Shown here: positions 1 to 64,000 of the stretch, one piece after another
Position numbering within the stretch: position 1 is the stretch's first letter
How the letters are laid out: the number at the start of each line of letters is the position of its first letter
Source: an uncultured Elusimicrobiaceae bacterium
GTDB taxonomy: Bacteria; Elusimicrobiota; Elusimicrobia; Elusimicrobiales; UBA9959
DNA length: 64,000 nucleotides
Direction: 5' to 3'
NCBI GenBank assembly: GCA_964587805.1
Contig: CAZPMW010000001.1
Span: 4,969 to 68,968, forward strand
Notes under the pieces: model-generated
Database searches by the model: none
What the model was told of the DNA's origin: nothing
The model's input: the letters and a program-made list of their open reading frames with translations, nothing else
Made by a program: the position numbers and the translations under genes

Positions 1-1353
1 ATGACGCCCAAGATATACACCGTCAGCGAGCTCAGCCGGGGCATAAAGGCCCTGCTGGAGACCTCTTTCCGTGAACTCTGGGTTGAGGGCGAGATCTCCG
101 GGCTGAAGGTTTCGTCTTTGGGCCACACGTATTTCGACCTGAAGGACGCCGAGTCGAATATTTCGGGGGTCCTGTTCCGCGGCTGCGCGGCAGGCCTCAA
201 GTTCGAGCTGGAAAACGGCTTGCTGGTCCGTGTGCGCGGCAATATCACCACCTACGACAAGCAAAGCAAGTACCAGCTCATGGCGCGGGAGGTGCAGCCA
301 GCCGGCCAAGGGCCCCTCCAGCTCGCTTTCGAGCAGCTGAAGAAAAAATTACAGGCGGAGGGCCTGTTCGACCCGGCGCGCAAGCGCCCCCTTCCCGCCC
401 TGCCGCAGAAGATCGCCGTGGTAACCTCCCCTACAGGCGCCGCTATCAGAGATATCCTTTCCATACTTAAGCGCCGCTACGCCAATCTGCATATCATCCT
501 GGCACCCGTAAAGGTTCAGGGTTCTGGCGCGAAAGAGGAGATAGCCCAGGCGATTCAGGACCTGAATGAAAATTATCCTGACATTGACGTAATACTGGTG
601 GGCCGCGGCGGGGGCTCCATGGAGGACCTATGGGCCTTTAATGAGGAAATTGTAGCGCGGGCGATCGCCGGTTCCAGAATACCGGTTATCTCCTGCGTGG
701 GCCATGAAACCGATTTCACTATAGCGGATTTCGTGGCAGATCTGCGGGCCGCCACGCCATCGGCCGCGGCGGAGCTGGTTGTGAAGAGCAAAGTTGAGCT
801 GCTCGGCCAGGTGGCGGGCCTGGAGCGGCGCCTGCTGCAGAGCCTTCGCATTTACTACGAAAATCTATCTGGAAAGTACCGGCGTCTTGCTTCAAGCCGG
901 GCGCTCGTTAACCCGCTGTTCCTGCTCGAGAGGCCTTTACAGCGCCTTGACCGGGCAGTGGACGGGCTGCTGGATAGTTCCGGCGATAAGATGCGCCGTT
1001 CAATGGAAAGGCTGACACTGCAGACCGAGAAGCTAAAAGCTCTCAGTCCGCTTTTTCCGCTTAAGAAAGGTTACGCGATCGTTAAGAACAGCAGCGGAAA
1101 GGCCGTAAAAACCGCCGCCGGCCTGCGCGCCGGTGACCGGTTGTCCCTGCAGTTCTCGGAGGGCAGGGCCGACGCCGAGGTTATCACCGCGCTCCCTCCG
1201 GCCGGAGAGAATACGGCGGCCACAGAGCGCAAGACGCAGGCCGCAAGTGAGAAACCGCCGGATTCCGGAAGCGCTGTCAGGGAAACCGGGAGAACGCGGC
1301 GCGGCGGCGTAGAAAAAACTGACAAGGAACACGAACAGGAGAATTTATGGTAA
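1..1353 (+). CDS. xseA: Exodeoxyribonuclease VII large subunit
   Basis: 450-aa ORF. The N-terminus (YTVSELSRGIKALLE...LWVEGEISG...GHTYFDLKD) matches the XseA OB-fold start. It overlaps the downstream xseB by 7 nt. The ATG at position 1 appears to be the true start. Confidence 0.9.
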   Translation: MTPKIYTVSELSRGIKALLETSFRELWVEGEISGLKVSSLGHTYFDLKDAESNISGVLFRGCAAGLKFELENGLLVRVRGNITTYDKQSKYQLMAREVQPAGQGPLQLAFEQLKKKLQAEGLFDPARKRPLPALPQKIAVVTSPTGAAIRDILSILKRRYANLHIILAPVKVQGSGAKEEIAQAIQDLNENYPDIDVILVGRGGGSMEDLWAFNEEIVARAIAGSRIPVISCVGHETDFTIADFVADLRAATPSAAAELVVKSKVELLGQVAGLERRLLQSLRIYYENLSGKYRRLASSRALVNPLFLLERPLQRLDRAVDGLLDSSGDKMRRSMERLTLQTEKLKALSPLFPLKKGYAIVKNSSGKAVKTAAGLRAGDRLSLQFSEGRADAEVITALPPAGENTAATERKTQAASEKPPDSGSAVRETGRTRRGGVEKTDKEHEQENLW

Positions 1354-1592
1354 AAAAAGCCAATGCCGGTGGTTTTGAGGAAAAGCTGGGCAAGCTTGAA
1401 GAGATCGTAGCAAAGCTTGAGGATGAGCAAACCCCTATAGAGGAATCTCTCTCTCTGTTCGAAGAGGGGGTGGGCATCTCAAAAGAGCTTTTGGAGAAAC
1501 TGGAGGAGATCAAGCGCAAAATTGAGATACTCCGGAAAGATGCCGAGGGTAAATTGAAGCTGGAAAAATTCGAAGAAGAACTAAAAGATTAG
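1347..1592 (+). CDS. xseB: Exodeoxyribonuclease VII small subunit
   Basis: 81-aa helical ORF with FEEKLGKLEEIVAKLE...LSLFEEG, typical of XseB. Translationally coupled to xseA. Confidence 0.85.
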   Translation: MVKKANAGGFEEKLGKLEEIVAKLEDEQTPIEESLSLFEEGVGISKELLEKLEEIKRKIEILRKDAEGKLKLEKFEEELKD

Positions 1593-1615
1593 CCGGCCGG
1601 CAGCGTTATTCCTCT

Positions 1616-2353
1616 ATGAAAATCCGACTGGATATCGCCTGCGTTGCACGGGGGCTGTTCGAGTCCCGGGAGAAGGCCCAGGCCTCGATAATGGCCGGGT
1701 TGGTTAAAGTTAACGGCCTGCAGGCCGATAAGGCCGGGAAGTCCGTTAAAGAGGCCGACCTGATAGAGATAATCAAAGCGGATTGCCCATATGTCTCCAG
1801 GGGCGGCCTTAAGCTCAAAGGGGCCGTGGATAATTTTAAAATAGACGTTAGAGGCAGGATCTGCCTGGACGTGGGCGCAGCGACAGGCGGGTTTTCCGAT
1901 TGTTTTCTGCAGGAGGGGGCTGAGAGGGTGTACGCTGTTGACGTAGGGGAAGGGCAGATCCATGAAAAGATCAGGAACCATCCCAAAGTAGTCTTTATCC
2001 CGCGGACCAACGCCAGGTTCCTGAAACCGGATGTTTTTCAGGAACCGCCGGAAATAGCGGCCATTGATGTCTCTTTCATCTCGCTGAAGCTTATTCTCGG
2101 TCCTGTCCTGAATGCCGTCGCCGGCGCCGCGCAAATTATCGCTCTTATAAAACCGCAGTTCGAGCTGGAGCCCCGGGACCTGAAGCGCGGCATTGTCAGG
2201 GACGATGACTCAAGGCTGAAAGCCGTGGCCGGATTGCGGAAATTCGTTTCTGAAGAGCTTAAGGAACTTTCGGAAGCAGGCCTGATGGAATCGCCCATCA
2301 AAGGCGCCAAGGGGAATATCGAGTACCTGTGGCACCTGAAGAAAACCGTCTGA
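1616..2353 (+). CDS. tlyA: TlyA-family rRNA 2'-O-methyltransferase (S4 domain + FtsJ-like methyltransferase)
   Basis: RLDIACVARGLFESREKAQ...VKVNG (S4 domain), then YVSRGGLKLKGA and LDVGAATGGFSDCFLQEGA...VYAVDVG (SAM-binding motif). Confidence 0.85.
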   Translation: MKIRLDIACVARGLFESREKAQASIMAGLVKVNGLQADKAGKSVKEADLIEIIKADCPYVSRGGLKLKGAVDNFKIDVRGRICLDVGAATGGFSDCFLQEGAERVYAVDVGEGQIHEKIRNHPKVVFIPRTNARFLKPDVFQEPPEIAAIDVSFISLKLILGPVLNAVAGAAQIIALIKPQFELEPRDLKRGIVRDDDSRLKAVAGLRKFVSEELKELSEAGLMESPIKGAKGNIEYLWHLKKTV

Positions 2354-2360
2354 CCTCAGG

Positions 2361-2532
2361 CCGTCTGAAGGCCATAGGCTAGGCGGGACCCCTTCCGGAA
2401 GATTGACCCACAGGCGGGCACCGCTCCGCGGTTCCCCCTACGTTTTGAGGCGCATAGCGCTTGTTACGGCACAGCCATAGGCTAGGCCGTTTTGAGGCGC
2501 ATAGCGCTTGTTACGGCACAGCCATAGGCTAG
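2361..2532. repeat. Tandem copies of a 45-47-nt repeat family: short copy 2361-2383, full copies 2441-2486 and 2488-2532
   Basis: cgttttgaggcgcatagcgcttgttacggcacagccataggctag occurs twice head-to-tail. At 2361-2383, ccgtctgaag+gccataggctagg is the same unit lacking its 24-nt core. The last copy supplies the stop codon (2529-2531) of the minus-strand methyltransferase gene. A fourth copy lies at 55081-55125. Confidence 0.85.
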
Positions 2533-3812
2533 TTCCTGTCAAAGACCAGCAGGGTTTCCATATGCGGGGTGTTGGGGTAGAAGTCGAAAGCCGCGCTGCG
2601 GACCAGCTTGTATTTTTCAAGGAAGAAGGCTGCGTCCCGCCCCTGGGTTATCGGGTTGCATGAAAGGTAAATTATCTTCTTCGGCAGTAATTCCATTATA
2701 TTCCTCACCACTTTCTGATGCAGCCCAGCCCTCGGGGGGTCCAGCACCAGTATGTCCGCGTCACGCAGCAGGGAGGCATCGGCTTTTTCCATCATCGAGC
2801 AGAGCACCTCAAAATTTTCCGCTTTATTCTGCGCCGCGTTCAGCCGGGCGTATTTAACTGAACTCGGCACCGATTCTACCGCGTAGATCTTCTCTCCCAT
2901 ATCCCGGAGCGCCAGGCCTATGGCGCCGACCCCGGAGTAGAGGTCTATGATCTTCCCGCATTTGAATGAAGCGGCGCGTATTTCCTTCAGGGCTTCTTCA
3001 AAAAGCTCCATATTGTTCTGGAAAAAGCAGTCAAAACCGTATGACAACATGGTGTCGCAGACCTTCTCAGTTACGAAATCGTTGCCCCAGGCGCTGATAA
3101 TCTCGTCGGCGGAACTCATGGGGCTTAAGGGGTTTGAGTATGCGGCTATAAAGCCGCTCAGTCCCTCCAGCCTGAATTCCGGCAGAGCGATGTCCTTCCT
3201 TTTCAGGAACAAAACCGCCAGCCGCTCGCCGGTGTTTTTCGCCTCGCGGAAGATGAGGGTCTTGAGGTCGGAGGTGGTGAGACCGGCCGTGTTGAGCGCC
3301 TCGAGTATTTTGAGAGCGATAACGTTAGTCGCGCCGCTCATAAGCGCGCAGCCTTCCGGCAGTGAGTACATGTCCCGGTAGTTGCCGCGCTTATGAAAAG
3401 CGAAGGCCAGTTTCCCGTTGTCGATCGTGAAGCTGTACTCTATCTTGGTGCGGTAGCCGAAAAGCGTTTTAGCCTCGTAGAACTTGTCCAGGCGGACAAT
3501 CTCTTTGGTGGTCTGGTACAGCAGGTCTTCTACCAGGCCTTTTTTGATCTCGGCCTGCAGCGGGTAGTCCATGATCTGCCAGGGGGAGCAGCTTAAATAG
3601 TGGTCCTCTTTCGGCGCGACCCTTCGCGCGGAGGGGGTCAGCACTTCAATAAGTTCCGCCTCCATGAAATTGCGCTTTTCCATGGTTACGCGGACGCGGG
3701 CCGTTTCGCCTGGCAGCACGCCGTAGGCGAATACCACTTTCCCGTCGTGGCGGCCGAGGGCTTTCCCCTCGCCTACTATTTTTTTGAATTCCAGCGTCAG
3801 TTCCTTGATCAT
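2529..3812 (-). CDS. RumA/TrmA-family RNA (uracil-5-)-methyltransferase (TRAM domain + SAM methyltransferase)
   Basis: The N-terminal TRAM-like region (GEGKALGRHDGKVVFAYGVLPGETARV) is followed by the SAM motif (IIDLYSGVGAIGLAL) and C-terminal VLDPPRAGL...IIYLSCNP. Start is moved to the ATG at 3812-3810 (MIKELTLEF), which is preceded by ggag at proper spacing. The 55-codon upstream extension in the ORF track lacks an RBS. Confidence 0.8.
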   Translation of the reverse strand: MIKELTLEFKKIVGEGKALGRHDGKVVFAYGVLPGETARVRVTMEKRNFMEAELIEVLTPSARRVAPKEDHYLSCSPWQIMDYPLQAEIKKGLVEDLLYQTTKEIVRLDKFYEAKTLFGYRTKIEYSFTIDNGKLAFAFHKRGNYRDMYSLPEGCALMSGATNVIALKILEALNTAGLTTSDLKTLIFREAKNTGERLAVLFLKRKDIALPEFRLEGLSGFIAAYSNPLSPMSSADEIISAWGNDFVTEKVCDTMLSYGFDCFFQNNMELFEEALKEIRAASFKCGKIIDLYSGVGAIGLALRDMGEKIYAVESVPSSVKYARLNAAQNKAENFEVLCSMMEKADASLLRDADILVLDPPRAGLHQKVVRNIMELLPKKIIYLSCNPITQGRDAAFFLEKYKLVRSAAFDFYPNTPHMETLLVFDRN

Positions 3813-3930
3813 GTAATTAACTCCTGCAGCGCGCGCGGCCCTGTTACATTTAATATAATTTGGGCGGCGGGGACAAATGATTCCGTGAGGCCCGGGAGAA
3901 CCGGCGTCCTCGCGCACGGGGAGCGATATT

Positions 3931-4893
3931 ATGAACGGCGGCTTAAAATATAAATTCATGGCCACGGTGGCTTTCATGTTCCTGTTGCCTTTTCTCGTGC
4001 TGAGCCTGCATTTCGCCCGCGGCTACAAGGAACTGGAAAAGATGGAAGTTCTCGGCCGCATGGGCCTCAGGACGAGGACGGCCGCCAATACCGCGGCCGA
4101 CCTGCTGGAGCGCAATTATAACGCTGCCGGCCTGGCGGCGTCGCCCGGTTTTATCAGCACTTCTGGAGAAGCCAGGAGGAAAATGCTGGAGAGCCGGATA
4201 AAGGATAATCCCAGCATATATTCCGGGTTCGCCGTGCTATCGGCCTCCGGAAAGGAAACTCTGAGAACAGGGCAGGCCTCTTCCAGCGGCCTTCAGGACC
4301 ATTCAAAGACAGAGTTGTTTAAAAAGACCGTCGCCGGGCTTTCTCCGGCTGGGGCGGTGGAGTACGGAGAATATACTCCGCCAGTCCTTGTCATGATAGC
4401 GCCGATTCCGGCGGGCCGCGGCGCCAGGGACGGGAGCTTTCTGCTGGCGCGCATGAGCCTGGCCTACCTCGGAGAGGCTGTGCGTATCATGGGCCGATCT
4501 TCGTACGGAGACCTAGGCCTTCTGGACGCCGGAGGCCAGCTGATCAGCGATTCTCTGGGATATTCCATAATGAAGCCCGGAATAAAGGCTCCGGCCGAAG
4601 TGCTCCGCGTGGTGAACGCCGCGGCTGCAAAGGGATTTGACGATCTTAAGACAGGAAACTTTATTAAGGGGCGCACGCAGTTTGTTTCCGTGTCCAGAGT
4701 AAGCGGCACGCGCTGGTGGATTTTCGAAACGGCGGATGCCGTCACGCCGCTGAATTACGCTTACGCTTTCTGGGTGAAACGCGTGATCCTTACAGGCGTT
4801 CTGCTCATATTCATCTTCTCCTTCATTACTTATAAGCTGGCCCTCCGCTGGCTTGCGGCCAAACCTCCGGCTGCCGGTGGCGCGGGGATCTGA
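3931..4893 (+). CDS. Membrane protein with a periplasmic Cache-like sensor region bracketed by two TM helices and no output domain
   Basis: An N-terminal TM helix (ATVAFMFLLPFLVLSL) is followed by about 250 aa of extracytoplasmic region, then a C-terminal TM helix (VILTGVLLIFIFSFITYKL) and a short Pro/Ala/Gly tail. The fold assignment rests on architecture only. The start could instead be the ATG at 3958. Confidence 0.55.
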   Translation: MNGGLKYKFMATVAFMFLLPFLVLSLHFARGYKELEKMEVLGRMGLRTRTAANTAADLLERNYNAAGLAASPGFISTSGEARRKMLESRIKDNPSIYSGFAVLSASGKETLRTGQASSSGLQDHSKTELFKKTVAGLSPAGAVEYGEYTPPVLVMIAPIPAGRGARDGSFLLARMSLAYLGEAVRIMGRSSYGDLGLLDAGGQLISDSLGYSIMKPGIKAPAEVLRVVNAAAAKGFDDLKTGNFIKGRTQFVSVSRVSGTRWWIFETADAVTPLNYAYAFWVKRVILTGVLLIFIFSFITYKLALRWLAAKPPAAGGAGI

Positions 4894-5056
4894 CAGCCCT
4901 GACGTTTTGCGGGCGGGAAGATTATAGCCAGCGCTCCACGGGGCCCCGCGGAGCCGCTACTGCCATAGCGGACCCATATCCGCTGATGTATTTTATATAA
5001 TACTGGTGTCGGGGGTTCGGTACGCTATTCCGCTTGTGACGACAGGAGACTTCGTT

Positions 5057-6553
5057 GTGCTGCGTTCTAATCCGCATCTCATAGAGATCAACGCCAGGTT
5101 GTGGCTCAAAACTCTGAGGAAGAAATATTCCCTCAGGGAGATGACGATCTCTTCCATTCCCGAAGAGGAGTGGATGGAGCTTAAGCATTTGGGGTTCGAC
5201 ATCGTGTGGTTGATGGGCGTATGGGCTCCCAGTCCCGCGTCCGCCGCGCTGGCGCGAGCCGATGCCAAGCTTTGCGAGGCTCTGAATAATATCTCTCCCG
5301 GTCTGAACAAGGAAGCCATAGGTTCCTCGCCCTACTCCGTACACGGGTATCAGCTTAATCCCGAACTCGGCCTGGAGTGGGAACTCAAGGCTCTCAAAGA
5401 AAAGCTGAACGCCATGGGGATGAAGCTGCTGCTGGATTTTGTCTCCAATCACTCATCCAGGGACGGCGCTTTCCTCCGGGAATGCCCGGAATGCTTTATC
5501 ACCGGCACGGCGGACGATTTCAAGGCCCATCCGGACTGGTTTTTTGAGACGGAAATAAACGGGCGCAAAACCTACGTCGCGTATGGCCGGGATCCCAATT
5601 TCCCGGCCTGGACCGATTCCGCCCAGTTTAATTACTTCAATCCCCGCACGCGCGAAAAACGGCTTGAGCTCCTTCTTCAGCTGGCCGAAGTCTGCGATGG
5701 CGTGCGCTGCGATATGGTGATGCTGACCCTGAACGATATCCATGAGAGCACCTGGGGCCGGCTGCTGGGTAAGAGCGGGTTCAGGAAGCCGGAGGAGGAG
5801 TTCTGGGATCACGCAATACGCACGGTTCAGGCGGCGCATCCGGAGTTCATCTTCCTGGCCGAGGTCTATTGGGGTCTGGAGTGGCAGGTTCAGCTGATGG
5901 GCTTCGATTATACCTACGACAAGGTCACTCTGGACCGTCTGCGCTTCATGGGTGCCGAAGAGATGAAAGGGCATCTGCGCGCCGAAAAGCTTTACCAGAA
6001 GCGTTCCGTTCGCTTCATCGACAACCATGACGAGGTTCCTTCAATAGAGGCTTTTGGCCGGGAGAAGGCCTTTGCCGCCGCAGTGATAATGTCCACTATT
6101 AAGGGGCTCAGGTTCTATACCGATATGCAGCTGGAGGGACTGCGCCATAAAGTGCCGATCCAGCTCAACGATATCTGGGAACATAAAGCTGATCTGACCG
6201 TGCGCAAGTTTTATGAAAAGCTTTTAAAGATAGTGGATCATCCTGCCTTCCACGGCGGGGAGTGGAATCTGCTTGACGTGCGCCAGTGCTCCCCGCAGAA
6301 CCATTCCAGCAGTAATATTCTGGCCTGGAGTTGGGCGCAGCGGCGCACTATCAAGATCGTGGCCGTCAACTACTCCGCCTCGCCGTCCTGCGGCCTGGTG
6401 GTTACGCCCATGAAAGGCACCGGCGAGAATACCGCTATTTTCGAAGAGCTTTCAGACAGGTTCTTTTCTTTTAAAGCGGACAGCCTCGCCGAAGGCCTGC
6501 TGCTCACCGAGATGGCTCCTTATTCGGCTCACATCTTCGATATTGAGTTCTGA
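5057..6553 (+). CDS. GH13-family alpha-glucan enzyme (alpha-amylase catalytic-domain protein)
   Basis: All four GH13 signature regions are present: DFVSNHSS, GVRCDMVML, FLAEVYW and FIDNHDE. A GTG start at 5057 is preferred because aggaga lies 7 nt upstream. The track start at 5006 is a GTG only 5 nt after a TATAAT (4996-5001). Confidence 0.8.
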   Translation: MLRSNPHLIEINARLWLKTLRKKYSLREMTISSIPEEEWMELKHLGFDIVWLMGVWAPSPASAALARADAKLCEALNNISPGLNKEAIGSSPYSVHGYQLNPELGLEWELKALKEKLNAMGMKLLLDFVSNHSSRDGAFLRECPECFITGTADDFKAHPDWFFETEINGRKTYVAYGRDPNFPAWTDSAQFNYFNPRTREKRLELLLQLAEVCDGVRCDMVMLTLNDIHESTWGRLLGKSGFRKPEEEFWDHAIRTVQAAHPEFIFLAEVYWGLEWQVQLMGFDYTYDKVTLDRLRFMGAEEMKGHLRAEKLYQKRSVRFIDNHDEVPSIEAFGREKAFAAAVIMSTIKGLRFYTDMQLEGLRHKVPIQLNDIWEHKADLTVRKFYEKLLKIVDHPAFHGGEWNLLDVRQCSPQNHSSSNILAWSWAQRRTIKIVAVNYSASPSCGLVVTPMKGTGENTAIFEELSDRFFSFKADSLAEGLLLTEMAPYSAHIFDIEF

Positions 6554-6555
6554 CC

Positions 6556-6579
6556 GTAAAATCCAGAGCCGGATTTTAC
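6556..6579. terminator. Hairpin between convergent genes (candidate bidirectional terminator)
   Basis: gtaaaatcc-agagcc-ggattttac forms a 9-bp perfect stem with a 6-nt loop. It sits in the 42-nt gap between the GH13 stop and the comF stop. There is no long U-tract. Confidence 0.45.
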
Positions 6580-6595
6580 CTCGCTCTCTGATCCT

Positions 6596-7348
6596 TTATA
6601 TAAAGTCCTTCCTGACAGGCTCACGCGCCAGCGTGAAGACCGCGGCGCCGGAGGCCCCGGCCTCGGTCAGCGTCCTGGCCAGCTCTTCCGCGGTGGAAAG
6701 GGTGGTGGAGACATCGTCTATTATAAGGATACGCCTGCCCCTCACCAGTTCCGGGGCGGTCACTTTGAAGGCGCCCTTCACATTCTTATGCCGCTCGGCT
6801 TTTGACAGCCCTGCCTGCGGCGGCGTCTTACGTATTCTCTCCGCAGCCCCCTCAAGCAGAAAAAGCTTACGTTCCCTGGCCAGGACTCCGGCCAGGAGCC
6901 GGGACTGGTTGAAGCCGCGCTCCCGCTCCCGGTCTTTAAAGAGGGGGACGGCGAGCGCGAAATTATAAGCTCTGAGCTCAGGCCGAAGGTCGTAGGCCCG
7001 GACCATCTCCTGGCCCAGCGATTCAGCCAGCCCTGTTCTGCCGCGGTATTTGAAAGCATGAATAAGCGATCTGAGGACGGGATTGAACGCGAACGCGGAG
7101 CGCGCAAGGTCGATGGCTGAGCCGCCGGCCCCGTGCGCGCGGCAGCTGAAACAGCGCTCTCCTCCGGATTTAAGCGGTAAGCCGCATCTCTGACAGCACA
7201 ATCCTGTTATCGGCTCAAGGGAGGCGCGGCAGGCCGCGCACAACGGTCCGGCCTCCAGGTAATGCAGGTCCTCCATGCAGTGAGAGCATGTTGCGGGCAG
7301 CAGGACATGCAGCAGATACTTGAAAGATTTAAAAACAAGATTTCGCAC
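6596..7348 (-). CDS. comF: ComF-family protein (amidophosphoribosyltransferase-like)
   Basis: N-terminal Cys clusters (CSHC...CAAC...CQRCG...CFSC) form a zinc finger. The C-terminal PRTase motif is ILIIDDVSTTLST. Confidence 0.8.
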   Translation of the reverse strand: MRNLVFKSFKYLLHVLLPATCSHCMEDLHYLEAGPLCAACRASLEPITGLCCQRCGLPLKSGGERCFSCRAHGAGGSAIDLARSAFAFNPVLRSLIHAFKYRGRTGLAESLGQEMVRAYDLRPELRAYNFALAVPLFKDRERERGFNQSRLLAGVLARERKLFLLEGAAERIRKTPPQAGLSKAERHKNVKGAFKVTAPELVRGRRILIIDDVSTTLSTAEELARTLTEAGASGAAVFTLAREPVRKDFI

Positions 7349-7401
7349 TGTTCCTGCCTGGCGGGCTTCGGCGCTCCTGAAATCGCGCGGGCGAACCCGG
7401 C

Positions 7402-9003
7402 TTAGAACTGGAAGGTCAGCGTAGAGCCGCCCTGATAAGAAATGTACTCGTCCTCTTTAACGTAGCGGTGCCAGTACCGCTGTATGCCGGCGTTGAAAGT
7501 GAGGCGCAGGTTTTTAGCGGCCTCGTAGTCGGCGCTGGAGTTGAGCGTGAATAAACGGTTGTTGTCCGCCAGTGTGATCGGTGATCGCTTGCAGGCGTAG
7601 GTCAGGGTGGTGGTCCAGGTTATGCGGTGAGTGAGAGAGAAAGTGCGCTTAATGAACGGCAGCTTCAGGCCGCTGGGCAGTTGCGTGTCGGTCTTTATCA
7701 GAAGGCTCGGGGTGATGATCTCCGTGTTCTGTGTTACGATGCCAAGCCCGCCCTTTGTGATATCCTGGGCGTAGTCCACCTTCGGAGTGAAGCGGAACGT
7801 TCTGTAGTCGAACGCGCTCTGGAGCGTGGCGTCCTGGTGGCGCGAACTCCCGACCTTCATCATAAGCCGCAGATCCTTGCGGCTGGTGAGTCTGGTGTTG
7901 TAGCTCATGGCGGTATCGAAGTAGCCAAGAAGCTTGAACCGCAGGTCGCCGCCGTAGGCGTCGGAAAGATCCAGGCTTATCAGCTTGGTCTCGTTGGAAT
8001 TCTTGGAATACTTTAGATTGAGCGTGTTGTTCTGCAGCCAGCGGGTTGTATGGGTCAGATACTCAAGCTGGGAGATGGAGAAAATCAGATCCGGGAAGGT
8101 GCGGTTGACGCTTCTCGTTATGGTGCCGGTAACCTCGGACCTCTGCACGGAATTAGTGAAGTTGTTGGTTATGCTTATGGTCTTAATGGGCGTCATCGTC
8201 CCCTTTAAAGCGAAGCCCTCGAACGGCTGCCAGCGCTGTGAGGAACTTACGGTGTCGCGCAATGTGACGGAGTTCCTTTGCGCGAAATATCCTTTCGGGT
8301 TGAAGGAATCACGCAGCCAGAGCTTCCACCTTAGATCCTGGCCCTTTCCTATGTTCTGCCAGGAATCGCCGTCCTGGGTCTGGTAGTTGGAGGAGAAGAT
8401 CATCGAGCGCAGGAAGCGGTTGCCGGGCATCAGATCGTTGAGGTTCAGTGTCAGATTTACGCCGCCCTGGGCGGTGCGGTTCACTGTTTTGAGCTCCCCG
8501 ACCTCGAAGACCGCCGAGGTCGAAAGTTTAGTGACGGTTATGGCGTTCAGGTTATTGTTCTCCATAGTGGTTATGGAATAGTTCGCTCCGGGGTTCAGCC
8601 AGGAGAAGAACATGAAATTGGAGTTGAAATCCACGGTCTGCTGCATCGATTTGGGGTAGCGCTCTATCAGGTCCGGAGTGGACAGACGGTAGCGTTTTTC
8701 CTTAACCTGCTGCAGGGAATAGCCGGGGTTGAACGAGGAGCCGCGCCAGGGGGTGAAGCCCAGCTTTCCCCCGTAGATGTCGGTGCGCTCGTTCGTGTTG
8801 AAAAGGCCGGTGGCGGCTGTGGTGGTCAGTTCAACCGCGTTGTACGCAACCTTGTTCTTGGCCAAAGAGTAATTAGCGGTGATAGTGTTCGGCAGCGCGA
8901 AGAAGTTCAGCGGAGAGGTGTAGGTCATGTTGCCGGAGTAGGCGTCAATGTCATCCCTGCGCTGCAGCAGGTTATAATCAGTCCGGTTTTTAGTGTAGCT
9001 GAA
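7402..9003 (-). CDS. Continuation of the giant protein frame: C-terminal 533-codon beta-barrel-like segment
   Basis: In frame with 9004-12783 (FSYTKNRTDYNLLQRRDDIDAYSGN then MTYTSPLNFF...). Alternating hydrophobic beta-strand pattern. Ends ...GGSTLTFQF with a terminal aromatic residue, typical of OMP barrels. No RBS or promoter is evident before the internal ATG. Confidence 0.7.
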   Translation of the reverse strand, partial: FSYTKNRTDYNLLQRRDDIDAYSGNMTYTSPLNFFALPNTITANYSLAKNKVAYNAVELTTTAATGLFNTNERTDIYGGKLGFTPWRGSSFNPGYSLQQVKEKRYRLSTPDLIERYPKSMQQTVDFNSNFMFFSWLNPGANYSITTMENNNLNAITVTKLSTSAVFEVGELKTVNRTAQGGVNLTLNLNDLMPGNRFLRSMIFSSNYQTQDGDSWQNIGKGQDLRWKLWLRDSFNPKGYFAQRNSVTLRDTVSSSQRWQPFEGFALKGTMTPIKTISITNNFTNSVQRSEVTGTITRSVNRTFPDLIFSISQLEYLTHTTRWLQNNTLNLKYSKNSNETKLISLDLSDAYGGDLRFKLLGYFDTAMSYNTRLTSRKDLRLMMKVGSSRHQDATLQSAFDYRTFRFTPKVDYAQDITKGGLGIVTQNTEIITPSLLIKTDTQLPSGLKLPFIKRTFSLTHRITWTTTLTYACKRSPITLADNNRLFTLNSSADYEAAKNLRLTFNAGIQRYWHRYVKEDEYISYQGGSTLTFQF

Positions 9004-9006
9004 TCA
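9004..9006 (-). other. Single in-frame TGA separating two halves of one reading frame
   Basis: On the minus strand the sequence reads ...ccg aag ctg TGA ttc agc tac act aaa.... All 25 codons between the TGA and the next ATG (8928) are open and in the same frame. Confidence 0.9.
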
Positions 9007-12000
9007 CAGCTTCGGCAGGGAGTTTACTGAGAAAGTTCCTGCCGCCGTGCCGTCTATTCTCCGGACCTTGCCCTGCTGGATCGAGTTGACCAGATTGTTG
9101 GAGCCGGTGGCTGAAGTGTTCGGAGTGACGACCAGCTGCCTGGCGCCGGTGAAATGCAGCGGCAGGAAGGCCAGGCGCGTGATGTTCAGATAGCCAGTCT
9201 GCATCTCATTATCCTGGTTGGTTATGGCGGTCACGGGGGTCTGGAAATTCCTGTCAACATAGCGGTGCTTCCCGCCGAAGGAGGCCCATCCCGGGATTTC
9301 AAAAGAGCCCTCCACTTTCCTGGCATTTCCGACGCGCACCATGGGTTCGGCCACATATATCTCGTTTATGTAGACCGTGCCGCTGTGCACCCCGTCTGCG
9401 ACAGCCACGCCCATGGTTATCTGCGGTACCTGCCCGAGGCCGGGCGAGCCTTTTGAGGAGATGTTAACGGTGTAATTGGAGCCGTTCATCCATACATCAG
9501 GGACCCCGTCCCTGTTCAGGTCCACTTGTTCTATCGTGATCAGCTTCCAGCCGGGCGCGTTCATGGCGCTGAAGGGGATGTCCGCCCTGTAATAATTGTT
9601 ATCGTCACCGACCTGTATGAAGAAGCCGGCTCCATCGTCAGTGTTTTCAAGCTTGTTGAGCAGGAACATGAATTTTTTATGCTGCGAGATATCTATCGGC
9701 CGCAGGAACTTGCGGTAGACGCTGGCGGTGGAGCTTGAGGGGACGGCCGTATAGGTTATAGCCAGGGTTTGCTCTGAAAGGTCCTGGCTCTGCTGATCCA
9801 CCGAGCCGTAAAGCTTATTAAAAATATCTGTGGCGGCGCCGCCGGCCGAGTATATGGGCTTGTACCCGGGGTTGTCTATGTTGTTTATGGCCTGGATCTG
9901 TATGGCGCCGGTGCCTGCGGCCGCGCTCTGCTTTACGCCCCAGCTGTTGCCGACCGCAGCGATGCGCGCGAATTTTATGGTTCCGGTTTTCGGGCCGTCC
10001 TTATACTTTAGTGAGATGCGGACCTGTTTGATGGCGCTCCATTTATAGGTCTCGCCTTCGGCGATGGAGATAGGAGTGTAAAGAGTTTGAAAACCGGAAA
10101 AATCGACTCTGTCAGTTGCTGTATTGTTGGCGCCGTACGTAAAAGTAGATAAATTCACATAGCCAAAATCCCCGCCGGTGAAATCCTGCGGGTCCAGCCG
10201 CCCGTTCCTGTTGAGGTCTTCGGAGTCCAGGCGGCCGTTGCCGGCGCCATAGCTCTGCGATCCTTTGTTCCCCGCCGGCTGGTAAAGCCAGCCACCGTCC
10301 TCTGAAGGGGACAACTGGCCGTCGCAGTTTGTATCCTCGCTCTTCGGCGCGTTGCTAAGCGTTATGCCTTTCGCGCACACGAAGCCTGCTCCGCCAGTGC
10401 CGTCTGCGTCTTCATTAATCTGCCCCAGATGAATATTGAGCTGCGGGCCCTGGGTGCTGTCGCCGGAAACCACCAGCTCCAGGGCCGTCTTCTGCGAAAA
10501 GTCCAGGCCGGTGGGAGAAAGCGGGTAGACGATGGATACTTCCGAAGAGACGCTGAAGTCGTAGTTAACCGAGAGGACCTGCTGGGTGCCGTCTGTGGTT
10601 GCCGCGCTGTTTATGACCTTGGTTTTGATCTCTTCGCTGCGCCAGGTCACGGCGTTCGCGTGAGCCACGGCGTCAGGGTTGATCGCGGCGGAAGGGTTGG
10701 CCGCCATCTGCCAGAAATTAAAGTCCAGCCCGGCGGCGTCATCCTGCTTGACCCCCTCCATATTGTCTATAAGCGCGTTGCCGTTGAGGTTGGGGTTAAG
10801 GCGGGATTGCGCCACCTCGCCCCCGAGCGTGGTGCGCAGACCCAGCAGGTTCATGTTCTTGAACTGCGCGTCTCCCTCGTATACCAGCATGCTGTTGGTG
10901 AGGTCCGTGATATTCGGGACGGTGTTTGATTTTGCGCCGCCCTGGTAGAGGATCGTGCTGCCAATGGAAAAGTGGCTGCCAAGGTCATAGGAGATCCTGC
11001 CGCCGACCATGGACTGATTGCCGATGCCTCCGAAGGGCGAGACCTCGTAAACGATCTCGATCTTGGAGTCCTGTCTGATGCGCTCCGGATAATAAAAAGT
11101 AATGAACCCGGAGTCATAGTCAATGAAGTAATCCTCGTTGCGGTTCACCTTGGCCCCGTCAATGCGGATATAATCGGACTGCACTACGATGCCGGGCTCC
11201 AGCATGAAGGTTTTGAAGCGGTACGAATACTCCACACCTATAACGCGCTTTGATACCGGGGCCGCGGAGTAGAGTTGGGGATCTTCTTTGGTCGGGTCTG
11301 TGTCCAGCGCGAAAGGTTTTTCCAGCTTGAAGATGCCCTGTTCAAAATCCACTTCGATTGTGCCCGGGTAGGTCTGCTTCGGATCCAGCGTGGAGCCGAT
11401 CTCGTCCCTGTTCAGATTCTTGACTTTCAGGATGAAGCTTCCATGCCCGTCGTCGTGTATGATGTTGGTCTGTCCGATGCCGTAATATGTTTTCAATTCG
11501 CGGCTGTAGCCGACCTCTGTGTCCGTGGAGATAAAGATATCGCTCTGCGTTTTCAGCAGCACATAGGTTTCCGGACCGGTCGCTAAAGCCGTAAGGTTTG
11601 ATGTGCATGAGCTCTGATAGAGCCTGGTGCCGTTGCCGAGGCCGCCGTTCTCGAAGTCGATGATTACCACATCCTGCGGATTCAGGGCCCGGTTGAAAGT
11701 AACGAGGCCTTTGATGTAATCGATGACATAGTCCTGCCCGGGGTTCATTATCTGGAATCGCCCCGTATAGGTGCTGGTCTGCACAGCCAGGTCTTTGGCC
11801 TGGAGCTCCAGCACCGTCACCCCGTCCGCGATAACCCCGCTTTGCCGGTCTATGTAGAGGCGCTCCGTTCCCGATTTGATCGGCAGGCGGTCCAGATTGC
11901 CGAAGGTTACGTCGTAATATTTGCGCCGGAGATAACTCGTGTCCGGTATATCCACGCTCTGGAACTGCGTGTTGCCTGTAAAGTTCTTGGTTTTGGTGAC

Positions 12001-12783
12001 GCCTTTGGTTCGTGAGCCGATGATCGTGGACCTCAGGCCGCCGGTTTTAATATCGGCGCGTATGCCGAACACCTGCTTATTGTAGGAGACGAATTCCGTA
12101 GACGGCAGGGAGAGATCTATGTCGCCGAAGGAGACGTTCTGGACCACGTCGTTGGGATCGCCGGTATAGACCACGGAGATATCCTGCTTGTCCAGCTTGG
12201 TGTCGTCATAGTCCACGTTGACTGTTATCTTCTGCCCCACCTTCCCCTGCATGCGCACCTGCATCTGCTGCGTGATCTCGAACAGGCTCTGCGAGCGCGG
12301 CCGGGAAGTGAGCGTCTGCTCCAGCAGGTAGCGCTTGGAGGTGTAGCTGAGGGCTATTACCTTTCTGCCGGTCACGGACAGCGAGGTGCCTGAATCCTTA
12401 AACTCGACTTCGGGCGCGGGCGAAGCGGGAGCCTCGGAGGAGACTTCTACCTCCATAACGGGTTTTAGCCTGCTGCTATCGAAGCGCCCGCTCTCTATGC
12501 GTTCTCTGATATCGTTCCAGGCCTCCGGCGAATAGCTGGCCGGCGCCAGCGCGTCCAGATCCGGATCCGCGCCGGCCGCATCTTCTTCTTCGACCACCGA
12601 GATCCGGTCAGGGTCCGGTCTCTCCAGTAGAAGAAAGCGCGACGACTCCGACGGCGGGGCGGCCGTATAGGAGTCCGCGCCCAGAGCGGTGCCGTGCAGG
12701 GCGGTAAGGGCAAAAAAAATAATGCTAAGGTTCTTTGTCACGTTAAAAGGCGCACCAAAAGACCGGCCCGGGCCTGTGGCCAT
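9004..12783 (-). CDS. Giant predicted surface/outer-membrane protein, N-terminal 1259-codon segment (ends at an in-frame TGA)
   Basis: Signal peptide (KNLSIIFFALTALHGTALGADS). A Ca-binding-like Asp/Asn-rich stretch is present (EDTNCDGQLSPSEDGG...DSEDLNRNGRLDPQD). DY-x-IDY-x-x-G-x-(I/V)TF motifs recur. Beta-rich composition throughout. Same frame as 7402-9003. Confidence 0.75.
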   Translation of the reverse strand: MATGPGRSFGAPFNVTKNLSIIFFALTALHGTALGADSYTAAPPSESSRFLLLERPDPDRISVVEEEDAAGADPDLDALAPASYSPEAWNDIRERIESGRFDSSRLKPVMEVEVSSEAPASPAPEVEFKDSGTSLSVTGRKVIALSYTSKRYLLEQTLTSRPRSQSLFEITQQMQVRMQGKVGQKITVNVDYDDTKLDKQDISVVYTGDPNDVVQNVSFGDIDLSLPSTEFVSYNKQVFGIRADIKTGGLRSTIIGSRTKGVTKTKNFTGNTQFQSVDIPDTSYLRRKYYDVTFGNLDRLPIKSGTERLYIDRQSGVIADGVTVLELQAKDLAVQTSTYTGRFQIMNPGQDYVIDYIKGLVTFNRALNPQDVVIIDFENGGLGNGTRLYQSSCTSNLTALATGPETYVLLKTQSDIFISTDTEVGYSRELKTYYGIGQTNIIHDDGHGSFILKVKNLNRDEIGSTLDPKQTYPGTIEVDFEQGIFKLEKPFALDTDPTKEDPQLYSAAPVSKRVIGVEYSYRFKTFMLEPGIVVQSDYIRIDGAKVNRNEDYFIDYDSGFITFYYPERIRQDSKIEIVYEVSPFGGIGNQSMVGGRISYDLGSHFSIGSTILYQGGAKSNTVPNITDLTNSMLVYEGDAQFKNMNLLGLRTTLGGEVAQSRLNPNLNGNALIDNMEGVKQDDAAGLDFNFWQMAANPSAAINPDAVAHANAVTWRSEEIKTKVINSAATTDGTQQVLSVNYDFSVSSEVSIVYPLSPTGLDFSQKTALELVVSGDSTQGPQLNIHLGQINEDADGTGGAGFVCAKGITLSNAPKSEDTNCDGQLSPSEDGGWLYQPAGNKGSQSYGAGNGRLDSEDLNRNGRLDPQDFTGGDFGYVNLSTFTYGANNTATDRVDFSGFQTLYTPISIAEGETYKWSAIKQVRISLKYKDGPKTGTIKFARIAAVGNSWGVKQSAAAGTGAIQIQAINNIDNPGYKPIYSAGGAATDIFNKLYGSVDQQSQDLSEQTLAITYTAVPSSSTASVYRKFLRPIDISQHKKFMFLLNKLENTDDGAGFFIQVGDDNNYYRADIPFSAMNAPGWKLITIEQVDLNRDGVPDVWMNGSNYTVNISSKGSPGLGQVPQITMGVAVADGVHSGTVYINEIYVAEPMVRVGNARKVEGSFEIPGWASFGGKHRYVDRNFQTPVTAITNQDNEMQTGYLNITRLAFLPLHFTGARQLVVTPNTSATGSNNLVNSIQQGKVRRIDGTAAGTFSVNSLPKL

Positions 12784-12856
12784 AAGGCGGCCCGTTCCGC
12801 TCTTTCTCCGGAAAAGAGCGCAGCGTCACATCACCGTCTAACCGGCGGCCAAAAAC

Positions 12857-12870
12857 TATATTATAATATA
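12857..12870. promoter_or_regulatory. AT-only 14-bp perfect palindrome giving TATAAT on both strands (candidate bidirectional -10)
   Basis: tatattataatata carries a plus-strand TATAAT at 12862-12867 and a minus-strand TATAAT at 12865-12860. It lies in the 189-bp divergent region between the giant protein gene and lptF. Confidence 0.45.
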
Positions 12871-12972
12871 CTGTAATACAAAAGAATTGCGGATTTATTT
12901 AAAAACCGCAAAAAGGCCGCGGATTTTACGGCAGTCGCCCCAGCAGCCGGCAGAGCCAGACGGAATAAACCG

Positions 12973-14085
12973 ATGCGCATCCCTATAGCCCAGAAATACG
13001 TTATGCAGGTGTTTTTACGTTTCCTTGGGCTCTCTCTTTTTGTTTTTATTTCAATTTTCATAATGGTGAATTTCGTCCGCATGGTTACTGAGGGGGCCCT
13101 GAAGGGCTTTTCCTTCTACTTTCTTTTCAAGAGCGTCCTCTATCTGGTGCCCAACATAATCTCGCTCTCCCTGCCGTTTTCGTTTCTGATGGCGGTGCTG
13201 CTGAGCCTGGGCCAGCTCTCACAGGAGGGAGAGATAGTGGCGATGAGGGCCGGCGGATTTTCCTTCCCGGAAATATTATCGGCCATGTTTCAAACTTCTC
13301 TGCTGGCCTGCCTGGTTTTGCTGGCGGTCAATAACTGGTGGGGGCCAAGCGCTCTGAAGAGGTCCGCGGACTACACGCGCACCATGATAAACCGCGTTAC
13401 ACGGGTGGAGCTCAAGCCGCGCACTTTTCAGAAGGTGGCCGACTGGATCATCTACTCGGACGACGTTGACTCCGCCGCCAGCAAACTTAAAGACGTAAAG
13501 CTTCTCCGGCGGGTTAACGTCAGGAATGAGCCTGTTTTTGTCACCAAGATAAACGCGGGTGACGGGACCTACTCTGTAGTGCGAGAGCGCGGTATAGCCA
13601 TCGAGCTGCGCAGCGGGCAGTTCAGCCAGACTGATTATAAAGACCCCGGCAAGGTCATGTACGGAAGCTTTTCGTCCTACCGGACGCTTATCCCTTTCTT
13701 TTCCGATGCGGAGGGAATGCGCAAGCAGTATCCGCGCGAGATGCCGACCTCGGCCCTGCTGCGGCGCCTGTCGTGGAGCCGGCTTGAGGCGGATGTCGCG
13801 GTAAAACACCGAGTGGAGATCGCCTCGCGCCTGACCCTGGCGCTGTCTCCCCTGGTGTTTTTTCTTATAGGCGCGCCTATGGGCGTGGTGCTGGAGAAAA
13901 AAAGCCGTTCAGCCGGTTTCACGCTGAGCCTGCTGATAATTTTTTTATACTACGGTCTCAGCGTGTTCTCGATGGTGATGACGAGAAAGCATCCCTGGCT
14001 TTTCCCGTGGGCGATGTTCTCGCCGGCCTTCGCCGGTGCGGCTATAGGGCTTTTGATGTGGAAAAAACGTCTTTCTGCGCAATAG
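12973..14085 (+). CDS. lptF: LptF/LptG-family LPS export permease (YjgP/YjgQ)
   Basis: 370 aa with an N-terminal YjgP/YjgQ-type start (IAQKYVMQVFLRFLGLSLFVF). Topology is three TM helices, a periplasmic beta-jellyroll-sized loop, then three TM helices. Paired with a second family member. Confidence 0.8.
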   Translation: MRIPIAQKYVMQVFLRFLGLSLFVFISIFIMVNFVRMVTEGALKGFSFYFLFKSVLYLVPNIISLSLPFSFLMAVLLSLGQLSQEGEIVAMRAGGFSFPEILSAMFQTSLLACLVLLAVNNWWGPSALKRSADYTRTMINRVTRVELKPRTFQKVADWIIYSDDVDSAASKLKDVKLLRRVNVRNEPVFVTKINAGDGTYSVVRERGIAIELRSGQFSQTDYKDPGKVMYGSFSSYRTLIPFFSDAEGMRKQYPREMPTSALLRRLSWSRLEADVAVKHRVEIASRLTLALSPLVFFLIGAPMGVVLEKKSRSAGFTLSLLIIFLYYGLSVFSMVMTRKHPWLFPWAMFSPAFAGAAIGLLMWKKRLSAQ

Positions 14086-14095
14086 GCGAAGCTGA

Positions 14096-15187
14096 ATGAA
14101 TAAAGTTTTCTTCCGGTATATCGCTAAAGGTTTCTGGGGGCCCTTCGTCTTCGGTCTGGGCGTTTTTGTTTCGCTGCTGCTGTTTGGGAACCTTTTTGAC
14201 AAGATGAACTTTTTTATGAAAAGTTCGTCTGATATTTACACCTTTCTGGCCTATCTGCTCTACCAGACCCCCTATTTTGCCGTCAAAATGATGCCCATCG
14301 CCACGCTCCTCGCCGTCTTGTTCGCCCTGAGCGGCATGATAGCCGGGGGGGAGTGGAAGGCGGGAATGGCAGGGGGGTGGAGGCCGCTGGATATGGTCCT
14401 GCCGCTGCTGGCGTGCTCGGCCGGAGCGGCCCTGTTGCAGCTCTGCCTGCAGGAAACCGTGGCGCCTGCCTGTTATATGAAGTCCGAATACCTCTTTCAG
14501 GGTAAGATGTGGGGGCGCGCTGATTGGAAGCGGCTGGTGCGCCGGGATGTGGCATTCCTGGCGGCCCCGGATATTTTTGTAACGGCCCAGTCGTTCGACG
14601 GAGCGGAAGGGACCATGGAGCGGGTGCTTGTGAACACCTACAGCGCCGGGAAGGTGGCAACCGAGATTAATTCCGCCAGAGCGGTGTGGGACAGCGCAGG
14701 GGCCTCATGGAAATTTCTGGACGGGTTCCTGATAGAGTACGGGTCCGGATCCGGGACGCGGCCGCGAACCTCCGCTTTTAAAACCTACTCCGGCGCGCTG
14801 CGCAGCCCGCCGGAGACCATCATTCTGGAGCGTCTGGTGCCGGACGGGGTAAGTATCGCATACCTGGCAGGCCGGATCAGCCGGCTCGAGGCCGTCGGCG
14901 CTCCGGTGATAGAGGAGAAAGTCCAGCTCTACTCAAAGCTCGCCGGGCCGCTTGCGAATATAGTGCTCGCTTTAACCGGGCTGACGCTGGTCCTGCTGGT
15001 GCGGATGAACAGGATCTTCGGTTTCGGGGTGGCTCTGGCCACCGGATTCTCTTTCTGGGTGTTTATGGTTCTGGGCCAGTCGGCGGGGGAGGCGGAGATG
15101 GTTCCGCCGGCCGTAGCGGGTTTCGGCCCCGCGATAGTTTTTCTGACCGCGGCTCTGCTCGGAATGCGCAAGGCCAGAGTGTTTTGA
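14096..15187 (+). CDS. lptG: LptF/LptG-family LPS export permease (YjgP/YjgQ)
   Basis: 363 aa with the same architecture (FFRYIAKGFWGPFVFGLGVF...). Starts 10 nt after the upstream paralog. Confidence 0.75.
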   Translation: MNKVFFRYIAKGFWGPFVFGLGVFVSLLLFGNLFDKMNFFMKSSSDIYTFLAYLLYQTPYFAVKMMPIATLLAVLFALSGMIAGGEWKAGMAGGWRPLDMVLPLLACSAGAALLQLCLQETVAPACYMKSEYLFQGKMWGRADWKRLVRRDVAFLAAPDIFVTAQSFDGAEGTMERVLVNTYSAGKVATEINSARAVWDSAGASWKFLDGFLIEYGSGSGTRPRTSAFKTYSGALRSPPETIILERLVPDGVSIAYLAGRISRLEAVGAPVIEEKVQLYSKLAGPLANIVLALTGLTLVLLVRMNRIFGFGVALATGFSFWVFMVLGQSAGEAEMVPPAVAGFGPAIVFLTAALLGMRKARVF

Positions 15188-15240
15188 CCGGAAAACCTGA
15201 CGGGAGTTTGCCTTTAAAGCTAACGGGCGGAGGAGAGGCG

Positions 15241-15564
15241 ATGGCAGCGGAAGACAATATTTCAGAGAAGGCTGCCTGCTGGGCTTGCGGAGCGTCGGTT
15301 CCGCGGGATGATAACTACTGCGGGAAATGCGGCCAGGGTCTGGGCCGGTTTGTTCACTGGTATTACAAGCACACCGGGGCGGTGCTCATGTCCCTTGCCG
15401 CCGGGCCTTTCGCCCTGTATTTTATCTGGCGGTCCCCCGTTCTGCCCCGTGCCGCTAAATGGGGATATACCGCCGCGGTCGCCGTCCTTACCTGGTATGC
15501 AGTGGGCGCCGTTATGAGCTTTTGGGAACTTCTGCGGAGCGTGTCGTCCGCCGCGCAGTTCTGA
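15241..15564 (+). CDS. Zinc-ribbon membrane protein (hypothetical)
   Basis: CWACG...NYCGKCG zinc ribbon followed by two predicted TM helices. Start set to the ATG at 15241, preceded by ggaggagagg. Confidence 0.6.
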   Translation: MAAEDNISEKAACWACGASVPRDDNYCGKCGQGLGRFVHWYYKHTGAVLMSLAAGPFALYFIWRSPVLPRAAKWGYTAAVAVLTWYAVGAVMSFWELLRSVSSAAQF

Positions 15565-15666
15565 AAACCGGTTCACGGGATGCCGGCAGACCGTTCCAGA
15601 GTGTCATATACGGTTTACCACGATAATAAATGCACGGATGAACTCAGCGAGACAGCGCAGACATAA

Positions 15667-16455
15667 ATGCGGGACCTCTCAATCAGGATCATACTGGCGC
15701 GGCCCAGGAACCCCGATAATATCGGGGCGGCCGCCAGGGCTATGGCTAATTTCGGCCTGGGCTCCCTGGTTGTAGTGGACCCCCATATCCCGGTCTGGAG
15801 AGAAACCGCTGAAACGGCGGCCATGGCCGGCAGCGGCGAGCCGGTCTGGCTGATGGAGCGGGCCAGGGCGGCCGTAGGCGCAGCCGATATTATCAGGTCC
15901 GCCAGAATATGCGGGACCATGGCAGAGGCCGCCGCCGGCTGCGAGCTGCTGCTGGGGACCTCTGCGCTGCAAAGGCGCGCTCCGGACAGGGATGTAATTT
16001 CTCTTCCCGGCGTTCACGCTTATCTCGCTGAAAGGATGCCGTCCGGCAAAAAAGGGAAGCTTGGCGTACTGTTCGGCTCCGAAAGGAGCGGTCTTACCAA
16101 CGAGGACCTCTCACACTGCCACGCTGTGCTGAATATTCCGACCTGCGAAAAACAGCCCTCTATAAATCTCGGCCAGGCCGTGGCGCTGGTGTGCTATGAG
16201 CTGGCTGGTCGTTCATCCGCGGCGCTTCCACGCGCGGTCCGTCCGGCGGCGCCGGCCCCTCCGGCGCGTGAGGTAGAGCAGATTATATCGGAAATATTCG
16301 CCCTGCTGAGCGGGTCCCGTGTTTGCGGGAAGGGCGGCAGAGAGCATGAGGACGAGATCCGCAGAGCGCTTCTGGACTCCAGGATGACCAAAGGGGCTAT
16401 GGGCGTGCTGCGGGCCCTGCTGCGCCGCGCCCGAGGGTCAGGTCTTTACTTTTGA
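15667..16455 (+). CDS. SpoU/TrmH-family RNA 2'-O-methyltransferase (TrmJ-like)
   Basis: RIILARPRNPDNIGAAARAMANFGL and LNIPTCEKQPSINLGQAVALVCYEL match the SPOUT motifs 1 and 3 of the TrmJ group. Confidence 0.8.
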   Translation: MRDLSIRIILARPRNPDNIGAAARAMANFGLGSLVVVDPHIPVWRETAETAAMAGSGEPVWLMERARAAVGAADIIRSARICGTMAEAAAGCELLLGTSALQRRAPDRDVISLPGVHAYLAERMPSGKKGKLGVLFGSERSGLTNEDLSHCHAVLNIPTCEKQPSINLGQAVALVCYELAGRSSAALPRAVRPAAPAPPAREVEQIISEIFALLSGSRVCGKGGREHEDEIRRALLDSRMTKGAMGVLRALLRRARGSGLYF

Positions 16456-16507
16456 CTTGATAGAGGCGCACACTGAGTGTTAATGGTCAAAAGTAAAGAC
16501 CTGACCC
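16435..16507. terminator. Large perfect inverted repeat between convergent genes (bidirectional terminator candidate)
   Basis: gggtcaggtctttacttttgac (16435-16456) and gtcaaaagtaaagacctgaccc (16486-16507) form a 22-bp perfect stem with a 29-nt loop. The left arm overlaps the last codons and stop of the methyltransferase gene. The tkt stop is at 16520. Confidence 0.7.
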
Positions 16508-16519
16508 CTATCTACCTAT

Positions 16520-18490
16520 CTATTTTCCCAGGAATTCCTTTATTCGGGCCGCTACGGCCCCGGGAGTGAAGCCGAAGCGGGCGAAGACCTCCGCGTCAGG
16601 CGCCGAGCGTCCGAATGTTTCTATCCCTATAGTTAGCGAACGGTTATTCGCTAATTCTTTCCAGCCGGGGCCGCGCCCGGCCTCTATGAATACCTTCGGC
16701 AGGGTTTTATCCAGCACGGCGCTGCGGTGCTCTTCGCTCTGGGCGGCGAAAACCTCGGCGCAGGGCATGGATATGATCCTGGCCATTATTCCCTCTTTTT
16801 CAAGCAGCGCGGCCGCGTCGAGCGCGAGCGGCACTTCTGAGCCGGTGGCGATCAGCTCCAGGTCAGCCAGGCCCGAAGTGCCCTTTATGACATAGCCGCC
16901 TTTCTTTACGCCTTCCCGGATCCTGTCCTTATGCGCCGTCTGCACCGGCAACTTCTGCCGCGAGAGCAGCAGGCAGGCCGGCTTGCGCCTTTTAAGTATC
17001 TCCTCCCAGGCGCAGAAAGTTTCGTGCGCGTCGGCGGGGCGCCAGACATCCAGATTCGGTATCAGGCGCAGCGCCATTATATGCTCCACCGGCTGGTGCG
17101 TCGGGCCGTCCTCTCCCACGCCCACGCTGTCGTGCGTGAAAATAAAGAGCGAGTGGATGTCCATCAGCGCCGCCAGCCGCACGGCCGGACGCATGTAATC
17201 GGAGAAGACGAGGAAGGTGGCGCCGAACGGCCGCAGGCCGCCGTGCAGGGCGAGGCCGTTAACTATGGCGCCCATGGCGTGCTCCCTGATGCCGAAATGC
17301 AGCGTCCGGTCCGGGTGCGCCGTGAAACCGGTTTTAGTGGAGGGCGCCAGGTCCGCCGCGCCGCCAAGCAGGTTCCCGACGCGGTCCGCCAGCAAGTTAA
17401 GGGCTTTATGCGAGGCTTCGCGCGTTGCCATCGCCGTCTCCGCGAAGGCGAGGTCTTCGTCTTTCAGGATGTTCTCGAGCGGCTCGGTGGAGAAATAGTC
17501 GTTGAGCCTGCCCGCCAGGACGGGATCCGCCACGCGGTATGTTTTGAGAAGCTTGAGCCATTTTTTCTCGGATTTGGCTCCCTCCACGGCCAGCTCTTCG
17601 AAGTGCGGAGCGAGCTCCTCAGGGTATTTGAAGGGCTCGTCCAGCGGCCAGCCGAGGGCTTTTTTAGTGGCCAGGACCTCCTCCTGTTTCAGCGGCTCGC
17701 CGTGCACGGAGTTTTTGTCCTGCTTGGGGCTTCCGAAGCCGATATTCGTCCTGGCGATTATAAGTACCGGCTTTTCCGCGCTCTTTTTGGCTTTTTTGAA
17801 GGCGCGGTCCAGCTCGTCCAGATCATTGCCGTTCTCCACTTCCAGCACTTCCCAGCCCTGCGCGGAAAATCTTTTTTTCACATCCTCAGTGAAGGCCAGA
17901 CCGGTGGAGCCCTCTATGGTTATGCCGTTTGAATCGTACAGGCAGATAAGTTTGCCCAGCTTCAGATGGCCCGCCAGGGAAGCCGCCTCGTAGCTCAGGC
18001 CCTCCATCAGGTCTCCGTCTCCGACAAGTACATAGGTATGATGATCTATAAGACTGATCTCAGGAGTGTTAAAGACGCCGGCCAGGCGCTTTTCCGCCAT
18101 GGCCATGCCGACGGCGTTGGCGAAGCCCTGCCCCAGCGGGCCGGTGGTTGTTTCCACGCCTTTTGTGTGACCGTGTTCCGGATGGCCGGGAGTCAGGCTG
18201 TCCAGCTGGCGGAAGCGCTTGAGCTCATCCATTGATAAGCCGTAACCGAACAGGTGCAGCATGGCGTATAGCATGGCCGAGCCGTGGCCGGCCGACAGCA
18301 CAAAGCGGTCGCGGTTCAGCCAGCCGGGGTTAGCTGGATTATGTCTGAGGTGGCGGCTCCACAGGACATAAGCGGCCGGGGCCAGGCCCAGCGGCAGCCC
18401 CGGATGGCCGGAATTGGCTTTTCCAATCATATCTATCGCCAGCGTTCTGATAGCGTTCACCGACAGCCGGTCCGTTTCATTGAAGGGCAT
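16520..18490 (-). CDS. tkt: Transketolase
   Basis: 656 aa with the N-terminal [11 protein letters not shown] motif, the TPP-binding GDGDLMEG motif, and the pyrimidine-binding and C-terminal domains. Confidence 0.95.
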
Positions 18491-18525
18491 AAGTGCGTCT
18501 CCTGATTGTTTGAAGGTTTGGAAGT

Positions 18526-19077
18526 TTAACTTTTATTGTTTCTCTGCTCGTACGCCTGTATCGCGATAATTGTCTTGGCATCCCGTATCTTCCCGCTCCG
18601 GATAAGACCCATAGCCTTACCGGACGGCAGGCGCTCCGCCGTTATGAACTCGTCCTCGTCCGGAGAGGGTGCGCCGGCCTTAAGCCCCCTGGCGATAAAC
18701 ACATGCAGGATCTCGTTTGAGAAGGCGGGCGTCGGCCAGAAAGACATGATGCGCTCCATCGAGGCCGCTGTGTAGCCGGTTTCCTCCCTGAGCTCGGCCC
18801 GGGCGCGCTTGAGGGGAGGATCGCCGGCCGAATGCAGCTTCCCGGCAGGGATCTCAAGGGTGGCCCTGCCCACCGGGTAGCGGTACTGCCGCACGAACAG
18901 TATATCGCCGTTCTCCAGCACCGGCAAAACGGCTACCGCGCCGGGATGGTCCAGAAACTCCCGGGTGGCGATTCCTCCATCGGGCAGGCGGATGGTGTCA
19001 ACCCTGAAATTCACGGCTTTTCCGGAGTAAACCCTTCCGGTTTTCAGGCGTTTCTCGAACAGTTTCTCTGTTTTCAT
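18526..19077 (-). CDS. Nudix hydrolase (ADP-ribose pyrophosphatase family)
   Basis: Nudix box [24 protein letters not shown]. 183 aa. Lies upstream of tkt on the same strand. Confidence 0.8.
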
Positions 19078-19090
19078 AAGACCGCTTATA

Positions 19091-19102
19091 AATTATATAA
19101 TT
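19091..19102. promoter_or_regulatory. 12-bp AT-only palindrome giving overlapping divergent -10 hexamers
   Basis: aattatataatt carries a plus-strand TATAAT at 19096-19101, 6 nt before the dnaE ATG at 19108, and a minus-strand TATAAT at 19097-19092, 14 nt before the Nudix ATG at 19077. The whole intergenic region is 30 bp. Confidence 0.5.
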
Positions 19103-19107
19103 ATTCA

Positions 19108-22100
19108 ATGATGAAGTCCGCTGGTTTTATCCATCTGCATAACCATTCCGAGTATTCGCTGCTCGACGGCATGCTGCGCATCACGGATGGCGAAGGAAAA
19201 CCCTCGGATTTTCTCAAAGGCCTGGCGGACGCAAAGATCCCGGCGCTGGCTTTCACCGACCACGGCAACATGTATGGCGCGATGGAATTTTATTTCACCG
19301 CCCAGGCCGCGGGCATCAGGCCCATAATCGGCTGCGAAGTCTATACCGCCAAAGGCTCCCGCCTGGAGAAAGACAAGTCTTCATCACGCAAGGATAACGG
19401 GCACCTGACCGTTCTGGCCCGGAATCAGACCGGCTACCGGAACCTGATGAAGCTGGTGTCAAATAGTTTTCTGGAGGGCTTTTACCACGACCCGCGCATA
19501 GACATGGAGGTCCTGGAGCGGTACCATGAGGGGCTGGTGGTGCTTTCAGGCTGCCTGAAGTCCCACCTGTCCCGCGCCTGCGCGCTGGGGGATATAGACG
19601 CGGCCGTGAAAATAGCTGTCCGGTATTCCGACATCATGGGGAAAGGAAATTTCTTTCTGGAACTGATGGACCACGGCATTCCCGAAGAGGCGGCCGCGCT
19701 GAAGGGGCTTCTGGAAGTCGCCAGGCGCACCGGTCTGCCGGTGGTAGCGACCAACGATTGCCATTACCTGCGCAAGGAAGACTGGGAGGCGCACGACGTG
19801 CATATCTGCATCTCCACCGGCGCTCTGCTGAGCGACCCGGACAGGATGAAGATGGGCATGCACGAGCTTTATTTCAAGAGCCCGGAGGAGATGACGCGGC
19901 TTTTTTCGCATACCCCGGAGGCCGTTAAGAACACTATCGCCATCGCCGAGATGTGCGACCTGAAGATGGATTCCGGCAAGCTCTATCTGCCGGACTTCGA
20001 AGTCCCGGCCGAATACCGGGCCGGGCGCAGCGTCGAGGACGCGCAGTTCGCGTATCTCGAAAATCTTTGTTCCCGCGGACTCGAGACCAAGCTGGGCCGG
20101 GTAAGCGAGGAGTACCGGAGCCGCCTGGCTTACGAGCTCAGGGTAATAAGCGGGATGGGCTTCTCGGGTTATTTTCTTATCGTCATGGATTTCATACTTT
20201 ACGCCAGGGCCCACGGAGTTCCGGTGGGGCCGGGCCGCGGCTCCGGCGCGGGCTCGCTGGTGGCTTTCGCGCTGGATATCACGCGCGTTGACCCCATAAC
20301 GAACGGCCTGCTGTTCGAGCGGTTCCTGAACCCGGACCGCAAGAGCATGCCTGACCTGGATATCGATTTCGCGGATTCCGGCCGCGAGGCCATAATAGAG
20401 TATGTCCGGCAAAAATACGGCGCCGGCAATGTCGCCAATATCATCACATATAACACCATCAAGGCCAAGACGGCGGTTAAGGACGTGGGCCGCGTCATGA
20501 GCGTGCCGCTCCCCGATGTTAACGCCATCTCCAAGCTCATCCCGGATAAGGAGACGCTCTATAAGGCCATCAGCACCGTGCCCGAGCTGCGCGAGCGGCA
20601 GAAGGATCCTAAGATAAAAAAGATGTTCGAGATCGCGCATAAGATCGAGGGCCTGCGCCGCCAGACCAGCGTGCACGCGGCCGGGGTGGTCATTACAAAA
20701 GAGCAGGTCACGAATTATGTCCCGCTAGCTAACAGGAACAACAAGAACGTAGTGACCACGCAGTATGACGGCAACATGCTCACCCGGCTCGGTCTGCTGA
20801 AAGTAGATTTTCTGGGCTTAAGGACCCTTACGATCATTGAGACGGCGTCAGAGCTTATACGCGGCGGCAAGGGCGGGAATTTTGACATCTACCAGATCCC
20901 TCTGGACGACAAAAAAACTTACGACCTGCTCTGCGATGGCCGCACCACCGGCGTCTTCCAGCTGGAAAGCGAAGGCATGCGCAAGCTTATCAAGGGCCTC
21001 AAGCCGTCCCAGTTCAGCGACATCGCCGCGCTGGTGGCGCTATACCGCCCCGGGCCCATACAGAGCGGCATGCTCGATCTGTTCGTGGAGCGCAAGCATG
21101 GCCGCAAAAAGATCGTCTATGACCACCCGGTCCTGGAACCTATTCTGAAAGACACTTACGGCACCATGGTCTATCAGGAGCAGGTCATGGAGATCTCCAA
21201 GAAGCTCGCCCTGTTCACGCCAGGAGAAGCGGATTCCCTGCGTAAGGCTATGGGAAAGAAGAAGCCGGAGGAGATGGAGCAGTCCCGGGTAAAATTCGCG
21301 GAGGGCGCCAAAAAGAACGGCATCCCGCTGAAGCTGTCCACAAAGATCTTCGACCAGATACTGCAGTTCGCCGGCTACGGCTTCAATAAATCCCACTCCG
21401 TGGCTTACGCGCTTGTCGCCTACCAGACCGCCTGGCTAAAGGCCAATTTTCCGGTGGAATTCATGTGCGCGCTGCTGACCAGCGAGATAGGGCATAACGC
21501 CGTTAACTCCGAGGAGAAGGAGAACAAACAGGTCACCTATATCGGCGAAGCCCAGGCCATGGAGATAGAGATACTCGGCCCTGACCTCAATCATTCCGGC
21601 AGGATATTCGCCATAGAGGAAAAGGCCGGCAAGCCGGCGGTGCGCTTCGCCCTTACCGCTGTCAAGAACGTCGGAGAGGGCGTTGTTGACGCCATCGTGA
21701 GCGAGCGGGACAGGAACGGGCCTTTCAAATCTTTTGAAGAGTTCACTCTCCGCGCCGACGGCAAGCAGCTGAATAAGCGCGTAATTGAGTCTATGGCCAA
21801 GAGCGGCGCCCTCGACGGACTTTATCCTTCCCCGACAGTTGAACTGGCCCGCACGAAGGCCCTTAAAGCCGTGGAGAGCTTCAGCGAAACCGGTTCCAAA
21901 AGCCGCAAGGAGCAGGAAGGGCAGGACTTCCTGTTCGGGGTGGCCGCCTCGCGCAGGCCTTCGGCCGTCGCAGTGCCGCCTTCAGAGGCGCTTAACGAGC
22001 ACACGATCCTGAAATACGAGAAAGAGGTTCTGGGCTTTTATTTCTCCGGCCACCCGCTGAACAGTTACCGGCGGCATATTTCCATGATTTCCAATTCGGA

Positions 22101-22650
22101 TATAGAAAAGATCCTCACGGCCGGTTTTAAGGCCGGCGATGTCGTGCGCGTGGCCGGCATAGTGCTCCAGTCCAAGGTGATGCAGACAAAAAAAGGCGAT
22201 ACCATGGCCAAGTTCGAGCTGGAGGACCTCACCGGCAGCATCGGCGTCTGCCTGTTCCCCAGAAATTACGCAGCTTACGGCTCGCAGCTTTCCCCGAACA
22301 AGATCGTGGTGGTCTCCGGCAAGGTGCAGGAATCCAATTTCGGACAGAATGCTTTCGAGCTGGTGGCGGAAGAGGTGCTGGGGCTTTTCGACGCGATGAA
22401 TAAATGGGGCAGGCATATCATGATCCGGATGCCGGACGGCATTCTTTTCGACGAAAAGCAGCTGGGCGAGCTGAAGCATACGCTCAGCCGAAGTCACGGC
22501 GAGTGTCCGGTTTACCTCAAGGTGAGCACGAAGGCGAAGAGCTCGTACATCGTGGAGACCAGCGACCGGGTAGCGCTGAACGAGGCACTGTTCAAGGATC
22601 TGGAAAAAATACTGGGGGTGCAAACATGGCAGGTGGAAAGCACATACTGA
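19108..22650 (+). CDS. dnaE: DNA polymerase III alpha subunit
   Basis: Start at MMKSAGFIHLHNHSEYSLLDG (PHP domain), followed by polymerase core motifs and a C-terminal OB fold. The 92-codon upstream extension in the track overlaps the Nudix gene on the opposite strand and is rejected. Confidence 0.95.
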   Translation: MMKSAGFIHLHNHSEYSLLDGMLRITDGEGKPSDFLKGLADAKIPALAFTDHGNMYGAMEFYFTAQAAGIRPIIGCEVYTAKGSRLEKDKSSSRKDNGHLTVLARNQTGYRNLMKLVSNSFLEGFYHDPRIDMEVLERYHEGLVVLSGCLKSHLSRACALGDIDAAVKIAVRYSDIMGKGNFFLELMDHGIPEEAAALKGLLEVARRTGLPVVATNDCHYLRKEDWEAHDVHICISTGALLSDPDRMKMGMHELYFKSPEEMTRLFSHTPEAVKNTIAIAEMCDLKMDSGKLYLPDFEVPAEYRAGRSVEDAQFAYLENLCSRGLETKLGRVSEEYRSRLAYELRVISGMGFSGYFLIVMDFILYARAHGVPVGPGRGSGAGSLVAFALDITRVDPITNGLLFERFLNPDRKSMPDLDIDFADSGREAIIEYVRQKYGAGNVANIITYNTIKAKTAVKDVGRVMSVPLPDVNAISKLIPDKETLYKAISTVPELRERQKDPKIKKMFEIAHKIEGLRRQTSVHAAGVVITKEQVTNYVPLANRNNKNVVTTQYDGNMLTRLGLLKVDFLGLRTLTIIETASELIRGGKGGNFDIYQIPLDDKKTYDLLCDGRTTGVFQLESEGMRKLIKGLKPSQFSDIAALVALYRPGPIQSGMLDLFVERKHGRKKIVYDHPVLEPILKDTYGTMVYQEQVMEISKKLALFTPGEADSLRKAMGKKKPEEMEQSRVKFAEGAKKNGIPLKLSTKIFDQILQFAGYGFNKSHSVAYALVAYQTAWLKANFPVEFMCALLTSEIGHNAVNSEEKENKQVTYIGEAQAMEIEILGPDLNHSGRIFAIEEKAGKPAVRFALTAVKNVGEGVVDAIVSERDRNGPFKSFEEFTLRADGKQLNKRVIESMAKSGALDGLYPSPTVELARTKALKAVESFSETGSKSRKEQEGQDFLFGVAASRRPSAVAVPPSEALNEHTILKYEKEVLGFYFSGHPLNSYRRHISMISNSDIEKILTAGFKAGDVVRVAGIVLQSKVMQTKKGDTMAKFELEDLTGSIGVCLFPRNYAAYGSQLSPNKIVVVSGKVQESNFGQNAFELVAEEVLGLFDAMNKWGRHIMIRMPDGILFDEKQLGELKHTLSRSHGECPVYLKVSTKAKSSYIVETSDRVALNEALFKDLEKILGVQTWQVESTY

Positions 22651-23000
22651 TAGCTGATGACGATCCGGATATCGTCAACCTGCTTGAGGCGTATTATAAG
22701 GGGAAAGGTTTCGAGGTGAGCGTCGCGACGAACGGCAAGGACGCCCTGCAGCGCATAGAGGCCGGGAAATTCGACCTTGTGCTCATGGACGTGATGATGC
22801 CCTACATAGACGGCTACCATGTTACTTATGAGGTAACCTCTAAGTTCGGAGCGGATGCGCCCAAAGTTATAATCATGACCTCCCGGGACGTGGCCAGCGA
22901 AAGGGGCATCGCCATGCTTAGCGGAGCCCGCGACGTGCTGCAGAAGCCGTTCACGCTCGACGACCTGGATAAAAAGGTAGACGCCCTGCTGGGCGCTTAA
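22626..23000 (+). CDS. Single-domain response regulator (CheY-like receiver)
   Basis: HILIADDDPDIVNLL...DLVLMDVMMPYIDG...IIMTS...LQKPF. Start at the ATG at 22626, overlapping the dnaE end by 25 nt. Confidence 0.8.
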   Translation: MAGGKHILIADDDPDIVNLLEAYYKGKGFEVSVATNGKDALQRIEAGKFDLVLMDVMMPYIDGYHVTYEVTSKFGADAPKVIIMTSRDVASERGIAMLSGARDVLQKPFTLDDLDKKVDALLGA

Positions 23001-23033
23001 CCAGAAGATACCCGCCTCGGTTTCAGGCGGAAC

Positions 23034-23070
23034 GCAGCGTGAGGAATAAGAAGAGAAGACGCTGCTTTTG
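23034..23070 (+). terminator. Rho-independent terminator candidate
   Basis: gcagcgt (23034-23040) pairs with acgctgc (23059-65) and is followed by ttttg. The loop is a large 18 nt. Confidence 0.45.
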
Positions 23071-23106
23071 CGCGGCGCGGCAGGAGCCGGGAAATTAAAA
23101 TAAAGG

Positions 23107-23895
23107 ATGAAAACAATGAAAAAAATAAAACTATTAGCGGCGCTTGTCTGCGCCGTCTGCGCGCTTAACGCGGCGGCTTTTGCCGCAAAAGATACGGATA
23201 AGGGGAAGGGCGAAAGCGTCGTTCTGCCGGACATCGAACTCATCGACATCCCCACGGCGGGCATTCTCGACTATTACGGCTTCCAGCTCAGGACCCGGGC
23301 CTATTCGGCCGGCGGCGTGCAGACCGGGCTTAATTTCGGAGTGCTGGAGCGGCTTAACCTGGGGGCTTCGATGGCCGTAGACAGGCTGATAGGTTCCGAG
23401 TCGCATATAAAAATGCGGCGGCCGGAGATACAGGTTAAATTCAGATTCTATGACGGCGGATATTACATCCCCGCGGCTGCACTGGGCTATGACGGACAGG
23501 GCTACTACTACCAGGGCAACCACGACTACCCGGAATACGGCAAATACCTGGAAAAAAGCAGAGGCCTGTATCTGGCCGGCTCCAAAGAGGTGGGAATTCC
23601 TAACTTTGTGCTGCACAGCGGATTCAATATCTCTGATTTCGACGAAAATCTGCTTTTCGGATTTATCGGCGCGAATTACACTGTGGAAAACAAGGTGTCT
23701 TTCATGCTCGAATTCGATAATCTGTTCCACGCCGGCTATCCCTCCAGGTCCAATGTCGGCACCAGGATCTACGTGACCCCCTACCTGCAGCTGGACCTGA
23801 GCATCAGGGAACTTGGCGCGCACAGGGATTTTAACCGGGACCTGAAAAGGAAAAGCGAGCGCATAGTACAGCTGAAGTATAATACGAACTTTTAA
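23107..23895 (+). CDS. Predicted outer-membrane beta-barrel protein (hypothetical)
   Basis: Signal peptide MKTMKKIKLLAALVCAVCALNAAAFA. Alternating beta-strand pattern. The C-terminus ...LKYNTNF ends in Phe. Confidence 0.65.
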   Translation: MKTMKKIKLLAALVCAVCALNAAAFAAKDTDKGKGESVVLPDIELIDIPTAGILDYYGFQLRTRAYSAGGVQTGLNFGVLERLNLGASMAVDRLIGSESHIKMRRPEIQVKFRFYDGGYYIPAAALGYDGQGYYYQGNHDYPEYGKYLEKSRGLYLAGSKEVGIPNFVLHSGFNISDFDENLLFGFIGANYTVENKVSFMLEFDNLFHAGYPSRSNVGTRIYVTPYLQLDLSIRELGAHRDFNRDLKRKSERIVQLKYNTNF

Positions 23896-23938
23896 ATGAG
23901 GCTCGGGACAACCCGATCCGTCAGCGGAGGAGAAGACC

Positions 23939-24973
23939 ATGAAAAAGAAAATAGGAATACTGACCGGCGGCGGCGACTGCCCCGGGCTTAACCCGGCGAT
24001 ACGCGGCTGCGTGTATGCGGCGGAAAAACACGGCTATGAATGCGTCGGACTGACCGACGGGTGGAAGGGCCTTATGGAGGGCGCCGTCACGCCGCTTAAC
24101 AGGGAGATAGCGGAATATATAATAATGAAAGGCGGCACGATGCTGGGCACCTCGCGCACCAATCCGGTGAAAACAGAAGGCGGCATCCAAAAATGTCTCG
24201 CGAATTTCAAGAAGCTGGACCTTCACGCGCTGGTCGCGATGGGCGGCGACGATACGCTGGGCGTGGCGACCAGGCTTTATAAGGATCACGGGCTGAACGT
24301 GGTGGGCGTGCCCAAGACCATGGACAACGATCTCAGCGGAACCGATTTCACTTTCGGCTTTGACACCTCGGTCACGCTCGCCATGCAGGCGGCTCAGTCC
24401 CTGCTGGACACCGGGGCCAGCCATCACCGCATCATGGTGCTGGAAGTCATGGGCCGGCACGCCGGCTGGGTGGCTCTTTATACCGCTATAGCTTCGGCCG
24501 CGGACTATGTCTGCATTCCGGAGAAGAAGATAGATCCCGCCGAGATGGTGCGAAAGCTTACGGCGGCCTACGCAAGAAAGCGCTTCGCGCTGGTGGTCAC
24601 CAGCGAGGCGGCCGAAATGCCTGAGGCCGGAGAGGATAATCTTAAGCACGCTCTGGACCAGTTCGGCCATCGTATCCTTAAAGACAGAGGGATAGGGGAG
24701 CATATCGCCGCGTTCGTGGAGAAAAAGACCGGCATAGAGACCCGGCACGCTGTTATCGGCCATATGCAGCGCGGCGGCGCGCCGACCCTGTTTGACAGGA
24801 TACTCGCCACCCGCGTGGGCATGAAGGCCGCGGACCTGGTGCACACCGGACAGTTCGGCATGATGAGCGCCCTGGTCGGCAATAAGATCGAAGGAGTGCC
24901 GCTGGAAAACGCCACGGGGCAGTTGAAGACCGTGTCCCCGGACTGGTTCGAGATGATGGAGGTGCTGTTTTAG
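23939..24973 (+). CDS. pfp: 6-phosphofructokinase, PfkA family, with PPi-dependent-type signature residues
   Basis: GILTGGGDCPGLN, MGGDDTLG (Asp where ATP-PFKs have Gly104) and PKTMDNDL (Lys where ATP-PFKs have Gly124). Confidence 0.85.
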   Translation: MKKKIGILTGGGDCPGLNPAIRGCVYAAEKHGYECVGLTDGWKGLMEGAVTPLNREIAEYIIMKGGTMLGTSRTNPVKTEGGIQKCLANFKKLDLHALVAMGGDDTLGVATRLYKDHGLNVVGVPKTMDNDLSGTDFTFGFDTSVTLAMQAAQSLLDTGASHHRIMVLEVMGRHAGWVALYTAIASAADYVCIPEKKIDPAEMVRKLTAAYARKRFALVVTSEAAEMPEAGEDNLKHALDQFGHRILKDRGIGEHIAAFVEKKTGIETRHAVIGHMQRGGAPTLFDRILATRVGMKAADLVHTGQFGMMSALVGNKIEGVPLENATGQLKTVSPDWFEMMEVLF

Positions 24974-25070
24974 GGCGGCGTCAAAGCAGGGGAGTCCGCG
25001 TGCGGCTGCCGGGTGCTTTTAATCCGCGGCTTGCCAGATTCGTCTACCAAGGAATGGAAGGGGAGAATTT

Positions 25071-25610
25071 ATGACAGAACAACCAGCTCAGCAGTTCCAG
25101 CGCAAAACCATACTGATAAAGAAAAAGCTTCAATACCGCTATATGGCGCTGATATTTCTAAGCGTGCTGATAGCCTTCCTGGTGGTGGGGCTTGACCTCA
25201 TCTGGACCATCTCCAAGGTCGTAAACGACCATCCTATGATACAGCCGCTGCTGGAGGATATGCTGAACATGGTGCCTCTTTTCATGATCAAGGTCGCCAT
25301 GTATATGGCAATCGTCCTTATCATGTCCGCTGTCGTGTCCCACCGGATGGCCGGGCCGATATATAAATTCGAGAAAAGCTGCGCCACCGTGGCCTCCGGA
25401 GATCTGACCCACCGCGTATACCTGCGCAAGGGCGACCAGCTTGACGAGCTGCAGGACCACTTCAATAAGATGATGGTGTCCGTGAACGCGCTGGCGAAGC
25501 AGCTGGAATCTTTCAAGGCCGAGGCCGCCGGAAAGGACCCTGCGCTCAGGGCCAGAGCTGATGAGGCGTCCCGCGCGATATCCGCTATCATGCCGGGGTA
25601 CAAGTTTTGA
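25071..25610 (+). CDS. Small membrane protein consisting of two TM helices plus a HAMP domain
   Basis: Two TM helices are followed by HRMAGPIYKFEKSCATVASGDLTHRVYLRKGDQLDELQDHFNKMM, a HAMP pattern. No kinase or MCP signalling domain follows. Confidence 0.6.
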   Translation: MTEQPAQQFQRKTILIKKKLQYRYMALIFLSVLIAFLVVGLDLIWTISKVVNDHPMIQPLLEDMLNMVPLFMIKVAMYMAIVLIMSAVVSHRMAGPIYKFEKSCATVASGDLTHRVYLRKGDQLDELQDHFNKMMVSVNALAKQLESFKAEAAGKDPALRARADEASRAISAIMPGYKF

Positions 25611-25725
25611 AGGCAAAAGGATAAGGGCTAAAGGCTGTCCGCTCCCCCGGCTTCAGGTCCCAGCCGCCGGCAGCGCCGGTCCGGTTCCGCAGCGGACTCT
25701 TTCCTGGAAGCCGCGCGAAAATTTT

Positions 25726-27018
25726 ATGATAAAGAGCATCGTGACGCTTTTGTTGATCGTGTCTCCGGCTCAGCCGTCCCATGGACAGGCGAACAGGGAA
25801 CCGGAGGTGCTCACGCTTGAGGAGGTGGTCGCGCGCGCCGTTAAAAACGACCCGCTGCTTCTTTCCTCCGAGCAGGATATCATCATCGCCAGACAGCGGG
25901 TGCGGGAAGCGAGATTCATAAACATGCCACAGTTGGCGCTTTCCGGCACTTTTTCCCGGGTAAACCTGGAATACCCCACGATACTTGGGCCCGAATTGGG
26001 GGACAGGTACCTGGACCCGGCGGTTAACAATAATTTCTACACGATGCGGGCTTACGCGCTCCAGCCTCTGTATACCGGCGGACGTAATAAAAGCACGCTC
26101 CGATTGGCCAAGACCGCCCACAACCAGGCTAAAGTTAATTACGATACGGTTAGAACCGACGCTGTTTACAGGGCCAAGACCGTTTTCTACACTTTGCTTT
26201 TTAATAAGAAACAGCGCGAGCTGACGCAACTGCGCCGGACCATGGCCCGCGACCTCAGCGAGAGGATTCGCAAAGACGCCTGGGAGGCCATAGAGGCCAG
26301 GCTATTGCTGGCCGGCCTGGAGAAACAGGCCGAGCAGTTCGCGCATGACGAGGAGGTCTCAAAGGCCGGGCTCGCCAGGATACTTAACCGTGAGCCTTCC
26401 TACCAGATTGATATAACCGGAGAATTAGCGCCGCTGCCGGCTGCGGCAACCGTCCAGAAGAGCCTGGTGACCGCCATGGAGGTGCGCTCGGAGCTAAAGA
26501 GCGAGATCTATAAGGCCCAGATGGATGATATCGCGGTGAATATGGCCATGATAAGACGCTATCCGAATATTTATCTGGGCGCCAGCTACGATGTCCTTGG
26601 CTACAGGGTAAATTCCCTGACCGATAATTCCATCCGCGCCAACAATTGGGCGGCGTCCATCGCCATTCATTTCCCGCTTTCCTATGATATCTGGACCCAG
26701 GTTCTGCAGCGCCGCGCCCAGCAGCGCCAGGGCGATCTCAAGCGCGTGGAGCTGCAGGATAAGATACGTTTTGAGATAGTCAGCGCGCACAAAGATCTGG
26801 AGTTCTGGAGCGCGGAAGCTATTAAAAGAGAGTCCGTTCTGGCGGCCGCTGAGAGGGACTACGCTGCCGCGACCGTGACGGCGCCCGCGTCGATGGCCGC
26901 CCTGCGCGCGCTGTGCTCCATATCCGATTTTAAAAAAACTTACCTTGAAAGCGTTTACCAGCACCTTCTGTCCCGCATCAAGCTCGAATGGGCTCAGGGG
27001 CGGGATCTTCCGGAGTAA
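25726..27018 (+). CDS. TolC-family outer-membrane efflux protein
   Basis: Start at MIKSIVTLLLIVSP (signal peptide). LTLEEVVARAVKNDPLLL is followed by two OEP repeats. The track's upstream 55 codons overlap the previous gene. Confidence 0.8.
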   Translation: MIKSIVTLLLIVSPAQPSHGQANREPEVLTLEEVVARAVKNDPLLLSSEQDIIIARQRVREARFINMPQLALSGTFSRVNLEYPTILGPELGDRYLDPAVNNNFYTMRAYALQPLYTGGRNKSTLRLAKTAHNQAKVNYDTVRTDAVYRAKTVFYTLLFNKKQRELTQLRRTMARDLSERIRKDAWEAIEARLLLAGLEKQAEQFAHDEEVSKAGLARILNREPSYQIDITGELAPLPAAATVQKSLVTAMEVRSELKSEIYKAQMDDIAVNMAMIRRYPNIYLGASYDVLGYRVNSLTDNSIRANNWAASIAIHFPLSYDIWTQVLQRRAQQRQGDLKRVELQDKIRFEIVSAHKDLEFWSAEAIKRESVLAAAERDYAAATVTAPASMAALRALCSISDFKKTYLESVYQHLLSRIKLEWAQGRDLPE

Positions 27019-27044
27019 AACCTCCCAGGCCAAAAGGTTCCAGG

Positions 27045-28019
27045 ATGAAGGATAACGGATTAAAGGCGGTAAAGATCTTTTTGTTGTCCTGCGCGCTGTG
27101 TTCTGCAGCGCTTGTCCGGGCTTCGGCGCAGGACCAATCAAGGGAAGACGGGATTCTGCGCGAGTTTATGTGGGATAAGCTTTCCCGGACAGGCCCGGAG
27201 GGGCGGCCCGCCGTCGGGCTCGCGCTTTCCGGCGGCGGCGCGCGCGGTTTCGCTCACGCTGGCGTGCTGGAGGCGCTTGGCTACGCCGGCTTTCCGCTGG
27301 ATTCCATAGCGGGCACTTCCATGGGCTCGGTTATCGGGGCCCTTTACGCGTCCGGCATGAGCGTGCCCGTTATATGGGGGTTTGCTGGCAGCGCTAAAAC
27401 GCTTAAAATCTCCCGGGATTTCAGCGGTATAAAGTTCCTGAGCCTGCTCATAGCCGACAAGCTTATAACGCCTACCTATATCAACCAGTTTATAGAGAAG
27501 AATCTCGGTTCTCTCTCGTTTGACAGGCTAGCGATCCCCTTCGCCTGCGTGGCTCTTGATTTCAGGACCGGTGAAAGAGTGATTCTGGATGAAGGGCCGC
27601 TGGCGGATGCGGTCAGGGCGAGCGTAAATCTCCCCGGCGTATTCGCGCCTTTTGAATACCGCCACCGCTATCTGGTGGACGGCGGCGTGATCGATTTTGT
27701 GCCGGTGGACGCCGCCAGGCATCTTGGCGCGGATTGGGTTCTGGCAAGCGTCACCGCCGGCGTCTCCGATGAGGTGCCGGGCAATGTCCTTCTGTCGCTG
27801 CTGAAAGTTATAGACATCCAGGGAAACCTGCTCGCCGGGATAAACGCGAAGAAGGCCGATTTTGTCATCAAGCCGGAAGTCGGAAACATGAAGATGACGG
27901 ACTTCGAGTCATGCGGGGCTGCCGGTGAAGCCGGCTTGATAGAGGCCTCCAGGCGCGTTGACCAGGCCCGCGAAGCGTACCTAGTGTTCTCGGCCCGGCG
28001 CCTGTTGGAGGGCTTATGA
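27045..28019 (+). CDS. Secreted patatin-like phospholipase
   Basis: Signal peptide (KIFLLSCALCSAALVRASA). Oxyanion motif LSGGGARG, nucleophile GTSMG and catalytic VDGG are present. Confidence 0.8.
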   Translation: MKDNGLKAVKIFLLSCALCSAALVRASAQDQSREDGILREFMWDKLSRTGPEGRPAVGLALSGGGARGFAHAGVLEALGYAGFPLDSIAGTSMGSVIGALYASGMSVPVIWGFAGSAKTLKISRDFSGIKFLSLLIADKLITPTYINQFIEKNLGSLSFDRLAIPFACVALDFRTGERVILDEGPLADAVRASVNLPGVFAPFEYRHRYLVDGGVIDFVPVDAARHLGADWVLASVTAGVSDEVPGNVLLSLLKVIDIQGNLLAGINAKKADFVIKPEVGNMKMTDFESCGAAGEAGLIEASRRVDQAREAYLVFSARRLLEGL

Positions 28020-28984
28020 AAGCCTTCCTTGCCGCGCTCCTGCTTGCTGCCGCGCCATCAAGCGGAGCGGCGTTCCTTTTCGGAGGGGTGTCGGATAAAA
28101 AAGCCGGAGACATGCTGGGCCTCATGGAGGCCGGTTTTGACAGGGGGGACTGCCCTGCCGTGGTGGTAATGTCCGGAGCGCTTTTCGGCGAGAAGCCGCC
28201 CTCTGCCGTCAGGGAGAAGGCTTATTCCTACATCGGGCGCTGCTATGAATCCCAGGGGCTTCCGGATAAGGCCATTACGGTATATAAGCTGGCTTACGGT
28301 CTTTATCCGGAGAACAAATTTTATCCCTCCCGCCTCGCCGCTATCTATCTGCGGTCCGGCTTTTACGAAGTAGCCATCCCGCTGTTCGAGAAGGCTCTCA
28401 GGGACCGTTCCGACGATATCGGCGCCAACTCCGGCCTGGCCCGCTGCTACGCCTCGCTGGGATTCCTTATAAAGGCCAAGGATTACTATTCGCGGGCCGC
28501 TATTCTCGGTGACTTCAGGGACGCGGATCTGCTGAAAGAGTATGCCGGCTGGATGCTGAGGAAAAGGGATTGGGAGGAGGCGGAGCTGATATTGGGCTAC
28601 GCTGGGAAGGTGGCTCCCGGAGACGCCTGGATCTGCGAGGCTTCAGCCAGGGCCGCGGCCGGGCGCGGCGACTATAAGAAAGCCGCCGCCCACCTGCGCG
28701 AGGCCGTAAAGCTCGCCCCTTCGGACCGGCCTTTAGCGCTTGAGCTAGCGCTGGCGGAATTCCTGGGTGGGAACTATGACGCCGCTCTCGCCTTGTGTCA
28801 GGTTAACGGGCGGGATGAGAACGCGCTGGCCCTTGTGATACGCGGCATGGTCCTGCAGAAAAAAGGGGACAAGGCCCGGGCCCTGGAATATTTCAGGAAG
28901 GCGTCAGCTTTTAGCGACCGCCCCTTCATCGCGGCTTTCGCCGCGGCCCTCTCCGGGAGCGGCGGTAAGACGCTACCGCGGTGA
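28016..28984 (+). CDS. TPR-repeat protein with signal peptide
   Basis: MKAFLAALLLAAAPSSGAA is followed by multiple 34-residue TPR-like repeats (AYSYIGRCYESQGLPDKAI...). Overlaps the patatin gene by 4 nt. Confidence 0.7.
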   Translation: MKAFLAALLLAAAPSSGAAFLFGGVSDKKAGDMLGLMEAGFDRGDCPAVVVMSGALFGEKPPSAVREKAYSYIGRCYESQGLPDKAITVYKLAYGLYPENKFYPSRLAAIYLRSGFYEVAIPLFEKALRDRSDDIGANSGLARCYASLGFLIKAKDYYSRAAILGDFRDADLLKEYAGWMLRKRDWEEAELILGYAGKVAPGDAWICEASARAAAGRGDYKKAAAHLREAVKLAPSDRPLALELALAEFLGGNYDAALALCQVNGRDENALALVIRGMVLQKKGDKARALEYFRKASAFSDRPFIAAFAAALSGSGGKTLPR

Positions 28985-30292
28985 ACCGGCTCGTAGCAGT
29001 GTTTCAGCCGTTTCCAGCCCTTCCCTCACGCTCTCTTCCATGAATGAATATTTCCACGCGCCGTAGCGGCCGATGGAACAAACGCCGTGCGCTGCCAGTG
29101 CTGACAGTATCGACGGCAGGGCTTTTCTGCGCTCGGAGTCATAAATCACATAGGCGCAGGGAATGGTAAGCCAGAGCTTTTCCGCCACGGCCGCCCCGCT
29201 TTTTATTATCTTTCCTTTAACGAGACCCCGCAGGATGGCCTTCTCAGCCGAGGTCCGGTCCAGCGAGGCCCCGGCTGTGGAAATTTCAATGTAAAGGGAG
29301 GCGCAGCCACCGGGCGCAAGACGCCTGGAGAAATTAGTCGCCGTTCCGGCCCGGTAGAACAGGAATTCTTTCTCCGGGAAATATGTCCAATGCGCGGTAG
29401 AGGCCGCGCCTTTTATTCCCAGATTCAGCACGTGCACGCAATTGTGACGGAGCTTCGCTCCGAGCGCCCTGAGGCCTGCCTGCCGGGGGCCTATAAGCTC
29501 CGTGAATGATTTAAGCGGCGAGGTGTTTATCAGGCGCCTGTATTTTACTTCGCCCAGTCCGGCGATATAAGCGGTTTTTGTTTTAATATCCAGCGCTTCA
29601 AGGGCGCAGCCGGTATGCACGCCGGACAGCCCCCGCGACATGGCGTCGGTCAGGGCCTGGATGCCGCCCCTTTTCGGGTAATAGAACACCGGATTGTAGC
29701 CCATGGCGTTTCGAGAGCGCAGGTATGCGCCTTCGATGACCTCGGCTGGCGCCGGCGTGGGCACGAACGGCGCGCACCAGTCCGACGTAAGCCGGCTCAG
29801 CGGATATTGCCATAGCTTGCGGTTGTATGGGAGCATGAAATATCTGGAAATACCCGCTCCGAAGGTCTTTAAAGACCAATCCCTGAACGGCATATCCTTC
29901 TGAAGGCCTTTTCTTCCGCTTTTTCTCTCCAGGCAGGCTTTCAGAAATCCGCGTACACATTCAGAGCGGATCCGGTCAGGCAGGCCGTAAAGGTTTGCCT
30001 GGAACGGATAGGGCGTTTCAGTCCCGGCGAGATGGATCCGGGCGTCCCGCTTGATTTTCAGGTAATTGTCTTTTAGAAGGCCGAGGATCAGATCGGTGGT
30101 CTTTGCCCAGCGCAGGTGAAGCAGATGTCCGGAATGGTCAAAAGTAAAACCGTTTTTTTGTACCGAAGCGGCCAGTCCGCCCAGGCCGGTCTCTTTTTCA
30201 GCCAGGAGATAGTCCGCTTTCCCCTGAAGCGCTTTGGCCGCGGAGAGGCCAGCGAGCCCGCCGCCCACGATCAGCACATCGGTTTTGATCAT
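28973..30292 (-). CDS. FAD-dependent oxidoreductase (amine-oxidase / UDP-galactopyranose-mutase-like fold)
   Basis: N-terminal dinucleotide-binding motif DVLIVGGGLAGLSAAKAL...EKETGLGG. 439 aa. Confidence 0.65.
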   Translation of the reverse strand: MIKTDVLIVGGGLAGLSAAKALQGKADYLLAEKETGLGGLAASVQKNGFTFDHSGHLLHLRWAKTTDLILGLLKDNYLKIKRDARIHLAGTETPYPFQANLYGLPDRIRSECVRGFLKACLERKSGRKGLQKDMPFRDWSLKTFGAGISRYFMLPYNRKLWQYPLSRLTSDWCAPFVPTPAPAEVIEGAYLRSRNAMGYNPVFYYPKRGGIQALTDAMSRGLSGVHTGCALEALDIKTKTAYIAGLGEVKYRRLINTSPLKSFTELIGPRQAGLRALGAKLRHNCVHVLNLGIKGAASTAHWTYFPEKEFLFYRAGTATNFSRRLAPGGCASLYIEISTAGASLDRTSAEKAILRGLVKGKIIKSGAAVAEKLWLTIPCAYVIYDSERRKALPSILSALAAHGVCSIGRYGAWKYSFMEESVREGLETAETLLRAGSPR

Positions 30293-30393
30293 AGCAAAGG
30301 AGAGAGGCCAGGGATCAGGAAGGAAGGACCAGGGGCGGAAAGAATCGCTGCGGTTCTATTGATCCTTTGGCCTTGGTCCTTCATCTTTTCCGG

Positions 30394-31512
30394 TTAAAGA
30401 GATCCTTTAACGGCGTCGGTGACGGCCTTGATCTGCTCGTCGCTCAGCTCGGGATACATCGGCAGGGAGAAGACCGTGTCCTGCGTCTTTTCGCAGACCG
30501 GCAGATCGCCCGGCTTATAGCCCAGGTGCGCGTACGCCTTTTGCAGATGCAGGGAGACCGGGTAATAGATCTGGTTGGCTATGCCTAATTCGGTGAGGTG
30601 CTTCTGGGCGTTGTCACGCACCGCCTTAGAATTGAAGCGGATAGTGTAGTAATTGAACGAATGGCGGCAGTCAGGGCGCACTATGGCGGTGGCGCAGATG
30701 TCTTTCAGCTCGGCTGCGTATTTAGCGGCTACGGCGTTGCGCATCTCCGTCCACTTCAAGACATGCTTGAGCTTTATCGATAGTATCGCCGCCTGAATGG
30801 TGTCCAGGCGGGAGTTGAACCCCTCCATGTCATGCAGATAGCGAACCTTGCTCCCGTGGTTCCTGAGCGCCTTCAATTCCTCGTATATCTTGGGGTCGTT
30901 AGTGGTTACCAGTCCCCCGTCACCGAAGGCGCCGAGGTTCTTGGCGGGGAAGAAGCTGAAGGTGCCGCAGTCGCCGATGGACCCGGTGTATTTCCAGTCG
31001 CTGCTACCGAGTTTGTATTGGGCTGTGAAGGATTGGGCGCAGTCCTCTATGACCTTGAGGCCGTGCTTTTTTGCCAGCGCCATTATCGGGGCCATGTCCG
31101 CGGGGTGGCCGTAGAGATGCACGGGGATAATGGCCTTCGTTTTTTTAGTGATTTTTTTCTCCGCGGATTTCGGATCAATATTATAGGTGTCCGGCTCTAT
31201 GTCGGCGAACACCGGGATGGCTCCAACCTGGCTGATGGTTTCGGTGGTGGCTATGAATGTGAAGGGGGAAGTTATGACCTCGTCGCCGGCTTTTACGCCG
31301 GCCGCGATAAGCGCAAGCCTTATGGCGTCGGTGCCGTTGGCTACGCCCACTGCGTATTTAGAGCCATTAAGCGCCGCGAACTCGCCCTCAAATCTGGAGA
31401 CTTCCTCTCCAAGGATAAAATTGCCCTTATTCATCACCGTCTTGACGGCCGCCTCAGCTTCGGCTTTGATAGCGCCATAACCGGCAAGCATGTCCACCAT
31501 AGGTACTTTCAT
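30394..31512 (-). CDS. DegT/DnrJ/EryC1/StrS-family PLP-dependent sugar aminotransferase
   Basis: FILGEEVSRFEGEFA...AVGVANGTDAIRLAL...VITSPFTFIAT and the FFPAKNLGAFGDGG lysine region. Confidence 0.85.
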   Translation of the reverse strand: MKVPMVDMLAGYGAIKAEAEAAVKTVMNKGNFILGEEVSRFEGEFAALNGSKYAVGVANGTDAIRLALIAAGVKAGDEVITSPFTFIATTETISQVGAIPVFADIEPDTYNIDPKSAEKKITKKTKAIIPVHLYGHPADMAPIMALAKKHGLKVIEDCAQSFTAQYKLGSSDWKYTGSIGDCGTFSFFPAKNLGAFGDGGLVTTNDPKIYEELKALRNHGSKVRYLHDMEGFNSRLDTIQAAILSIKLKHVLKWTEMRNAVAAKYAAELKDICATAIVRPDCRHSFNYYTIRFNSKAVRDNAQKHLTELGIANQIYYPVSLHLQKAYAHLGYKPGDLPVCEKTQDTVFSLPMYPELSDEQIKAVTDAVKGSL

Positions 31513-31667
31513 ATAAGCTCCATTAACCAGTAGATGTAATAAGAATCAAAGATAACACCGGCAAGGCCCGCATTATCCGCAAATCAATTATATTAAAGTA
31601 TCCGCGGCCGCCGCAAACAGCCCGGCGCCCGGGGCGCCGGGGCAAAGATATTTCGATCAGGGATATT

Positions 31668-31676
31668 TGTTATAAT
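31668..31676 (+). promoter_or_regulatory. Extended -10 element (TGtTATAAT) 8 nt upstream of the GT2 start codon
   Basis: tgttataat at 31668-31676, ATG at 31685. There is no Shine-Dalgarno sequence in between (caaaaaca). Confidence 0.4.
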
Positions 31677-31684
31677 CAAAAACA

Positions 31685-32395
31685 ATGAAGACCAGCGTCA
31701 TAATCCCGTCGTATAACGAGATGGCCACACTGCCGGAGATCCTCAAAAGGATAGCCGCCCTGCCTATCGATAAGGAGGTCGTGGTGGTGGACGACGGATC
31801 CACTGACGGCACCCGCGAATGGCTGGATAAAGCAGCGGCAGAAAATCTTTTTTCCCTGGACCTTAAAGTACTGAAGCATGAGGTTAATACCGGCAAGGGG
31901 GGGGCGCTGCTTACGGGCTTCGCCGCCGCTTCCGGAGATATCGTTATTGTTCAGGACGCGGATCTGGAATATGACCCCCGGTACATACCTGAGATAGTCC
32001 GGCCTATCGAGGCGGGCGCGGCAGACGTGGTTTACGGCTCCCGGCTGCTGTCCGGCCGCTCGCAGACCTACAATATGATTTATCTCTGGGGCAATCAGTT
32101 CCTGACCCTGCTCGTAAACCTCTTGTTCGGCGCTAAAATGACCGATTCCTACACCTGCTATAAAGCGTTCAAAACCCCGCTTCTGCGGTCGCTCGGTCTT
32201 GAATCCCTCGGTTTTGAGATAGAAGCCGAGATCTCCTGCAAAACGGCTTTCAGAAAATACAGGTTCACTGAAATCTCCATCGTTTACGCGTCAAGATCCC
32301 GGCTGGAAGGGAAGAAGATCAATTACCGGGACGCAGTCAGGGGCGTGCTGAAGATACTGGAGCTGCGGTTCAAAAGCTTTTTTACGGATATATAG
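31685..32395 (+). CDS. Family 2 glycosyltransferase (polyprenyl-phosphate sugar synthase type, DPM1/ArnC/GtrB-like)
   Basis: SVIIPSYNE...VVVVDDGSTDGT...IVQDADLEYDP. Confidence 0.8.
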   Translation: MKTSVIIPSYNEMATLPEILKRIAALPIDKEVVVVDDGSTDGTREWLDKAAAENLFSLDLKVLKHEVNTGKGGALLTGFAAASGDIVIVQDADLEYDPRYIPEIVRPIEAGAADVVYGSRLLSGRSQTYNMIYLWGNQFLTLLVNLLFGAKMTDSYTCYKAFKTPLLRSLGLESLGFEIEAEISCKTAFRKYRFTEISIVYASRSRLEGKKINYRDAVRGVLKILELRFKSFFTDI

Positions 32396-32430
32396 GGCCG
32401 GGCGTATAAGCGTGTCCGGCGGAGGGTTTT

Positions 32431-33471
32431 GTGCGCGATCTGATAGAGAACTCAAGGCTTTACCTGCTGGCTTTCCTCGTCCCGCTGGCGCTGTCGCTGG
32501 TGCTGACGCCGCTTTTGCGGCGGCTTGCGCTGCGGCTCGGATGGGTGGACTCCCCCACGACTGATATAAAAACACATAAGCACCCCACGCCGCTGCTGGG
32601 CGGGGCCGCTATTTTCCTGGCGTTTTCTGCCGGGCTGGTCTTTATGCGGTTCTATACCTCGTTCCCCACCGGCACGCTGCGCGACCTGCGCATTATCCTG
32701 GCGGGCGGGTTCCTGATGTTCCTGACGGGGCTGATAGACGACCTTAAAAAACCTCACGGCCTCGGCTTCAGGACCAAGTTCGCGATACAGTTCGCAGTGG
32801 CGTTCGCCGCGGTCTTCTCAGGAGTGCGGATAAACTTTCTCAGCCCCGATTATCTTTCCTTCATCCTCAGCATAGTCTGGATCGTGGGAGTTTCCAACGC
32901 TTTCAACATCATAGATATTATGGACGGCCTGTCGGCCAGTCAGGCGGCGATGGCGGCTCTCGGGTTCCTGCTGATAGCGTTCCCCTCCGAGGCTATCTAT
33001 GTCAATATCTCTTCGGCCGCCCTGGCCGGCGCCGCGGTGGGGTTTTTGCCCTACAACTTCTCAAAAAAAATGAAGATCTTTATGGGGGATTCCGGCAGCC
33101 TGTTTTGCGGATTTACGCTGGCGCTTGTGGCTATGGGGACAAAATACAGCGAAGTCAATCCGCTGGGCGTCTATGCGCCGCTGTTTATCCTCGCCATACC
33201 TATTTACGACACTTTTTTTGTTTCCGTCATGCGCCTGCGGCGCGGGCACTCCCCGTTCATCGGCAGCAGGGATCATTTCGCGCTGCGTCTTGAGACGCTC
33301 GGCCTTTCCCGGCACAGGGTGGTGTTTTTGGCCGCGCTGGCCGCGCTGCTGTTCTCGGTTCTCGCCTTTCTGATAACCCAGGTCCCGCTGATGCTGGGCG
33401 CCGTCATCTACCTGATGCTGGCGATAGCGCTCCTGCTGACAAGCTCCGCCATCGCCAAAATAAAAATATAA
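32431..33471 (+). CDS. MraY/WecA-family polyprenyl-phosphate N-acetylhexosamine-1-phosphate transferase
   Basis: GTG start. Multi-TM protein with GLIDDL, NAFNIIDIMDGL and MGDSGSLF motifs. Confidence 0.8.
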   Translation: MRDLIENSRLYLLAFLVPLALSLVLTPLLRRLALRLGWVDSPTTDIKTHKHPTPLLGGAAIFLAFSAGLVFMRFYTSFPTGTLRDLRIILAGGFLMFLTGLIDDLKKPHGLGFRTKFAIQFAVAFAAVFSGVRINFLSPDYLSFILSIVWIVGVSNAFNIIDIMDGLSASQAAMAALGFLLIAFPSEAIYVNISSAALAGAAVGFLPYNFSKKMKIFMGDSGSLFCGFTLALVAMGTKYSEVNPLGVYAPLFILAIPIYDTFFVSVMRLRRGHSPFIGSRDHFALRLETLGLSRHRVVFLAALAALLFSVLAFLITQVPLMLGAVIYLMLAIALLLTSSAIAKIKI

Positions 33472-33514
33472 ACCCGGGGATCAGCCGTTCGCCGGAAGGA
33501 AACGGCAGCGCTGC

Positions 33515-34675
33515 TTAGAAGGAGTGCCGGCGCATCTCTTTAGAGAGGCCGGGGATGACGGTGGTCCTGCTGTCCGGTACGGAGCATATCTTCATAATAT
33601 CGCCGTAAACCTTTTCGAACGCCCCGACGATATCGGGATCGAAGGCTTTACCGGATTCCGCGTGGATATATTCCCTCGCTTTTTCAGGGGCCCATTTCGG
33701 TTTATAGATCCGGGGCATGCAGAGGGCGTCGAATACGTCCGCCACCGAAACTATCCGGGCGCATACCGGTATCTCTTCGCCCTTCAGGCCGGCGGGATAG
33801 CCTGTGCCGTCGAACTTCTCATGGTGGGACGCGGCCACTTTGCAGGCTGTCTGCAGCAGCAGGCTCTCGGCGCCGGAGAGTATTTTGGCCCCGTACAGAG
33901 TGTGCTTCTTCATCTCTAAGAATTCTTCGGGGGTCAGCTTGGCCGGTTTGAGCAGTATCGTATCCGGGATGCCTACCTTGCCTATGTCGTGCAGCGGACT
34001 CGCGTAGCGGATATTCTCTACTTCGCGCTCAGGCAGGCCCAGACCCTGGGCGATGAGGGCCGAATATTCGCTTATGTGCCTGAGATGGATGGCGGTATCC
34101 TGCTGGTCGCGGTATTCCGCGGTTACTGCCAGCCGGTAGATGGTCTCAAGCTGGGACTTTGAAAGGCTTTCGTAAAGCTGGGCGTTCTCGATGGCTGAAG
34201 CGGCTAGAGAGCCCATGAGCTGCAGTATCCCCTCGTCGTCGCCGTCAAAAAAACCCTCGCCTTTGTTTATCACCTCGAACACGCCGATAATCCGCCCGCC
34301 CACGTTCTTCAGCGGCACCGCGATGATGCTGCTGGTGCGGTAGCCGGTCATCATGTCCAGATCGTGGTTGAAGCGCGGGTCGCGGTACGCGTCGGTTATA
34401 TTGATGGTCAGGCCGGTGGCGGCCACATGCCCGGCTACGCCTTTTCCGAACGGAACGCGGATCTCGGTGTGATGCATTCCCTGCGCGACCCTGGACCAGA
34501 GCTCATTGGTGTGGCTATCCAGGATGAAGACGGAGCAGCGGTCGCCGTTCAGTATCTGTTTGACCTGCGCGGCAATAAGCTCCAACAGCTTTGTCAGCTT
34601 CGTCTCGGTGGAGATGAGCCCGCCGAACTTAACCAGCAGCTGGAGCCGTTTCTCATGTTCATCTGGCCTGGCCAT
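33515..34675 (-). CDS. GAF-domain / HD-GYP-domain protein (probable c-di-GMP phosphodiesterase)
   Basis: An N-terminal GAF region is followed by PLHDIGKVGIP and HHEKFDGTGYP. Confidence 0.85.
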   Translation of the reverse strand: MARPDEHEKRLQLLVKFGGLISTETKLTKLLELIAAQVKQILNGDRCSVFILDSHTNELWSRVAQGMHHTEIRVPFGKGVAGHVAATGLTINITDAYRDPRFNHDLDMMTGYRTSSIIAVPLKNVGGRIIGVFEVINKGEGFFDGDDEGILQLMGSLAASAIENAQLYESLSKSQLETIYRLAVTAEYRDQQDTAIHLRHISEYSALIAQGLGLPEREVENIRYASPLHDIGKVGIPDTILLKPAKLTPEEFLEMKKHTLYGAKILSGAESLLLQTACKVAASHHEKFDGTGYPAGLKGEEIPVCARIVSVADVFDALCMPRIYKPKWAPEKAREYIHAESGKAFDPDIVGAFEKVYGDIMKICSVPDSRTTVIPGLSKEMRRHSF

Positions 34676-34855
34676 AGCGATATTTTAGCATTTAGTTGCG
34701 CGGGGTCTCTGACCATTGAAATACCGGGATTTCCCTGCTATGCTATAGTTTAGGCTATTCAGCCGCATAAGTTTTTCCCTCCGTATTCGGGCCGACCGCT
34801 GATGTTTGCGGCTGAGTTCAAAGCTTTGTCCTTGCAGCAGATAGTGGAGATTTAT

Positions 34856-36436
34856 ATGAAAAACAATTCAACGCTCCCGGTCATTAAACGAACGATCTTG
34901 CGTGCAGCTCTTCCCGCGGCTATCGCGTTATTTTTAATGCCCCTGCCCGCAGTGTTTGGCGATAGCCCGTCCTCAGAAGCCGAAGGCAGTCTGCCATATG
35001 CGGATCCTATCTGTAATCTGATGGTGAACAACCTGAAGAAAGAAATGGCGGCAATAAACGCCTTCCTGGAGAACTGTCCGCCTGAGGGACAGGCAGCCGC
35101 AGATAAAGCCAAATGTGAAAAATACACCCGCAGGCTTGAGCTTACTGACGCTAACCTGCTCCGGGTAAAGGAACAGTGCGACAACGGCCTAACGCCAACT
35201 TCTCTGCCCAAAGTAGTGGATAATCCCGACGCGGCGGTTCCATGCGCTGGCTGCAAAGCGGGCAAAAAATTGCCAAAACTGCCGGTTGCCGGCAAGGTGA
35301 TGAATTTAAAGGCCGGCAATACGTCTTCGGGCGTGAAAGTGTACGATGGTGTAGCCCCGCTGGGCTCCAAAGACGCCCCCGCTATGGCCGCTGCGCCGGC
35401 TGCGGCCCAGCCGGCACGCGCGCCCGCGAGCGCAGGCGCCTCGCGGGCAGTAGCCGACGCTTCCAACACCACTGTGACCAATAGCCAGTCCAGGAGTGCA
35501 AGTTCGCCAAGGGCCCCGGTGCAGCCGGCAACCCAGCCGCGCGCGGCGACACCCGCAACCCCCGCCGACGCGAACCTCATTCCGCGCCCTGTCGTCTACT
35601 GGGCGGGGGGCACCGGCAACCTCTTTATCTTTTTCGGCAACTCCTTTGGCAACCTTTTAACCTCGGGCGGCGTGACCGGAGCTAACGCGGTGACAGCGGC
35701 GATGTCCTTTGTCCCCGTTGATCCTGCCATCTGGGATTTTGTCAATATTCCCTACCCTGCCGCCATTTTTCCGATGGCGTTTTCCATACAATTGGGTAAG
35801 ACAATGGTGATTCGAGCCATAAAATCGCGTCCCGGCCCCTTTGCCCTGGCCGGAACCAGCCAGGGCAGCATAGTCATGAATGAAGTTTACAAAGAGATAC
35901 GTTATGGCTCTTTACAATCAAGAAGGAAAGACCTGCTGGCAGGCTGCCAGTTCGGAGATCCGCTGCGCGAGCAGGGGATCCTGTTCCCGGGGTGTCCCGA
36001 CCCCGGCGTTTGGAATGATCCGGGGTCGCGCTCCGTCGGGCATGGGATCTTCCCGGCAGCCAAGCGGCTTAAGGGGACGGAGTCCTTCTGGCTGGAGTTC
36101 GCCAATGTCGGCGACCCTGTGTGCACTACAGGTGACGACGCCGTGGGCGTCTACTTTCAGCTCATAGGTAATTTTGTATTCCTGGGACAAATCGATGGCG
36201 ACAATTTTAAGAGCGCTTTGCGCAATATTACCGCTATCCCTAAAGTGATCGGCCGGTTGGTCGAGGCCGTGAAACAGATCACCTCGACCGGCTATGTGAA
36301 CCCCCATAACGGCTACAATACGATCCCCGCCTGGCCGGGGGCCAAAGAGACGTCTTCCCAGATAGCCGCGAGGTATCTAAACAACGTAGGACAGACCTAT
36401 TACAATAACGCCAGGCAGGCGGCCCTCAAAAAATAG
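34856..36436 (+). CDS. Secreted protein with a C-terminal cutinase/PE-PPE-like serine esterase domain
   Basis: Start at the ATG at 34856, after ggaga. Signal peptide (AALPAAIALFLMPLPAVFG). An N-terminal Cys-containing helical region is followed by a long Ala/Pro/Ser linker. The C-terminal domain carries the nucleophile elbow LAGTSQGS, FGDPLRE and GDPVC motifs, as in cutinases. Confidence 0.6.
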   Translation: MKNNSTLPVIKRTILRAALPAAIALFLMPLPAVFGDSPSSEAEGSLPYADPICNLMVNNLKKEMAAINAFLENCPPEGQAAADKAKCEKYTRRLELTDANLLRVKEQCDNGLTPTSLPKVVDNPDAAVPCAGCKAGKKLPKLPVAGKVMNLKAGNTSSGVKVYDGVAPLGSKDAPAMAAAPAAAQPARAPASAGASRAVADASNTTVTNSQSRSASSPRAPVQPATQPRAATPATPADANLIPRPVVYWAGGTGNLFIFFGNSFGNLLTSGGVTGANAVTAAMSFVPVDPAIWDFVNIPYPAAIFPMAFSIQLGKTMVIRAIKSRPGPFALAGTSQGSIVMNEVYKEIRYGSLQSRRKDLLAGCQFGDPLREQGILFPGCPDPGVWNDPGSRSVGHGIFPAAKRLKGTESFWLEFANVGDPVCTTGDDAVGVYFQLIGNFVFLGQIDGDNFKSALRNITAIPKVIGRLVEAVKQITSTGYVNPHNGYNTIPAWPGAKETSSQIAARYLNNVGQTYYNNARQAALKK

Positions 36437-36478
36437 GCGCGGATAGAAGACGCCGGAGCGTACTCTGACGTTGCGTAT

Positions 36479-37822
36479 TTATTTTGTCAGATTATCCACA
36501 AAAACGCTGTAGTGGACGGCTTTGGAGGAGGGGCATTTGGTTTTCAGCCCGGCGTTTATCTGGATGATGCAGGAGGTGCCGCCGACCAGGACGGTTCCGG
36601 CCCTGGTTGAGGCGATATTGCGTATCTTGCGGTCGCCTATTGCGTCGGACATGCCGGTCTGGGTGAAGGCGTAGGCGCCGGCGCCGCCGCAGCACCAGTC
36701 GCTTTCCGGCAGCTCAACGAAGGCGTCACCCGCTAGTTTTTTCAGCACCGCGCGCGGCTCGGAGCGGATGCCCTGCCCGTGGCAGGCGCGGCAGGAATCG
36801 TGATAGGTCACGGTCGCTCCCGCGGCCGGAGCCCGGCCGGACACCTTGTCCGCCGGCAGAGCTTCCAGAATATCTTTCACTGCCCCGGAGAAGGCTTTGG
36901 CGCGCAGGCGCCATTCCTCGTCGCCGGTGAAAAGTTGTTCATAGCTTTTCATGAAGGCCACGCAGGAGGAGCAGTCTCCGACCAGGGCGAAGTCACGGAA
37001 AGAGCCTTTCAGCTCCTCAAAGCGCAGGATGTTTTTTTTAGCGAATTCCCTGGCTTCGATCACGCGGCCATAATTGTAGGCAATCAGCCCGCAGCAGAAA
37101 TTATCAACGAACACGCCTTCTCCCAGGAAGCGCTTGAGCAGGCCTACGGTTGCTATTCCCACTTCGGGAAAGGCATAGTTGGGGCCGCAGGGGGCGAAAT
37201 ACGCCCAGGCTATCTTCTTTTTGCCCAGCGGTTTAAGAGAGGCGTCCTTGCGGAATATTTCCCGCAGAAATTTAAGAGGGGCTCCCACCGCGCCCTGCGC
37301 TGCGCCTACGGCGGACAGGCCGAGGAAGTCATACATCCCAAGCCTTTCCGCCAGCGCGGCCAGGCCCAGGCGCTTCAGCACATAACCGGATTTTAGCAGC
37401 AATTCGAACAGCACCCGTTTGTTAAGCAGCAGGTCCACGGCCAGACGGGCCGCGAACCCTCTGCCGTAGCCGTCTCTGCTGCGCCTTCCCTCCAGCACCA
37501 GATCGGGGGTCGGAACTTTGGCGTAGCAGGCTTCGGTACAGGCCCCGCACAGCAGGCAGGTGGAAAAGGACTCTTCGGCCGCGCCTATGTCGCGGGCCTT
37601 GCCCTCTATCAGCAGGCGCAGGAACTGGTTGCGTCCGCGCGAGGAGAGGGTTTCCCGCCCGGTAAGCATGTAGGTGGGGCAGACGGTTTCACAGTAGCCG
37701 CAGCGGCTGCACTGCGCTACCGCGTCGTATATCGTCCGCTCTCCAAGATCGGTCAGCAGGTGTTTCAGGTGAAAAGGTTCCTGCGTGTGATCGTAAAGCT
37801 CATTGATGTCGTACTTGCTCAT
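36479..37822 (-). CDS. glcF: Glycolate oxidase iron-sulfur subunit (GlcF-like; 2x4Fe-4S + CCG domains)
   Basis: CSRCGYCETVCP and CLLCGACTEACY ferredoxin motifs are followed by two Cys-rich CCG repeats. Confidence 0.8.
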   Translation of the reverse strand: MSKYDINELYDHTQEPFHLKHLLTDLGERTIYDAVAQCSRCGYCETVCPTYMLTGRETLSSRGRNQFLRLLIEGKARDIGAAEESFSTCLLCGACTEACYAKVPTPDLVLEGRRSRDGYGRGFAARLAVDLLLNKRVLFELLLKSGYVLKRLGLAALAERLGMYDFLGLSAVGAAQGAVGAPLKFLREIFRKDASLKPLGKKKIAWAYFAPCGPNYAFPEVGIATVGLLKRFLGEGVFVDNFCCGLIAYNYGRVIEAREFAKKNILRFEELKGSFRDFALVGDCSSCVAFMKSYEQLFTGDEEWRLRAKAFSGAVKDILEALPADKVSGRAPAAGATVTYHDSCRACHGQGIRSEPRAVLKKLAGDAFVELPESDWCCGGAGAYAFTQTGMSDAIGDRKIRNIASTRAGTVLVGGTSCIIQINAGLKTKCPSSKAVHYSVFVDNLTK

Positions 37823-37906
37823 AAGGTTGTGAATCGTAAGATGTAAATCGTGAGTCGCAAAGCGCCAATAGTTGCAACCGCATCAGTAAAACCTGTAAAT
37901 ATAAAG

Positions 37907-40015
37907 TCAGTTGCGCTCTTTGCCCTTCACGTCCAACGCTTTGTTCTCCTCGTATATCCAGGGATTAAGCAGATTCTGCGGATCAAAGGCCTTCTTCAGG
38001 CGGCGGTGATATTCATCCGGCGTGAAGACCTTCGGACCTTCGGTCTCCGCGGCCTCCCCGATTTTTCCCTGCGGGGCGTCAAACGCTGTCCTCAGCGTGA
38101 GAGTAAGGATAACCCCGTACGCTCCGAGAGAGCCGCAGAAAAGCTTCATGACGTCATAGCCTGCCACATTTTTGACCGTCTTGCCTCCGAAGGAAAGCGC
38201 GGAACCGTCGGCCAGCGCCACGTCCATGCCCAGCAAGATATCCCGCGCCGGCGCCCAGGCTTTCGCCGCTATCAGGCCGCCAAGCGTTCCTTCCATATCC
38301 GGGAGCGCTATGCTGAAGCCGGCCTTTTTAAGCCATTTCCTCAGTTCCCGTACCGGCACGCCGGCCTCGGCGCGTACGGTGAAGTTAGCCTGGTCAAGCT
38401 CCAGTATCCTGTTCAGCCGGGTCGTATCCAGGGCTTTATATCGCGGTTTACCTCCGGCGGCTCGCCGGTCCCTGGTGCCCAGACCGGTAACCGCGCTCTT
38501 TTCCCCGCTGGCCCGGCGCAGTTTAAGCTCGTTAAGCAGGACGGTCGCGGCCTCTCCCAGAAGGCCCGGCTGGAATGACGCCGCGCCGGCCTGACGGTCC
38601 TCGGCCACCGGCAGGATCTTGTCGGGATTGGCCAGATTTTTGGGATCGAAGGCGGCTTTTATGGCGCCGAAAAAGTCCAGAGTAGGGATGTCATACATCC
38701 AGTTCATGGCAACCCTTTTCTCAACTCCTATGCCGTGTTCACCCGATATGGAGCCGCCCAGCCGGATGCAGCTCCGGAGTATCTCATAGCCGGCCTTCTT
38801 GACCCGCTTTACTTCCTGCATATCACGTTCATCGAAAATTATGTTGGGGTGCAGGTTGCCGTCGCCTGCGTGAAAAATAAGCCCGGCGTTGAGCTTATAT
38901 TTCGCAATGATCTCCCGCGTCTCTTTTAACGCCGCTGGCAGCAGGGGACGGGGAACTACGCCGTCCTCCACCATAACATTTGGCGCCAGGCGGGCCATGG
39001 CGGGATACGCGCCTTTGCGGGCCTGCCACAGCGCGGCGCGCTCGGCGGGGTCGGCAGCGGTCATGACCGCGGAGGCGAAGGCGGCCTTGCAGATATCGGT
39101 GATGTCGCGCAGCTCCGCGGATATTTTACGGTCGCTCGCCCCGTCCAGCTCTATGAGGAGAATGGCTTCCGTGTCAGGCGGGTAATGCGCCAGCTCCTTT
39201 TTCCCGGCGGAACCGGCCGCCCCACGCATTGCCGCGTTAAGCGAAACTTTATCCATGGCTTCCAGCGCGCGCGGCACAATGCCGGCTCCGATTATCCTGG
39301 TCACCGCTTCTATGGCGTTCTCTATAGAGGAGAACGCGGCCACGGCTGTCTTCACAAATTTAGGTTTTTCGAGGATTTTGAGCCAGGCTCTTGTAACAAT
39401 GCCCAGCGTGCCTTCCGAGCCGATCAGCAGGCCCATAAGGTCAGGCCCGGGGTCGCGGTAGCTCCAGAGTTTGATTTCTCCCTCAGGGGTGACGACCTCC
39501 AGCCGCTCTACATTATTGGAGGTCACGCCGTATTTCAGGCACTGGGGTCCGCCCGCGTTCTCTCCGATATTTCCGCCTATCGTGGAAACTTTCTGGCTGG
39601 CCGGGTCCGGCGCGTAGAAAAAGCCGAATTTATCCAGTTCCTGCTGGAGGCGCATGTTCACCACTCCGGGCTCCACCAGCGCCAGGCGCTTTGCGGTGTC
39701 GATCTGTCGTATCTTATTCAAAAGAGACAGGTTAAGTATTACTCCGCCCTTCAGCGGAATGGTGCCGCCGGAAAGATTGGTGCCGGCTATTCTGGGGAGA
39801 AAAGGGATGCCCGCGGCGTATAGGGCCTTCACCACCGGGGCCACCTGTTCCGTAGCGGTGAAGCGCACTACGGCCTCGGGCCTGGCCCGGGCCATGCCGG
39901 CGTCATAGGAGTACATCAGGAGCTCGGCCTCGTCCGTAAACAGGTTCTCGCTGCCGACTATGGCCTCAAGTTCCTTCCTTATGTCTTCGTTTTCAAAACG
40001 GTGTTTTCTGAACAT
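37907..40015 (-). CDS. glcD: FAD-linked oxidase, GlcD fused to a GlcE-like domain
   Basis: The first ~470 aa form a GlcD-type PCMH FAD-binding plus cap domain (ending FDPKNLANPDKILP). The C-terminal ~230 aa form a second FAD-binding-like module (LGTRD...NFTVRAEAGVPVRELRKWL...VKNVAGYDVMKLFCGSLG), as in GlcE. Confidence 0.75.
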   Translation of the reverse strand: MFRKHRFENEDIRKELEAIVGSENLFTDEAELLMYSYDAGMARARPEAVVRFTATEQVAPVVKALYAAGIPFLPRIAGTNLSGGTIPLKGGVILNLSLLNKIRQIDTAKRLALVEPGVVNMRLQQELDKFGFFYAPDPASQKVSTIGGNIGENAGGPQCLKYGVTSNNVERLEVVTPEGEIKLWSYRDPGPDLMGLLIGSEGTLGIVTRAWLKILEKPKFVKTAVAAFSSIENAIEAVTRIIGAGIVPRALEAMDKVSLNAAMRGAAGSAGKKELAHYPPDTEAILLIELDGASDRKISAELRDITDICKAAFASAVMTAADPAERAALWQARKGAYPAMARLAPNVMVEDGVVPRPLLPAALKETREIIAKYKLNAGLIFHAGDGNLHPNIIFDERDMQEVKRVKKAGYEILRSCIRLGGSISGEHGIGVEKRVAMNWMYDIPTLDFFGAIKAAFDPKNLANPDKILPVAEDRQAGAASFQPGLLGEAATVLLNELKLRRASGEKSAVTGLGTRDRRAAGGKPRYKALDTTRLNRILELDQANFTVRAEAGVPVRELRKWLKKAGFSIALPDMEGTLGGLIAAKAWAPARDILLGMDVALADGSALSFGGKTVKNVAGYDVMKLFCGSLGAYGVILTLTLRTAFDAPQGKIGEAAETEGPKVFTPDEYHRRLKKAFDPQNLLNPWIYEENKALDVKGKERN

Positions 40016-41429
40016 GATTTTTGCTGCTTTGCCGCTTCGCCGAGATTTCCGCGGGCTTAAGCTTGGCCGTGAAATGGGCCAGCACTACCGGTGCCTCCAC
40101 CACATCCAGCCCTGTTATTGATTTTTTATCTTTTGCGATGCAGCCCAGGACCTCTATGACATAATCTATGTGGCTCTGCGTGTAGACCCGCCGCGGCATG
40201 GCCAGGCGTACCAGTTCCATGGGCGCGGCCAGGAAGTTGCCGTTCGCGTCCCGGCGCCCGAACATCAGCGTGCCGATCTCGCACCCGCGTACGCCGCCTT
40301 CCAGGTAAAGCCGGCAAGCCAGGCTCTGGCCCGGGAAATTCTGCGGACGGATATGCGGCAGGAATTTTTTAGCGTTGATGTAGACGCCGTGCCCGCCTGC
40401 CGGGTTTATGATCGGTATGCCGTGCTTCAGCAGGCCGGCCCCGAAGTATTCCGCCGAGCGGAGGCGGTACTGAAGATAATTTTCATCCAGCACTTCCCTG
40501 AGGCCTATGGCGATGGCCTCGAGGTCGCGGCCCGCCAGACCGCCGTAGGTCGCGAAACCTTCCGTAAGGATAAGCAGCTGCCTGGCTCTGGCGGCCCAGT
40601 CCTTGTTATTCAGGGCCAGGAAGCCGCCCATGTTGGCGAAAGCGTCCTTCTTGGAACTCATCCAGGTCCCGTCGGCCAGTTCGAACATCTCTTCGGCTAT
40701 CTCGCGCACCGGAACGCTGCCGTAGCCTTTTTCGCGCAGCTTTATGAAATAGGCGTTCTCGGCGAAGCGGGCGCAATCCAGGAAAAGCGGGATGCCGTAC
40801 TTGCCGCACAGTTTCCTGGCGTTTTTCAGGTTCGCCATGGAGACCGGCTGGCCGCCCAGAGAATTATTGGTGACCGTCATCACGCATAGCGGGATATTCT
40901 GCGCGCCCTTTTCCTTTATGAACTTCTCCATGGCCTGCAGATCGGCGTCGCCTTTGAAGGGAGCCGGCCTGTCAAAATCAAGCGCTTCCTTACAGGGGAA
41001 ATCCATGGCATGCGCCCCGGAGGATTCCACATTCGCCCTGGTGGTGTCGAAATGCGAGTTGGAAATAACGTATTTGCCCTTTCCCCCGATAAGGGTGAAA
41101 AGGATCTTTTCCGCGGCGCGGCCCTGGTGAACCGGGATTATCTCTTCAAAGCCGGTCAGGCCGCGTATCTCGTTCTCGAAATTGTAATAGCTGCGGGCTC
41201 CGGCGTAGGATTCGTCCCCCACCATGATGCCGCCCCATTGCGCCGCGCTCATGGCGCCGGTGCCGCTGTCGGACAGAAGATCTATAAGGATCTTCTCAGC
41301 CCGGATATTGAAAAGGTTGTAGTGCGCGGCTTCCAGTATCTGCAGGCGCTCCGCCCTGGTAGTGAAGCCAAGCGGCTCCACGGTCTTTATCTTGAAAGGC
41401 TCGATGATGGTTTTCCATTTCCATTCCAT
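39993..41429 (-). CDS. Beta-eliminating lyase (tryptophanase / tyrosine phenol-lyase family)
   Basis: IIEPFKIKTVEP...LLSDSGTGAMS and the PLP-lysine region SSKKDAFANMGGFL. The 3' end overlaps the glcD start by 23 nt. Confidence 0.85.
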   Translation of the reverse strand: MEWKWKTIIEPFKIKTVEPLGFTTRAERLQILEAAHYNLFNIRAEKILIDLLSDSGTGAMSAAQWGGIMVGDESYAGARSYYNFENEIRGLTGFEEIIPVHQGRAAEKILFTLIGGKGKYVISNSHFDTTRANVESSGAHAMDFPCKEALDFDRPAPFKGDADLQAMEKFIKEKGAQNIPLCVMTVTNNSLGGQPVSMANLKNARKLCGKYGIPLFLDCARFAENAYFIKLREKGYGSVPVREIAEEMFELADGTWMSSKKDAFANMGGFLALNNKDWAARARQLLILTEGFATYGGLAGRDLEAIAIGLREVLDENYLQYRLRSAEYFGAGLLKHGIPIINPAGGHGVYINAKKFLPHIRPQNFPGQSLACRLYLEGGVRGCEIGTLMFGRRDANGNFLAAPMELVRLAMPRRVYTQSHIDYVIEVLGCIAKDKKSITGLDVVEAPVVLAHFTAKLKPAEISAKRQSSKNHVQKTPF

Positions 41430-41451
41430 AAATTTTAACCGCTCCTTTTCG

Positions 41452-42501
41452 TTATTTTACAAATATCGTCATCAATACGAAATAGGCCGTCATAAGAAAG
41501 GCCCCGTACGGCAGAGCGACCCGGGCCCATTCTCCGGACCGGATGTTCAGTTTGGCGGCGCTTATAATATTGGGAATGTTGCCGGGTATAAGCATGCCTC
41601 CTGAAACCAGCAGGCCCATAAGCACGAATTTCACCTGCCGGTCGGTCATCGCCGGCACCAGTTCGGCCGCCGCCAGCGTCGCGTTGTCCAGGATAGCCGA
41701 CACCGAGTTGGCCCAGTAAAGCGCCCAGACAGGCATCCCGGGCACGAAGCGCTCGGCCAGCGGGGTAAGGCTGGCCCCGAGGAAAATAAGCGCCATGACG
41801 AAAACATATACTTTAGCGCTCCGGATGACTATGCTTTTATCGGTTTCGCGGGCGTCTTCCGAAAGGCCTATGGCGTGGGAGCCGGCGGAGCCGAGCCCGC
41901 GTGTCCCCCAAAAAGCGGTCGCCAGTACTCCCGGCGCCACCCAGAAGCCGATCTGTCGGAGCAGATAGAAAAAATCGGCGCTATGCGGCGGGGCCTTCAA
42001 CTTGGCGACGGCGATGGTGGAAAGCGGCTCTCCCAGCGGCGTCAGAGCGGCGCCAAGGCCTATCGCGTAGCAGGCGTACACCACTATCCGGATCTCCTGT
42101 TTTCTTTCAAGCTTCAGAATGGTGATGATCTCGGCCAGCGCCAGGGCGGAGATGATGGCCGTGATAAGGCTGGAGCCGAAGCCCAATAAAAGTATGACGG
42201 AGAAAAGCGCCCAGCGCAGCCCAAGCGTCTTTATAAGGAGGTGAAGCCAGGCCTTGAACCCCGGCCGGGCGGCCCTGAAAGCAAAGCCCAGCGCCAGCAC
42301 GGCCAGCGTTATTTTAACCGGCTCCAGCAGCGCTTCTTCCAGCAGGCCCGGACTCCAGAGGCCGGAGATCGTGACTGCGGAGAGGCCCATTATAAAAAGG
42401 AACGCCTCCAGCTCTTCTTCGGCTTTTTTTACTGAGAAAGGAAGGATCAGCGTCAGGGCCATTATGACCCCCAGGCCGACCACGGTCAGGTATTCGCTCA
42501 T
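41452..42501 (-). CDS. Polytopic membrane protein, putative transporter (DUF1646-like by recollection)
   Basis: 349 aa with about 10 predicted TM helices. The family assignment comes from memory of the N-terminal pattern only. Confidence 0.5.
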   Translation of the reverse strand: MSEYLTVVGLGVIMALTLILPFSVKKAEEELEAFLFIMGLSAVTISGLWSPGLLEEALLEPVKITLAVLALGFAFRAARPGFKAWLHLLIKTLGLRWALFSVILLLGFGSSLITAIISALALAEIITILKLERKQEIRIVVYACYAIGLGAALTPLGEPLSTIAVAKLKAPPHSADFFYLLRQIGFWVAPGVLATAFWGTRGLGSAGSHAIGLSEDARETDKSIVIRSAKVYVFVMALIFLGASLTPLAERFVPGMPVWALYWANSVSAILDNATLAAAELVPAMTDRQVKFVLMGLLVSGGMLIPGNIPNIISAAKLNIRSGEWARVALPYGAFLMTAYFVLMTIFVK

Positions 42502-42564
42502 GAAATTACCGTTGTGCTACAATACTACAGTAATGATTCTATTACTTTTGGGATGCAAAGGAAA

Positions 42565-43479
42565 ATGAGACACCTGGAAAAACCGGTCGGGCTCTTCTTA
42601 TGCGGAGGCGGAGCGCTGGGCAGCTGGCAGTCCGGCGCACTCGCGCGGCTTGTCACCGGAGGCGTGGAATTCGACGCCGTGGCGGGTTTCAGCGTGGGCG
42701 CGCTTAACGGGGCCGGCTACTGCTATAACAAGACCGGCGAGATGCGCGAGATCTGGGCGGGTCTGAAGCCGGAGCGCATGCTCTCCATGCGGCCCGGCTA
42801 TAATAATATGCCTCTGGAACTTTACCGGCATCACGGCCCGGGCTTTTTCCAGACGCTCGGCTTCCTGGTTCAGAAGCATATTTCCAGGATGTATCTCTTC
42901 TCGAACAAGCCGATCTACCGCTTCCTGGACTCCTGGCTTTCAAAAACGGGCGTGAAGTTCAGCCGCGATGTTAATTTTTACGTCATCAGCCACTCCGTGG
43001 AGAACAAATTGCCGTACATCGTCAAATTCGACGGCGGCACGCACGCCTATAACATATCGTTCGTGGACGCGCTGGTGGCCAGCTGCGCCATCCCGACTAT
43101 TTTTCCGCCCATAGAAGTTACCGAGCGCGGGAGCACCTGCCATCTGGTGGACGGCGGCGTGATAGGCGTCGCCAATATAAATCTCAATATTTTTGAAGGG
43201 TGCAAGACCATAGTGATGATCGGCAACTCCAGGGAGGAAGACCTGAATTTCCCGACGTCGGGACTTTTCGGGCATTTTGAATCCAAAGCCAGGAAAATGC
43301 TCGCCATTCACACCCATAAGATCTATGAATCCCGGGTTTTCATAAAATCCGCGCCGGTCGTGCACTATTTCAAGCCCCCGGTGGACCTGGACCTGGGCAT
43401 TCTTGAATTTAACGGCGCCAAATGCGCGCGCGCGTTCGATATCGGGGAAAGGGAAGCCGAGAAGTGGCTTAACAGCTAA
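42565..43479 (+). CDS. Cytoplasmic patatin-like phospholipase
   Basis: LCGGGALG oxyanion motif, GFSVG nucleophile and VDGGV catalytic Asp. Start at the ATG at 42565, after aaagga. GC is noticeably lower than in neighbouring genes: hand counts of two 60-nt lines give 47% and 53%. Confidence 0.75.
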   Translation: MRHLEKPVGLFLCGGGALGSWQSGALARLVTGGVEFDAVAGFSVGALNGAGYCYNKTGEMREIWAGLKPERMLSMRPGYNNMPLELYRHHGPGFFQTLGFLVQKHISRMYLFSNKPIYRFLDSWLSKTGVKFSRDVNFYVISHSVENKLPYIVKFDGGTHAYNISFVDALVASCAIPTIFPPIEVTERGSTCHLVDGGVIGVANINLNIFEGCKTIVMIGNSREEDLNFPTSGLFGHFESKARKMLAIHTHKIYESRVFIKSAPVVHYFKPPVDLDLGILEFNGAKCARAFDIGEREAEKWLNS

Positions 43480-43638
43480 GCAGGGGCCGTTGTTTACTTA
43501 ATGACTATTTGCCAAGTAAAGTTGCCGGACCCGGTCGCAATAATCACATAGACCAAGTAAGCAGGGGACGTTGTTTACTTAATGACTATTTACCAAGTAA
43601 AGTTGCATAGGTCGGTTGCTGTAATCATATTGTAAACA
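43477..43638. repeat. 81-bp AT-rich tandem duplication (2 copies)
   Basis: Copy 1 is 43477-43557 and copy 2 is 43558-43638. In the first 49 nt, 47/49 positions are identical (taagcagggg.cgttgtttacttaatgactattt.ccaagtaaagttgc); the remainder is diverged. Copy 1 starts at the patatin TAA stop. Each copy carries a tttactt/aagtaaa 7-bp inverted repeat. Confidence 0.85.
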
Positions 43639-43672
43639 GTGTTCCCTAACTGCACCTAGCTGCATTCCTTTT

Positions 43673-44521
43673 ATGTTCCTTCTTAACCCCGTCAATTTTC
43701 TCCTGCTGGCGCTTTTCGGTTTTTTTATCGGCGTGCTGGGTTCGGTTCTTGGCGTCGGCGGAGGCATCTTTGTCGTACCCATGCTGGTGCTCGGCATGGG
43801 TATCCCTATCCACCAGGCTATAGCAGTGTCGCTGGCCGCGATCGTGGCGACCTCCAGCGCGGTGGCGTCAGTCAATGTGGAACGCGGGCTCGCAAATATG
43901 CGGCTCGGGGTCGTCCTTGAGCTGACAACCGTTTTCGGCTCTATGGCCGGCGCGCTTTTGTCCGGCGCCTTGTCCCCGTGGCTGGTCCAGCTCATTTTCG
44001 CCTTGGTCCTTTTTCCGGTCTCGGTTTCAATGTTCCTGAAGGTCCGCCGCCCGGCTCAAAGCGGAATAGCCGGGACCAGTGCCGCTCCAGGCACTACCTG
44101 CGGAGCTCTGGACTCTTCGTTTTTTGATCCCGCGAGTAATTCCCATGTGCCCTACCGTGTAAAGAATATCGCGCCTGCTTCTTCCATCTCGTTTTTCGCC
44201 GGCGGGCTTTCCGGCCTCCTGGGCCTGGGAGGGGGGATAATACAGGTGCCGGTGATGACGCTGCTGTGCGGCGTTCCTTTCAAGGCCGCCGCGGCCACCA
44301 GCAATTTTCTGATAGGCGTATCCGCCGCCGCCAGCGCTTTCATCTATTTCAAGAGGGGCTATCTTATCCCGGACCTGGCGGCGGTTATAGTTCTGGGCGT
44401 GCTGGCTGGGTCCTTTGTGGGAATCAAGCTCCTGTACAAAACCGCGTCCGCGAGGATACAGACAGGATTCGCGGTTTTCGTTTTCGCGGTCGCGATAGAA
44501 ATGCTGCGCAGGGCCTTATGA
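43673..44521 (+). CDS. TSUP (TauE/SafE, DUF81) family anion exporter
   Basis: GVGGGIFVVPMLVL and a second LGGGIIQVPVM repeat. About 8 TM helices. Confidence 0.75.
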   Translation: MFLLNPVNFLLLALFGFFIGVLGSVLGVGGGIFVVPMLVLGMGIPIHQAIAVSLAAIVATSSAVASVNVERGLANMRLGVVLELTTVFGSMAGALLSGALSPWLVQLIFALVLFPVSVSMFLKVRRPAQSGIAGTSAAPGTTCGALDSSFFDPASNSHVPYRVKNIAPASSISFFAGGLSGLLGLGGGIIQVPVMTLLCGVPFKAAAATSNFLIGVSAAASAFIYFKRGYLIPDLAAVIVLGVLAGSFVGIKLLYKTASARIQTGFAVFVFAVAIEMLRRAL

Positions 44522-44808
44522 ACGACGCCGATAAAATATCGGAAAAAGCGCTGGGGAAGCTTATCCGGCGCACTTTGCAGGCTGGCATTTGTTTAAGCCT
44601 GCTTTCCTTCCTGCTGGGCTTCATCTGCCGGTTTTACGGTTATGCGGCCGCCGGGGCGTTCCTGCAGGCGGGCGTTCTGCTTCTGATATCCACGCCCGTA
44701 GTCCGGGTGGCCATGCTGGTCTACGGCTATACCCGAGCCGGAGAATACCGCTTCGCCCTAGCCGCCGCCACAGTGTTAATTTTGCTTTTTATCTCTGTTT
44801 TGTTATAG
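44518..44808 (+). CDS. DUF1634-like small membrane protein (usual partner of TSUP genes)
   Basis: ATGA start/stop overlap with the TSUP gene. 96 aa with three TM helices. The longer track ORF (44266) lies in this frame but overlaps the TSUP coding sequence. Confidence 0.6.
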   Translation: MNDADKISEKALGKLIRRTLQAGICLSLLSFLLGFICRFYGYAAAGAFLQAGVLLLISTPVVRVAMLVYGYTRAGEYRFALAAATVLILLFISVLL

Positions 44809-44834
44809 ATTTATCATATATGAGCCCTGCGTAA

Positions 44835-45049
44835 CCCCGGGCATTAAGCGAGGGGTACGACAGATATAGAGAGTCGGTTTCAATTGAATTGAGTGGCGTC
44901 ATTGCCAGGGGGTTCAGCGTGGCGACTGAGCCTGGCGAAGGAAGCAAGCGCGGAAGGGGGACGAAGTCCCCCTCCGGGAGCACCGGGCCGGGTTCCTCTT
45001 TAGGCCCGGCGGTAATCCGCCCCGAGCATTAGGCGAGGGGTGCGACAGA
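44835..45049 (+). other. Structured leader upstream of the his-operon block, with a duplicated 30-nt hairpin motif (candidate cis-regulatory RNA)
   Basis: ccccgggcattaagcgaggggtacgacaga (44835-44864) and ccccgagcattaggcgaggggtgcgacaga (45020-45049) share 27/30 nt. Between them lie GC hairpins at 44952-44975 and 44983-45009. The second motif abuts the SD (ggagga) of the gene starting at 45062. Confidence 0.4.
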
Positions 45050-45061
45050 GGCGGAGGACTT

Positions 45062-46069
45062 ATGTCTAAAACTGAATTTTCGGCTATTGTGCCGGTGGCG
45101 GGGGCGGGGACGCGGCTTCGGCCGCACACGCACACCTACCCAAAGGTGCTGCTGACCGTGGGGGACAAGCCCATCCTCGGCCATATTCTTGACGAGCTCT
45201 CGGCGGCGGGCGTTAAAAAAATCTTCATGGTCATCGGCTATATGGGGGATAAGATCAGGACCTATGTCTCGGATAAATATCCACGGCTCGATGTCCGCTA
45301 TATTACGCAGGAGGAGCCCAAGGGCCTCGGACACGCGATCTGGATAACCCGCAATTATGTAAAAGGCCCCGCGCTGGTTCTGCTCGGCGACACCATAATT
45401 TCAGCCGACCTCCGCAAGTTTATGAGCGGGGGGGATGACGCCATAGCCGTAAGGGAGGTGGCCGACCCGCGCCGCTTCGGCGTGGTGGAAGCGAAACGAG
45501 GCCGTATAATCAGTATGGTTGAGAAACCCGCGAACCCGGTTTCCAACCTCGCCATCGTTGGCATCTACTCTTTCAAGGACAGCCGCCCGTTGTTCGGCAG
45601 TCTGGACAACCTGGTACGGTCCGGCCGGACCACCAGGGGGGAGATACAGCTTACCGACGCCTTGGCGCTTATGCTCAAGGGCGGCCACAAATTCCGCCCG
45701 GTAACGATAGACGGCTGGTATGACTGCGGGAAACCTGAAACCCTGCTGGAGACCAACCGCTATATCCTGAAAAAGAAAAATCCCGCGCACCGCGCGCCCG
45801 GCTGCGCCATAATAGAGCCGGTGTACATCTCGCCGCGCGCGAAGGTTTCCAATTCGGTGATCGGACCTTACGCTTCCATAGGCGACGGGGTTATAGCTGA
45901 CTACTCTATAATCTCGGACTCCATTATCAACGAGAAAGCCGTAGTCATGAACATGAACCTCAGCCGGTCGCTGGTCGGCCCGGGCGCCACTATCATAGGC
46001 CGGCGGGAGCAGATCAATATCGGAGAGAGCTCGGAGATAAGGTTCGATAAGGCGGTTTGCGAACTGTAA
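45062..46069 (+). CDS. Sugar-phosphate nucleotidyltransferase with a C-terminal left-handed beta-helix
   Basis: AIVPVAGAGTRLRPHTHTYPKVLL (G-x-G-T-R-x-P motif). The C-terminus has hexapeptide-like repeats. First gene of the his-containing transcription unit. Confidence 0.75.
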   Translation: MSKTEFSAIVPVAGAGTRLRPHTHTYPKVLLTVGDKPILGHILDELSAAGVKKIFMVIGYMGDKIRTYVSDKYPRLDVRYITQEEPKGLGHAIWITRNYVKGPALVLLGDTIISADLRKFMSGGDDAIAVREVADPRRFGVVEAKRGRIISMVEKPANPVSNLAIVGIYSFKDSRPLFGSLDNLVRSGRTTRGEIQLTDALALMLKGGHKFRPVTIDGWYDCGKPETLLETNRYILKKKNPAHRAPGCAIIEPVYISPRAKVSNSVIGPYASIGDGVIADYSIISDSIINEKAVVMNMNLSRSLVGPGATIIGRREQINIGESSEIRFDKAVCEL

Positions 46070-46090
46070 TATCTTAGGAGGGCCCGCATC

Positions 46091-46960
46091 ATGAATAAGC
46101 CGGAAACAAAAATAAGAATGGGCCTGCCCAAGGGCAGGATGAAGGACAACATATTCGAGCTGATGAACGACGCCGGGATAAAAATAAGGACCACACTGCG
46201 CGACTACCGCCCCAGCGCTTCGCTCGATAATCTGGAGATAAAGATACTGAAACCGCAGAACATAGCGGAGATGCTGCACGCCGGCTCCATTGACCTGGGT
46301 TTCACCGGGGACGACTGGGTAAGAGAGCTTAATTTTGACGTGGTGGAATTGCTGGATACGGGGTTCGACAAGGTGGACCTGGTCGCCGCCGCGCCCGCCG
46401 CGCTTCTCAAGGGCGATAAACTTCCACGCAGAAAACTCGTCATCGCGTCAGAGTATGAAAGGCTGAGCAGGGCCTGGATAAAAAAGAAAGGGATAGACGC
46501 GACATTCGTGAGGTCGTACGGCGCCACGGAGGTCTTTCCCCCGGAGGACGCCGACCTCATAATAGATATTACGGCCACAGGCTCAACGTTAAAAGCAAAT
46601 AATCTGAAGATCGTGGACACCATCTCGTCTTCCTCCACCAGGCTGTACATGAGCAGGCCGGCGTATAAGAACCCCGGGAAAAAGGAAGCCATAGACGCGC
46701 TGGTGATGCTGTTCAGGTCGGTGTTCGAAGCGCGCAAACGCGTGATACTCGAGGTCAATGTGTCGGCCGAGAAGCTGAAGTCCGTGATAAGCATCCTGCC
46801 GTGCATGCGCGAGCCCACCGTGGCCGAGCTGTACGGCGGAGCGGGCTACGCGCTTAAGGTCGCGGTGCCGCGCGAAGCCCTGCCTGTGCTGATTCCTAAG
46901 ATCAAGAAACACGGCGGTACCGATATTATCGTCACCAGGCTGGCGCATATCGTGCCGTAA
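46091..46960 (+). CDS. hisG: ATP phosphoribosyltransferase (long form)
   Basis: GLPKGRMKD...DLGFTGDDWV...ITATGSTLKAN plus a C-terminal regulatory domain. 289 aa. Confidence 0.9.
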   Translation: MNKPETKIRMGLPKGRMKDNIFELMNDAGIKIRTTLRDYRPSASLDNLEIKILKPQNIAEMLHAGSIDLGFTGDDWVRELNFDVVELLDTGFDKVDLVAAAPAALLKGDKLPRRKLVIASEYERLSRAWIKKKGIDATFVRSYGATEVFPPEDADLIIDITATGSTLKANNLKIVDTISSSSTRLYMSRPAYKNPGKKEAIDALVMLFRSVFEARKRVILEVNVSAEKLKSVISILPCMREPTVAELYGGAGYALKVAVPREALPVLIPKIKKHGGTDIIVTRLAHIVP

Positions 46961-46971
46961 CGGGACCGTTT

Positions 46972-48687
46972 ATGAGCGTAAAACCCGTACCGGGAGTTGG
47001 CAAGGTCGCGATGTACTGCGCGCCAAAACCGCGCTGTCCAGTAGAGCTCATGCTCAATCTGAACGAGGGGCCGTTGCCGCCGCCCGGGTTCTTAAAGAGG
47101 GTCTGTGGAGAGATGGACCCGGGAAATGTAAACAGGTATGTGGGAACCGAAGCCCTGGAAAAAGATATCGCGGCGAGAGCCGGCGTGTCAGCCGACAGGG
47201 TTATAGTCACCAGCGGCGGCGATGACGCCATAGAGCGGGTGATGCGGGCCGTGCTCGCGCCGGGCCGGGAAGTCATAGTGCCGGTGCCTACCTATGAGAT
47301 GGTCAATATTTACGCCGGCCTTATAGGCTGCAGCGTAATCAGGCCCGTCTGGCGGAGCGGCGCATTCCCGGTCAAAAAGATCTTATCGTCGGTCAGCGGT
47401 AAAACTTCCCTGATAGTCGCTATATCGCCCTCCAATCCCACCGGACTTACGATAAGCGCCGCAGAGCTCAAGCGATTGTCGGCGGGCGCGCCCGGGGCGC
47501 TGATCATGGTAGACCTGGCGTATGTGGATTTCGCGGATAAGGACCTGACGAAGACCGTGCTGGGCCTGCCTAATGCGGTGGCGGTCAGGACACTTTCCAA
47601 AGCTTACGGGCTGGCCGGACTGAGGGTCGGCTACGCCATAGGCCCGGAGAGGGTTATAAGCTGGCTGAGGAAGATAGGCATGCCGTACCCCGTCTCCTCC
47701 GCGTCGCTGGCGCTCGCGGCCGAGAGGCTGAAGGATAAAAACGGTGAGGTTAAAAGGTATATAGCCAGAATAAGGGAAGAGAGGAAAGAACTCAGGGCTT
47801 TGCTGCGGGGCCACGGTGTAAAGTCAGACCCGTCCCAGGGTAATTTCATACTCGCGGAATTTAAGGACGCCCGCAGGGTATGGGAAGCTTTGGCCGGACT
47901 CGGCGTCTGCGTCAGGATATTTCCGGAACATAAAGAGCTTGAGAGCTGCCTGCGCGTCAGCCTTCCGGGAGATGAGGCCGGGTTTAAGCGGCTATGCCGC
48001 GCTTTTGAAATAGTTTTGGCGCCGCAGGCGCTATTATTCGATATCGACAACACTTTAGTGGATACATCGCGGTCCTATATAAAGGCCATCGTGCGTACCG
48101 CCAGGTCGTTCGGGGCCGATATTAATCACGACGATGTCGCGGCCGCGAAGGCGAAGGGCGGGTCAAACAACGATTGGAAACTTACCCGCAGCCTGTTAAG
48201 AGCCAGGGGCATAAAAGCCGGCCTGAAGGCCGTTACGGACAGATTTGAGCAGTTATATCAGGGCACGCTGAATACCCCCGGCTTTAAAGAGGCGGAGCGG
48301 CTGATTATCGACAGGAAAATTCTAACGACGCTGGCTCGCCGCTATAAGCTTGGGCTGGTAACAGGCCGCCCCCGCAAAGATACGGAAGCTTTCCTTAAGA
48401 GGTTCGGGCTGAGTGGCCTGTTCGGCGGCGTGATTACTATGGACGACGCCAGAGAAAAGCCGGATCCCGAGCCGGTTCTGCTCTGCATGAAGCGGCTGGG
48501 CTGTTCCAAAGCGTGGTTCTTCGGAGACAGCCCGGACGATATGCAGGCGGCGAGGCGCGCCGGCGTTTTGCCCGTCGGCGTTCACTCTCCGTCCAAGCTC
48601 AGCAAGGATACGGAGCTGGCGCTGTACGGCGCCGGGGCTTCCAGGGTCCTGAAAAATATCAATGAATTAGAGGAGATCCTGCCATGA
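46972..48687 (+). CDS. hisC: Histidinol-phosphate aminotransferase fused to a C-terminal HAD-superfamily phosphatase domain
   Basis: Residues 1-350 form a class-II aminotransferase (SPSNPTG, PLP-lysine motif SKAYGLAGLRVGY). Residues ~353-571 (nt ~48028-48684) form a HAD domain with motif I FDIDNT, motif II VTGR, motif III EKPDP and motif IV GDSPDD. Confidence 0.85.
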   Translation: MSVKPVPGVGKVAMYCAPKPRCPVELMLNLNEGPLPPPGFLKRVCGEMDPGNVNRYVGTEALEKDIAARAGVSADRVIVTSGGDDAIERVMRAVLAPGREVIVPVPTYEMVNIYAGLIGCSVIRPVWRSGAFPVKKILSSVSGKTSLIVAISPSNPTGLTISAAELKRLSAGAPGALIMVDLAYVDFADKDLTKTVLGLPNAVAVRTLSKAYGLAGLRVGYAIGPERVISWLRKIGMPYPVSSASLALAAERLKDKNGEVKRYIARIREERKELRALLRGHGVKSDPSQGNFILAEFKDARRVWEALAGLGVCVRIFPEHKELESCLRVSLPGDEAGFKRLCRAFEIVLAPQALLFDIDNTLVDTSRSYIKAIVRTARSFGADINHDDVAAAKAKGGSNNDWKLTRSLLRARGIKAGLKAVTDRFEQLYQGTLNTPGFKEAERLIIDRKILTTLARRYKLGLVTGRPRKDTEAFLKRFGLSGLFGGVITMDDAREKPDPEPVLLCMKRLGCSKAWFFGDSPDDMQAARRAGVLPVGVHSPSKLSKDTELALYGAGASRVLKNINELEEILP

Positions 48688-49286
48688 GAACAGCGAAAGT
48701 GAACAGGGAGACGAAAGAGACAAAGATCCGCGTCAGCCTGAACCTGGACGGCTCCGGCAAGGCCGATATCTCCACGGGGATAGGGTTTCTCGACCACATG
48801 CTCACCGCCCTGGCGCATCACGGGCGCTTCGATCTCAAGCTGAGCTGCTCCGGGGACCTGGAGGTGGACGACCACCACACCACGGAGGACTGCGCGCTAG
48901 TGCTCGGCAAGGCCTTCAATGACGCGCTGGGCGACAAAAGAGGCGTCAGGCGCTTCGGCTGCGCCTGCGTGCCGATGGACGAGTCCCTCGCGAGGGCCGT
49001 TATCGACCTGTCCGGGCGGCCGTTCGCCGGCGTGAATCTGAAACTGAGCCGCGAATTCGTAGGAGAGACCGGCAAGGAAATCAACTCGGAGAACCTCACT
49101 CATTTTATCCGCTCTCTGGCCATGTCGGGGATGATGACTGTTCATGTCGACGTCTTAAAGGGCGACAATGACCACCATAAAGCCGAGGCGGCATTCAAGG
49201 CGCTGGCTCTGGCTTTAAATAAGGCTGTTCGCCTTATGGACGGCGCGGCCCGCTTAAAAACGCCCAGCACCAAAGGGGTGCTATAG
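48684..49286 (+). CDS. hisB: Imidazoleglycerol-phosphate dehydratase (monofunctional)
   Basis: RETKETKI...GIGFLDHMLTALAHHG...DDHHTTEDCALVLG. At 200 aa there is no N-terminal HAD domain. Confidence 0.9.
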   Translation: MRTAKVNRETKETKIRVSLNLDGSGKADISTGIGFLDHMLTALAHHGRFDLKLSCSGDLEVDDHHTTEDCALVLGKAFNDALGDKRGVRRFGCACVPMDESLARAVIDLSGRPFAGVNLKLSREFVGETGKEINSENLTHFIRSLAMSGMMTVHVDVLKGDNDHHKAEAAFKALALALNKAVRLMDGAARLKTPSTKGVL

Positions 49287-49870
49287 TGGTTACAGTAATT
49301 GAGACCGGCACCGCTAACATAGCGTCAATGCTGGCCGGGCTGTCGCGCTTGGGCGCCGAACCCAGGCTCAGCCGCGACGCCAAAGATATCGAGGAGGCCG
49401 GGCATGTGGTGCTGCCTGGCGTAGGCTCATTTAAAGCCGCAATGAGCGGGCTGGATCAGCCGCTGAGAGCCGCCATAATAAAACGTTTCAGGGAAGACAG
49501 ACCGACGCTGGCCGTGTGCCTGGGCCTGCAGCTTTTGTGCCTGGAGAGCGAAGAGGATCCGGGCTGCGCTGGTTTGGGGATCATACCGGAAAAGGTGGTG
49601 AGGTTCCCCAAAGGCTTGTGTGTGCCGCACATGGGCTGGAATACCGTGGCGCCGGAAGCCGGCTGCCGGTTCCTGACCCCGGGGTACGCGTATTTTGCCA
49701 ATTCATTTTGTCTAAGGCGCATTCCGGAAGGCTGGACGGGGGCGTATTCTGTGCATGGCGCCCCGTTCGTAGCGGCCCTGGAAAAGGGGCGTCTTTTGGC
49801 CTGCCAGCTCCACCCGGAACTTTCCGGGGCCTGGGGACTGGGGCTGATCAAAAGATGGCTGGGGAAATAA
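49286..49870 (+). CDS. hisH: Imidazole glycerol phosphate synthase, glutamine amidotransferase subunit
   Basis: GTG start. VLPGVGSF, the nucleophile region LAVCLGLQLL and the HPE triad motif are present. Confidence 0.85.
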   Translation: MVTVIETGTANIASMLAGLSRLGAEPRLSRDAKDIEEAGHVVLPGVGSFKAAMSGLDQPLRAAIIKRFREDRPTLAVCLGLQLLCLESEEDPGCAGLGIIPEKVVRFPKGLCVPHMGWNTVAPEAGCRFLTPGYAYFANSFCLRRIPEGWTGAYSVHGAPFVAALEKGRLLACQLHPELSGAWGLGLIKRWLGK

Positions 49871-49871
49871 T

Positions 49872-50627
49872 ATGCTGACGGTAAGAATAATACCCTGCCT
49901 GGACGTCAGCAACGGCCGGGTGGTAAAGGGAATAAAATTTCAGGACCTGCGGGACGCCGGTTCTCCGGCAGAACTCGCGAAGAATTACGAGAAGGACGGC
50001 GCCGATGAACTGGTTATACTTGACGTGTCCGCTACGCCAGAGGGGCGCGGCACACAGCTCGATGTGGTCAGGGCCGTCAGAGCGAATATCTCGATACCGT
50101 TATGCGTGGGCGGCGGCGTAAGAAACGGAGAGTCCGCGTTCCAGCTCCTGAACGCAGGCGCAGACAAGGTCGGCATCAACACGGCGGCCGTGGAAAACCC
50201 GGCGATCCTCGGTGAGCTGGCCGCCAGATTCGGCAGGCAATGCGTGGTGCTGGCCATAGACGCGGCGTCTAACGGCGACAACCGCTGGGAAGTGGTCACC
50301 AGGTCCGGCAAGAACAGGACCGGTCTCGACGCGGTCAAATGGGCCGAAGCCGCGGCGAAAGCCGGCGCCGGGGAAATACTGCTTACCTCCTGGGACAGGG
50401 ACGGCACAAAACAGGGCTATGATCTGCCCCTGATCTCCGCTATCTCGGGCGTAGTGGATATTCCGATCATCGCTTCGGGCGGGGCCGCCGTCCCGGAGCA
50501 TATGTCCGCCGCGGTCAAGGCGGGCGCGGACGCGGTTCTTGCGGCCTCCATCTTCCATCACGGAGAGTATACCGTGGACACTCTTAAAACAGCGCTGGCG
50601 CGCTTAGGCGTTGAGGTCAGACAATGA
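49872..50627 (+). CDS. hisF: Imidazole glycerol phosphate synthase, cyclase subunit
   Basis: RIIPCLDV..GRVVKG...GADELVILDV...GGGVR...SGGAG-type TIM-barrel motifs. Confidence 0.9.
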   Translation: MLTVRIIPCLDVSNGRVVKGIKFQDLRDAGSPAELAKNYEKDGADELVILDVSATPEGRGTQLDVVRAVRANISIPLCVGGGVRNGESAFQLLNAGADKVGINTAAVENPAILGELAARFGRQCVVLAIDAASNGDNRWEVVTRSGKNRTGLDAVKWAEAAAKAGAGEILLTSWDRDGTKQGYDLPLISAISGVVDIPIIASGGAAVPEHMSAAVKAGADAVLAASIFHHGEYTVDTLKTALARLGVEVRQ

Positions 50628-51904
50628 TAATTCCGTCGATAGATATCATGGACGGTCAGGCGGTACAGCTTATAGGCGGGGAAAAGAAAGCCATAGACGC
50701 CGGCGATCCGTTCCCCATAGCGGAGCGCTTCTCCGTAGCCGGCGAGCTCGCGGTTATAGATCTCGACGCCGCGAAGGGCAAAGGCGATAACAAGGCGCTG
50801 ATCAAAAAGCTGGTCAAGCGATACCGCTGCAGGGTAGGCGGAGGCATAAGGACTTACGACGCGGCGCTGGAATGGCTGGACGCCGGCGCCTCAAAGATAA
50901 TAATAGGTACGGCCGCCACGCCGGAACTTTTATCCAGGCTGCCTAAAGCGAGGGTCATCGCGGCGCTAGACGCGCGGCATGGCGAGGTGGTTGTGGAAGG
51001 CTGGAAGACCGGCACTGGCCGGAGCATAACTGACGGGATCGGCCGGCTCCGCGACCATGTCGGCGGTTTTCTCGTGACCTTCGTGGAAACCGAGGGAAGG
51101 ATGAAGGGCTTTGACAGGGCCAGGGCCGCTGAGATAATAAAACAGGCCGGGAACTGCCGGGTCACTATCGCCGGAGGCGTGACCACCGTGGACGACATCG
51201 CCCACCTGGACGGGTTGGGCGCCGACGCGCAGGTGGGTATGGCTTTGTATACCGGCAATATGAGCCTGGCTGAAGCTATTGTAAGCCTCATCAAAGATCG
51301 CGAGGGCCTATGGCCCACCGTCATAGCCGACGAGCACGGCCAGGCCCTGGGGTTGGCCTGGTCAAATCTTGAGAGCGTCACGGAAGCCGTTAAGACCCTG
51401 AGCGGCGTGTATTTTTCAAGGAAGAGGGGGCTCTGGAAAAAAGGGGCGACTTCCGGCAACGGTCAGAAGCTGCTGAAGATAGATTTGGACTGCGATAACG
51501 ACGCTCTGCGTTTTACGGTCAGGCAAAACGGCAAAGGCTTCTGCCATAACGACACGTGGACCTGCTGGGGTGATGACGCCGCCCTGTCCTCGGTAGAGAA
51601 GATGCTGAAGCACAGGCTTACTGACGCGCCGGAAGGCTCTTATACCAAACGACTGTTCAGCGACCCCGGACTGCTCAGGGCCAAGATAATGGAGGAGGCC
51701 GGGGAGCTGACGGAGGCTATCGCAAGCGGCTCCAAAGAGGAGATAATCGGCGAAGCCGGCGATGTCATCTTCTTTACCCTTGCGGCCATGATCAAAGCCG
51801 GCGTCAGCCTCGAGGACGTGGAGCATGAATTATATTTAAGGTCCCTGAAGGTGACCAGGCGTCCGGGCGACGCCAAGCCGCCGCGGACCCCGGAGAAAAT
51901 ATGA
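50624..51904 (+). CDS. hisA: Trifunctional fusion: ProFAR isomerase (HisA) + PRA-CH (HisI) + PRA-PH (HisE)
   Basis: Residues 1-223 are HisA-like (IIPSIDIMDGQAVQL...GGGIR...IAGGV). Residues ~226-317 are HisI (WPTVIADEHGQALGLAWSN...SRKRGLWKKGATSGN...DCDNDAL...CHNDTWTCW). Residues ~320-405 are HisE (PEGSYTKRLF...EEAGELTEA...EAGDVIFF). Confidence 0.85.
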   Translation: MIIPSIDIMDGQAVQLIGGEKKAIDAGDPFPIAERFSVAGELAVIDLDAAKGKGDNKALIKKLVKRYRCRVGGGIRTYDAALEWLDAGASKIIIGTAATPELLSRLPKARVIAALDARHGEVVVEGWKTGTGRSITDGIGRLRDHVGGFLVTFVETEGRMKGFDRARAAEIIKQAGNCRVTIAGGVTTVDDIAHLDGLGADAQVGMALYTGNMSLAEAIVSLIKDREGLWPTVIADEHGQALGLAWSNLESVTEAVKTLSGVYFSRKRGLWKKGATSGNGQKLLKIDLDCDNDALRFTVRQNGKGFCHNDTWTCWGDDAALSSVEKMLKHRLTDAPEGSYTKRLFSDPGLLRAKIMEEAGELTEAIASGSKEEIIGEAGDVIFFTLAAMIKAGVSLEDVEHELYLRSLKVTRRPGDAKPPRTPEKI

Positions 51905-53172
51905 GGAAATATCTCAGGAGAATAAGCCCCGCAGCCCTGCCATCCAGATTCAGGGACCCAGCTGACGCTAAGGCCCTGGTCGCGGCGCAGTCTGTCTTAA
52001 AGGAGATAGAGGCGAAAGGAGAGTCCGCTGTAAGAAAATACGCCGAACATTTCGGGGATATCGCTAAAGGCGCCCCCCTGGCGGCCGGTAAGAAAGAGCT
52101 TGAAAAAGCCTATGCTGGTCTGAAAAAAGACGAGCGGGCCTTGCTGAGGCGGGTAAAACAGCGCATAGAGTCGTTCGCGCGCGCGCAGAAAGACAGTCTT
52201 GAAGAGATAACGCTTAAGATTCCCGGCGGCCTGGCCGGCCATCGGATCTCCCCGGTGCGGTACGCAGGCTGTTACGCTCCTGGCGGACGGTTCCCTTTGC
52301 CCTCTTCCGTTCTGATGACCGCGGTCACCGCGCGTGTCGCGGGAGTAAAGTCGGTATGGGTGGCTTCCCCGAAGCCGGAGCCTATCACTCTCGCAGCCGC
52401 GTTCGTCGCTGGCGCCGACGGCCTGCTTAAAATAGGCGGCATACAGGCCATAGGGGCTTTCGCTTTCGGCACCTCGTTCAATCCCGCCTGTGACGTGATA
52501 GCCGGCCCCGGCAATAAATACGTTACCGCCGCTAAAAAACTGGTGTCCGGCAGGGTGCTGATAGATATGCTGGCCGGCCCTTCGGAATTAACGATACTGG
52601 CCGATGACACTGCGGATTCACGGATAATCGCGGCAGATCTGCTGGCGCAGGCTGAGCACGACACTGACGCTGTACCGATACTCGTCACTACGGACCGGGC
52701 GCTGATAGCCGCCGTGGATATAGAATTAGGCAGGCAGTTGAAAACGCTTAAAACCGCGGCCACTGCGGCAAGGGCCCTGGAGAACGGCTTTGCCGTACAC
52801 GTTAAAAATATTGAGCAGGGCATAGCTGTTTGCGACGCACTGGCCCCGGAACATCTGGAAGTCTGCGTGAGGGGCGCCGAAGCCGTGGCGAAACGCTGCG
52901 CTAACTATGGCGGGTTGTTTATAGGGCAGGGCAGCGCCGAGGTTTTTGGCGATTACGGCGCAGGGCCGAATCACACTCTGCCCACCGGGGGCACGGCGAG
53001 GTATACCGGCGGTCTGTCCGTATTTAATTTTCTACGCATTCGTACCTGGCTCAAGATCAATAGTCCAAAGGCCGCGTCCGGCATTATCAAGGACGCCGTT
53101 CAGCTGGCGGAGCTGGAGGGCCTGGCCGGACACGCGCGGTCAGCCGCAGGCAGACAGCCCGGGTCCCTATAG
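51901..53172 (+). CDS. hisD: Histidinol dehydrogenase
   Basis: 423 aa with the PGGRFPLPSSVLM, AGPSE, QAEHD and GDYGAGPNHTLPT motifs. Confidence 0.9.
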   Translation: MRKYLRRISPAALPSRFRDPADAKALVAAQSVLKEIEAKGESAVRKYAEHFGDIAKGAPLAAGKKELEKAYAGLKKDERALLRRVKQRIESFARAQKDSLEEITLKIPGGLAGHRISPVRYAGCYAPGGRFPLPSSVLMTAVTARVAGVKSVWVASPKPEPITLAAAFVAGADGLLKIGGIQAIGAFAFGTSFNPACDVIAGPGNKYVTAAKKLVSGRVLIDMLAGPSELTILADDTADSRIIAADLLAQAEHDTDAVPILVTTDRALIAAVDIELGRQLKTLKTAATAARALENGFAVHVKNIEQGIAVCDALAPEHLEVCVRGAEAVAKRCANYGGLFIGQGSAEVFGDYGAGPNHTLPTGGTARYTGGLSVFNFLRIRTWLKINSPKAASGIIKDAVQLAELEGLAGHARSAAGRQPGSL

Positions 53173-53177
53173 ATCAG

Positions 53178-55007
53178 ATGACGAAGCTCTTCACCTGGCG
53201 CCGGGTCTTGCCGCCGGCGGTGTTTTTGCTGGCCTTCGCGCTGCGGACCGCCTTTCTGCTTCAGTGGCTACGCCTTCCTTATATAGATTCTCTCTGCGCT
53301 GACGCCTGGGCTAACGACCAGTGGGCGCTCGATATCCTGAACGGCGGGCTGATACGGCACCGCGCTTTTTTTCAGTCTCCATTCTACGCGTATTTCCTGG
53401 CGGCCTTCTATAAAATATTCGGGCATGAACCCCGCGCCGTGTTTTGGGTGCAGGCAGGTATAGATTCCTGCTCGTGTGTCATTCTGATGCACGCGGCCCG
53501 GCGCTGTTTCGACGAGCGCGCCGGCGCGCTCACCGGGCTGGCCGCGGCATTCTACCGGCCCTTTATTTTCAGCGCGGCTTTATTGACCAAGGAGACTTTC
53601 GTAGTGTTCGGCGCCTCGCTCTTCCTGCTGCTGAGTCTGCGCGCCGCGGAAAAGGGGCGCATCCGCGATTATTTTATTTGCGGGCTGGCGGCGGGCTGTA
53701 CTGTGCTGCTGCGGAGCAATATGGCGCTGCTTATTCCGGCGGCTCTGCTGTGGTTCCGGCTGCGGACGCCGAAGCCGGACGGCCCCGGCGGCCTGAAGGC
53801 CGGCGCGGCGCTCTCTTTGCTTGCCGGCGCGGCGCTCGCGGTGCTGCCGGTCACGCTCCATAACTTCGCCGCCAGCCGGGATCTGGTGCTGGTAAATTCC
53901 ACCGGAGGGTTCACTTTCTTCCTTGGAAATAATCCGGAAGCCACGGGCCTGGCCACTTACCCGGCCGGTGTAAATTCCGATCCGCTTCTGGAGGAGTCCC
54001 AGTCAGCAAGGCTGGCCGAGATAAGTTCCGGCCGCGCGCTGAAACCTTCCGGCGCGTCGTCCTTCTGGTTCCGTAAGGGCTTGCGTTTTATAGCCGACCA
54101 GCCGCTACGCTGGCTCGGGCTTATGGGATTGAAGTTCTGGTTGTTCTGGAACCGCTACGAGATCCCGGACAACTACGATATACAATTCATCGCGCGGAAT
54201 TTTAACACTATCCTGAACCTGCCGCTGGTCTCTTTCGCGCTGGTTGGCAGCCTCGGGGCAGCCGGGCTATTCCTCTGCCGCATCAGGGAGGCGTCCGGCC
54301 TGCCGCTTTTGCTTTTTCTGGCCTATCTGTCTTCCATCCTGCCGTTTTTGATAAGCGACCGTTACCGTCTGCCCGGGGTGGTTTTTCTTCTGCCGTTGGC
54401 TGCGGCAGCGGCAGAGCGCCTGGCCGCCGCGCTAAGAAAAATGGAATGGCGCGCAGTAGTGAAGTTATTGCTTCCGGCTTCGCCGCTCATTTTCCTTTGC
54501 CTGAGCCGGGCGCCGATCAATATGCGTTCCGATGAGGCCGCTGCCTGGGGACAGCTTGCCGCCGTTTACGCGGGGCGGGGGGACTTTCAGCCTGCCCTGC
54601 AAGCCTTTCAGAAGGCGGTTGCGCTGGCGCCTGAAAGCGTGAATGAAGCGGCCATAGACAGCGCCGCGTTCTCGCTGCGGAAACTGAATCGTCCGGAGGA
54701 AGCGCTGGTTATGTACGAGGCGGGCAGCCGCATATACCCGGAGTCGGCCATCCTTTATAATAACCGAGCCACTTTGCTTTTTCAGCTGGGCCGGACAAAA
54801 GAGGGCGTGGGACTGCTGGAGAGGTCGCTGCGTGTCGACCCTGACCCCGGCTTGCAGTACAAAAACCTGTTCTACGCCTGCGCCAAGCTTGGCCGCTCGG
54901 AAAAAGCCCTACGCTACGGCTCCGCCGCGCTCGCGCGGTTCCCCGGCGATACGGACCTTCAGCATGATGTCATTGAGTTAAAAAGAAAAGCGCTGGGAAG
55001 TAAGTGA
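53178..55007 (+). CDS. Polytopic ArnT/PMT-like (GT39/GT83-type) glycosyltransferase with C-terminal TPR repeats
   Basis: The N-terminal ~450 aa are multi-TM with a PMT_2-like pattern. The C-terminal ~150 aa are TPR repeats (AAWGQLAAVYAGRGDFQPALQAFQKAV...). The last ~12 codons lie within a duplicated fragment of the dctM 3' end. Confidence 0.7.
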   Translation: MTKLFTWRRVLPPAVFLLAFALRTAFLLQWLRLPYIDSLCADAWANDQWALDILNGGLIRHRAFFQSPFYAYFLAAFYKIFGHEPRAVFWVQAGIDSCSCVILMHAARRCFDERAGALTGLAAAFYRPFIFSAALLTKETFVVFGASLFLLLSLRAAEKGRIRDYFICGLAAGCTVLLRSNMALLIPAALLWFRLRTPKPDGPGGLKAGAALSLLAGAALAVLPVTLHNFAASRDLVLVNSTGGFTFFLGNNPEATGLATYPAGVNSDPLLEESQSARLAEISSGRALKPSGASSFWFRKGLRFIADQPLRWLGLMGLKFWLFWNRYEIPDNYDIQFIARNFNTILNLPLVSFALVGSLGAAGLFLCRIREASGLPLLLFLAYLSSILPFLISDRYRLPGVVFLLPLAAAAAERLAAALRKMEWRAVVKLLLPASPLIFLCLSRAPINMRSDEAAAWGQLAAVYAGRGDFQPALQAFQKAVALAPESVNEAAIDSAAFSLRKLNRPEEALVMYEAGSRIYPESAILYNNRATLLFQLGRTKEGVGLLERSLRVDPDPGLQYKNLFYACAKLGRSEKALRYGSAALARFPGDTDLQHDVIELKRKALGSK

Positions 55008-55014
55008 CCAGCGC
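54970..55014. repeat. 45-nt duplicate of the dctM 3' end (partner at 55387-55431)
   Basis: A hand alignment gives 39/45 identical nt. On the minus strand it would encode ALVTYFPALFFLTQ*, compared with the authentic dctM C-terminus ALVTYFPSFFFLTP*. Confidence 0.8.
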
Positions 55015-55045
55015 CCAGATGGGTTCGCTTGGCTGTCGCCGATTT

Positions 55046-55071
55046 CCCCGTCCGCCCGGGACCGGGGTTTT
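55046..55071 (+). terminator. Rho-independent terminator candidate after the GT-TPR gene
   Basis: ccccgtcc-gccc-gggaccgggg (an 8-9 bp GC stem with one bulge) followed by tttt. Confidence 0.6.
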
Positions 55072-55080
55072 AGGGGAGGG

Positions 55081-55125
55081 CCGTCTGATGAGCATAGCTC
55101 CTGATACGGCACAGCCATAGGCTAG
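55081..55125. repeat. Dispersed copy of the 45-47-nt repeat family seen at 2361-2532
   Basis: ccgtctgatgagcatagctcctgatacggcacagccataggctag. The 3' 21 nt (tacggcacagccataggctag) are identical to both full copies at 2441-2532. The 5' part has about 7 substitutions and one indel. Confidence 0.8.
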
Positions 55126-55386
55126 AATCCCGGCAACCTGCGCCGGCTCCGGAACTCGCGCAAAAGCAATGCTTTTGCGCTCGGACATCCTCGCCGTCCC
55201 GGAGGGATACGCTCCGCTTGCCGGGATTAAACCCCTCAATGGGCGGCCGGGAAAACCGGCGACATCCGCTCCAAAGAATTATTCTGCTGCTTCAAACCAT
55301 TACAACCTTTTTGTTTACAAAGGCCGGCGGACAGGGTCCCCGCTGCCGGTTAGACGATAAATTAGACGGAATCAACTAGAACAGTG

Positions 55387-56643
55387 TCAGGGAGTTAAAA
55401 AGAAGAACGAGGGGAAGTAAGTGACCAGCGCAAGGACGCCCAGCAAAATGAACCAGAAGGGCATGGTCGCCGCGTAGAGCTCAGGCAGTTTTTTATCGAA
55501 CCTGGAGCTTGAGAGGAAAAGATTCAGGCCAAGCGGCGGCGTCATATAGCCTATCTCAAGGTTCAGCAGGAAAATGACGCCCAGATGGATGGGGTCTATG
55601 CCGTAGTTCATGGCTACCGGCACTATTATCGGAACAACGATGATAATCGCCGAGAAGATCTCAACCATGTTGATGACCAGCAGGAAGGCGTTCAATATCA
55701 GCAGGAACAGGATCTTACTGGAAACGAAAGAATGCAGCCAGGCGAAAATGCGGTCCGGTATCTGCGCGTCTATCAGGTAGTTGGTCAGGCCGAGCGCCGT
55801 TCCAAGCACTACGAAAATAGCGCCGACCAGCATCATGCTCTTTACCGCTATCCCCGGTATATCTCTGAACAGGCTTAGCTCCCTGTAAATAAACACTTCC
55901 GTTATCAGCACGTAGAAAGCCATGATGCAGGCGGCCTCGCTGGCCGTGAAAAAGCCGGCGTAGATGCCTCCGATTATTATGAAGGGCAGCGGGATCTCCC
56001 AGGCGTTTTCCCTGCACGCGCCTTTCAGCTCGTCCCAGGAGAAAGGCTGTTTTTTTATTCCGGCCCTCTTCGCTGTTATAAGCGCGTAAACCGACAGGAC
56101 GGCAAGCAGGAAAACGCCCGGCAGCAGGGCGGCCTTGAAGAGCACGTCTATGCTTATCTTGGCTATTAAGCCGTAAAGTATTATAGGCAGACTGGGTGGA
56201 AACAGAAGCCCGAGGCTTCCGGTGGTGGTCAGCAGGCCGAGCGTGAATTTCTCCGGGTAGCCCTGCTTGGTAAGCATCGGGTAGAGCAGTCCGCCCAGAG
56301 CTATTATCGTCACGCCTGAGGCGCCGGTGAAAGCCGTGAACAGAGCGGTCGCGCAAAGCGCCGCGATGGCCATGCCGCCTGGCAGCCAGCCGAACAGGGC
56401 TGAGCCAAGCTTCAGCATGCGTTTCGGCGAGCCGCTTTCGGCCAGCACGTAGCCGGCGAAAGTGAAGAGGGGTATGGCTATCAGCGCCGGGAGGCTGGCG
56501 AGGCGCAGCATCTCCACGATCACTGCCGAAGAATCTATCTGGTCCGCGCCGAATAGATAGAGCGCGCCGGCGCCGATAAGCGAAAAGACCGGCGCTCCCA
56601 GAAAAGCCAGTGCGAAAATAATTATTGCTATGAAAATGCCCAT
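55387..56643 (-). CDS. dctM: TRAP transporter large permease
   Basis: 418 aa, about 12 TM helices, typical DctM pattern. Follows dctQ. Confidence 0.9.
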   Translation of the reverse strand: MGIFIAIIIFALAFLGAPVFSLIGAGALYLFGADQIDSSAVIVEMLRLASLPALIAIPLFTFAGYVLAESGSPKRMLKLGSALFGWLPGGMAIAALCATALFTAFTGASGVTIIALGGLLYPMLTKQGYPEKFTLGLLTTTGSLGLLFPPSLPIILYGLIAKISIDVLFKAALLPGVFLLAVLSVYALITAKRAGIKKQPFSWDELKGACRENAWEIPLPFIIIGGIYAGFFTASEAACIMAFYVLITEVFIYRELSLFRDIPGIAVKSMMLVGAIFVVLGTALGLTNYLIDAQIPDRIFAWLHSFVSSKILFLLILNAFLLVINMVEIFSAIIIVVPIIVPVAMNYGIDPIHLGVIFLLNLEIGYMTPPLGLNLFLSSSRFDKKLPELYAATMPFWFILLGVLALVTYFPSFFFLTP

Positions 56644-56667
56644 ACGTCTTCAGCTGCGGCTGAAAAT

Positions 56668-57180
56668 CTACAGTTTCGGGTCTATGTCTTCCGGCGCAGC
56701 CTCTTTCTGTCTGAAGATGTTCAGCAGCGCGTGGAAGCCGATCAAAAGAAAAACCAGCGGAAGTATCATCCCGGCCCAGCCGCCCTTGACGCCCAGGCCC
56801 CCTATGTAAAAAGCCACGGAGCCGGAGACGAACTCATCTCGGATGAATTTCCATGCCGCGCCGAACAGCGCGCCGGCTACAGCGACCGTAAAAAGATCTA
56901 TGAAGACGGCGAGCGGCCGGTGCATCGGTTCCGGCATGAATTTAACCAGAGCGTCCAAGGCGAAGTGCCGTGAATATCTTGAGGCGAGCGCGGCGCCGGT
57001 GAGGCCGGTCCAGAGCACCATGTGCCTGAGCGCGGGGTCCAGCCAGACTATGCCGGAATGGAAAGCCAGGCGCAGCGTGAGCTGCAGGAAGGAGAACGCT
57101 ATCATCAGCGCTATGAAAACGGCGACCAGCGCCTTTTCCGCGGAAACTACATAATCTTCTAGTCTCAATAAAAATTTCAT
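56668..57180 (-). CDS. dctQ: TRAP transporter small permease
   Basis: 170 aa, 4 TM helices. Lies immediately upstream of dctM on the same strand. Confidence 0.8.
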   Translation of the reverse strand: MKFLLRLEDYVVSAEKALVAVFIALMIAFSFLQLTLRLAFHSGIVWLDPALRHMVLWTGLTGAALASRYSRHFALDALVKFMPEPMHRPLAVFIDLFTVAVAGALFGAAWKFIRDEFVSGSVAFYIGGLGVKGGWAGMILPLVFLLIGFHALLNIFRQKEAAPEDIDPKL

Positions 57181-57270
57181 TAAGCCCTTGCTGATATCAT
57201 GTAAGCGTCTCAGGCTATCGAATCGCTTAGCGATCTCCGACGGAGCAAAGCCCCGGCCGTCCGCGCCGGG

Positions 57271-58410
57271 TCAATTCCAGGAGACGTCCGCAGGGAGGTC
57301 CTGCCCGCCTGCGTTCTTCACGGCCGGATCAAGCGGCTGATACTGCATGTCAGAGGGTTTGTCTGCCGCGATCGCAGCGTCGGCATTCTGCCCGCCGGTA
57401 ATAACGCGCAGCATTTTGGGGAGCGCGTCGTTAAGGGCGAGGTTCCAGCAGCCGAAATTATGGCCGCCATCACAGCCGGTGTCCCCGCCGGGCCGGCCGT
57501 ACATCCAGAAGAAAACGGGGATGTTCGCCGCATTAAGAGCTTTGTACAGCCTATACGTCGAATTGCCCATGGTTCGCTCTAAAATATCGCCATCGTTGAT
57601 CCCGGCGCCTGCGTACATGGCCAACTGCACGGGGCGCAGGCTTTCCACATTCTTAAGCGGGTTATGCGTTTTCCAGGTGTCGCTGCTAATGGGCCCGAAC
57701 GCGCCATTTCTGGAGAATCCGCTTACAATCGACTGTTCGGCTATGGTCAGCTGCGTCGCGGCGTCCTGCAAGTTCAGCGCTCCGGAGAAGCTCGCCGCAT
57801 AAGCAAAAAGATCCGGTCTTCGGAAGGCATAGTGGAAAGCGCCGTAGCCTCCCATGGAAAGCCCGGCGACAGCGCGCCCGGTTTTGTCCGGATTTGTCCG
57901 CAGATTGGCGTCAATCCAGGGAATGAGCTGAGTGAGGTGAAAGGTCTCCCAGTGCTGGGCTCCGGCGCTTTCGTCTACCCAGTCCGTGAACCATCCGACC
58001 TTGCCGCAGTCGGGCATGACCGTGATCAGGTCCTTCCCGCTGGTGCTCGTCTCTGCGGTCCCGCCCCCGGTGGTCCACTGTGAGGCGCTGCCTCCGGCTC
58101 CGCCGTGCAGCAGATAAAGGACCGGGAAGCGCTTGCCGTTACCGGAATCAGAAAAGTAATTGTCAGGCAGGGTTATAAAGACCTGATTTATGCCGCCGTT
58201 AACGGCCCGCTTCGAGATAAGAGGAGTTTCTATATCAATAATGATAGTGCGGCTGCTGCCCTCCAGCCAGGCAGATTTAATAACTTTGATCCCGCTTCCG
58301 GAAGTGAAGCTCGGCGCTTCATTAGCCAGTGCAGGCAGTGAGAATGCCGTAAAAAGCGTGACCATCCCCATTATGGAGAGAGCTATGCCGGATGACGTTT
58401 GTCTTGCCAA
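57271..58410 (-). CDS. Secreted alpha/beta-hydrolase of the putative-esterase / antigen-85 / esterase-D family (paralog 1)
   Basis: Signal peptide ...LFTAFSLPALA/NE. FPVLYLLHGG, WETFHLTQLIPWI, the nucleophile elbow GLSMGGYGA and GGHNFGCW are present. A TTG start at 58410 is preferred because aaggaga lies 6 nt upstream. The track's GTG at 58428 (MKRRITL...) is the alternative. Confidence 0.75.
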   Translation of the reverse strand: MARQTSSGIALSIMGMVTLFTAFSLPALANEAPSFTSGSGIKVIKSAWLEGSSRTIIIDIETPLISKRAVNGGINQVFITLPDNYFSDSGNGKRFPVLYLLHGGAGGSASQWTTGGGTAETSTSGKDLITVMPDCGKVGWFTDWVDESAGAQHWETFHLTQLIPWIDANLRTNPDKTGRAVAGLSMGGYGAFHYAFRRPDLFAYAASFSGALNLQDAATQLTIAEQSIVSGFSRNGAFGPISSDTWKTHNPLKNVESLRPVQLAMYAGAGINDGDILERTMGNSTYRLYKALNAANIPVFFWMYGRPGGDTGCDGGHNFGCWNLALNDALPKMLRVITGGQNADAAIAADKPSDMQYQPLDPAVKNAGGQDLPADVSWN

Positions 58411-58599
58411 GGTGATTCTCCTTTTCACTGTGATTTATAGGTTTAGTATAGCACACCATGACTGTTATTTCATAATAGGGAACAGAAAAGGGCTGGCGGC
58501 AATGCGCAAAGCAAATAGAAGGCAGGCGCCGCTATGCGGATTTACGCAATTAGAGCGCTAATCTTAAATATAAAGTCAGGCAGCCGCCGGCTTGTTGGA

Positions 58600-58884
58600 T
58601 TACGGCCGTTGTTCCGTCAGTTGCCGCTTGGAGGGGGCCTCTTTTCCAGGCTGGAATCTGCAATCGGCAAAAGTCCCGGATTCGCCCTGAAACACGGCTA
58701 TGCCACCGAAGCTCAGGCATCGGTCTATGGATTTACCTTCATCACTGCGCCGGAACCGCTGCTCGCAGCTCGTCTCTTCCCCGGACGTAGTCGCACACGC
58801 CCAAAATAGGCCAAGCGATCCGAGGATCACGGCAAGCCTCAGAGCCTGGAATAAAACCGTATTGTTCTCAGATGGATATCGCAT
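58600..58884 (-). CDS. Possible small secreted 4-Cys protein (hypothetical; weak call)
   Basis: 94-aa ORF with a hydrophobic N-terminal segment (LRLAVILGSLGLFWAC). Hand-counted GC3 is about 61%. No clear SD. The start region shares cataatcgcgc with the esterase-2 start region, so it may be a duplication relic rather than a gene. Confidence 0.3.
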   Translation of the reverse strand: MRYPSENNTVLFQALRLAVILGSLGLFWACATTSGEETSCEQRFRRSDEGKSIDRCLSFGGIAVFQGESGTFADCRFQPGKEAPSKRQLTEQRP

Positions 58885-59193
58885 AATCGCGCCTGGTGTA
58901 TATTTTAACGGTATCAGGTCAAGGAACCATCAAGATAGGCTCAGGATTCGCTCAACTCTACGGCGCGGTCCGGCCGGGAAGATTAATACGCGGAGAAATC
59001 CCCTGGTGAACAAAAGCTGCAGGCCCGCTGGAAGCTGCGAAAGTCCAGAACCGGACCGGGTCAACATGCCCACTAAAGGCAGGGCCCTTTAGCCCTTGAG
59101 GATGATCCAAATAAGCATTACTATAAGCTATAGGGAATGGTCCGTGGTTGGCGATTTATGCGGTCTGTCCGAGGACAATTAAGGAGGGATAGT

Positions 59194-59829
59194 ATGAGAC
59201 AAATAATTATCTTATTGGCAATGCTGACTCTGACGGGAAGCGCCTATGCGGGTCCCGCTGCCGGACAGCTCGGGGCAGCGGTTGGATCGGACGCGGTGAG
59301 CGCCGACGTGCAGGCTCCACCGGCGCCTGTGGATACAAAGAATATAGGCTGCGTTGAGAACCCGATGATGCCGGGCTGTCCTAAGTTCTGTCACACAATA
59401 GGCTGGGGGCATCCCAGCTGCCCGCCGCCTCTTTATTGCGGCACTAATCCGAACGGCTATGGCTGTAAGAAGAGTGTGGGCGGAGAAAGCGCGGAAGCTG
59501 ACGCCGTACTCTTTGACCCGGGCCTTGCCAAGGCGAACTGCGTCTCAAACCCGGCCGCGCCAGGTTGTCCCTTGTTCTGCAAGGATCATCACGCCTACCC
59601 CGGCTGTCCGATGTATTGCCAGCTGAATCCGCTCTCCCCGGCCTGCGGCCACATACCGGCCTACTGCGGCACTAATCCGAACGGCTATGGCTGTCCGAAG
59701 TCGATCGATAAGGCGGCGGCAGGCGAAGCTGACGAAGCCGGCGATATGAAGAAGGTGACCCCTGGCTATCCTAAACCCCCTCATCCGCAGTACTGCAAGG
59801 ATCACCACGGCCTACCAAGCTGCCGCTGA
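59194..59829 (+). CDS. Secreted 16-Cys, His-containing internally repeated protein (novel; no family recognised)
   Basis: Strong SD (aaggaggg, 59181-59188) before the ATG at 59194. Signal peptide MRQIIILLAMLTLTGSAYA. Repeated modules are C-V-(E/S)-NP-x2-PGCP-x-FC and YCGTNPNGYGC(K/P)KS. A 30-nt exact repeat occurs at 59437-59466 and 59665-59694. The gene has its own terminator. Confidence 0.75.
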   Translation: MRQIIILLAMLTLTGSAYAGPAAGQLGAAVGSDAVSADVQAPPAPVDTKNIGCVENPMMPGCPKFCHTIGWGHPSCPPPLYCGTNPNGYGCKKSVGGESAEADAVLFDPGLAKANCVSNPAAPGCPLFCKDHHAYPGCPMYCQLNPLSPACGHIPAYCGTNPNGYGCPKSIDKAAAGEADEAGDMKKVTPGYPKPPHPQYCKDHHGLPSCR

Positions 59830-59851
59830 TATAAGGCGCGGCAGATAAGAG

Positions 59852-59889
59852 CCGACGGCGGGGCTTAAAAACCCCGCCGTCGGTTTTTG
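59852..59889 (+). terminator. Rho-independent terminator
   Basis: ccgacggcgggg-cttaaaaa-ccccgccgtcgg forms a 12-bp perfect stem and is followed by tttttg. Confidence 0.85.
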
Positions 59890-60001
59890 TGCGCCCGGCA
59901 TAAGCGCAAGCGCCGGAGGTGAAGAGCCTACAGGCTGCAGAAAGCCAAAGCGAAACGCGGGGGCTATTCCGCGGTGTATGCCTTGATGAGTTTGTGGGGT
60001 A

Positions 60002-61189
60002 TCAGCGTGGGACCAGTTTCAGCCTGGGGCTTTTCCCGGGCCCTTGGCTGGGCTGGTTAAGACCGACGCCCGGCTTAGCGAGGGCGTCCTGCCGCGGAGC
60101 GGCCTGGTCTAACTGGGAGACGCTGTTGAGCACCAGGGCCCCGGTCCCGGAGGCAAGCTGCGCCATCATTTTCGGGAGCATATCTTTTAAAGCAAAATTC
60201 CAGCAGCCGAAGTTGTGCCCTCCATTGCAGCCGGTGTTCCCACCGGGCCGGCCGTACATCCAGAACGTGTTCTTGATGCTCTTCTTGTCGAGCGCCAGAT
60301 GCAGGCGATAGGTGGAATAGCCCATGGTGCGTTCGATTATATCAAGATCGCTGGTCCCCGACCCGGCATACATGGCTATATGCAGGCCACGGAATTTTTC
60401 AATGTTCTTTAGCGGGTTGTGGGCCGCCCAGTTGCCGCTGGTAACCGGCCCGAAGGCTCCACAGCCCGGAAATCCGCTGGTGATGGATTGCTCGGCTATG
60501 ACAAGCTGGGTGGCTGGCTCCTGAAGATCAGCCGCGCCAGAGAAGCTGCCGATATAAGCGAACATATCGGGATGCCGGAAGGCGTAGTGCAGCGCGCCGT
60601 ATCCGCCCATGGAAAGGCCCGCGATGGCACGGCCGTTTTTATGCGGGTTTGTGCGCAGATTAGCGTCGATCCAGGGGATTAACTGTTTAATGTGGAATGT
60701 TTCCCATTTCTGGGCACCAGCCGATTCCTTAACCCAGTCGGTATGCCATCCGACTTTGCCGCCCTCCGGCATGACTACGATGAGGTCCATCGCCTTTGTG
60801 AGATCCACTACCTTGCCGCCTCCGGTTACCCATTGGCCGGCCCAGCCGTCCCCGCCGCCATGCAGCAGGTAAAGCACCGGGTAGCGCTTGGTCGGATTCG
60901 AGGCGTAATTGGCCGGAAGCGTGACCCAGACCTGATGCGCCCCTACCCTGATCGCTTTCTTGGATATAAGCGGAGTGGTGACGTTGACGGTGACCGTGCG
61001 GTTGCTGCCAGGGAACCATGCCGAGCTTAAAACAGTGATGCCGTTCCCGGATGAGAAATCAGGCGCGTCGGCGTATATCAACCCCGGCAGCGTAAAAAGA
61101 GACAGGGTCAGCGCCGCCTGAAGCAATGCTGCAGAAGAAATGCGCCACAAGCTGTCTGGAGCAAGCGTTCGTGTTGATAGTTGTTTCAT
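60002..61189 (-). CDS. Secreted alpha/beta-hydrolase of the putative-esterase / antigen-85 / esterase-D family (paralog 2)
   Basis: Signal peptide ...LTLSLFTLPGLIYA/DA. YPVLYLLHGG, WETFHIKQLIPWI, GLSMGGYGA and GGHNFGCW are present. 24/29 residues around the nucleophile are identical to paralog 1. Confidence 0.8.
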   Translation of the reverse strand: MKQLSTRTLAPDSLWRISSAALLQAALTLSLFTLPGLIYADAPDFSSGNGITVLSSAWFPGSNRTVTVNVTTPLISKKAIRVGAHQVWVTLPANYASNPTKRYPVLYLLHGGGDGWAGQWVTGGGKVVDLTKAMDLIVVMPEGGKVGWHTDWVKESAGAQKWETFHIKQLIPWIDANLRTNPHKNGRAIAGLSMGGYGALHYAFRHPDMFAYIGSFSGAADLQEPATQLVIAEQSITSGFPGCGAFGPVTSGNWAAHNPLKNIEKFRGLHIAMYAGSGTSDLDIIERTMGYSTYRLHLALDKKSIKNTFWMYGRPGGNTGCNGGHNFGCWNFALKDMLPKMMAQLASGTGALVLNSVSQLDQAAPRQDALAKPGVGLNQPSQGPGKSPRLKLVPR

Positions 61190-61229
61190 AATCGCGCATG
61201 CCCTTCAGAATTGCAGGCGCTATTCGCAT

Positions 61230-61258
61230 ATTATAATTGCCCCCGCTTGACTTGTCAA
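61230..61258 (-). promoter_or_regulatory. Perfect consensus sigma-70 promoter (TTGACA - 17 nt - TATAAT) for esterase paralog 2
   Basis: The minus strand reads ccTTGACAagtcaagcgggggcaatTATAATatgcg. The -35 is at 61258-61253 and the -10 at 61235-61230. The esterase ATG is at 61189. Confidence 0.7.
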
Positions 61259-61312
61259 GGCTCTTCCTGCCGCCTTGGATGAGGCCCCAACCCGGCGCTC
61301 AGGCGGGTCGCG

Positions 61313-62326
61313 CTACTTCTTGCGGAACTGTTTCAGCGCGGCCTCTATTTTGCCCAGCAACTCGGCCGTGTACAACTTTCCCACCAGGGAGCGCCTGGCT
61401 TCGGCGCCCATCTTCTCAAAGGTGTCCGTCACTCCGGCGCCGGCCGGTTCGGTGAAGGAGACTTTCTCTTTCTTAAGAGTGGTTATGGACTTCTCGTTGT
61501 CCTTGCGGCTGGTTGCGGTCAGGGCCTTAAAATGTTTATCGCCCAGGTCCAGCAGAGCCTTCTGGTCCTCTTGAGATATGGCGTCGAAGGCTTTTTTTGA
61601 GATGACCACGGCGCCGGAAGCCGTGGCGATGGGCAAAGCCATGGCGTATGTCATCTTGGTGTACCACTGCAGAGGAATAACGGTGGCCGGCGCGCAATAA
61701 ACTGCGTTTATCATGCCGGTCTGAAGCGAGGTCATGACATCGGTGATGGAAAGAGGGATGGGCTTTATCTTCATCGCCGCGAACGTGGCTTCGGCAATGG
61801 GATCGCCCTCCCATATCCACATTTTAACCTTCTGCAGGTCGGCCGGGCCGGTGACCGGCGTGTTGGCGAAGATATAGACATTCCCGACCTCGGTCCACCC
61901 GAGCAGTATATAGCCCCTGGCTTTGAATATCCCGCGGAAATCGGCGTCGAGCATCTTGTACACATAGTCGGTCTCGGCCGTGTTCTTAAAGAGGAACGGC
62001 GTGTCCAGTATGCGGGTCTCGGGGGCTATCTCTCCCAGACCGACGCCAGTGAACCCGGCCGCCTGCAGCTGGCCCAGGCGCATCTTCCTGGCCACGTCCT
62101 TCTCGTCCCCGCTCACGCCGCCGGCGTATATCTTGAACTTGACCCGGCCCTGGGTCTTAGCCGTGAGCTCTTCGTTGAACTGGCGCATCGTCTTCATCCA
62201 GGCCGTGCCCTCAGGCGCCAGCGTGGCGAATTTAACCACGGTCTGCGCGTGCAGGGCCGGGGACGCGAAGGCGCACATGATCACAGAACCGCAGAGACTC
62301 CCTGCTATCCGCTTAAAATAATTCAT
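61313..62326 (-). CDS. dctP: TRAP transporter substrate-binding protein (DctP family)
   Basis: Signal peptide, then VKFATLAPEGTAWMK...GRVKFKIYAGGVSGDE...LDTPFLF, typical of DctP-type SBPs. Confidence 0.85.
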   Translation of the reverse strand: MNYFKRIAGSLCGSVIMCAFASPALHAQTVVKFATLAPEGTAWMKTMRQFNEELTAKTQGRVKFKIYAGGVSGDEKDVARKMRLGQLQAAGFTGVGLGEIAPETRILDTPFLFKNTAETDYVYKMLDADFRGIFKARGYILLGWTEVGNVYIFANTPVTGPADLQKVKMWIWEGDPIAEATFAAMKIKPIPLSITDVMTSLQTGMINAVYCAPATVIPLQWYTKMTYAMALPIATASGAVVISKKAFDAISQEDQKALLDLGDKHFKALTATSRKDNEKSITTLKKEKVSFTEPAGAGVTDTFEKMGAEARRSLVGKLYTAELLGKIEAALKQFRKK

Positions 62327-63164
62327 CTTTTTTCTCCAGTAATTTTTTAGCTTTGACCTTCGCCACTTCGTTAGGCAAACGCGTCTCGTCGTCCTTCAGC
62401 TCCGCGGCGAGTATGGTGTTCAGCGCCTTCTCGAAATACTCCTGGTCCTGCGCGGCAACTGAGTACATCTTAGCGGCCATAAATGAATTGAGCAGAAAAT
62501 CCGCCCCGCTGCCCAGGAGCGCCTTGTCAAAATTTATTTTTGCTTTTTCTGGATCGCCGCCGAGTATCCTGGGCCTAATGGCATAGTAGGTTCCGAGCAT
62601 GGCGTAGGCCCCGTTATAATAATATTCAGGGGTAAGCGCGGCAACCTTTTCGGCCACCGGCATGATCCTGGGGAGTTCGGCGACAGCATTGGGGTCGTCA
62701 CGGTTAAGATTGACGTACGCTGCCTGGCAGAAAGTGTGCCAGAAGGCGGCGGGGGCGGAATTCTTATTCAGCGCGGCGGTGTTCACGGCTCCGTCCTGAA
62801 CGGCTTTGTCGAGTATAAGCGACCGCAGCGCGTAGGCCCCGCCCTTTTTATACAGCGCCGAAGCCCTGGCCTCGTTCTCATCCTCTATAAACATGAAGCC
62901 GTAACCGCAAAAGCCCATGGCGGCGTCCAGAAGCAAAGTCCGGTTCTTCGGATCGCTTTCAAGCAGTATCTCCATAAGTTTCAGGTTCGCCGGCAGAGCC
63001 TCCCTCGCGAACTGGGGGTCCTGTTCCCTGTATATGGCCGGCAATCCTTTATCCACAACGGTCGCAGTCGTCCGCACCGCCATTCGGTTCAGTGAACAGC
63101 CTGAGAGGGAAAGACAAAAAGTAAAAAAGGCAAGAAGGCAAAAAGTCCCGGTTCTATATTTCAT
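62313..63164 (-). CDS. tatT: TatT-like TPR lipoprotein (T-component of TPR-protein-associated TRAP transporters)
   Basis: Lipobox LSLSGC. The helical-repeat body (ALPANLKLMEILLESDPKN..., GAYAMLGTYYA...) resembles the TRAP T-component family. Overlaps dctP by 14 nt. Confidence 0.65.
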   Translation of the reverse strand: MKYRTGTFCLLAFFTFCLSLSGCSLNRMAVRTTATVVDKGLPAIYREQDPQFAREALPANLKLMEILLESDPKNRTLLLDAAMGFCGYGFMFIEDENEARASALYKKGGAYALRSLILDKAVQDGAVNTAALNKNSAPAAFWHTFCQAAYVNLNRDDPNAVAELPRIMPVAEKVAALTPEYYYNGAYAMLGTYYAIRPRILGGDPEKAKINFDKALLGSGADFLLNSFMAAKMYSVAAQDQEYFEKALNTILAAELKDDETRLPNEVAKVKAKKLLEKKDELF

Positions 63165-64000
63165 TTTCTTTCCTCTTTTACCATCGCGGCGAAACGGTTA
63201 AGCCGCGGGCCGTATTTCTTCAGTATGGATTCCGCGGGGCGGGGTATCCTGTAGGTCCAGTTGGAGCCGCTAACGGTGCCGGGGACGTTTATCCTGTCGC
63301 GGACGCCCAGTATGTCCTGTATCGGCAGGACGACGAGCACAGAGGCCGCCTTCAGGAGTTTTCTTATCACGGCGTCCCGGCATTTTGAGAAGAGCGGCGG
63401 CTTTTCGCCGCTGCCGGAGATCATGGTCCAGAAAAGCTGCTTCTCGGGATAGTATACGGTGTCCCACCAATCTGCCAGCGGCTCGTTGTCGTGCGTGGAG
63501 GACGTGGCCAGCGAGATCCGCGGGTAGTTCTCCGGCTCGGTATAGTTCCCGTCCGGCTTCTTTTCCCAGCGCATTATTTTATAGCCGGGGATATTAAGCT
63601 CGCTCATGACTTCACGTACGAAAGGGGGAATAACTCCCAGGTCCTCCGCCACCGGCAGCATATGGCCGGCCCGGCTTACGGCTTCGAGAAAGCGTTTTCC
63701 ACGCGCCCGCTGTTCATTCTCATCCGTGATATCGAAACCTGGCTTCAGCGCGCCATCGTGCGGAATTATCCAGGTCCTGAAAAAACCCACCATGTGGTCT
63801 ATGCGGAAGATATGATAAAGGTCCCCGGACCTTTGCACTTTCCTGCGCCACCATTCAAAATCGTTCTTTCCCGCCTCGTCCCAGCGGCAAGCGGGCAGGC
63901 CCCAGCGCTGGCCGGTTTCGCTGAAGGCGTCCGGCGGCGCGCCGACCTCCGTGCGTATGTCGAACTCGTTCTGGCGGGCCCAGACGTCGGCGCTTTCCTG
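63161..64000 (-). CDS. malQ: 4-alpha-glucanotransferase (amylomaltase), 5'-truncated by the window edge
   Basis: The frame is open to position 64000 (…VGAPPDAFSETGQRWGLP...DLYHIFRIDHMVGFFR...LPVAEDLG...), matching GH77 motifs. The track ORF begins at an internal Met. Confidence 0.85.
   Translation of the reverse strand, partial: QESADVWARQNEFDIRTEVGAPPDAFSETGQRWGLPACRWDEAGKNDFEWWRRKVQRSGDLYHIFRIDHMVGFFRTWIIPHDGALKPGFDITDENEQRARGKRFLEAVSRAGHMLPVAEDLGVIPPFVREVMSELNIPGYKIMRWEKKPDGNYTEPENYPRISLATSSTHDNEPLADWWDTVYYPEKQLFWTMISGSGEKPPLFSKCRDAVIRKLLKAASVLVVLPIQDILGVRDRINVPGTVSGSNWTYRIPRPAESILKKYGPRLNRFAAMVKEERK

Follow-up and report, generated by a model that had tools for sequence, protein, structure and literature searches.

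SprA of F. johnsoniae (6H3I, 6H3J, 8GL6, 8GL8) and Sov of P. gingivalis are the outer-membrane translocons of the T9SS and are described by the profile TIGR04189. The SprA barrel has 36 strands, a cap and a lateral opening (PMC10994853), and the T9SS is considered to be confined to Bacteroidota (PMC10994853, PMC7906972). The gene analyzed here lies in a 64-kb stretch of DNA (the window) from a member of Elusimicrobiota. Like SprA, its product is a secreted outer-membrane protein (OMP) predicted to form a giant barrel, with strands along the whole chain and interleaved extra-membrane domains. It differs from SprA in its length (~1,790 aa vs 2,403 aa), in its host, which is outside the Bacteroidota, and in its conserved neighbour, lptFG.

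The gene is interrupted by one in-frame TGA, which invites comparison with two further groups of loci. Programmed read-through and selenocysteine genes also contain an in-frame UGA followed by an open, conserved frame. Unlike theirs, the stop in the window is not conserved, is accompanied neither by a stimulatory RNA or SECIS element nor by orthologs with Cys, and lies near genes for which UGA is the normal terminator. Nonsense pseudogenes and consensus errors in MAGs typically involve a single base at an unshared site, with the rest of the gene intact. The TGA in the window shares these properties and is unusual only in the size and the conservation of the gene which it affects.

Gene architecture and neighbourhood

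On the minus strand, positions 12783 to 7402 translate as one frame of 1,793 codons, a count which includes the single internal TGA, followed by a terminal TAA at 7402-7404. Two ORFs have been called on this strand, both with ATG starts: 9004..12783 (1,259 aa) and 7402..8928 (508 aa). An earlier sequence-only reading had noticed that they share a frame and are separated only by the TGA at 9006-9004 (residues ...FSVNSLPKL before it and FSYTKNRTDYNLL... after it), and that the 25 codons between this TGA and the next ATG (8928-8926) are all open. Translation confirmed both points. The features are as follows.

7402..12783, minus strand: whole predicted SprA-like giant outer-membrane barrel gene, in a single frame, co-linear with orthologs of 1,750-1,820 aa
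12676..12783, minus strand: signal-peptide-like N-terminus, aa 1-36, with a hydrophobic stretch and an AxA-type site (...LSIIFFALTALHGTALGA followed by D)
9007..12783, minus strand: N part, 1,259 aa, with the signal peptide, the first predicted barrel strands, cap/insert domains and more strands up to the TGA (AlphaFold, Foldseek)
11914..12417, minus strand: segment homologous in sequence to SprA, aa 123-290 (TIGR04189, phmmer)
10159..10419, minus strand: D/N/G-rich, Ca-binding-like segment, aa 789-875, with conserved Cys (read from the sequence)
9004..9006, minus strand: in-frame TGA, codon 1260, Gly in most orthologs
7405..9003, minus strand: C part, 533 aa, with ~22 predicted long antiparallel barrel strands (AlphaFold, Foldseek, dN/dS)
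8926..8928, minus strand: internal ATG, codon 1286, gene-caller start of the 508-aa ORF, in a conserved Leu/Met column
7405..7419, minus strand: C-terminal LTFQF, an OMP beta-signal-type ending conserved in orthologs
12973 or 13003..14085, plus strand: lptF (Pfam PF03739), divergent from the barrel gene
14096..15187, plus strand: lptG (Pfam PF03739)

The product of the full-length frame begins with a hydrophobic stretch and an AxA-type site and ends in ...LTFQF. These two end features of a BAM-dependent OMP occur together in neither of the separate ORF products. The signal-peptide-like segment was judged by eye and by a hydrophobicity scan, and equivalent N-termini are present in the orthologs. 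The C-terminal QF is found in 119 of 119 orthologs examined, all of which fit the pattern [LVIM]x[FL]QF. From general OMP knowledge, we take this ending to be the BAM insertion signal. Within the D/N/G-rich segment, the D/N/G and Cys columns are invariant in the ortholog alignments (A1 and A3) and the segment may bind calcium. The motif DYxIDYxxGxxTF is present in two copies, at aa 351 and 551. The signal peptide, this repeated motif and the terminal TFQF had already been recognized in the sequence-only reading, as had the divergent pairing with lptFG. This pairing is conserved: lptF lies directly upstream in divergent orientation in 51 of the 60 orthologous loci, and lptF/lptG (PF03739 E-values of 6e-63 and 6e-58) together with a ComF-like gene are the conserved neighbours of the giant barrel gene.

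Orthologs, selection and the unity of the gene

Searches with the giant barrel protein returned 401 ortholog matches. The best 120 of these are single proteins of ~1,700-2,000 aa with two exceptions: P0007, which is the 1,259-aa N part from the window itself, and one incomplete sequence. More than 100 full-length Elusimicrobiota orthologs are continuous (about 1,750-1,820 aa). Over their whole length, the 533 codons after the TGA can be aligned with these proteins, and they share 93% identity with the C-terminal end of the closest ortholog; the open frame downstream is therefore not a product of chance. The gene was found in 308 species representatives across the phylum, and every relative with a name comes from an Elusimicrobiota MAG or an unclassified ‘bacterium’. 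Furthermore, in an exhaustive phmmer search of 1.84e9 representatives the C part matched only the C-termini of 1,660-1,950-aa proteins, or fragments, and no natural split of the C part was found.

The codon at the TGA site was compared across orthologs, as the sequence-only reading had proposed. A sense codon, mostly for Gly, is present in all 95 orthologous loci (80 genome and 15 metagenome) and a stop in none. At the protein level the column is Gly in 79 of 120 orthologs; the residues encountered are G, S, N, T, D and F, and Cys is absent among the orthologs examined. In the 80 genome loci the codons are GGC (29), GGG (13), AGC (11), AAC (8), GGT (5), GGA (2) and others, with GGT in the closest relative, L001 (90% identical). 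A sense codon in every locus, mostly Gly GGN, indicates a change from GGA to TGA, i.e. of one base.

The C part (533 codons) is intact and constrained like the rest of the gene. In comparison with the relative, the N part has a dN/dS of 0.083 and the C part one of 0.068, with no indels; of the changes in the 25 codons after the TGA, 10 are synonymous and 1 is nonsynonymous. In the C part, 13-14 amino-acid changes fall on the window lineage and 10-15 on that of L001. This lack of excess change on the window lineage implies that the lesion is very young.

Gene callers split the region into two CDSs, and NCBI lists the proteins P0007 (1,259 aa) and P0121 (508 aa) as separate entries. A natural two-gene arrangement, in which an N-terminal surface protein assembles with a C-terminal barrel translated on its own, would agree with this annotation. 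It occurs in no relative examined, and the orthologs, which the sequence-only reading had thought might prove to be consistently two genes, are continuous. The 508-aa product (MTYTSPLNFF...) has neither a signal peptide nor a hydrophobic N-terminus. No promoter or terminator was found at the junction and no SD before the internal ATG (-1.7 kcal/mol), in keeping with the earlier reading. About half of the real genes in the window also have no SD, so its absence here is a weak point. The 25 codons from the TGA to the ATG are conserved coding sequence and in the continuous protein the ATG corresponds to a conserved Leu/Met column, mostly Leu in orthologs. The internal ATG is not a real start. The two-gene arrangement is hardly credible and effectively refuted, and the alignments argue that the gene is one, not two.

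Five matches of ~550-560 aa starting near the junction had suggested a recurrent natural split. All proved to be fragments: P0127 (L100) lies at a contig edge, P0174 and P0176 have no start Met, P0175 is truncated at both ends and P0140 (L098) comes after a G5-homopolymer frameshift ~35 codons upstream. The 501-aa P0139 (L099), which follows a 10-N scaffold gap located ~40 codons upstream, was likewise rejected as a natural split.

Relationship to SprA

The N and C parts were modelled as two separate pieces, and the strand count refers to the C part only. The AlphaFold model of the C part (pLDDT 89.2) shows ~22 long antiparallel strands, the first of which begins at residue 2 after the TGA. 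In the model of the N part (aa 60-1259; pLDDT 74.5), barrel strands run up to the TGA. According to these models, the TGA cuts through one barrel. The top four Foldseek matches of the N part are all SprA (8GL6_A, 8GL8_A, 6H3I_A and 6H3J_A; E-values of 5e-51 to 1e-37), with the next match at 1e-5, and the best PDB match of the C part is SprA 8GL8_A (E=1.2e-7, TM 0.54). The predicted giant transmembrane beta-barrel with inserted cap domains corresponds to an SprA-type fold. The sequence-only reading, which had seen one giant outer-membrane gene interrupted by a single TGA, agrees with both the continuous orthologs and the barrel models.

At the sequence level, the search with TIGR04189 that this reading had recommended matched the N part with E=3.3e-42 and 144 bits (best stretch aa 123-290 vs profile positions 87-254), which is below the equivalog cutoff of 200 bits. 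Full-length orthologs score 124.8, 136.5, 165.3 and 174 bits, all below 200. By phmmer, residues 159-286 of SprA 6H3I_A match the window protein over 127 residues (E=8.8e-9). The C part has no TIGR04189 match, and for the C-terminal third no similarity in sequence was detected, either to SprA or to the Pfam/NCBIfam models. The full-length profile A1 retrieved nothing among the PDB sequences at E<=1, and the sequence similarity to SprA is thus local to an N-terminal segment. The window protein is distantly homologous to the T9SS translocon SprA and represents a form specific to Elusimicrobiota, and the resemblance to SprA/Sov suspected earlier was right in this sense. Partner genes of the T9SS (PorV, Plug, PPI, GldK/L/M/N, PorU/PorZ and CTD-bearing substrates) were sought by Pfam among the ~40 genes of the 64-kb window and none was found. 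A search of the accessible literature returned nothing linking SprA or the T9SS with Elusimicrobia.

Origin and meaning of the TGA

Could the UGA be decoded as an amino acid? In genetic code 25 (SR1/Gracilibacteria), UGA is assigned to Gly, which is also the orthologous residue at this site; selenocysteine would be the other candidate. However, TGA terminates lptG, tlyA, hyp107 and GH13 exactly where their orthologs end. For lptG, tlyA and hyp107 it does so in both the window genome and L001, and at the ends of GH13 and trmA TGA interchanges with TAA or TAG. This use at orthologous termini excludes a genome-wide recoding, which the sequence-only reading had also thought unlikely. Lineages with code 25 are low in GC and the window has a GC content of 55-60%. 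Code 25 is refuted. With no SECIS element, no selA/selB/selC set seen, no ortholog carrying Cys at the site and no tRNA genes in the window, the probability of either form of recoding is negligible.

In a functional read-through, leaky or programmed, selection would keep the stop in order to yield a 1,259-aa form and a full-length barrel. Among bacterial stops UGA leaks the most, the downstream frame is open and under purifying selection and, as restart signals are absent, use of the C part would require read-through. However, downstream constraint is equally expected from a very young lesion, and the stop is found at the site in 0 of 95 orthologous loci. Elsewhere in the family, the interruptions differ in codon and lie at unrelated sites: L052 has TAA at ortholog residue 1005 and L065 has TAG at residue 149. 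Nor do RNA signals point to read-through. The sequence 3' of the TGA revealed no SECIS or stimulatory structure (MFE -20.4 kcal/mol, z = -1.75), 9 of 200 shuffles folding as well, and the Rfam E-value scan at the junction gave only a chance miRNA match on the opposite strand. L001, with Gly at the site, has the small AGCUG/CAGCU hairpin too. The stop is followed by a U, and this does not make for a leaky context. The sequence-only reading had envisaged a soluble or surface form beside a barrel-anchored one. As modelled strands reach the TGA and resume at residue 2 of the C part, the N part is not a soluble domain that could stand apart; as a product of 1,259 aa it would be an incomplete barrel. 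We consider functional read-through to be improbable. A related scenario, in which the TGA is real and maintained and low-level UGA read-through provides little full-length barrel next to an abundant truncated periplasmic or surface fragment, appears more doubtful still. If this were true, a stop codon would serve as the dosage switch of a giant outer-membrane translocon, and this in a phylum without a known T9SS.

The lesions in other orthologs are sporadic and unrelated to the TGA in the window. Internal stops number 2 per ~140,000 codons of the barrel gene in other MAGs vs 0 per ~126,000 codons of the neighbour genes. This nonsense enrichment, as might follow from phage-receptor loss for example, is not significant and therefore gives no hint that loss has been selected for. 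In other loci, the stops that seemed internal to the ComF-like gene and hyp320 are all true gene ends overrun by tblastn. Within the 64-kb window no other interrupted gene was found. A second in-frame TGA, in hyp336 (3886-3888), was rejected as it lies upstream of the conserved ATG at 3931, the start in L001 being over-called. Window-wide pairs of same-frame ORFs split by one stop are mostly open antisense frames of GC-rich genes and are uninformative.

What very probably happened is a sporadic single-base lesion in one gene, with nothing programmed about it. This holds for a real allele and for an error alike. Of the three options listed in the sequence-only reading, error and recent nonsense mutation fit all the evidence, and read-through does not.

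A sequencing, consensus or assembly error, with GGA (Gly) as the true codon and an intact gene of 1,793 codons, is a possibility to be taken seriously. The TGA would then exist only in the deposited contig, for example through low coverage or a minority variant at a polymorphic site. The expected sequence signatures are the same as those of a recent nonsense allele: a single base separates the TGA from the Gly codon that the orthologs predict, and the downstream part is intact and constrained. An error would also suit a gene which is conserved phylum-wide and probably important, and other metagenome assemblies of the gene do contain artefacts (the 10-N gap of L099 and the G5 frameshift of L098). 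On the other hand, short-read assemblies seldom retain substitution errors after consensus, and only a few percent of such errors would create a stop. The rest of the window is clean: 10 syntenic genes are exactly co-linear with L001 and lesion-free, 30 further genes are intact and frameshifts occur nowhere. Such a clean assembly of ~40 genes without any other premature stop favours a real allele over an error.

An exact-pattern scan across the junction found no contig of the same population in the metagenomes, and neither reads nor a second, independent assembly of it turned up. Relatives are at most 85% identical in a protein-guided metagenome scan and at most 75% in a scan of GTDB representatives, the best overall being 90% and 85% identical. 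The exact N-part protein has no match in the contig index and its 90% cluster has one member.

The preferred reading, to which we give an even chance, is a real nonsense allele of very recent origin that is either fixed or segregating in the population sampled. A single G->T change would have turned the Gly codon GGA into TGA. Termination at codon 1260 would then release a 1,259-aa secreted fragment comprising only part of the barrel wall which, lacking the C-terminal ...TFQF insertion signal, could presumably neither close nor insert as a barrel. The 508-aa downstream ORF, with no signal peptide and no evident initiation signals, is probably not a functional second gene. Full-length protein would arise only in trace amounts, via ordinary basal UGA read-through, and the interruption would be a loss-of-function or strongly hypomorphic lesion, not a mechanism. 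A priori, the phylum-wide presence of the gene and the strong purifying selection on it speak against a tolerated knock-out.

The main consequence of the interruption concerns annotation: the deposited CDSs of 1,259 and 508 aa should be merged into a single gene and marked either as a pseudogene or as containing a possible sequence error. The interruption itself is ordinary and a recoding mechanism is unsupported. Beyond the single locus, Elusimicrobiota possess a phylum-wide, strongly conserved and unannotated protein of ~1,790 aa with a predicted SprA fold, usually encoded head to head with lptFG. The biological interest is modest and lies in the presence of an SprA-fold protein in a phylum for which the accessible literature describes no T9SS. 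The question of how SprA-type barrels originated is independent of the TGA. Should the protein act as a translocon independently of the T9SS machinery of Bacteroidota, or as an envelope-biogenesis factor, it would shed light on the origin of the SprA-type giant barrel.

The interrupted frame and its SprA-like product

Read in one frame from 12783 to 7402, the gene comprises 1,793 codons with one internal stop and a terminal TAA. The 25 codons from the TGA to the next ATG (8928) contain no stop, and translation thus bears out the single TGA-interrupted frame of the sequence-only reading. The features are:

9004–12783, minus strand: ORF of the N part (1,259 aa, before the TGA)
9006–9004, minus strand: internal stop TGA, in the context ...FSVNSLPKL*FSYTKNRTDYNLL...
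7402–8928, minus strand: downstream ORF, 508 aa

Both ORF products are recorded as separate NCBI proteins, from a 69,772-bp contig. The C part denotes the 533 aa that follow the TGA.

Searched at the protein level, the joined sequence retrieved 401 relatives. The best 120 of these originate from Elusimicrobia/Elusimicrobiota MAGs, are called ‘hypothetical protein’ wherever a name is given, and are single proteins of ~1,700–2,000 aa except for P0007, the window's own N-part product (1,259 aa), and one partial sequence. By a GTDB scan, 308 species representatives have relatives; the 80 loci retained all come from Elusimicrobiota or unclassified ‘bacterium’ MAGs, and so do the distant members with a named source.

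A Pfam search with the protein gave no significant match. TIGR04189, the equivalog model of the T9SS translocon Sov/SprA, matches with E=3e-42 and 144 bits, below its cutoff of 200 bits, and the orthologs score 125–174 bits. In addition, a conserved N-terminal segment matches Flavobacterium johnsoniae SprA (6H3I, residues 159–286) with E=9e-9. Together with the Foldseek results described below, these matches establish as distant homology a resemblance to SprA/Sov which had been noted with low confidence. The protein lies outside the TIGR04189 equivalog by score, length and taxon. As to known partners, T9SS genes were not found within the 64-kb window, and no accessible paper ties Elusimicrobia to SprA or a T9SS. 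As a distant homolog within the SprA family, the gene product is best described as a putative, Elusimicrobiota-specific SprA-like giant barrel.

Position of the stop within the modelled barrel

SprA is a capped 36-strand barrel with a lateral opening which binds PorV or Plug (PMC10994853). The model of the C part (pLDDT 89.2) shows ~22 long antiparallel strands, the first starting at residue 2; among PDB structures it matches SprA best (8GL8_A, E=1.2e-7, TM 0.54), and generic 22–26-strand barrels rank lower. In the model of aa 60–1259 (pLDDT 74.5), long strands occur at both ends and in the middle (aa 1238–1249 being the last), with globular inserts between them. The four top structural matches of this block are all SprA (E 5e-51 to 1e-37), followed by the next match at 1e-5. 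By this strand layout, the TGA separates two successive strands of one barrel. The N fragment is no separable soluble domain, and the soluble or surface 1,259-aa form listed earlier as an option finds no support in a model whose barrel strands run up to the TGA. The N fragment also lacks the C-terminal ...LTFQF, of which QF is kept in 119/119 orthologs examined. For BAM-dependent outer-membrane proteins, a fragment of this type without the C-terminal ending would not be insertable as a barrel.

Between the barrel strands, the N block (window ~9007–12606) harbors a β-sandwich for which Foldseek indicates similarity to carbohydrate-binding modules of family 11 (6R3M_A, prob 1.0, target TM 0.60); among the orthologs, P0006 has a precomputed PF03425 match and P0165 bears the name ‘carbohydrate binding domain-containing protein’. 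Possible binding of calcium, in the cap or another extracellular region, is suggested at the level of sequence by a segment rich in D/N/G (10159–10419, aa 789–875), which contains DxDxDG-like loops as well as conserved Cys, and by a weak EF-hand_5 match (9493–9522, aa 1088–1097; E=0.008, below cutoff).

Origin of the stop codon

In an alignment of 121 sequences, the TGA column contains Gly (79), Asn (15), Ser (13), Asp (6) and Thr (4), and the flanking P, Y and Y columns are near-invariant. The codons in 80 genome loci are GGC (29), GGG (13), AGC (11), AAC (8), GGT (5), GGA (2) and others, with no stop among them, and all 15 metagenome loci carry a sense codon. In L001, the closest relative (fully syntenic and 90% identical in amino-acid sequence), the codon is GGT in an almost identical context. 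The ortholog alignment proposed earlier as a check has thus placed a sense codon, mostly Gly, at this position, and the window TGA is one base away from GGA. Recoding of UGA is hardly credible: TGA terminates lptG, tlyA and a small zinc-ribbon gene in both the window and L001, the GH13 gene ends in TGA in the window and TAA in L001, and trmA in TAG and TGA, respectively. These syntenic terminators exclude UGA=Gly or any general reassignment, in agreement with the initial judgement that genome-wide recoding was unlikely. The window contains no tRNA genes.

Signals for read-through or restart were sought at the junction. The 86 nt starting at the TGA do not fold better than shuffles (z = -1.75; 9/200 shuffles as good), the sole match of a permissive Rfam scan is a chance miRNA on the opposite strand, and a 5-bp hairpin surrounding the UGA is also found in L001, where the codon is Gly. 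No promoter-like or terminator-like site was detected at the junction and no SD precedes the internal ATG (-1.7 kcal/mol), as had been noted; the missing SD is weak evidence, since roughly half of the window's real starts likewise lack one. Two features of the restart product (MTYTSPLNFF...) are more telling: it lacks a hydrophobic N-terminus, and its ATG falls in a column of the continuous protein that is conserved as Leu/Met.

An arrangement of two genes is very improbable. An exhaustive phmmer search of 1.84 billion representatives for the C part yielded 118 matches; the complete proteins among them measure 1,660–1,950 aa with the C part C-terminal, and the remainder are fragments of all lengths. 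Five matches of ~550–560 aa starting near the TGA position were checked and rejected as natural splits: L100 lies at a contig edge, in two the start Met is missing, another is truncated on both sides, and L098 (~3545) carries a G5 homopolymer frameshift ~35 codons upstream. A 501-aa match in L099, starting at the column of the internal ATG, follows a 10-N scaffold gap ~40 codons upstream (~2515) and was also rejected. Among the 80 GTDB loci, L052 contains a single in-frame TAA (ortholog residue 1005, ~12905) and L065 a single TAG (residue 149, ~240). Gene callers split the copies of L052, L065, L098 and L099 each into two ORFs. In the same loci, internal stops amount to 2 in ~140,000 aligned codons of the SprA-like gene and 0 in ~126,000 of neighbouring genes. 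Lesions in the family are thus diverse, unrelated and sporadic, with a background of ~1e-5 per codon, which for a gene of ~1,800 codons corresponds to a chance of one or two percent per assembly.

Relative to L001, dN/dS is 0.083 in the N part (dS 0.66) and 0.068 in the C part (dS 0.52), compared to 0.06 to 0.19 in neighbouring genes; there are no indels, and the 25 codons 3′ of the TGA show 1 nonsynonymous and 10 synonymous differences. With three outgroups, C-part amino-acid changes specific to the window and to L001 number 13 vs 15, 14 vs 13 and 14 vs 10; the window lineage shows no relaxation after the stop. The 42.5 nonsynonymous changes observed over 1,225 C-part sites are fewer than the N-part rate predicts, and a rough Poisson estimate limits a neutral period since the lesion to ~0.015 substitutions per site. 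The stop is consequently very young, unreal or read through.

Functional read-through would accommodate this constraint but is improbable given the junction results. A sequencing or consensus error is a serious contender, though short of an even chance: the strong conservation of the gene counts against a real variant. However, the window is clean outside the TGA, with ten genes co-linear with L001 and 30 further genes that seem intact, several of them covered end to end by Pfam models and free of frameshifts, which speaks against a consensus of poor quality and tips the balance slightly towards a real variant. We give roughly even chances to a real, recent nonsense allele. The TGA interruption as such is ordinary.

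A conserved locus in Elusimicrobiota

The divergent pairing with lptF-lptG (window 12784–15187), which had been noticed at the outset, recurs in 51 of the 60 Elusimicrobiota loci (L002–L081) with 2.5 kb or more of sequence upstream, and is lost solely in the most distant orthologs (~46–50% identity). A ComF-like double-zinc-ribbon/phosphoribosyltransferase gene is present in 59/81 loci, immediately 3′ of the SprA-like gene in the window, L001 and L098. This conserved locus could hint at a role in envelope biogenesis, or else reflect inherited synteny.

Some start calls in L001 seem wrong (window 3877–3931; L001 14160 region). Its ‘hyp336’ start is over-extended, as the window has a TGA at 3886–3888 upstream of the conserved ATG 3931, and its P0001 protein begins at a Val within the mature region, without the signal peptide of the window ORF and other orthologs. 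The histidine-biosynthesis cluster (46091–53172) shows apparent gene fusions: aminotransferase and HAD-hydrolase in one ORF (46972–48687, possibly hisC-hisB-like), and His_biosynth, PRA-CH and PRA-PH in another (50624–51904, possibly hisF/A-hisIE). For two sizeable ORFs, 34802–36436 (544 aa) and 23107–23895 (262 aa), Pfam gave no match at E<=1e-3 or 1e-4.

In a phylum for which accessible literature describes no T9SS, an unannotated SprA-fold protein of ~1,790 aa is present phylum-wide.

What the first reader, a model, noticed from the sequence alone, without database searches (positions are those of the whole stretch)
46972..48687. HisC fused to a HAD phosphatase: candidate for the otherwise missing histidinol-phosphatase
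hisB here (48684-49286, 200 aa) is a monofunctional IGP dehydratase without the HAD-type phosphatase domain found in bifunctional HisB. No PHP-type (HisJ/K) or IMPase-type (HisN) gene is present in the operon.

Instead, the aminotransferase gene carries a C-terminal ~220-aa HAD domain with all four catalytic motifs intact (FDIDNT, VTGR, EKPDP, GDSPDD). HisC makes histidinol phosphate and the phosphatase consumes it. The fusion would therefore join two consecutive steps and might channel the intermediate. I do not recall this domain architecture being characterised.
Basis: partly seen in the sequence, partly recalled or inferred. Interest (0 to 1): 0.55.

Follow-up and report, generated by a model that had tools for sequence, protein, structure and literature searches.

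The report
HisC fused to histidinol-phosphate phosphatase
One gene in this bacterial histidine operon joins the aminotransferase that makes histidinol phosphate to a HAD-type phosphatase that very probably removes its phosphate, which would fill the pathway's "missing" step; the fused form is common in databases but appears unnamed and untested.

Summary
ORF 46972-48687 (+) encodes 571 aa: an intact HisC aminotransferase (residues 1-349) joined by three residues to a HAD-IA phosphatase (353-571). hisB is IGP dehydratase only. No PHP, IMPase or second HAD gene was found among 40 window ORFs.

If the HAD domain is the histidinol-phosphatase, the seven-gene operon encodes every step to histidine.

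- The fusion is not an artefact: more than 1,500 homologues, and 114 of the top 150 cluster representatives, share it across at least eight phyla.
- In 17 of 17 loci an IGPD-only hisB follows the HAD.
- Stand-alone homologues in DPANN archaea and Bryobacteraceae lie between hisC and hisB. That is the position of Nmar_1556, a characterised archaeal HolPase.
- The same HAD clade also occurs fused as HisD-HAD-IGPD and as HisA-I-E-D-C-HAD.
- Cap residues reproduce the spacing of the published nmHisN fingerprint. This lineage, however, has Ile where Asp or Arg is usual.

I could not align directly to nmHisN, and the rest of the genome is unseen. No paper I found describes the fusion. Verdict: a new variant of a known kind, of moderate interest. 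Channelling remains speculative.

The parts
46972..48687 (+). hisC-HAD fusion gene, 571 codons plus stop. The stop overlaps the hisB start by 4 nt.
   Evidence: ORF list; Pfam Aminotran_1_2 + HAD_2; identical protein on record in NCBI; full-length AF2 model pLDDT 93.7, pTM 0.90
46972..48018 (+). HisC domain (residues 1-349): PLP-dependent histidinol-phosphate aminotransferase
   Evidence: TIGR01141 hisC is the best NCBIfam hit at 224.6 bits, below the 276.55 cut-off. The best PDB sequence match is E. coli HisC 1fg3, E 6e-35, with NRY, SPSNPTG, DLAY, LSKAYGLAGLRVG and LRVS conserved. Foldseek top 48 hits are HisC-family chains, mostly bona fide HisC, TM-target 0.77-0.89
47599..47601 (+). Lys210, the predicted PLP Schiff-base lysine (SKAYG)
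   Evidence: Motif position; S209 and K210 invariant in a 34-sequence alignment; aligns to LSKAF of E. coli HisC
48019..48027 (+). Three-residue junction (350-352) between the last HisC helix (335-349) and the first HAD strand (353-356). There is no flexible linker and no internal start codon.
   Evidence: Secondary structure of the full-length model; sequence
48028..48684 (+). HAD-IA phosphatase domain (residues 353-571): proposed histidinol-phosphate phosphatase
   Evidence: HAD_2 / Hydrolase. TIGR01548 is the best NCBIfam model at 131.8 bits, against 58.7 for the runner-up. AF2 model pLDDT 93.2 with a Rossmann-like core plus helical cap. PDB neighbours are HAD-IA C1-cap phosphatases
48037..48054 (+). 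HAD motif I, FDIDNT (356-361). Asp357 is the nucleophile and Asp359 the general acid/base.
   Evidence: D357 and D359 conserved in 389 and 394 of 398 family domains, the rest being gaps
48061..48345 (+). Alpha-helical C1 cap (about residues 364-458) inserted between motifs I and II. It is the specificity module and carries Y369, I370, I373, V389, K393, D401 and W402.
   Evidence: Helices 366-379, 386-395, 401-411, 418-430, 438-441 and 448-457 in the model; family conservation; spacing matches the nmHisN fingerprint reported in PMC10804674
48358..48369 (+). HAD motif II, VTGR (463-466)
   Evidence: T464 in 394/398 and R466 in 397/398
48454..48468 (+). HAD motif III, EKPDP (495-499), with Lys496
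   Evidence: K496 in 396/398
48523..48540 (+). HAD motif IV, GDSPDD (518-523). Asp519 and Asp523 are the Mg2+ ligands.
   Evidence: D519 and D523 in 398/398
48684..49286 (+). hisB, a monofunctional imidazoleglycerol-phosphate dehydratase (200 aa)
   Evidence: Pfam IGPD only; NF002111 258.8 bits, above its cut-off; aligns only to the C-terminal half of the bifunctional HisB model
46091..46960 (+). hisG, long-form ATP phosphoribosyltransferase (HisG + HisG_C)
49286..49870 (+). hisH (glutamine amidotransferase subunit)
49872..50627 (+). hisF (cyclase subunit)
50624..51904 (+). hisA-hisI-hisE triple fusion (426 aa)
   Evidence: His_biosynth 1-213, PRA-CH 244-315 and PRA-PH 322-403; the same fusion occurs in 19 related loci
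51901..53172 (+). hisD (histidinol dehydrogenase), which consumes the phosphatase's product
   Evidence: Histidinol_dh, E 4e-127

Best explanation
The gene encodes a bifunctional enzyme for steps 7 and 8 of histidine biosynthesis.

The N-terminal HisC domain is PLP-dependent, with Lys210 as the Schiff-base lysine. It transaminates imidazole-acetol phosphate with glutamate to give L-histidinol phosphate. HisC enzymes are known to be dimers; this was not tested here.

The C-terminal HAD-IA domain then hydrolyses the phosphate ester. Standard HAD chemistry is assumed:
- Asp357 is the nucleophile and forms an aspartyl-phosphate intermediate.
- Asp359 is the general acid/base.
- Thr464 and Lys496 bind the phosphate.
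- Asp519 and Asp523 hold Mg2+.

Specificity would come from the helical cap (Tyr369, Ile373, Val389, Lys393, Asp401). The product, histidinol, goes to HisD.

The fusion most likely arose by loss of the stop codon between translationally coupled hisC and hisN-like genes. It fixes 1:1 stoichiometry and places an irreversible step directly after a reversible transamination.

Shown here: the domain architecture, intact motifs, conserved operon position and wide distribution. Inferred: the substrate, from context, independent fusions and resemblance to characterised archaeal HolPases. Not shown: enzyme activity, any channelling, and the absence of a second HolPase elsewhere in the genome.
For: 1. 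Architecture and intact catalytic residues in both domains.

2. Pathway completeness. The operon encodes HisG, HisE/I/A, HisH/F, HisB(IGPD), HisC and HisD, and lacks only the HolPase unless the HAD domain supplies it. No other candidate was found among 40 window ORFs.

3. The fusion is conserved. All 120 best homologues are about 570 aa and carry both domains. The HAD clade has 277 50%-identity clusters at E<=1e-30, and 114 of the top 150 representatives are fused. Fused genes occur in Planctomycetota, Myxococcota, Brocadiaceae, Phycisphaerales, Gemmatimonadales, Acidobacteriota, Bradymonadales and Vulcanimicrobiota. A close relative is named Elusimicrobiales.

4. In 17 of 17 loci with downstream sequence, an IGPD-only hisB starts within about 50 nt of the HAD end.

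5. Stand-alone members lie between hisC and hisB, overlapping hisC by 1-16 nt, in an archaeon, a Woesearchaeote and a Bryobacteraceae genome. The characterised HolPase Nmar_1556 is reported in the same position (PMC10804674).

6. There are independent Rosetta-stone fusions of the same clade. P0247 is HisD-HAD-IGPD. P0205 is HisA-HisI-HisE-HisD-HisC-HAD.

7. Cap residues V365/Y369/R370/I373 and I389/K393/D401 (family consensus) reproduce the spacing of I20/Y24/D25/I28 and L52/K56/E64. These are the residues whose alanine mutants cripple nmHisN. The family consensus is Y-R-K-D. This is what the paper reports for its Euryarchaeota and delta-proteobacterial clusters, which it predicts to be HolPases. 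The variants YDRD (the toHisN fingerprint) and YDKD also occur in the family.

8. The full-length AF2 model has pTM 0.90 with a three-residue junction, which suggests a fixed two-domain body.
Against: - No activity data exist for this protein or for any fused or Y-R-K-D-type member.
- I could not obtain the Nmar_1556 or TON_0887 sequences. The fingerprint equivalence therefore rests on residue spacing and the paper's text, not on an alignment. The spacer between the two fingerprint groups is 8 residues shorter here.
- This lineage has Ile370 (Leu or Thr in its nearest relatives) at the position of nmHisN Asp25. The D25A mutant loses about 220-fold in kcat/KM, and 347 of 398 family members have Arg at this position.
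- The domain scores 131.8 bits against TIGR01548, under the 140.2 cut-off.
- Versions of the same operon without the HAD exist (L014, L016, L019, L021), and L017 keeps only a relic. The domain is therefore dispensable when another HolPase is present.
- IMPase-type HisN is reported as general in Myxococcales and Planctomycetia (PMC5516325), so some lineages may have both.
- One stand-alone homologue (Spirochaetota, L085) is not in a his context.
- Only 64 kb of the genome was visible.
Confidence: 0.84

Rival explanations
1. The HAD domain is an active phosphatase with another physiological substrate, for example phosphoglycolate, a sugar phosphate, or a housekeeping clean-up role. The true HolPase would be encoded elsewhere in the genome, and the fusion to HisC would be incidental or regulatory.
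For: - The closest solved structures and the non-TIGR01548 NCBIfam hits are phosphoglycolate, sugar and pyrophosphate phosphatases.
- HAD specificity is hard to read from sequence.
- HAD-less operons of the same type show that a HolPase can be supplied in trans.
- One stand-alone homologue lies outside a his cluster.
- Only the window was searched.
Against: - Those generic hits score 59 bits or less, against 132 for TIGR01548.
- The clade is tied to his genes by three different fusion partners (HisC, HisD, IGPD) and by a fixed position between hisC and hisB in bacteria and archaea.
- Its cap residues are highly conserved and match the pattern of a proven HolPase.
Confidence: 0.09
2. In this particular lineage (Elusimicrobiales-like) the HAD domain is catalytically weakened or on its way to being lost, because the cap position that is Arg or Asp elsewhere is Ile370. 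It would persist mainly as a structural appendage of HisC.
For: - Position 370 is I, L or T only in the query and its three closest relatives among the fused proteins.
- D25A in nmHisN costs about 220-fold.
- A relic HAD tail in Sumerlaeota (L017) shows that decay does happen.
Against: - All core catalytic residues, and Y369, I373, K393, D401 and W402, are intact.
- Homologues at 75-96% identity keep the whole domain.
- Hydrophobic or neutral residues at this position (L, M, N, S) recur in stand-alone archaeal members that sit inside his operons.
- Arg367, one helical turn earlier, is enriched in non-Arg370 sequences: 20/35 against 52/347. The count is confounded by relatedness.
Confidence: 0.05
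3. The fusion is an artefact: a sequencing or assembly frameshift, or a missed stop codon, merged two adjacent genes.
For: In some genomes the two genes are separate and overlap by only 1-16 nt, so a single error could fuse them.
Against: - The same continuous frame is found in well over a thousand independent sequences from many studies and phyla.
- The junction residues are conserved: Pro351 is invariant and Ala353 is 90% or more conserved.
- The identical protein recurs in NCBI, ENA and Logan assemblies.
Confidence: 0.01

Closest known systems
nmHisN (Nmar_1556, Nitrosopumilus maritimus) and toHisN (TON_0887, Thermococcus onnurineus): monofunctional HAD-type histidinol-phosphate phosphatases (Kinateder et al. 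2024, PMC10804674)
   Same: - HAD superfamily with a single all-helical cap between motifs I and II.
- The gene lies between hisC and hisB.
- Cap residues have the same spacing and chemistry: Y24/I28 with K56/E64(D) correspond to Y369/I373 with K393/D401.
- The paper itself predicts delta-proteobacterial and euryarchaeal homologues with a Y-R-K-D fingerprint to be HolPases. Y-R-K-D is the consensus of the family studied here.
   Different: - Here the phosphatase is covalently fused to HisC.
- The cap is shorter: 6 helices, against 9 in nmHisN and 7 in toHisN. The spacer between the two fingerprint groups is 8 residues shorter.
- Position 25 is Ile rather than Asp or Arg.
- No direct alignment could be made, because the archaeal sequences were not retrievable.
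TIGR01548 (HAD-SF-IA-hyp1), an NCBIfam/TIGRFAMs 'hypothetical equivalog' family of HAD-IA hydrolases
   Same: - It is the best-scoring model by more than 70 bits.
- NCBI and JGI name many fused and stand-alone homologues 'TIGR01548 family HAD-type hydrolase'.
   Different: - The query scores 131.8 bits, just under the 140.2 cut-off.
- The family carries no functional name, so membership says nothing about substrate.
HisB (HisNB) of E. coli and other gamma-proteobacteria: bifunctional histidinol-phosphatase / IGP dehydratase
   Same: A HAD-superfamily HolPase fused to another histidine-pathway enzyme inside the his operon.
   Different: - The partner is IGPD (steps 8 and 6, which are not consecutive) rather than HisC (steps 7 and 8, which are consecutive).
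- The phosphatase is N-terminal.
- It is a different HAD branch, the capless 'DDDD'/GmhB-like type. TIGR01656 scores only 35 bits here, against a cut-off of 84.
- hisB in this window lacks that domain.
paHisN (PA0335) / BPHYT_RS03625-type HAD HolPases, formerly annotated as phosphoserine phosphatases (PMC5764234, PMC10804674)
   Same: A HAD-superfamily HolPase that fills a long-standing annotation gap.
   Different: - An independent origin, with two small cap insertions and the fingerprint D16-D18-Y47.
- Not fused to HisC and usually outside the his operon.
PHP-type (HisJ/HisK/His2) and IMPase-type (HisN) histidinol-phosphatases
   Same: They catalyse the same reaction.
   Different: They have unrelated folds. 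None is present in the operon or among the window ORFs scanned.

Membership tests
HAD superfamily phosphatase | Four catalytic motifs: I DxDx(T/V), II (S/T), III K, IV (G/S)DxxxD | tested here: met
   FDIDNT 356-361, VTGR 463-466, EKPDP 495-499 and GDSPDD 518-523. These residues are near-invariant in 398 family domains. Pfam HAD_2 E 2.3e-24.
HAD subfamily IA (C1 cap) | A single alpha-helical cap module inserted between motif I and motif II | tested here: met
   The AF2 models (pLDDT 93) show six helices between strand 353-356 and strand 459-463. The nearest PDB folds are HAD-IA enzymes such as 3kbb and beta-PGM.
TIGR01548 family HAD-type hydrolase | Score at or above the curated cut-off of 140.2 bits | tested here: not met
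   131.8 bits for the domain alone and 128.5 for the full protein, both narrowly under the cut-off. It is still the best model by more than 70 bits, covering profile positions 1-197 of 197. Best treated as a close outlier of the family.
nmHisN/toHisN-type HAD histidinol-phosphatase | Fingerprint Y24-D25-K56-E64 (toHisN: Y-D-R-D), with accessory hydrophobic residues at positions 28 and 52 | tested here: inconclusive
   Y369, I373, V389, K393 and D401 match in residue type and in internal spacing (+4, +8). Position 25 is Ile370, where the family consensus is Arg. The equivalence was inferred from spacing and from the paper's description, not from an alignment to Nmar_1556, whose sequence I could not obtain.
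nmHisN/toHisN-type HAD histidinol-phosphatase | Gene located in a his cluster between hisC and hisB | tested here: met
   Here the domain is fused to the 3' end of hisC and overlaps hisB by 4 nt. The order is the same in 17 of 17 related loci and in three stand-alone contexts.
nmHisN/toHisN-type HAD histidinol-phosphatase | Specific Mg2+-dependent hydrolysis of L-histidinol phosphate | not testable with these tools
   This needs an enzyme assay or complementation.
HisC (histidinol-phosphate aminotransferase, TIGR01141) | Equivalog score at or above 276.55 bits | tested here: not met
   224.6 bits. It is the best model, ahead of CobD at 161.7.
HisC (histidinol-phosphate aminotransferase, TIGR01141) | PLP lysine, cofactor- and substrate-binding residues, HisC fold, and his-operon context | tested here: met
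   NRY, SPSNPTG, DLAY, SK210AYGLAGLRVG and LRV are conserved against E. coli HisC 1fg3. The Foldseek top hits are all HisC-family chains, mostly bona fide HisC, with TM-target 0.77-0.89. The gene lies between hisG and hisB.
Bifunctional HisB (HisNB, NF003937) | An N-terminal DDDD-type HAD domain preceding IGPD | tested here: not met
hisB here is 200 aa and aligns only to profile positions 167-355 of 355.

The most novel reading that the evidence does not exclude
The HisC-HolPase fusion may be a rigid two-active-site machine that hands histidinol phosphate from the aminotransferase to the phosphatase without release. It may also be one stage of a horizontally spreading, fusion-prone his operon. 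In relatives this operon goes as far as HisC-IGPD, HisH-HisF, HisA-I-E-D and a six-domain HisA-I-E-D-C-HolPase polypeptide. That would be a bacterial and archaeal counterpart of the multifunctional eukaryotic HIS4/HIS7 proteins, and a natural series for studying how metabolons form by gene fusion.
Probability: 0.15. Interest if true: 0.65.

Novelty: new variant of a known kind. Interest (0 to 1): 0.45.

Why it matters
Histidinol-phosphatase is the step most often reported as missing in genome-based reconstructions of amino-acid biosynthesis. GapMind found it low-confidence in 28% of 148 prototrophs (PMC7311316).

Recognising this HAD clade as the HolPase would close that gap for large, mostly uncultured groups. 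The clade occurs fused to HisC in Planctomycetota, Myxococcota, Elusimicrobia-like, Gemmatimonadota and Acidobacteriota, and stand-alone in DPANN archaea and Bryobacteraceae. It would also correct generic annotations such as 'aminotransferase class I/II-fold enzyme' and 'TIGR01548 family hydrolase'. This in turn would prevent false predictions of histidine auxotrophy in MAGs.

It adds hisC to the list of his genes known to fuse; reviews currently list it as never fused. It also offers a compact bifunctional enzyme for testing whether fusing consecutive steps gives a kinetic benefit.

Tried and rejected
1. Direct comparison with the characterised archaeal HolPases failed.
- The paper's supplements are not held.
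- Two further homologue searches, seeded with stand-alone archaeal members (P0259 and the Y-N-K-D variant P0291), reached only DPANN archaea, Bryobacteraceae, KSB1 and Spirochaetota, not Thaumarchaeota or Thermococcales.
- None of the 501 collected sequences has nmHisN's residue numbering.

The PDB fold and sequence searches returned only generic HAD-IA enzymes, and no HolPase of this type has been solved.

3. Organism naming through cluster look-ups gave one useful name (Elusimicrobiales, for a 75%-identical homologue). The species-level genome collection holds no close relative; the best match is 48% identical.

4. I considered whether Arg367 compensates for the missing Arg370. It is enriched among non-Arg370 sequences (20/35 against 52/347), but more than half of those are close relatives of the query. 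I do not rely on it.

5. I looked for a HAD gene beside hisC in the two archaeal loci fetched (L025, L073) and in 60 other HisC-only loci with a family HMM. None was found.

6. I considered CobD (threonine-phosphate decarboxylase) as the identity of the PLP domain. I rejected it on score, context and structural neighbours.

7. Model coordinates are not exposed, so I could not measure the distance between the active sites or check whether the cap residues line the pocket.
Full report
**What is in the sequence**

The ORF 46972-48687 on the + strand is real and encodes 571 residues. Pfam places an Aminotran_1_2 domain at residues 52-345 and a HAD_2 domain at 354-534.

The PLP-lysine motif SKAYG begins at residue 209.

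The gene sits in a tightly packed operon:
- hisG (long form), 46091-46960
- the fusion gene, 46972-48687
- hisB, 48684-49286
- hisH, 49286-49870
- hisF, 49872-50627
- a hisA-hisI-hisE triple fusion, 50624-51904
- hisD, 51901-53172

Neighbouring genes overlap by 1-4 nt or are separated by short gaps.

hisB is an IGP dehydratase only. It aligns to the C-terminal half (positions 167-355) of the model for the bifunctional enzyme.

I ran 40 further ORFs of the window through Pfam. None is a PHP-type, IMPase-type or additional HAD phosphatase. The only PHP hit is the PHP domain of DnaE.

**The two halves**

The N-terminal half is a normal HisC.
- TIGR01141 is its best NCBIfam model, although below the equivalog cut-off.
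- Its best PDB sequence match is E. coli HisC. The cofactor- and substrate-binding segments are conserved: NRY, SPSNPTG, DLAY, LSK210AYGLAGLRVG and LRV.
- The full-length AlphaFold model superposes on solved HisC structures with TM-target 0.77-0.89.

The C-terminal half is a HAD-IA phosphatase with a six-helix cap inserted between motifs I and II (pLDDT 93).
- Its best family model by more than 70 bits is TIGR01548, a 'hypothetical equivalog' with no assigned function. The score is 131.8 bits against a cut-off of 140.2.
- No close relative has a solved structure. The PDB neighbours are generic HAD-IA enzymes at 27% identity or less.

The last HisC helix (335-349) runs into the first HAD strand (353-356) through three residues. 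There is no internal start codon. The full-length model has pTM 0.90, which suggests a fixed two-domain body rather than beads on a string.

**Is the fusion real and how common is it?**

It is real and common.
- The identical protein is on record from the source contig (NCBI, 69.8 kb). A 75%-identical homologue is labelled Elusimicrobiales, which is the best clue to the organism.
- A syntenic contig, GCA_022703115.1, has the same gene order.
- A search of 5.8 billion proteins gave 1,586 hits. The 120 best are all about 570 aa and carry both domains. They are named only 'histidinol-phosphate aminotransferase', 'aminotransferase class I/II-fold PLP-dependent enzyme' or 'TIGR01548 family HAD-type hydrolase'.
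- An exhaustive HMMER scan with the HAD domain found 277 clusters (50% identity) at E<=1e-30. Of the top 150 representatives, 114 are fused and 14 stand alone.
- In species-level genomes the fused gene occurs in Planctomycetota (including Brocadiaceae and Phycisphaerales), Myxococcota/Bradymonadales, Gemmatimonadales, Acidobacteriota and Vulcanimicrobiota.

**Evidence for the substrate**

1. Pathway completeness. The operon encodes every step except the phosphatase, unless the HAD domain is that phosphatase.

2. Gene order. In all 17 related loci that extend far enough, an IGPD-only hisB begins within about 50 nt of the end of the HAD.

3. Split forms. In Bryobacterales and Terriglobia the HAD is a separate ORF just after hisC. 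Stand-alone homologues lie in hisG-hisD-hisC-HAD-hisB-hisH... operons and overlap hisC by 1-16 nt. They were seen in an unclassified archaeon, a Woesearchaeote and a Bryobacteraceae genome. Kinateder et al. 2024 (PMC10804674) found Nmar_1556 in exactly this position. They showed it to be a specific HolPase, with kcat/KM about 1e4 M-1 s-1 and no activity on nine other phosphoesters.

4. Independent fusions. The same HAD clade appears in P0247 as HisD-HAD-IGPD, without HisC. It appears in P0205 as a 1,501-residue HisA-HisI-HisE-HisD-HisC-HAD protein. With HisC, HisD and IGPD the clade has three different histidine-pathway partners. That is hard to reconcile with any other substrate.

5. Active-site pattern. 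Across 398 collected domains the catalytic Asp/Asp/Thr/Lys/Asp/Asp residues are essentially invariant. The cap positions V365, Y369, R370, I373, I/V389, K393 and D401 are also strongly conserved. Their spacing (i, +4, +5, +8 and i, +4, +12) is that of I20, Y24, D25, I28 and L52, K56, E64. These are the seven residues within 4 Å of docked histidinol phosphate in nmHisN, whose alanine mutants lose between about 7-fold (I20A) and nearly 4,000-fold (K56A) in kcat/KM. The family consensus is Y-R-K-D. The paper reports this fingerprint for its Euryarchaeota cluster and its two small delta-proteobacterial clusters, and it predicts both to be HolPases. Variants identical to the toHisN fingerprint (Y-D-R-D) and to the mixed Y-D-K-D type also occur in the family.

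**Caveats**

- I could not retrieve the Nmar_1556 or TON_0887 sequences. The residue equivalence is inferred from spacing and text, not from an alignment. The stretch between the two fingerprint groups is eight residues shorter here.
- The query and its three nearest relatives have Ile, Leu or Thr at position 370, where 347 of 398 family members have Arg and nmHisN has Asp. Neutral residues at this position recur in stand-alone archaeal members that lie in his operons. I therefore read it as tolerated variation, but it needs a test.
- The domain is not indispensable. Operons of the same type in Phycisphaerae and a delta-proteobacterial MAG have an unfused HisC and no HAD nearby. A Sumerlaeota HisC retains only a 60-residue relic of the HAD.
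- IMPase-type HisN is reported as general in Myxococcales and Planctomycetia (PMC5516325), so some lineages may carry two HolPases.
- One stand-alone homologue, in Spirochaetota, lies beside an argininosuccinate-lyase-like gene and not in a his cluster.
- Only 64 kb of this genome could be inspected.

**Mechanism proposed**

HisC makes L-histidinol phosphate from imidazole-acetol phosphate and glutamate. The HAD domain hydrolyses it through an Asp357 phospho-enzyme intermediate. Asp359 acts as general acid/base, Thr464 and Lys496 bind the phosphate, and Asp519 and Asp523 bind Mg2+. The cap closes over the imidazole and amino groups. HisD then oxidises histidinol.

The fusion plausibly arose by loss of the stop codon between translationally coupled genes. 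It guarantees equal amounts of the two activities and places an irreversible step directly after a reversible one.

**Comparison with what is known, and novelty**

The known HolPases are:
- the DDDD/GmhB-like HAD domain of HisB (HisNB)
- the PA0335-type HAD enzymes
- the nmHisN/toHisN HAD enzymes
- the PHP enzymes
- the IMPase-like HisN

This domain belongs with, or next to, the nmHisN/toHisN and TIGR01548 group. It is unrelated in cap architecture to HisB-N: TIGR01656 scores 35 bits against a cut-off of 84.

Reviews of his-gene fusions list hisA/F, hisIE, hisHF, hisNB and hisIED, and they count hisC among the genes that never fuse (PMC1963479, PMC10138114). Six full-text searches found no description of a HisC-phosphatase fusion. 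The 2024 paper that predicts the delta-proteobacterial homologues to be HolPases does not mention an aminotransferase domain.

I therefore class this as a new variant of a known kind. The enzyme chemistry and the family are known, the archaeal relatives are characterised, and the fused architecture is abundant in databases. The architecture has nevertheless not been named, discussed or tested.

**Verdict**

Interest is moderate (0.45). A specialist would find the result satisfying rather than startling. Its practical value for annotation is considerable, because HolPase is the most common apparent gap in amino-acid biosynthesis reconstructions.

Noticed in passing
window 50624-51904 (+): A HisA-HisI-HisE triple fusion (426 aa: His_biosynth 1-213, PRA-CH 244-315, PRA-PH 322-403). 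The same fusion appears as a single full-length match in 19 fetched loci from Planctomycetota, Myxococcota, Gemmatimonadales, Acidobacteriota, Sumerlaeota, Spirochaetota, Vulcanimicrobiota and one archaeon. The only literature mention I found is of four archaeal assemblies (PMC11237513).
   Followed up: partly
P0205 (1501 aa) and P0247 (802 aa), from the representative search: P0205 is a six-domain polypeptide, HisA-HisI-HisE-HisD-HisC-HAD. P0247 is HisD-HAD-IGPD, with the IGPD part cut off at the sequence end. These are extreme fusions of histidine-pathway enzymes. Their source organisms are unknown.
   Followed up: partly
L018 9663-11177 and 11171-13792 (Phycisphaeraceae MAG CAYTAH010000006.1): A HisH-HisF fusion (504 aa) is followed by a HisA-HisI-HisE-HisD fusion (873 aa). 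HisC in this operon is unfused and lacks the HAD.
   Followed up: partly
L022 7977-9692 (Pirellulaceae MAG CALKCK010000044.1): A 571-aa HisC-IGPD (HisC-HisB) fusion. Residues 381-571 are 58% identical to this window's HisB, and there is no HAD. Here hisC is fused to the enzyme of the preceding step instead of the following one.
   Followed up: partly
L017 682-1935 (Candidatus Sumerlaeota MAG JADZDZ010000120.1): HisC of 417 aa carries a C-terminal tail of about 60 residues that matches only the last third of the HAD profile (positions 164-222). Motifs I-III are gone. It looks like a decayed remnant of the fusion.
   Followed up: partly
L083 7290-8501 (Woesearchaeota GCA_019322485.1): HisH is fused to a second, generic HAD-IA domain (403 aa; only 56 bits to the family HMM; no SYR/NNDW cap signature). 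The same operon also has the stand-alone TIGR01548-like HAD between hisC and hisB. The function of this second HAD is unknown.
   Followed up: partly
P0125, P0222, P0250 (about 310-320 aa): These are HAD proteins of the family with an acidic N-terminal extension of about 90 residues. By eye the extension resembles the last sub-domain of HisC. Their pI is 4.2-5.2 (4.2-4.4 for P0125 and P0250). They may be partial fusions or truncated gene calls.
   Followed up: no
window 9004-12783 (-), 7402-8928 (-), 34802-36436 (+), 3931-4893 (+): Long ORFs (1259, 508, 544 and 320 aa) with no Pfam match at E<=1e-4.
   Followed up: no
window 45062-46069 (+): An NTP_transferase gene with a C-terminal left-handed beta-helix ends 21 nt before hisG. 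It keeps the same position in the syntenic contig L081, so it may be co-transcribed with the his operon.
   Followed up: no
window 26988-28019 (+) and 42514-43479 (+): Two patatin-like phospholipase genes lie in one 64-kb window. The second sits beside a DUF1646 membrane protein and a TauE/SafE exporter.
   Followed up: no
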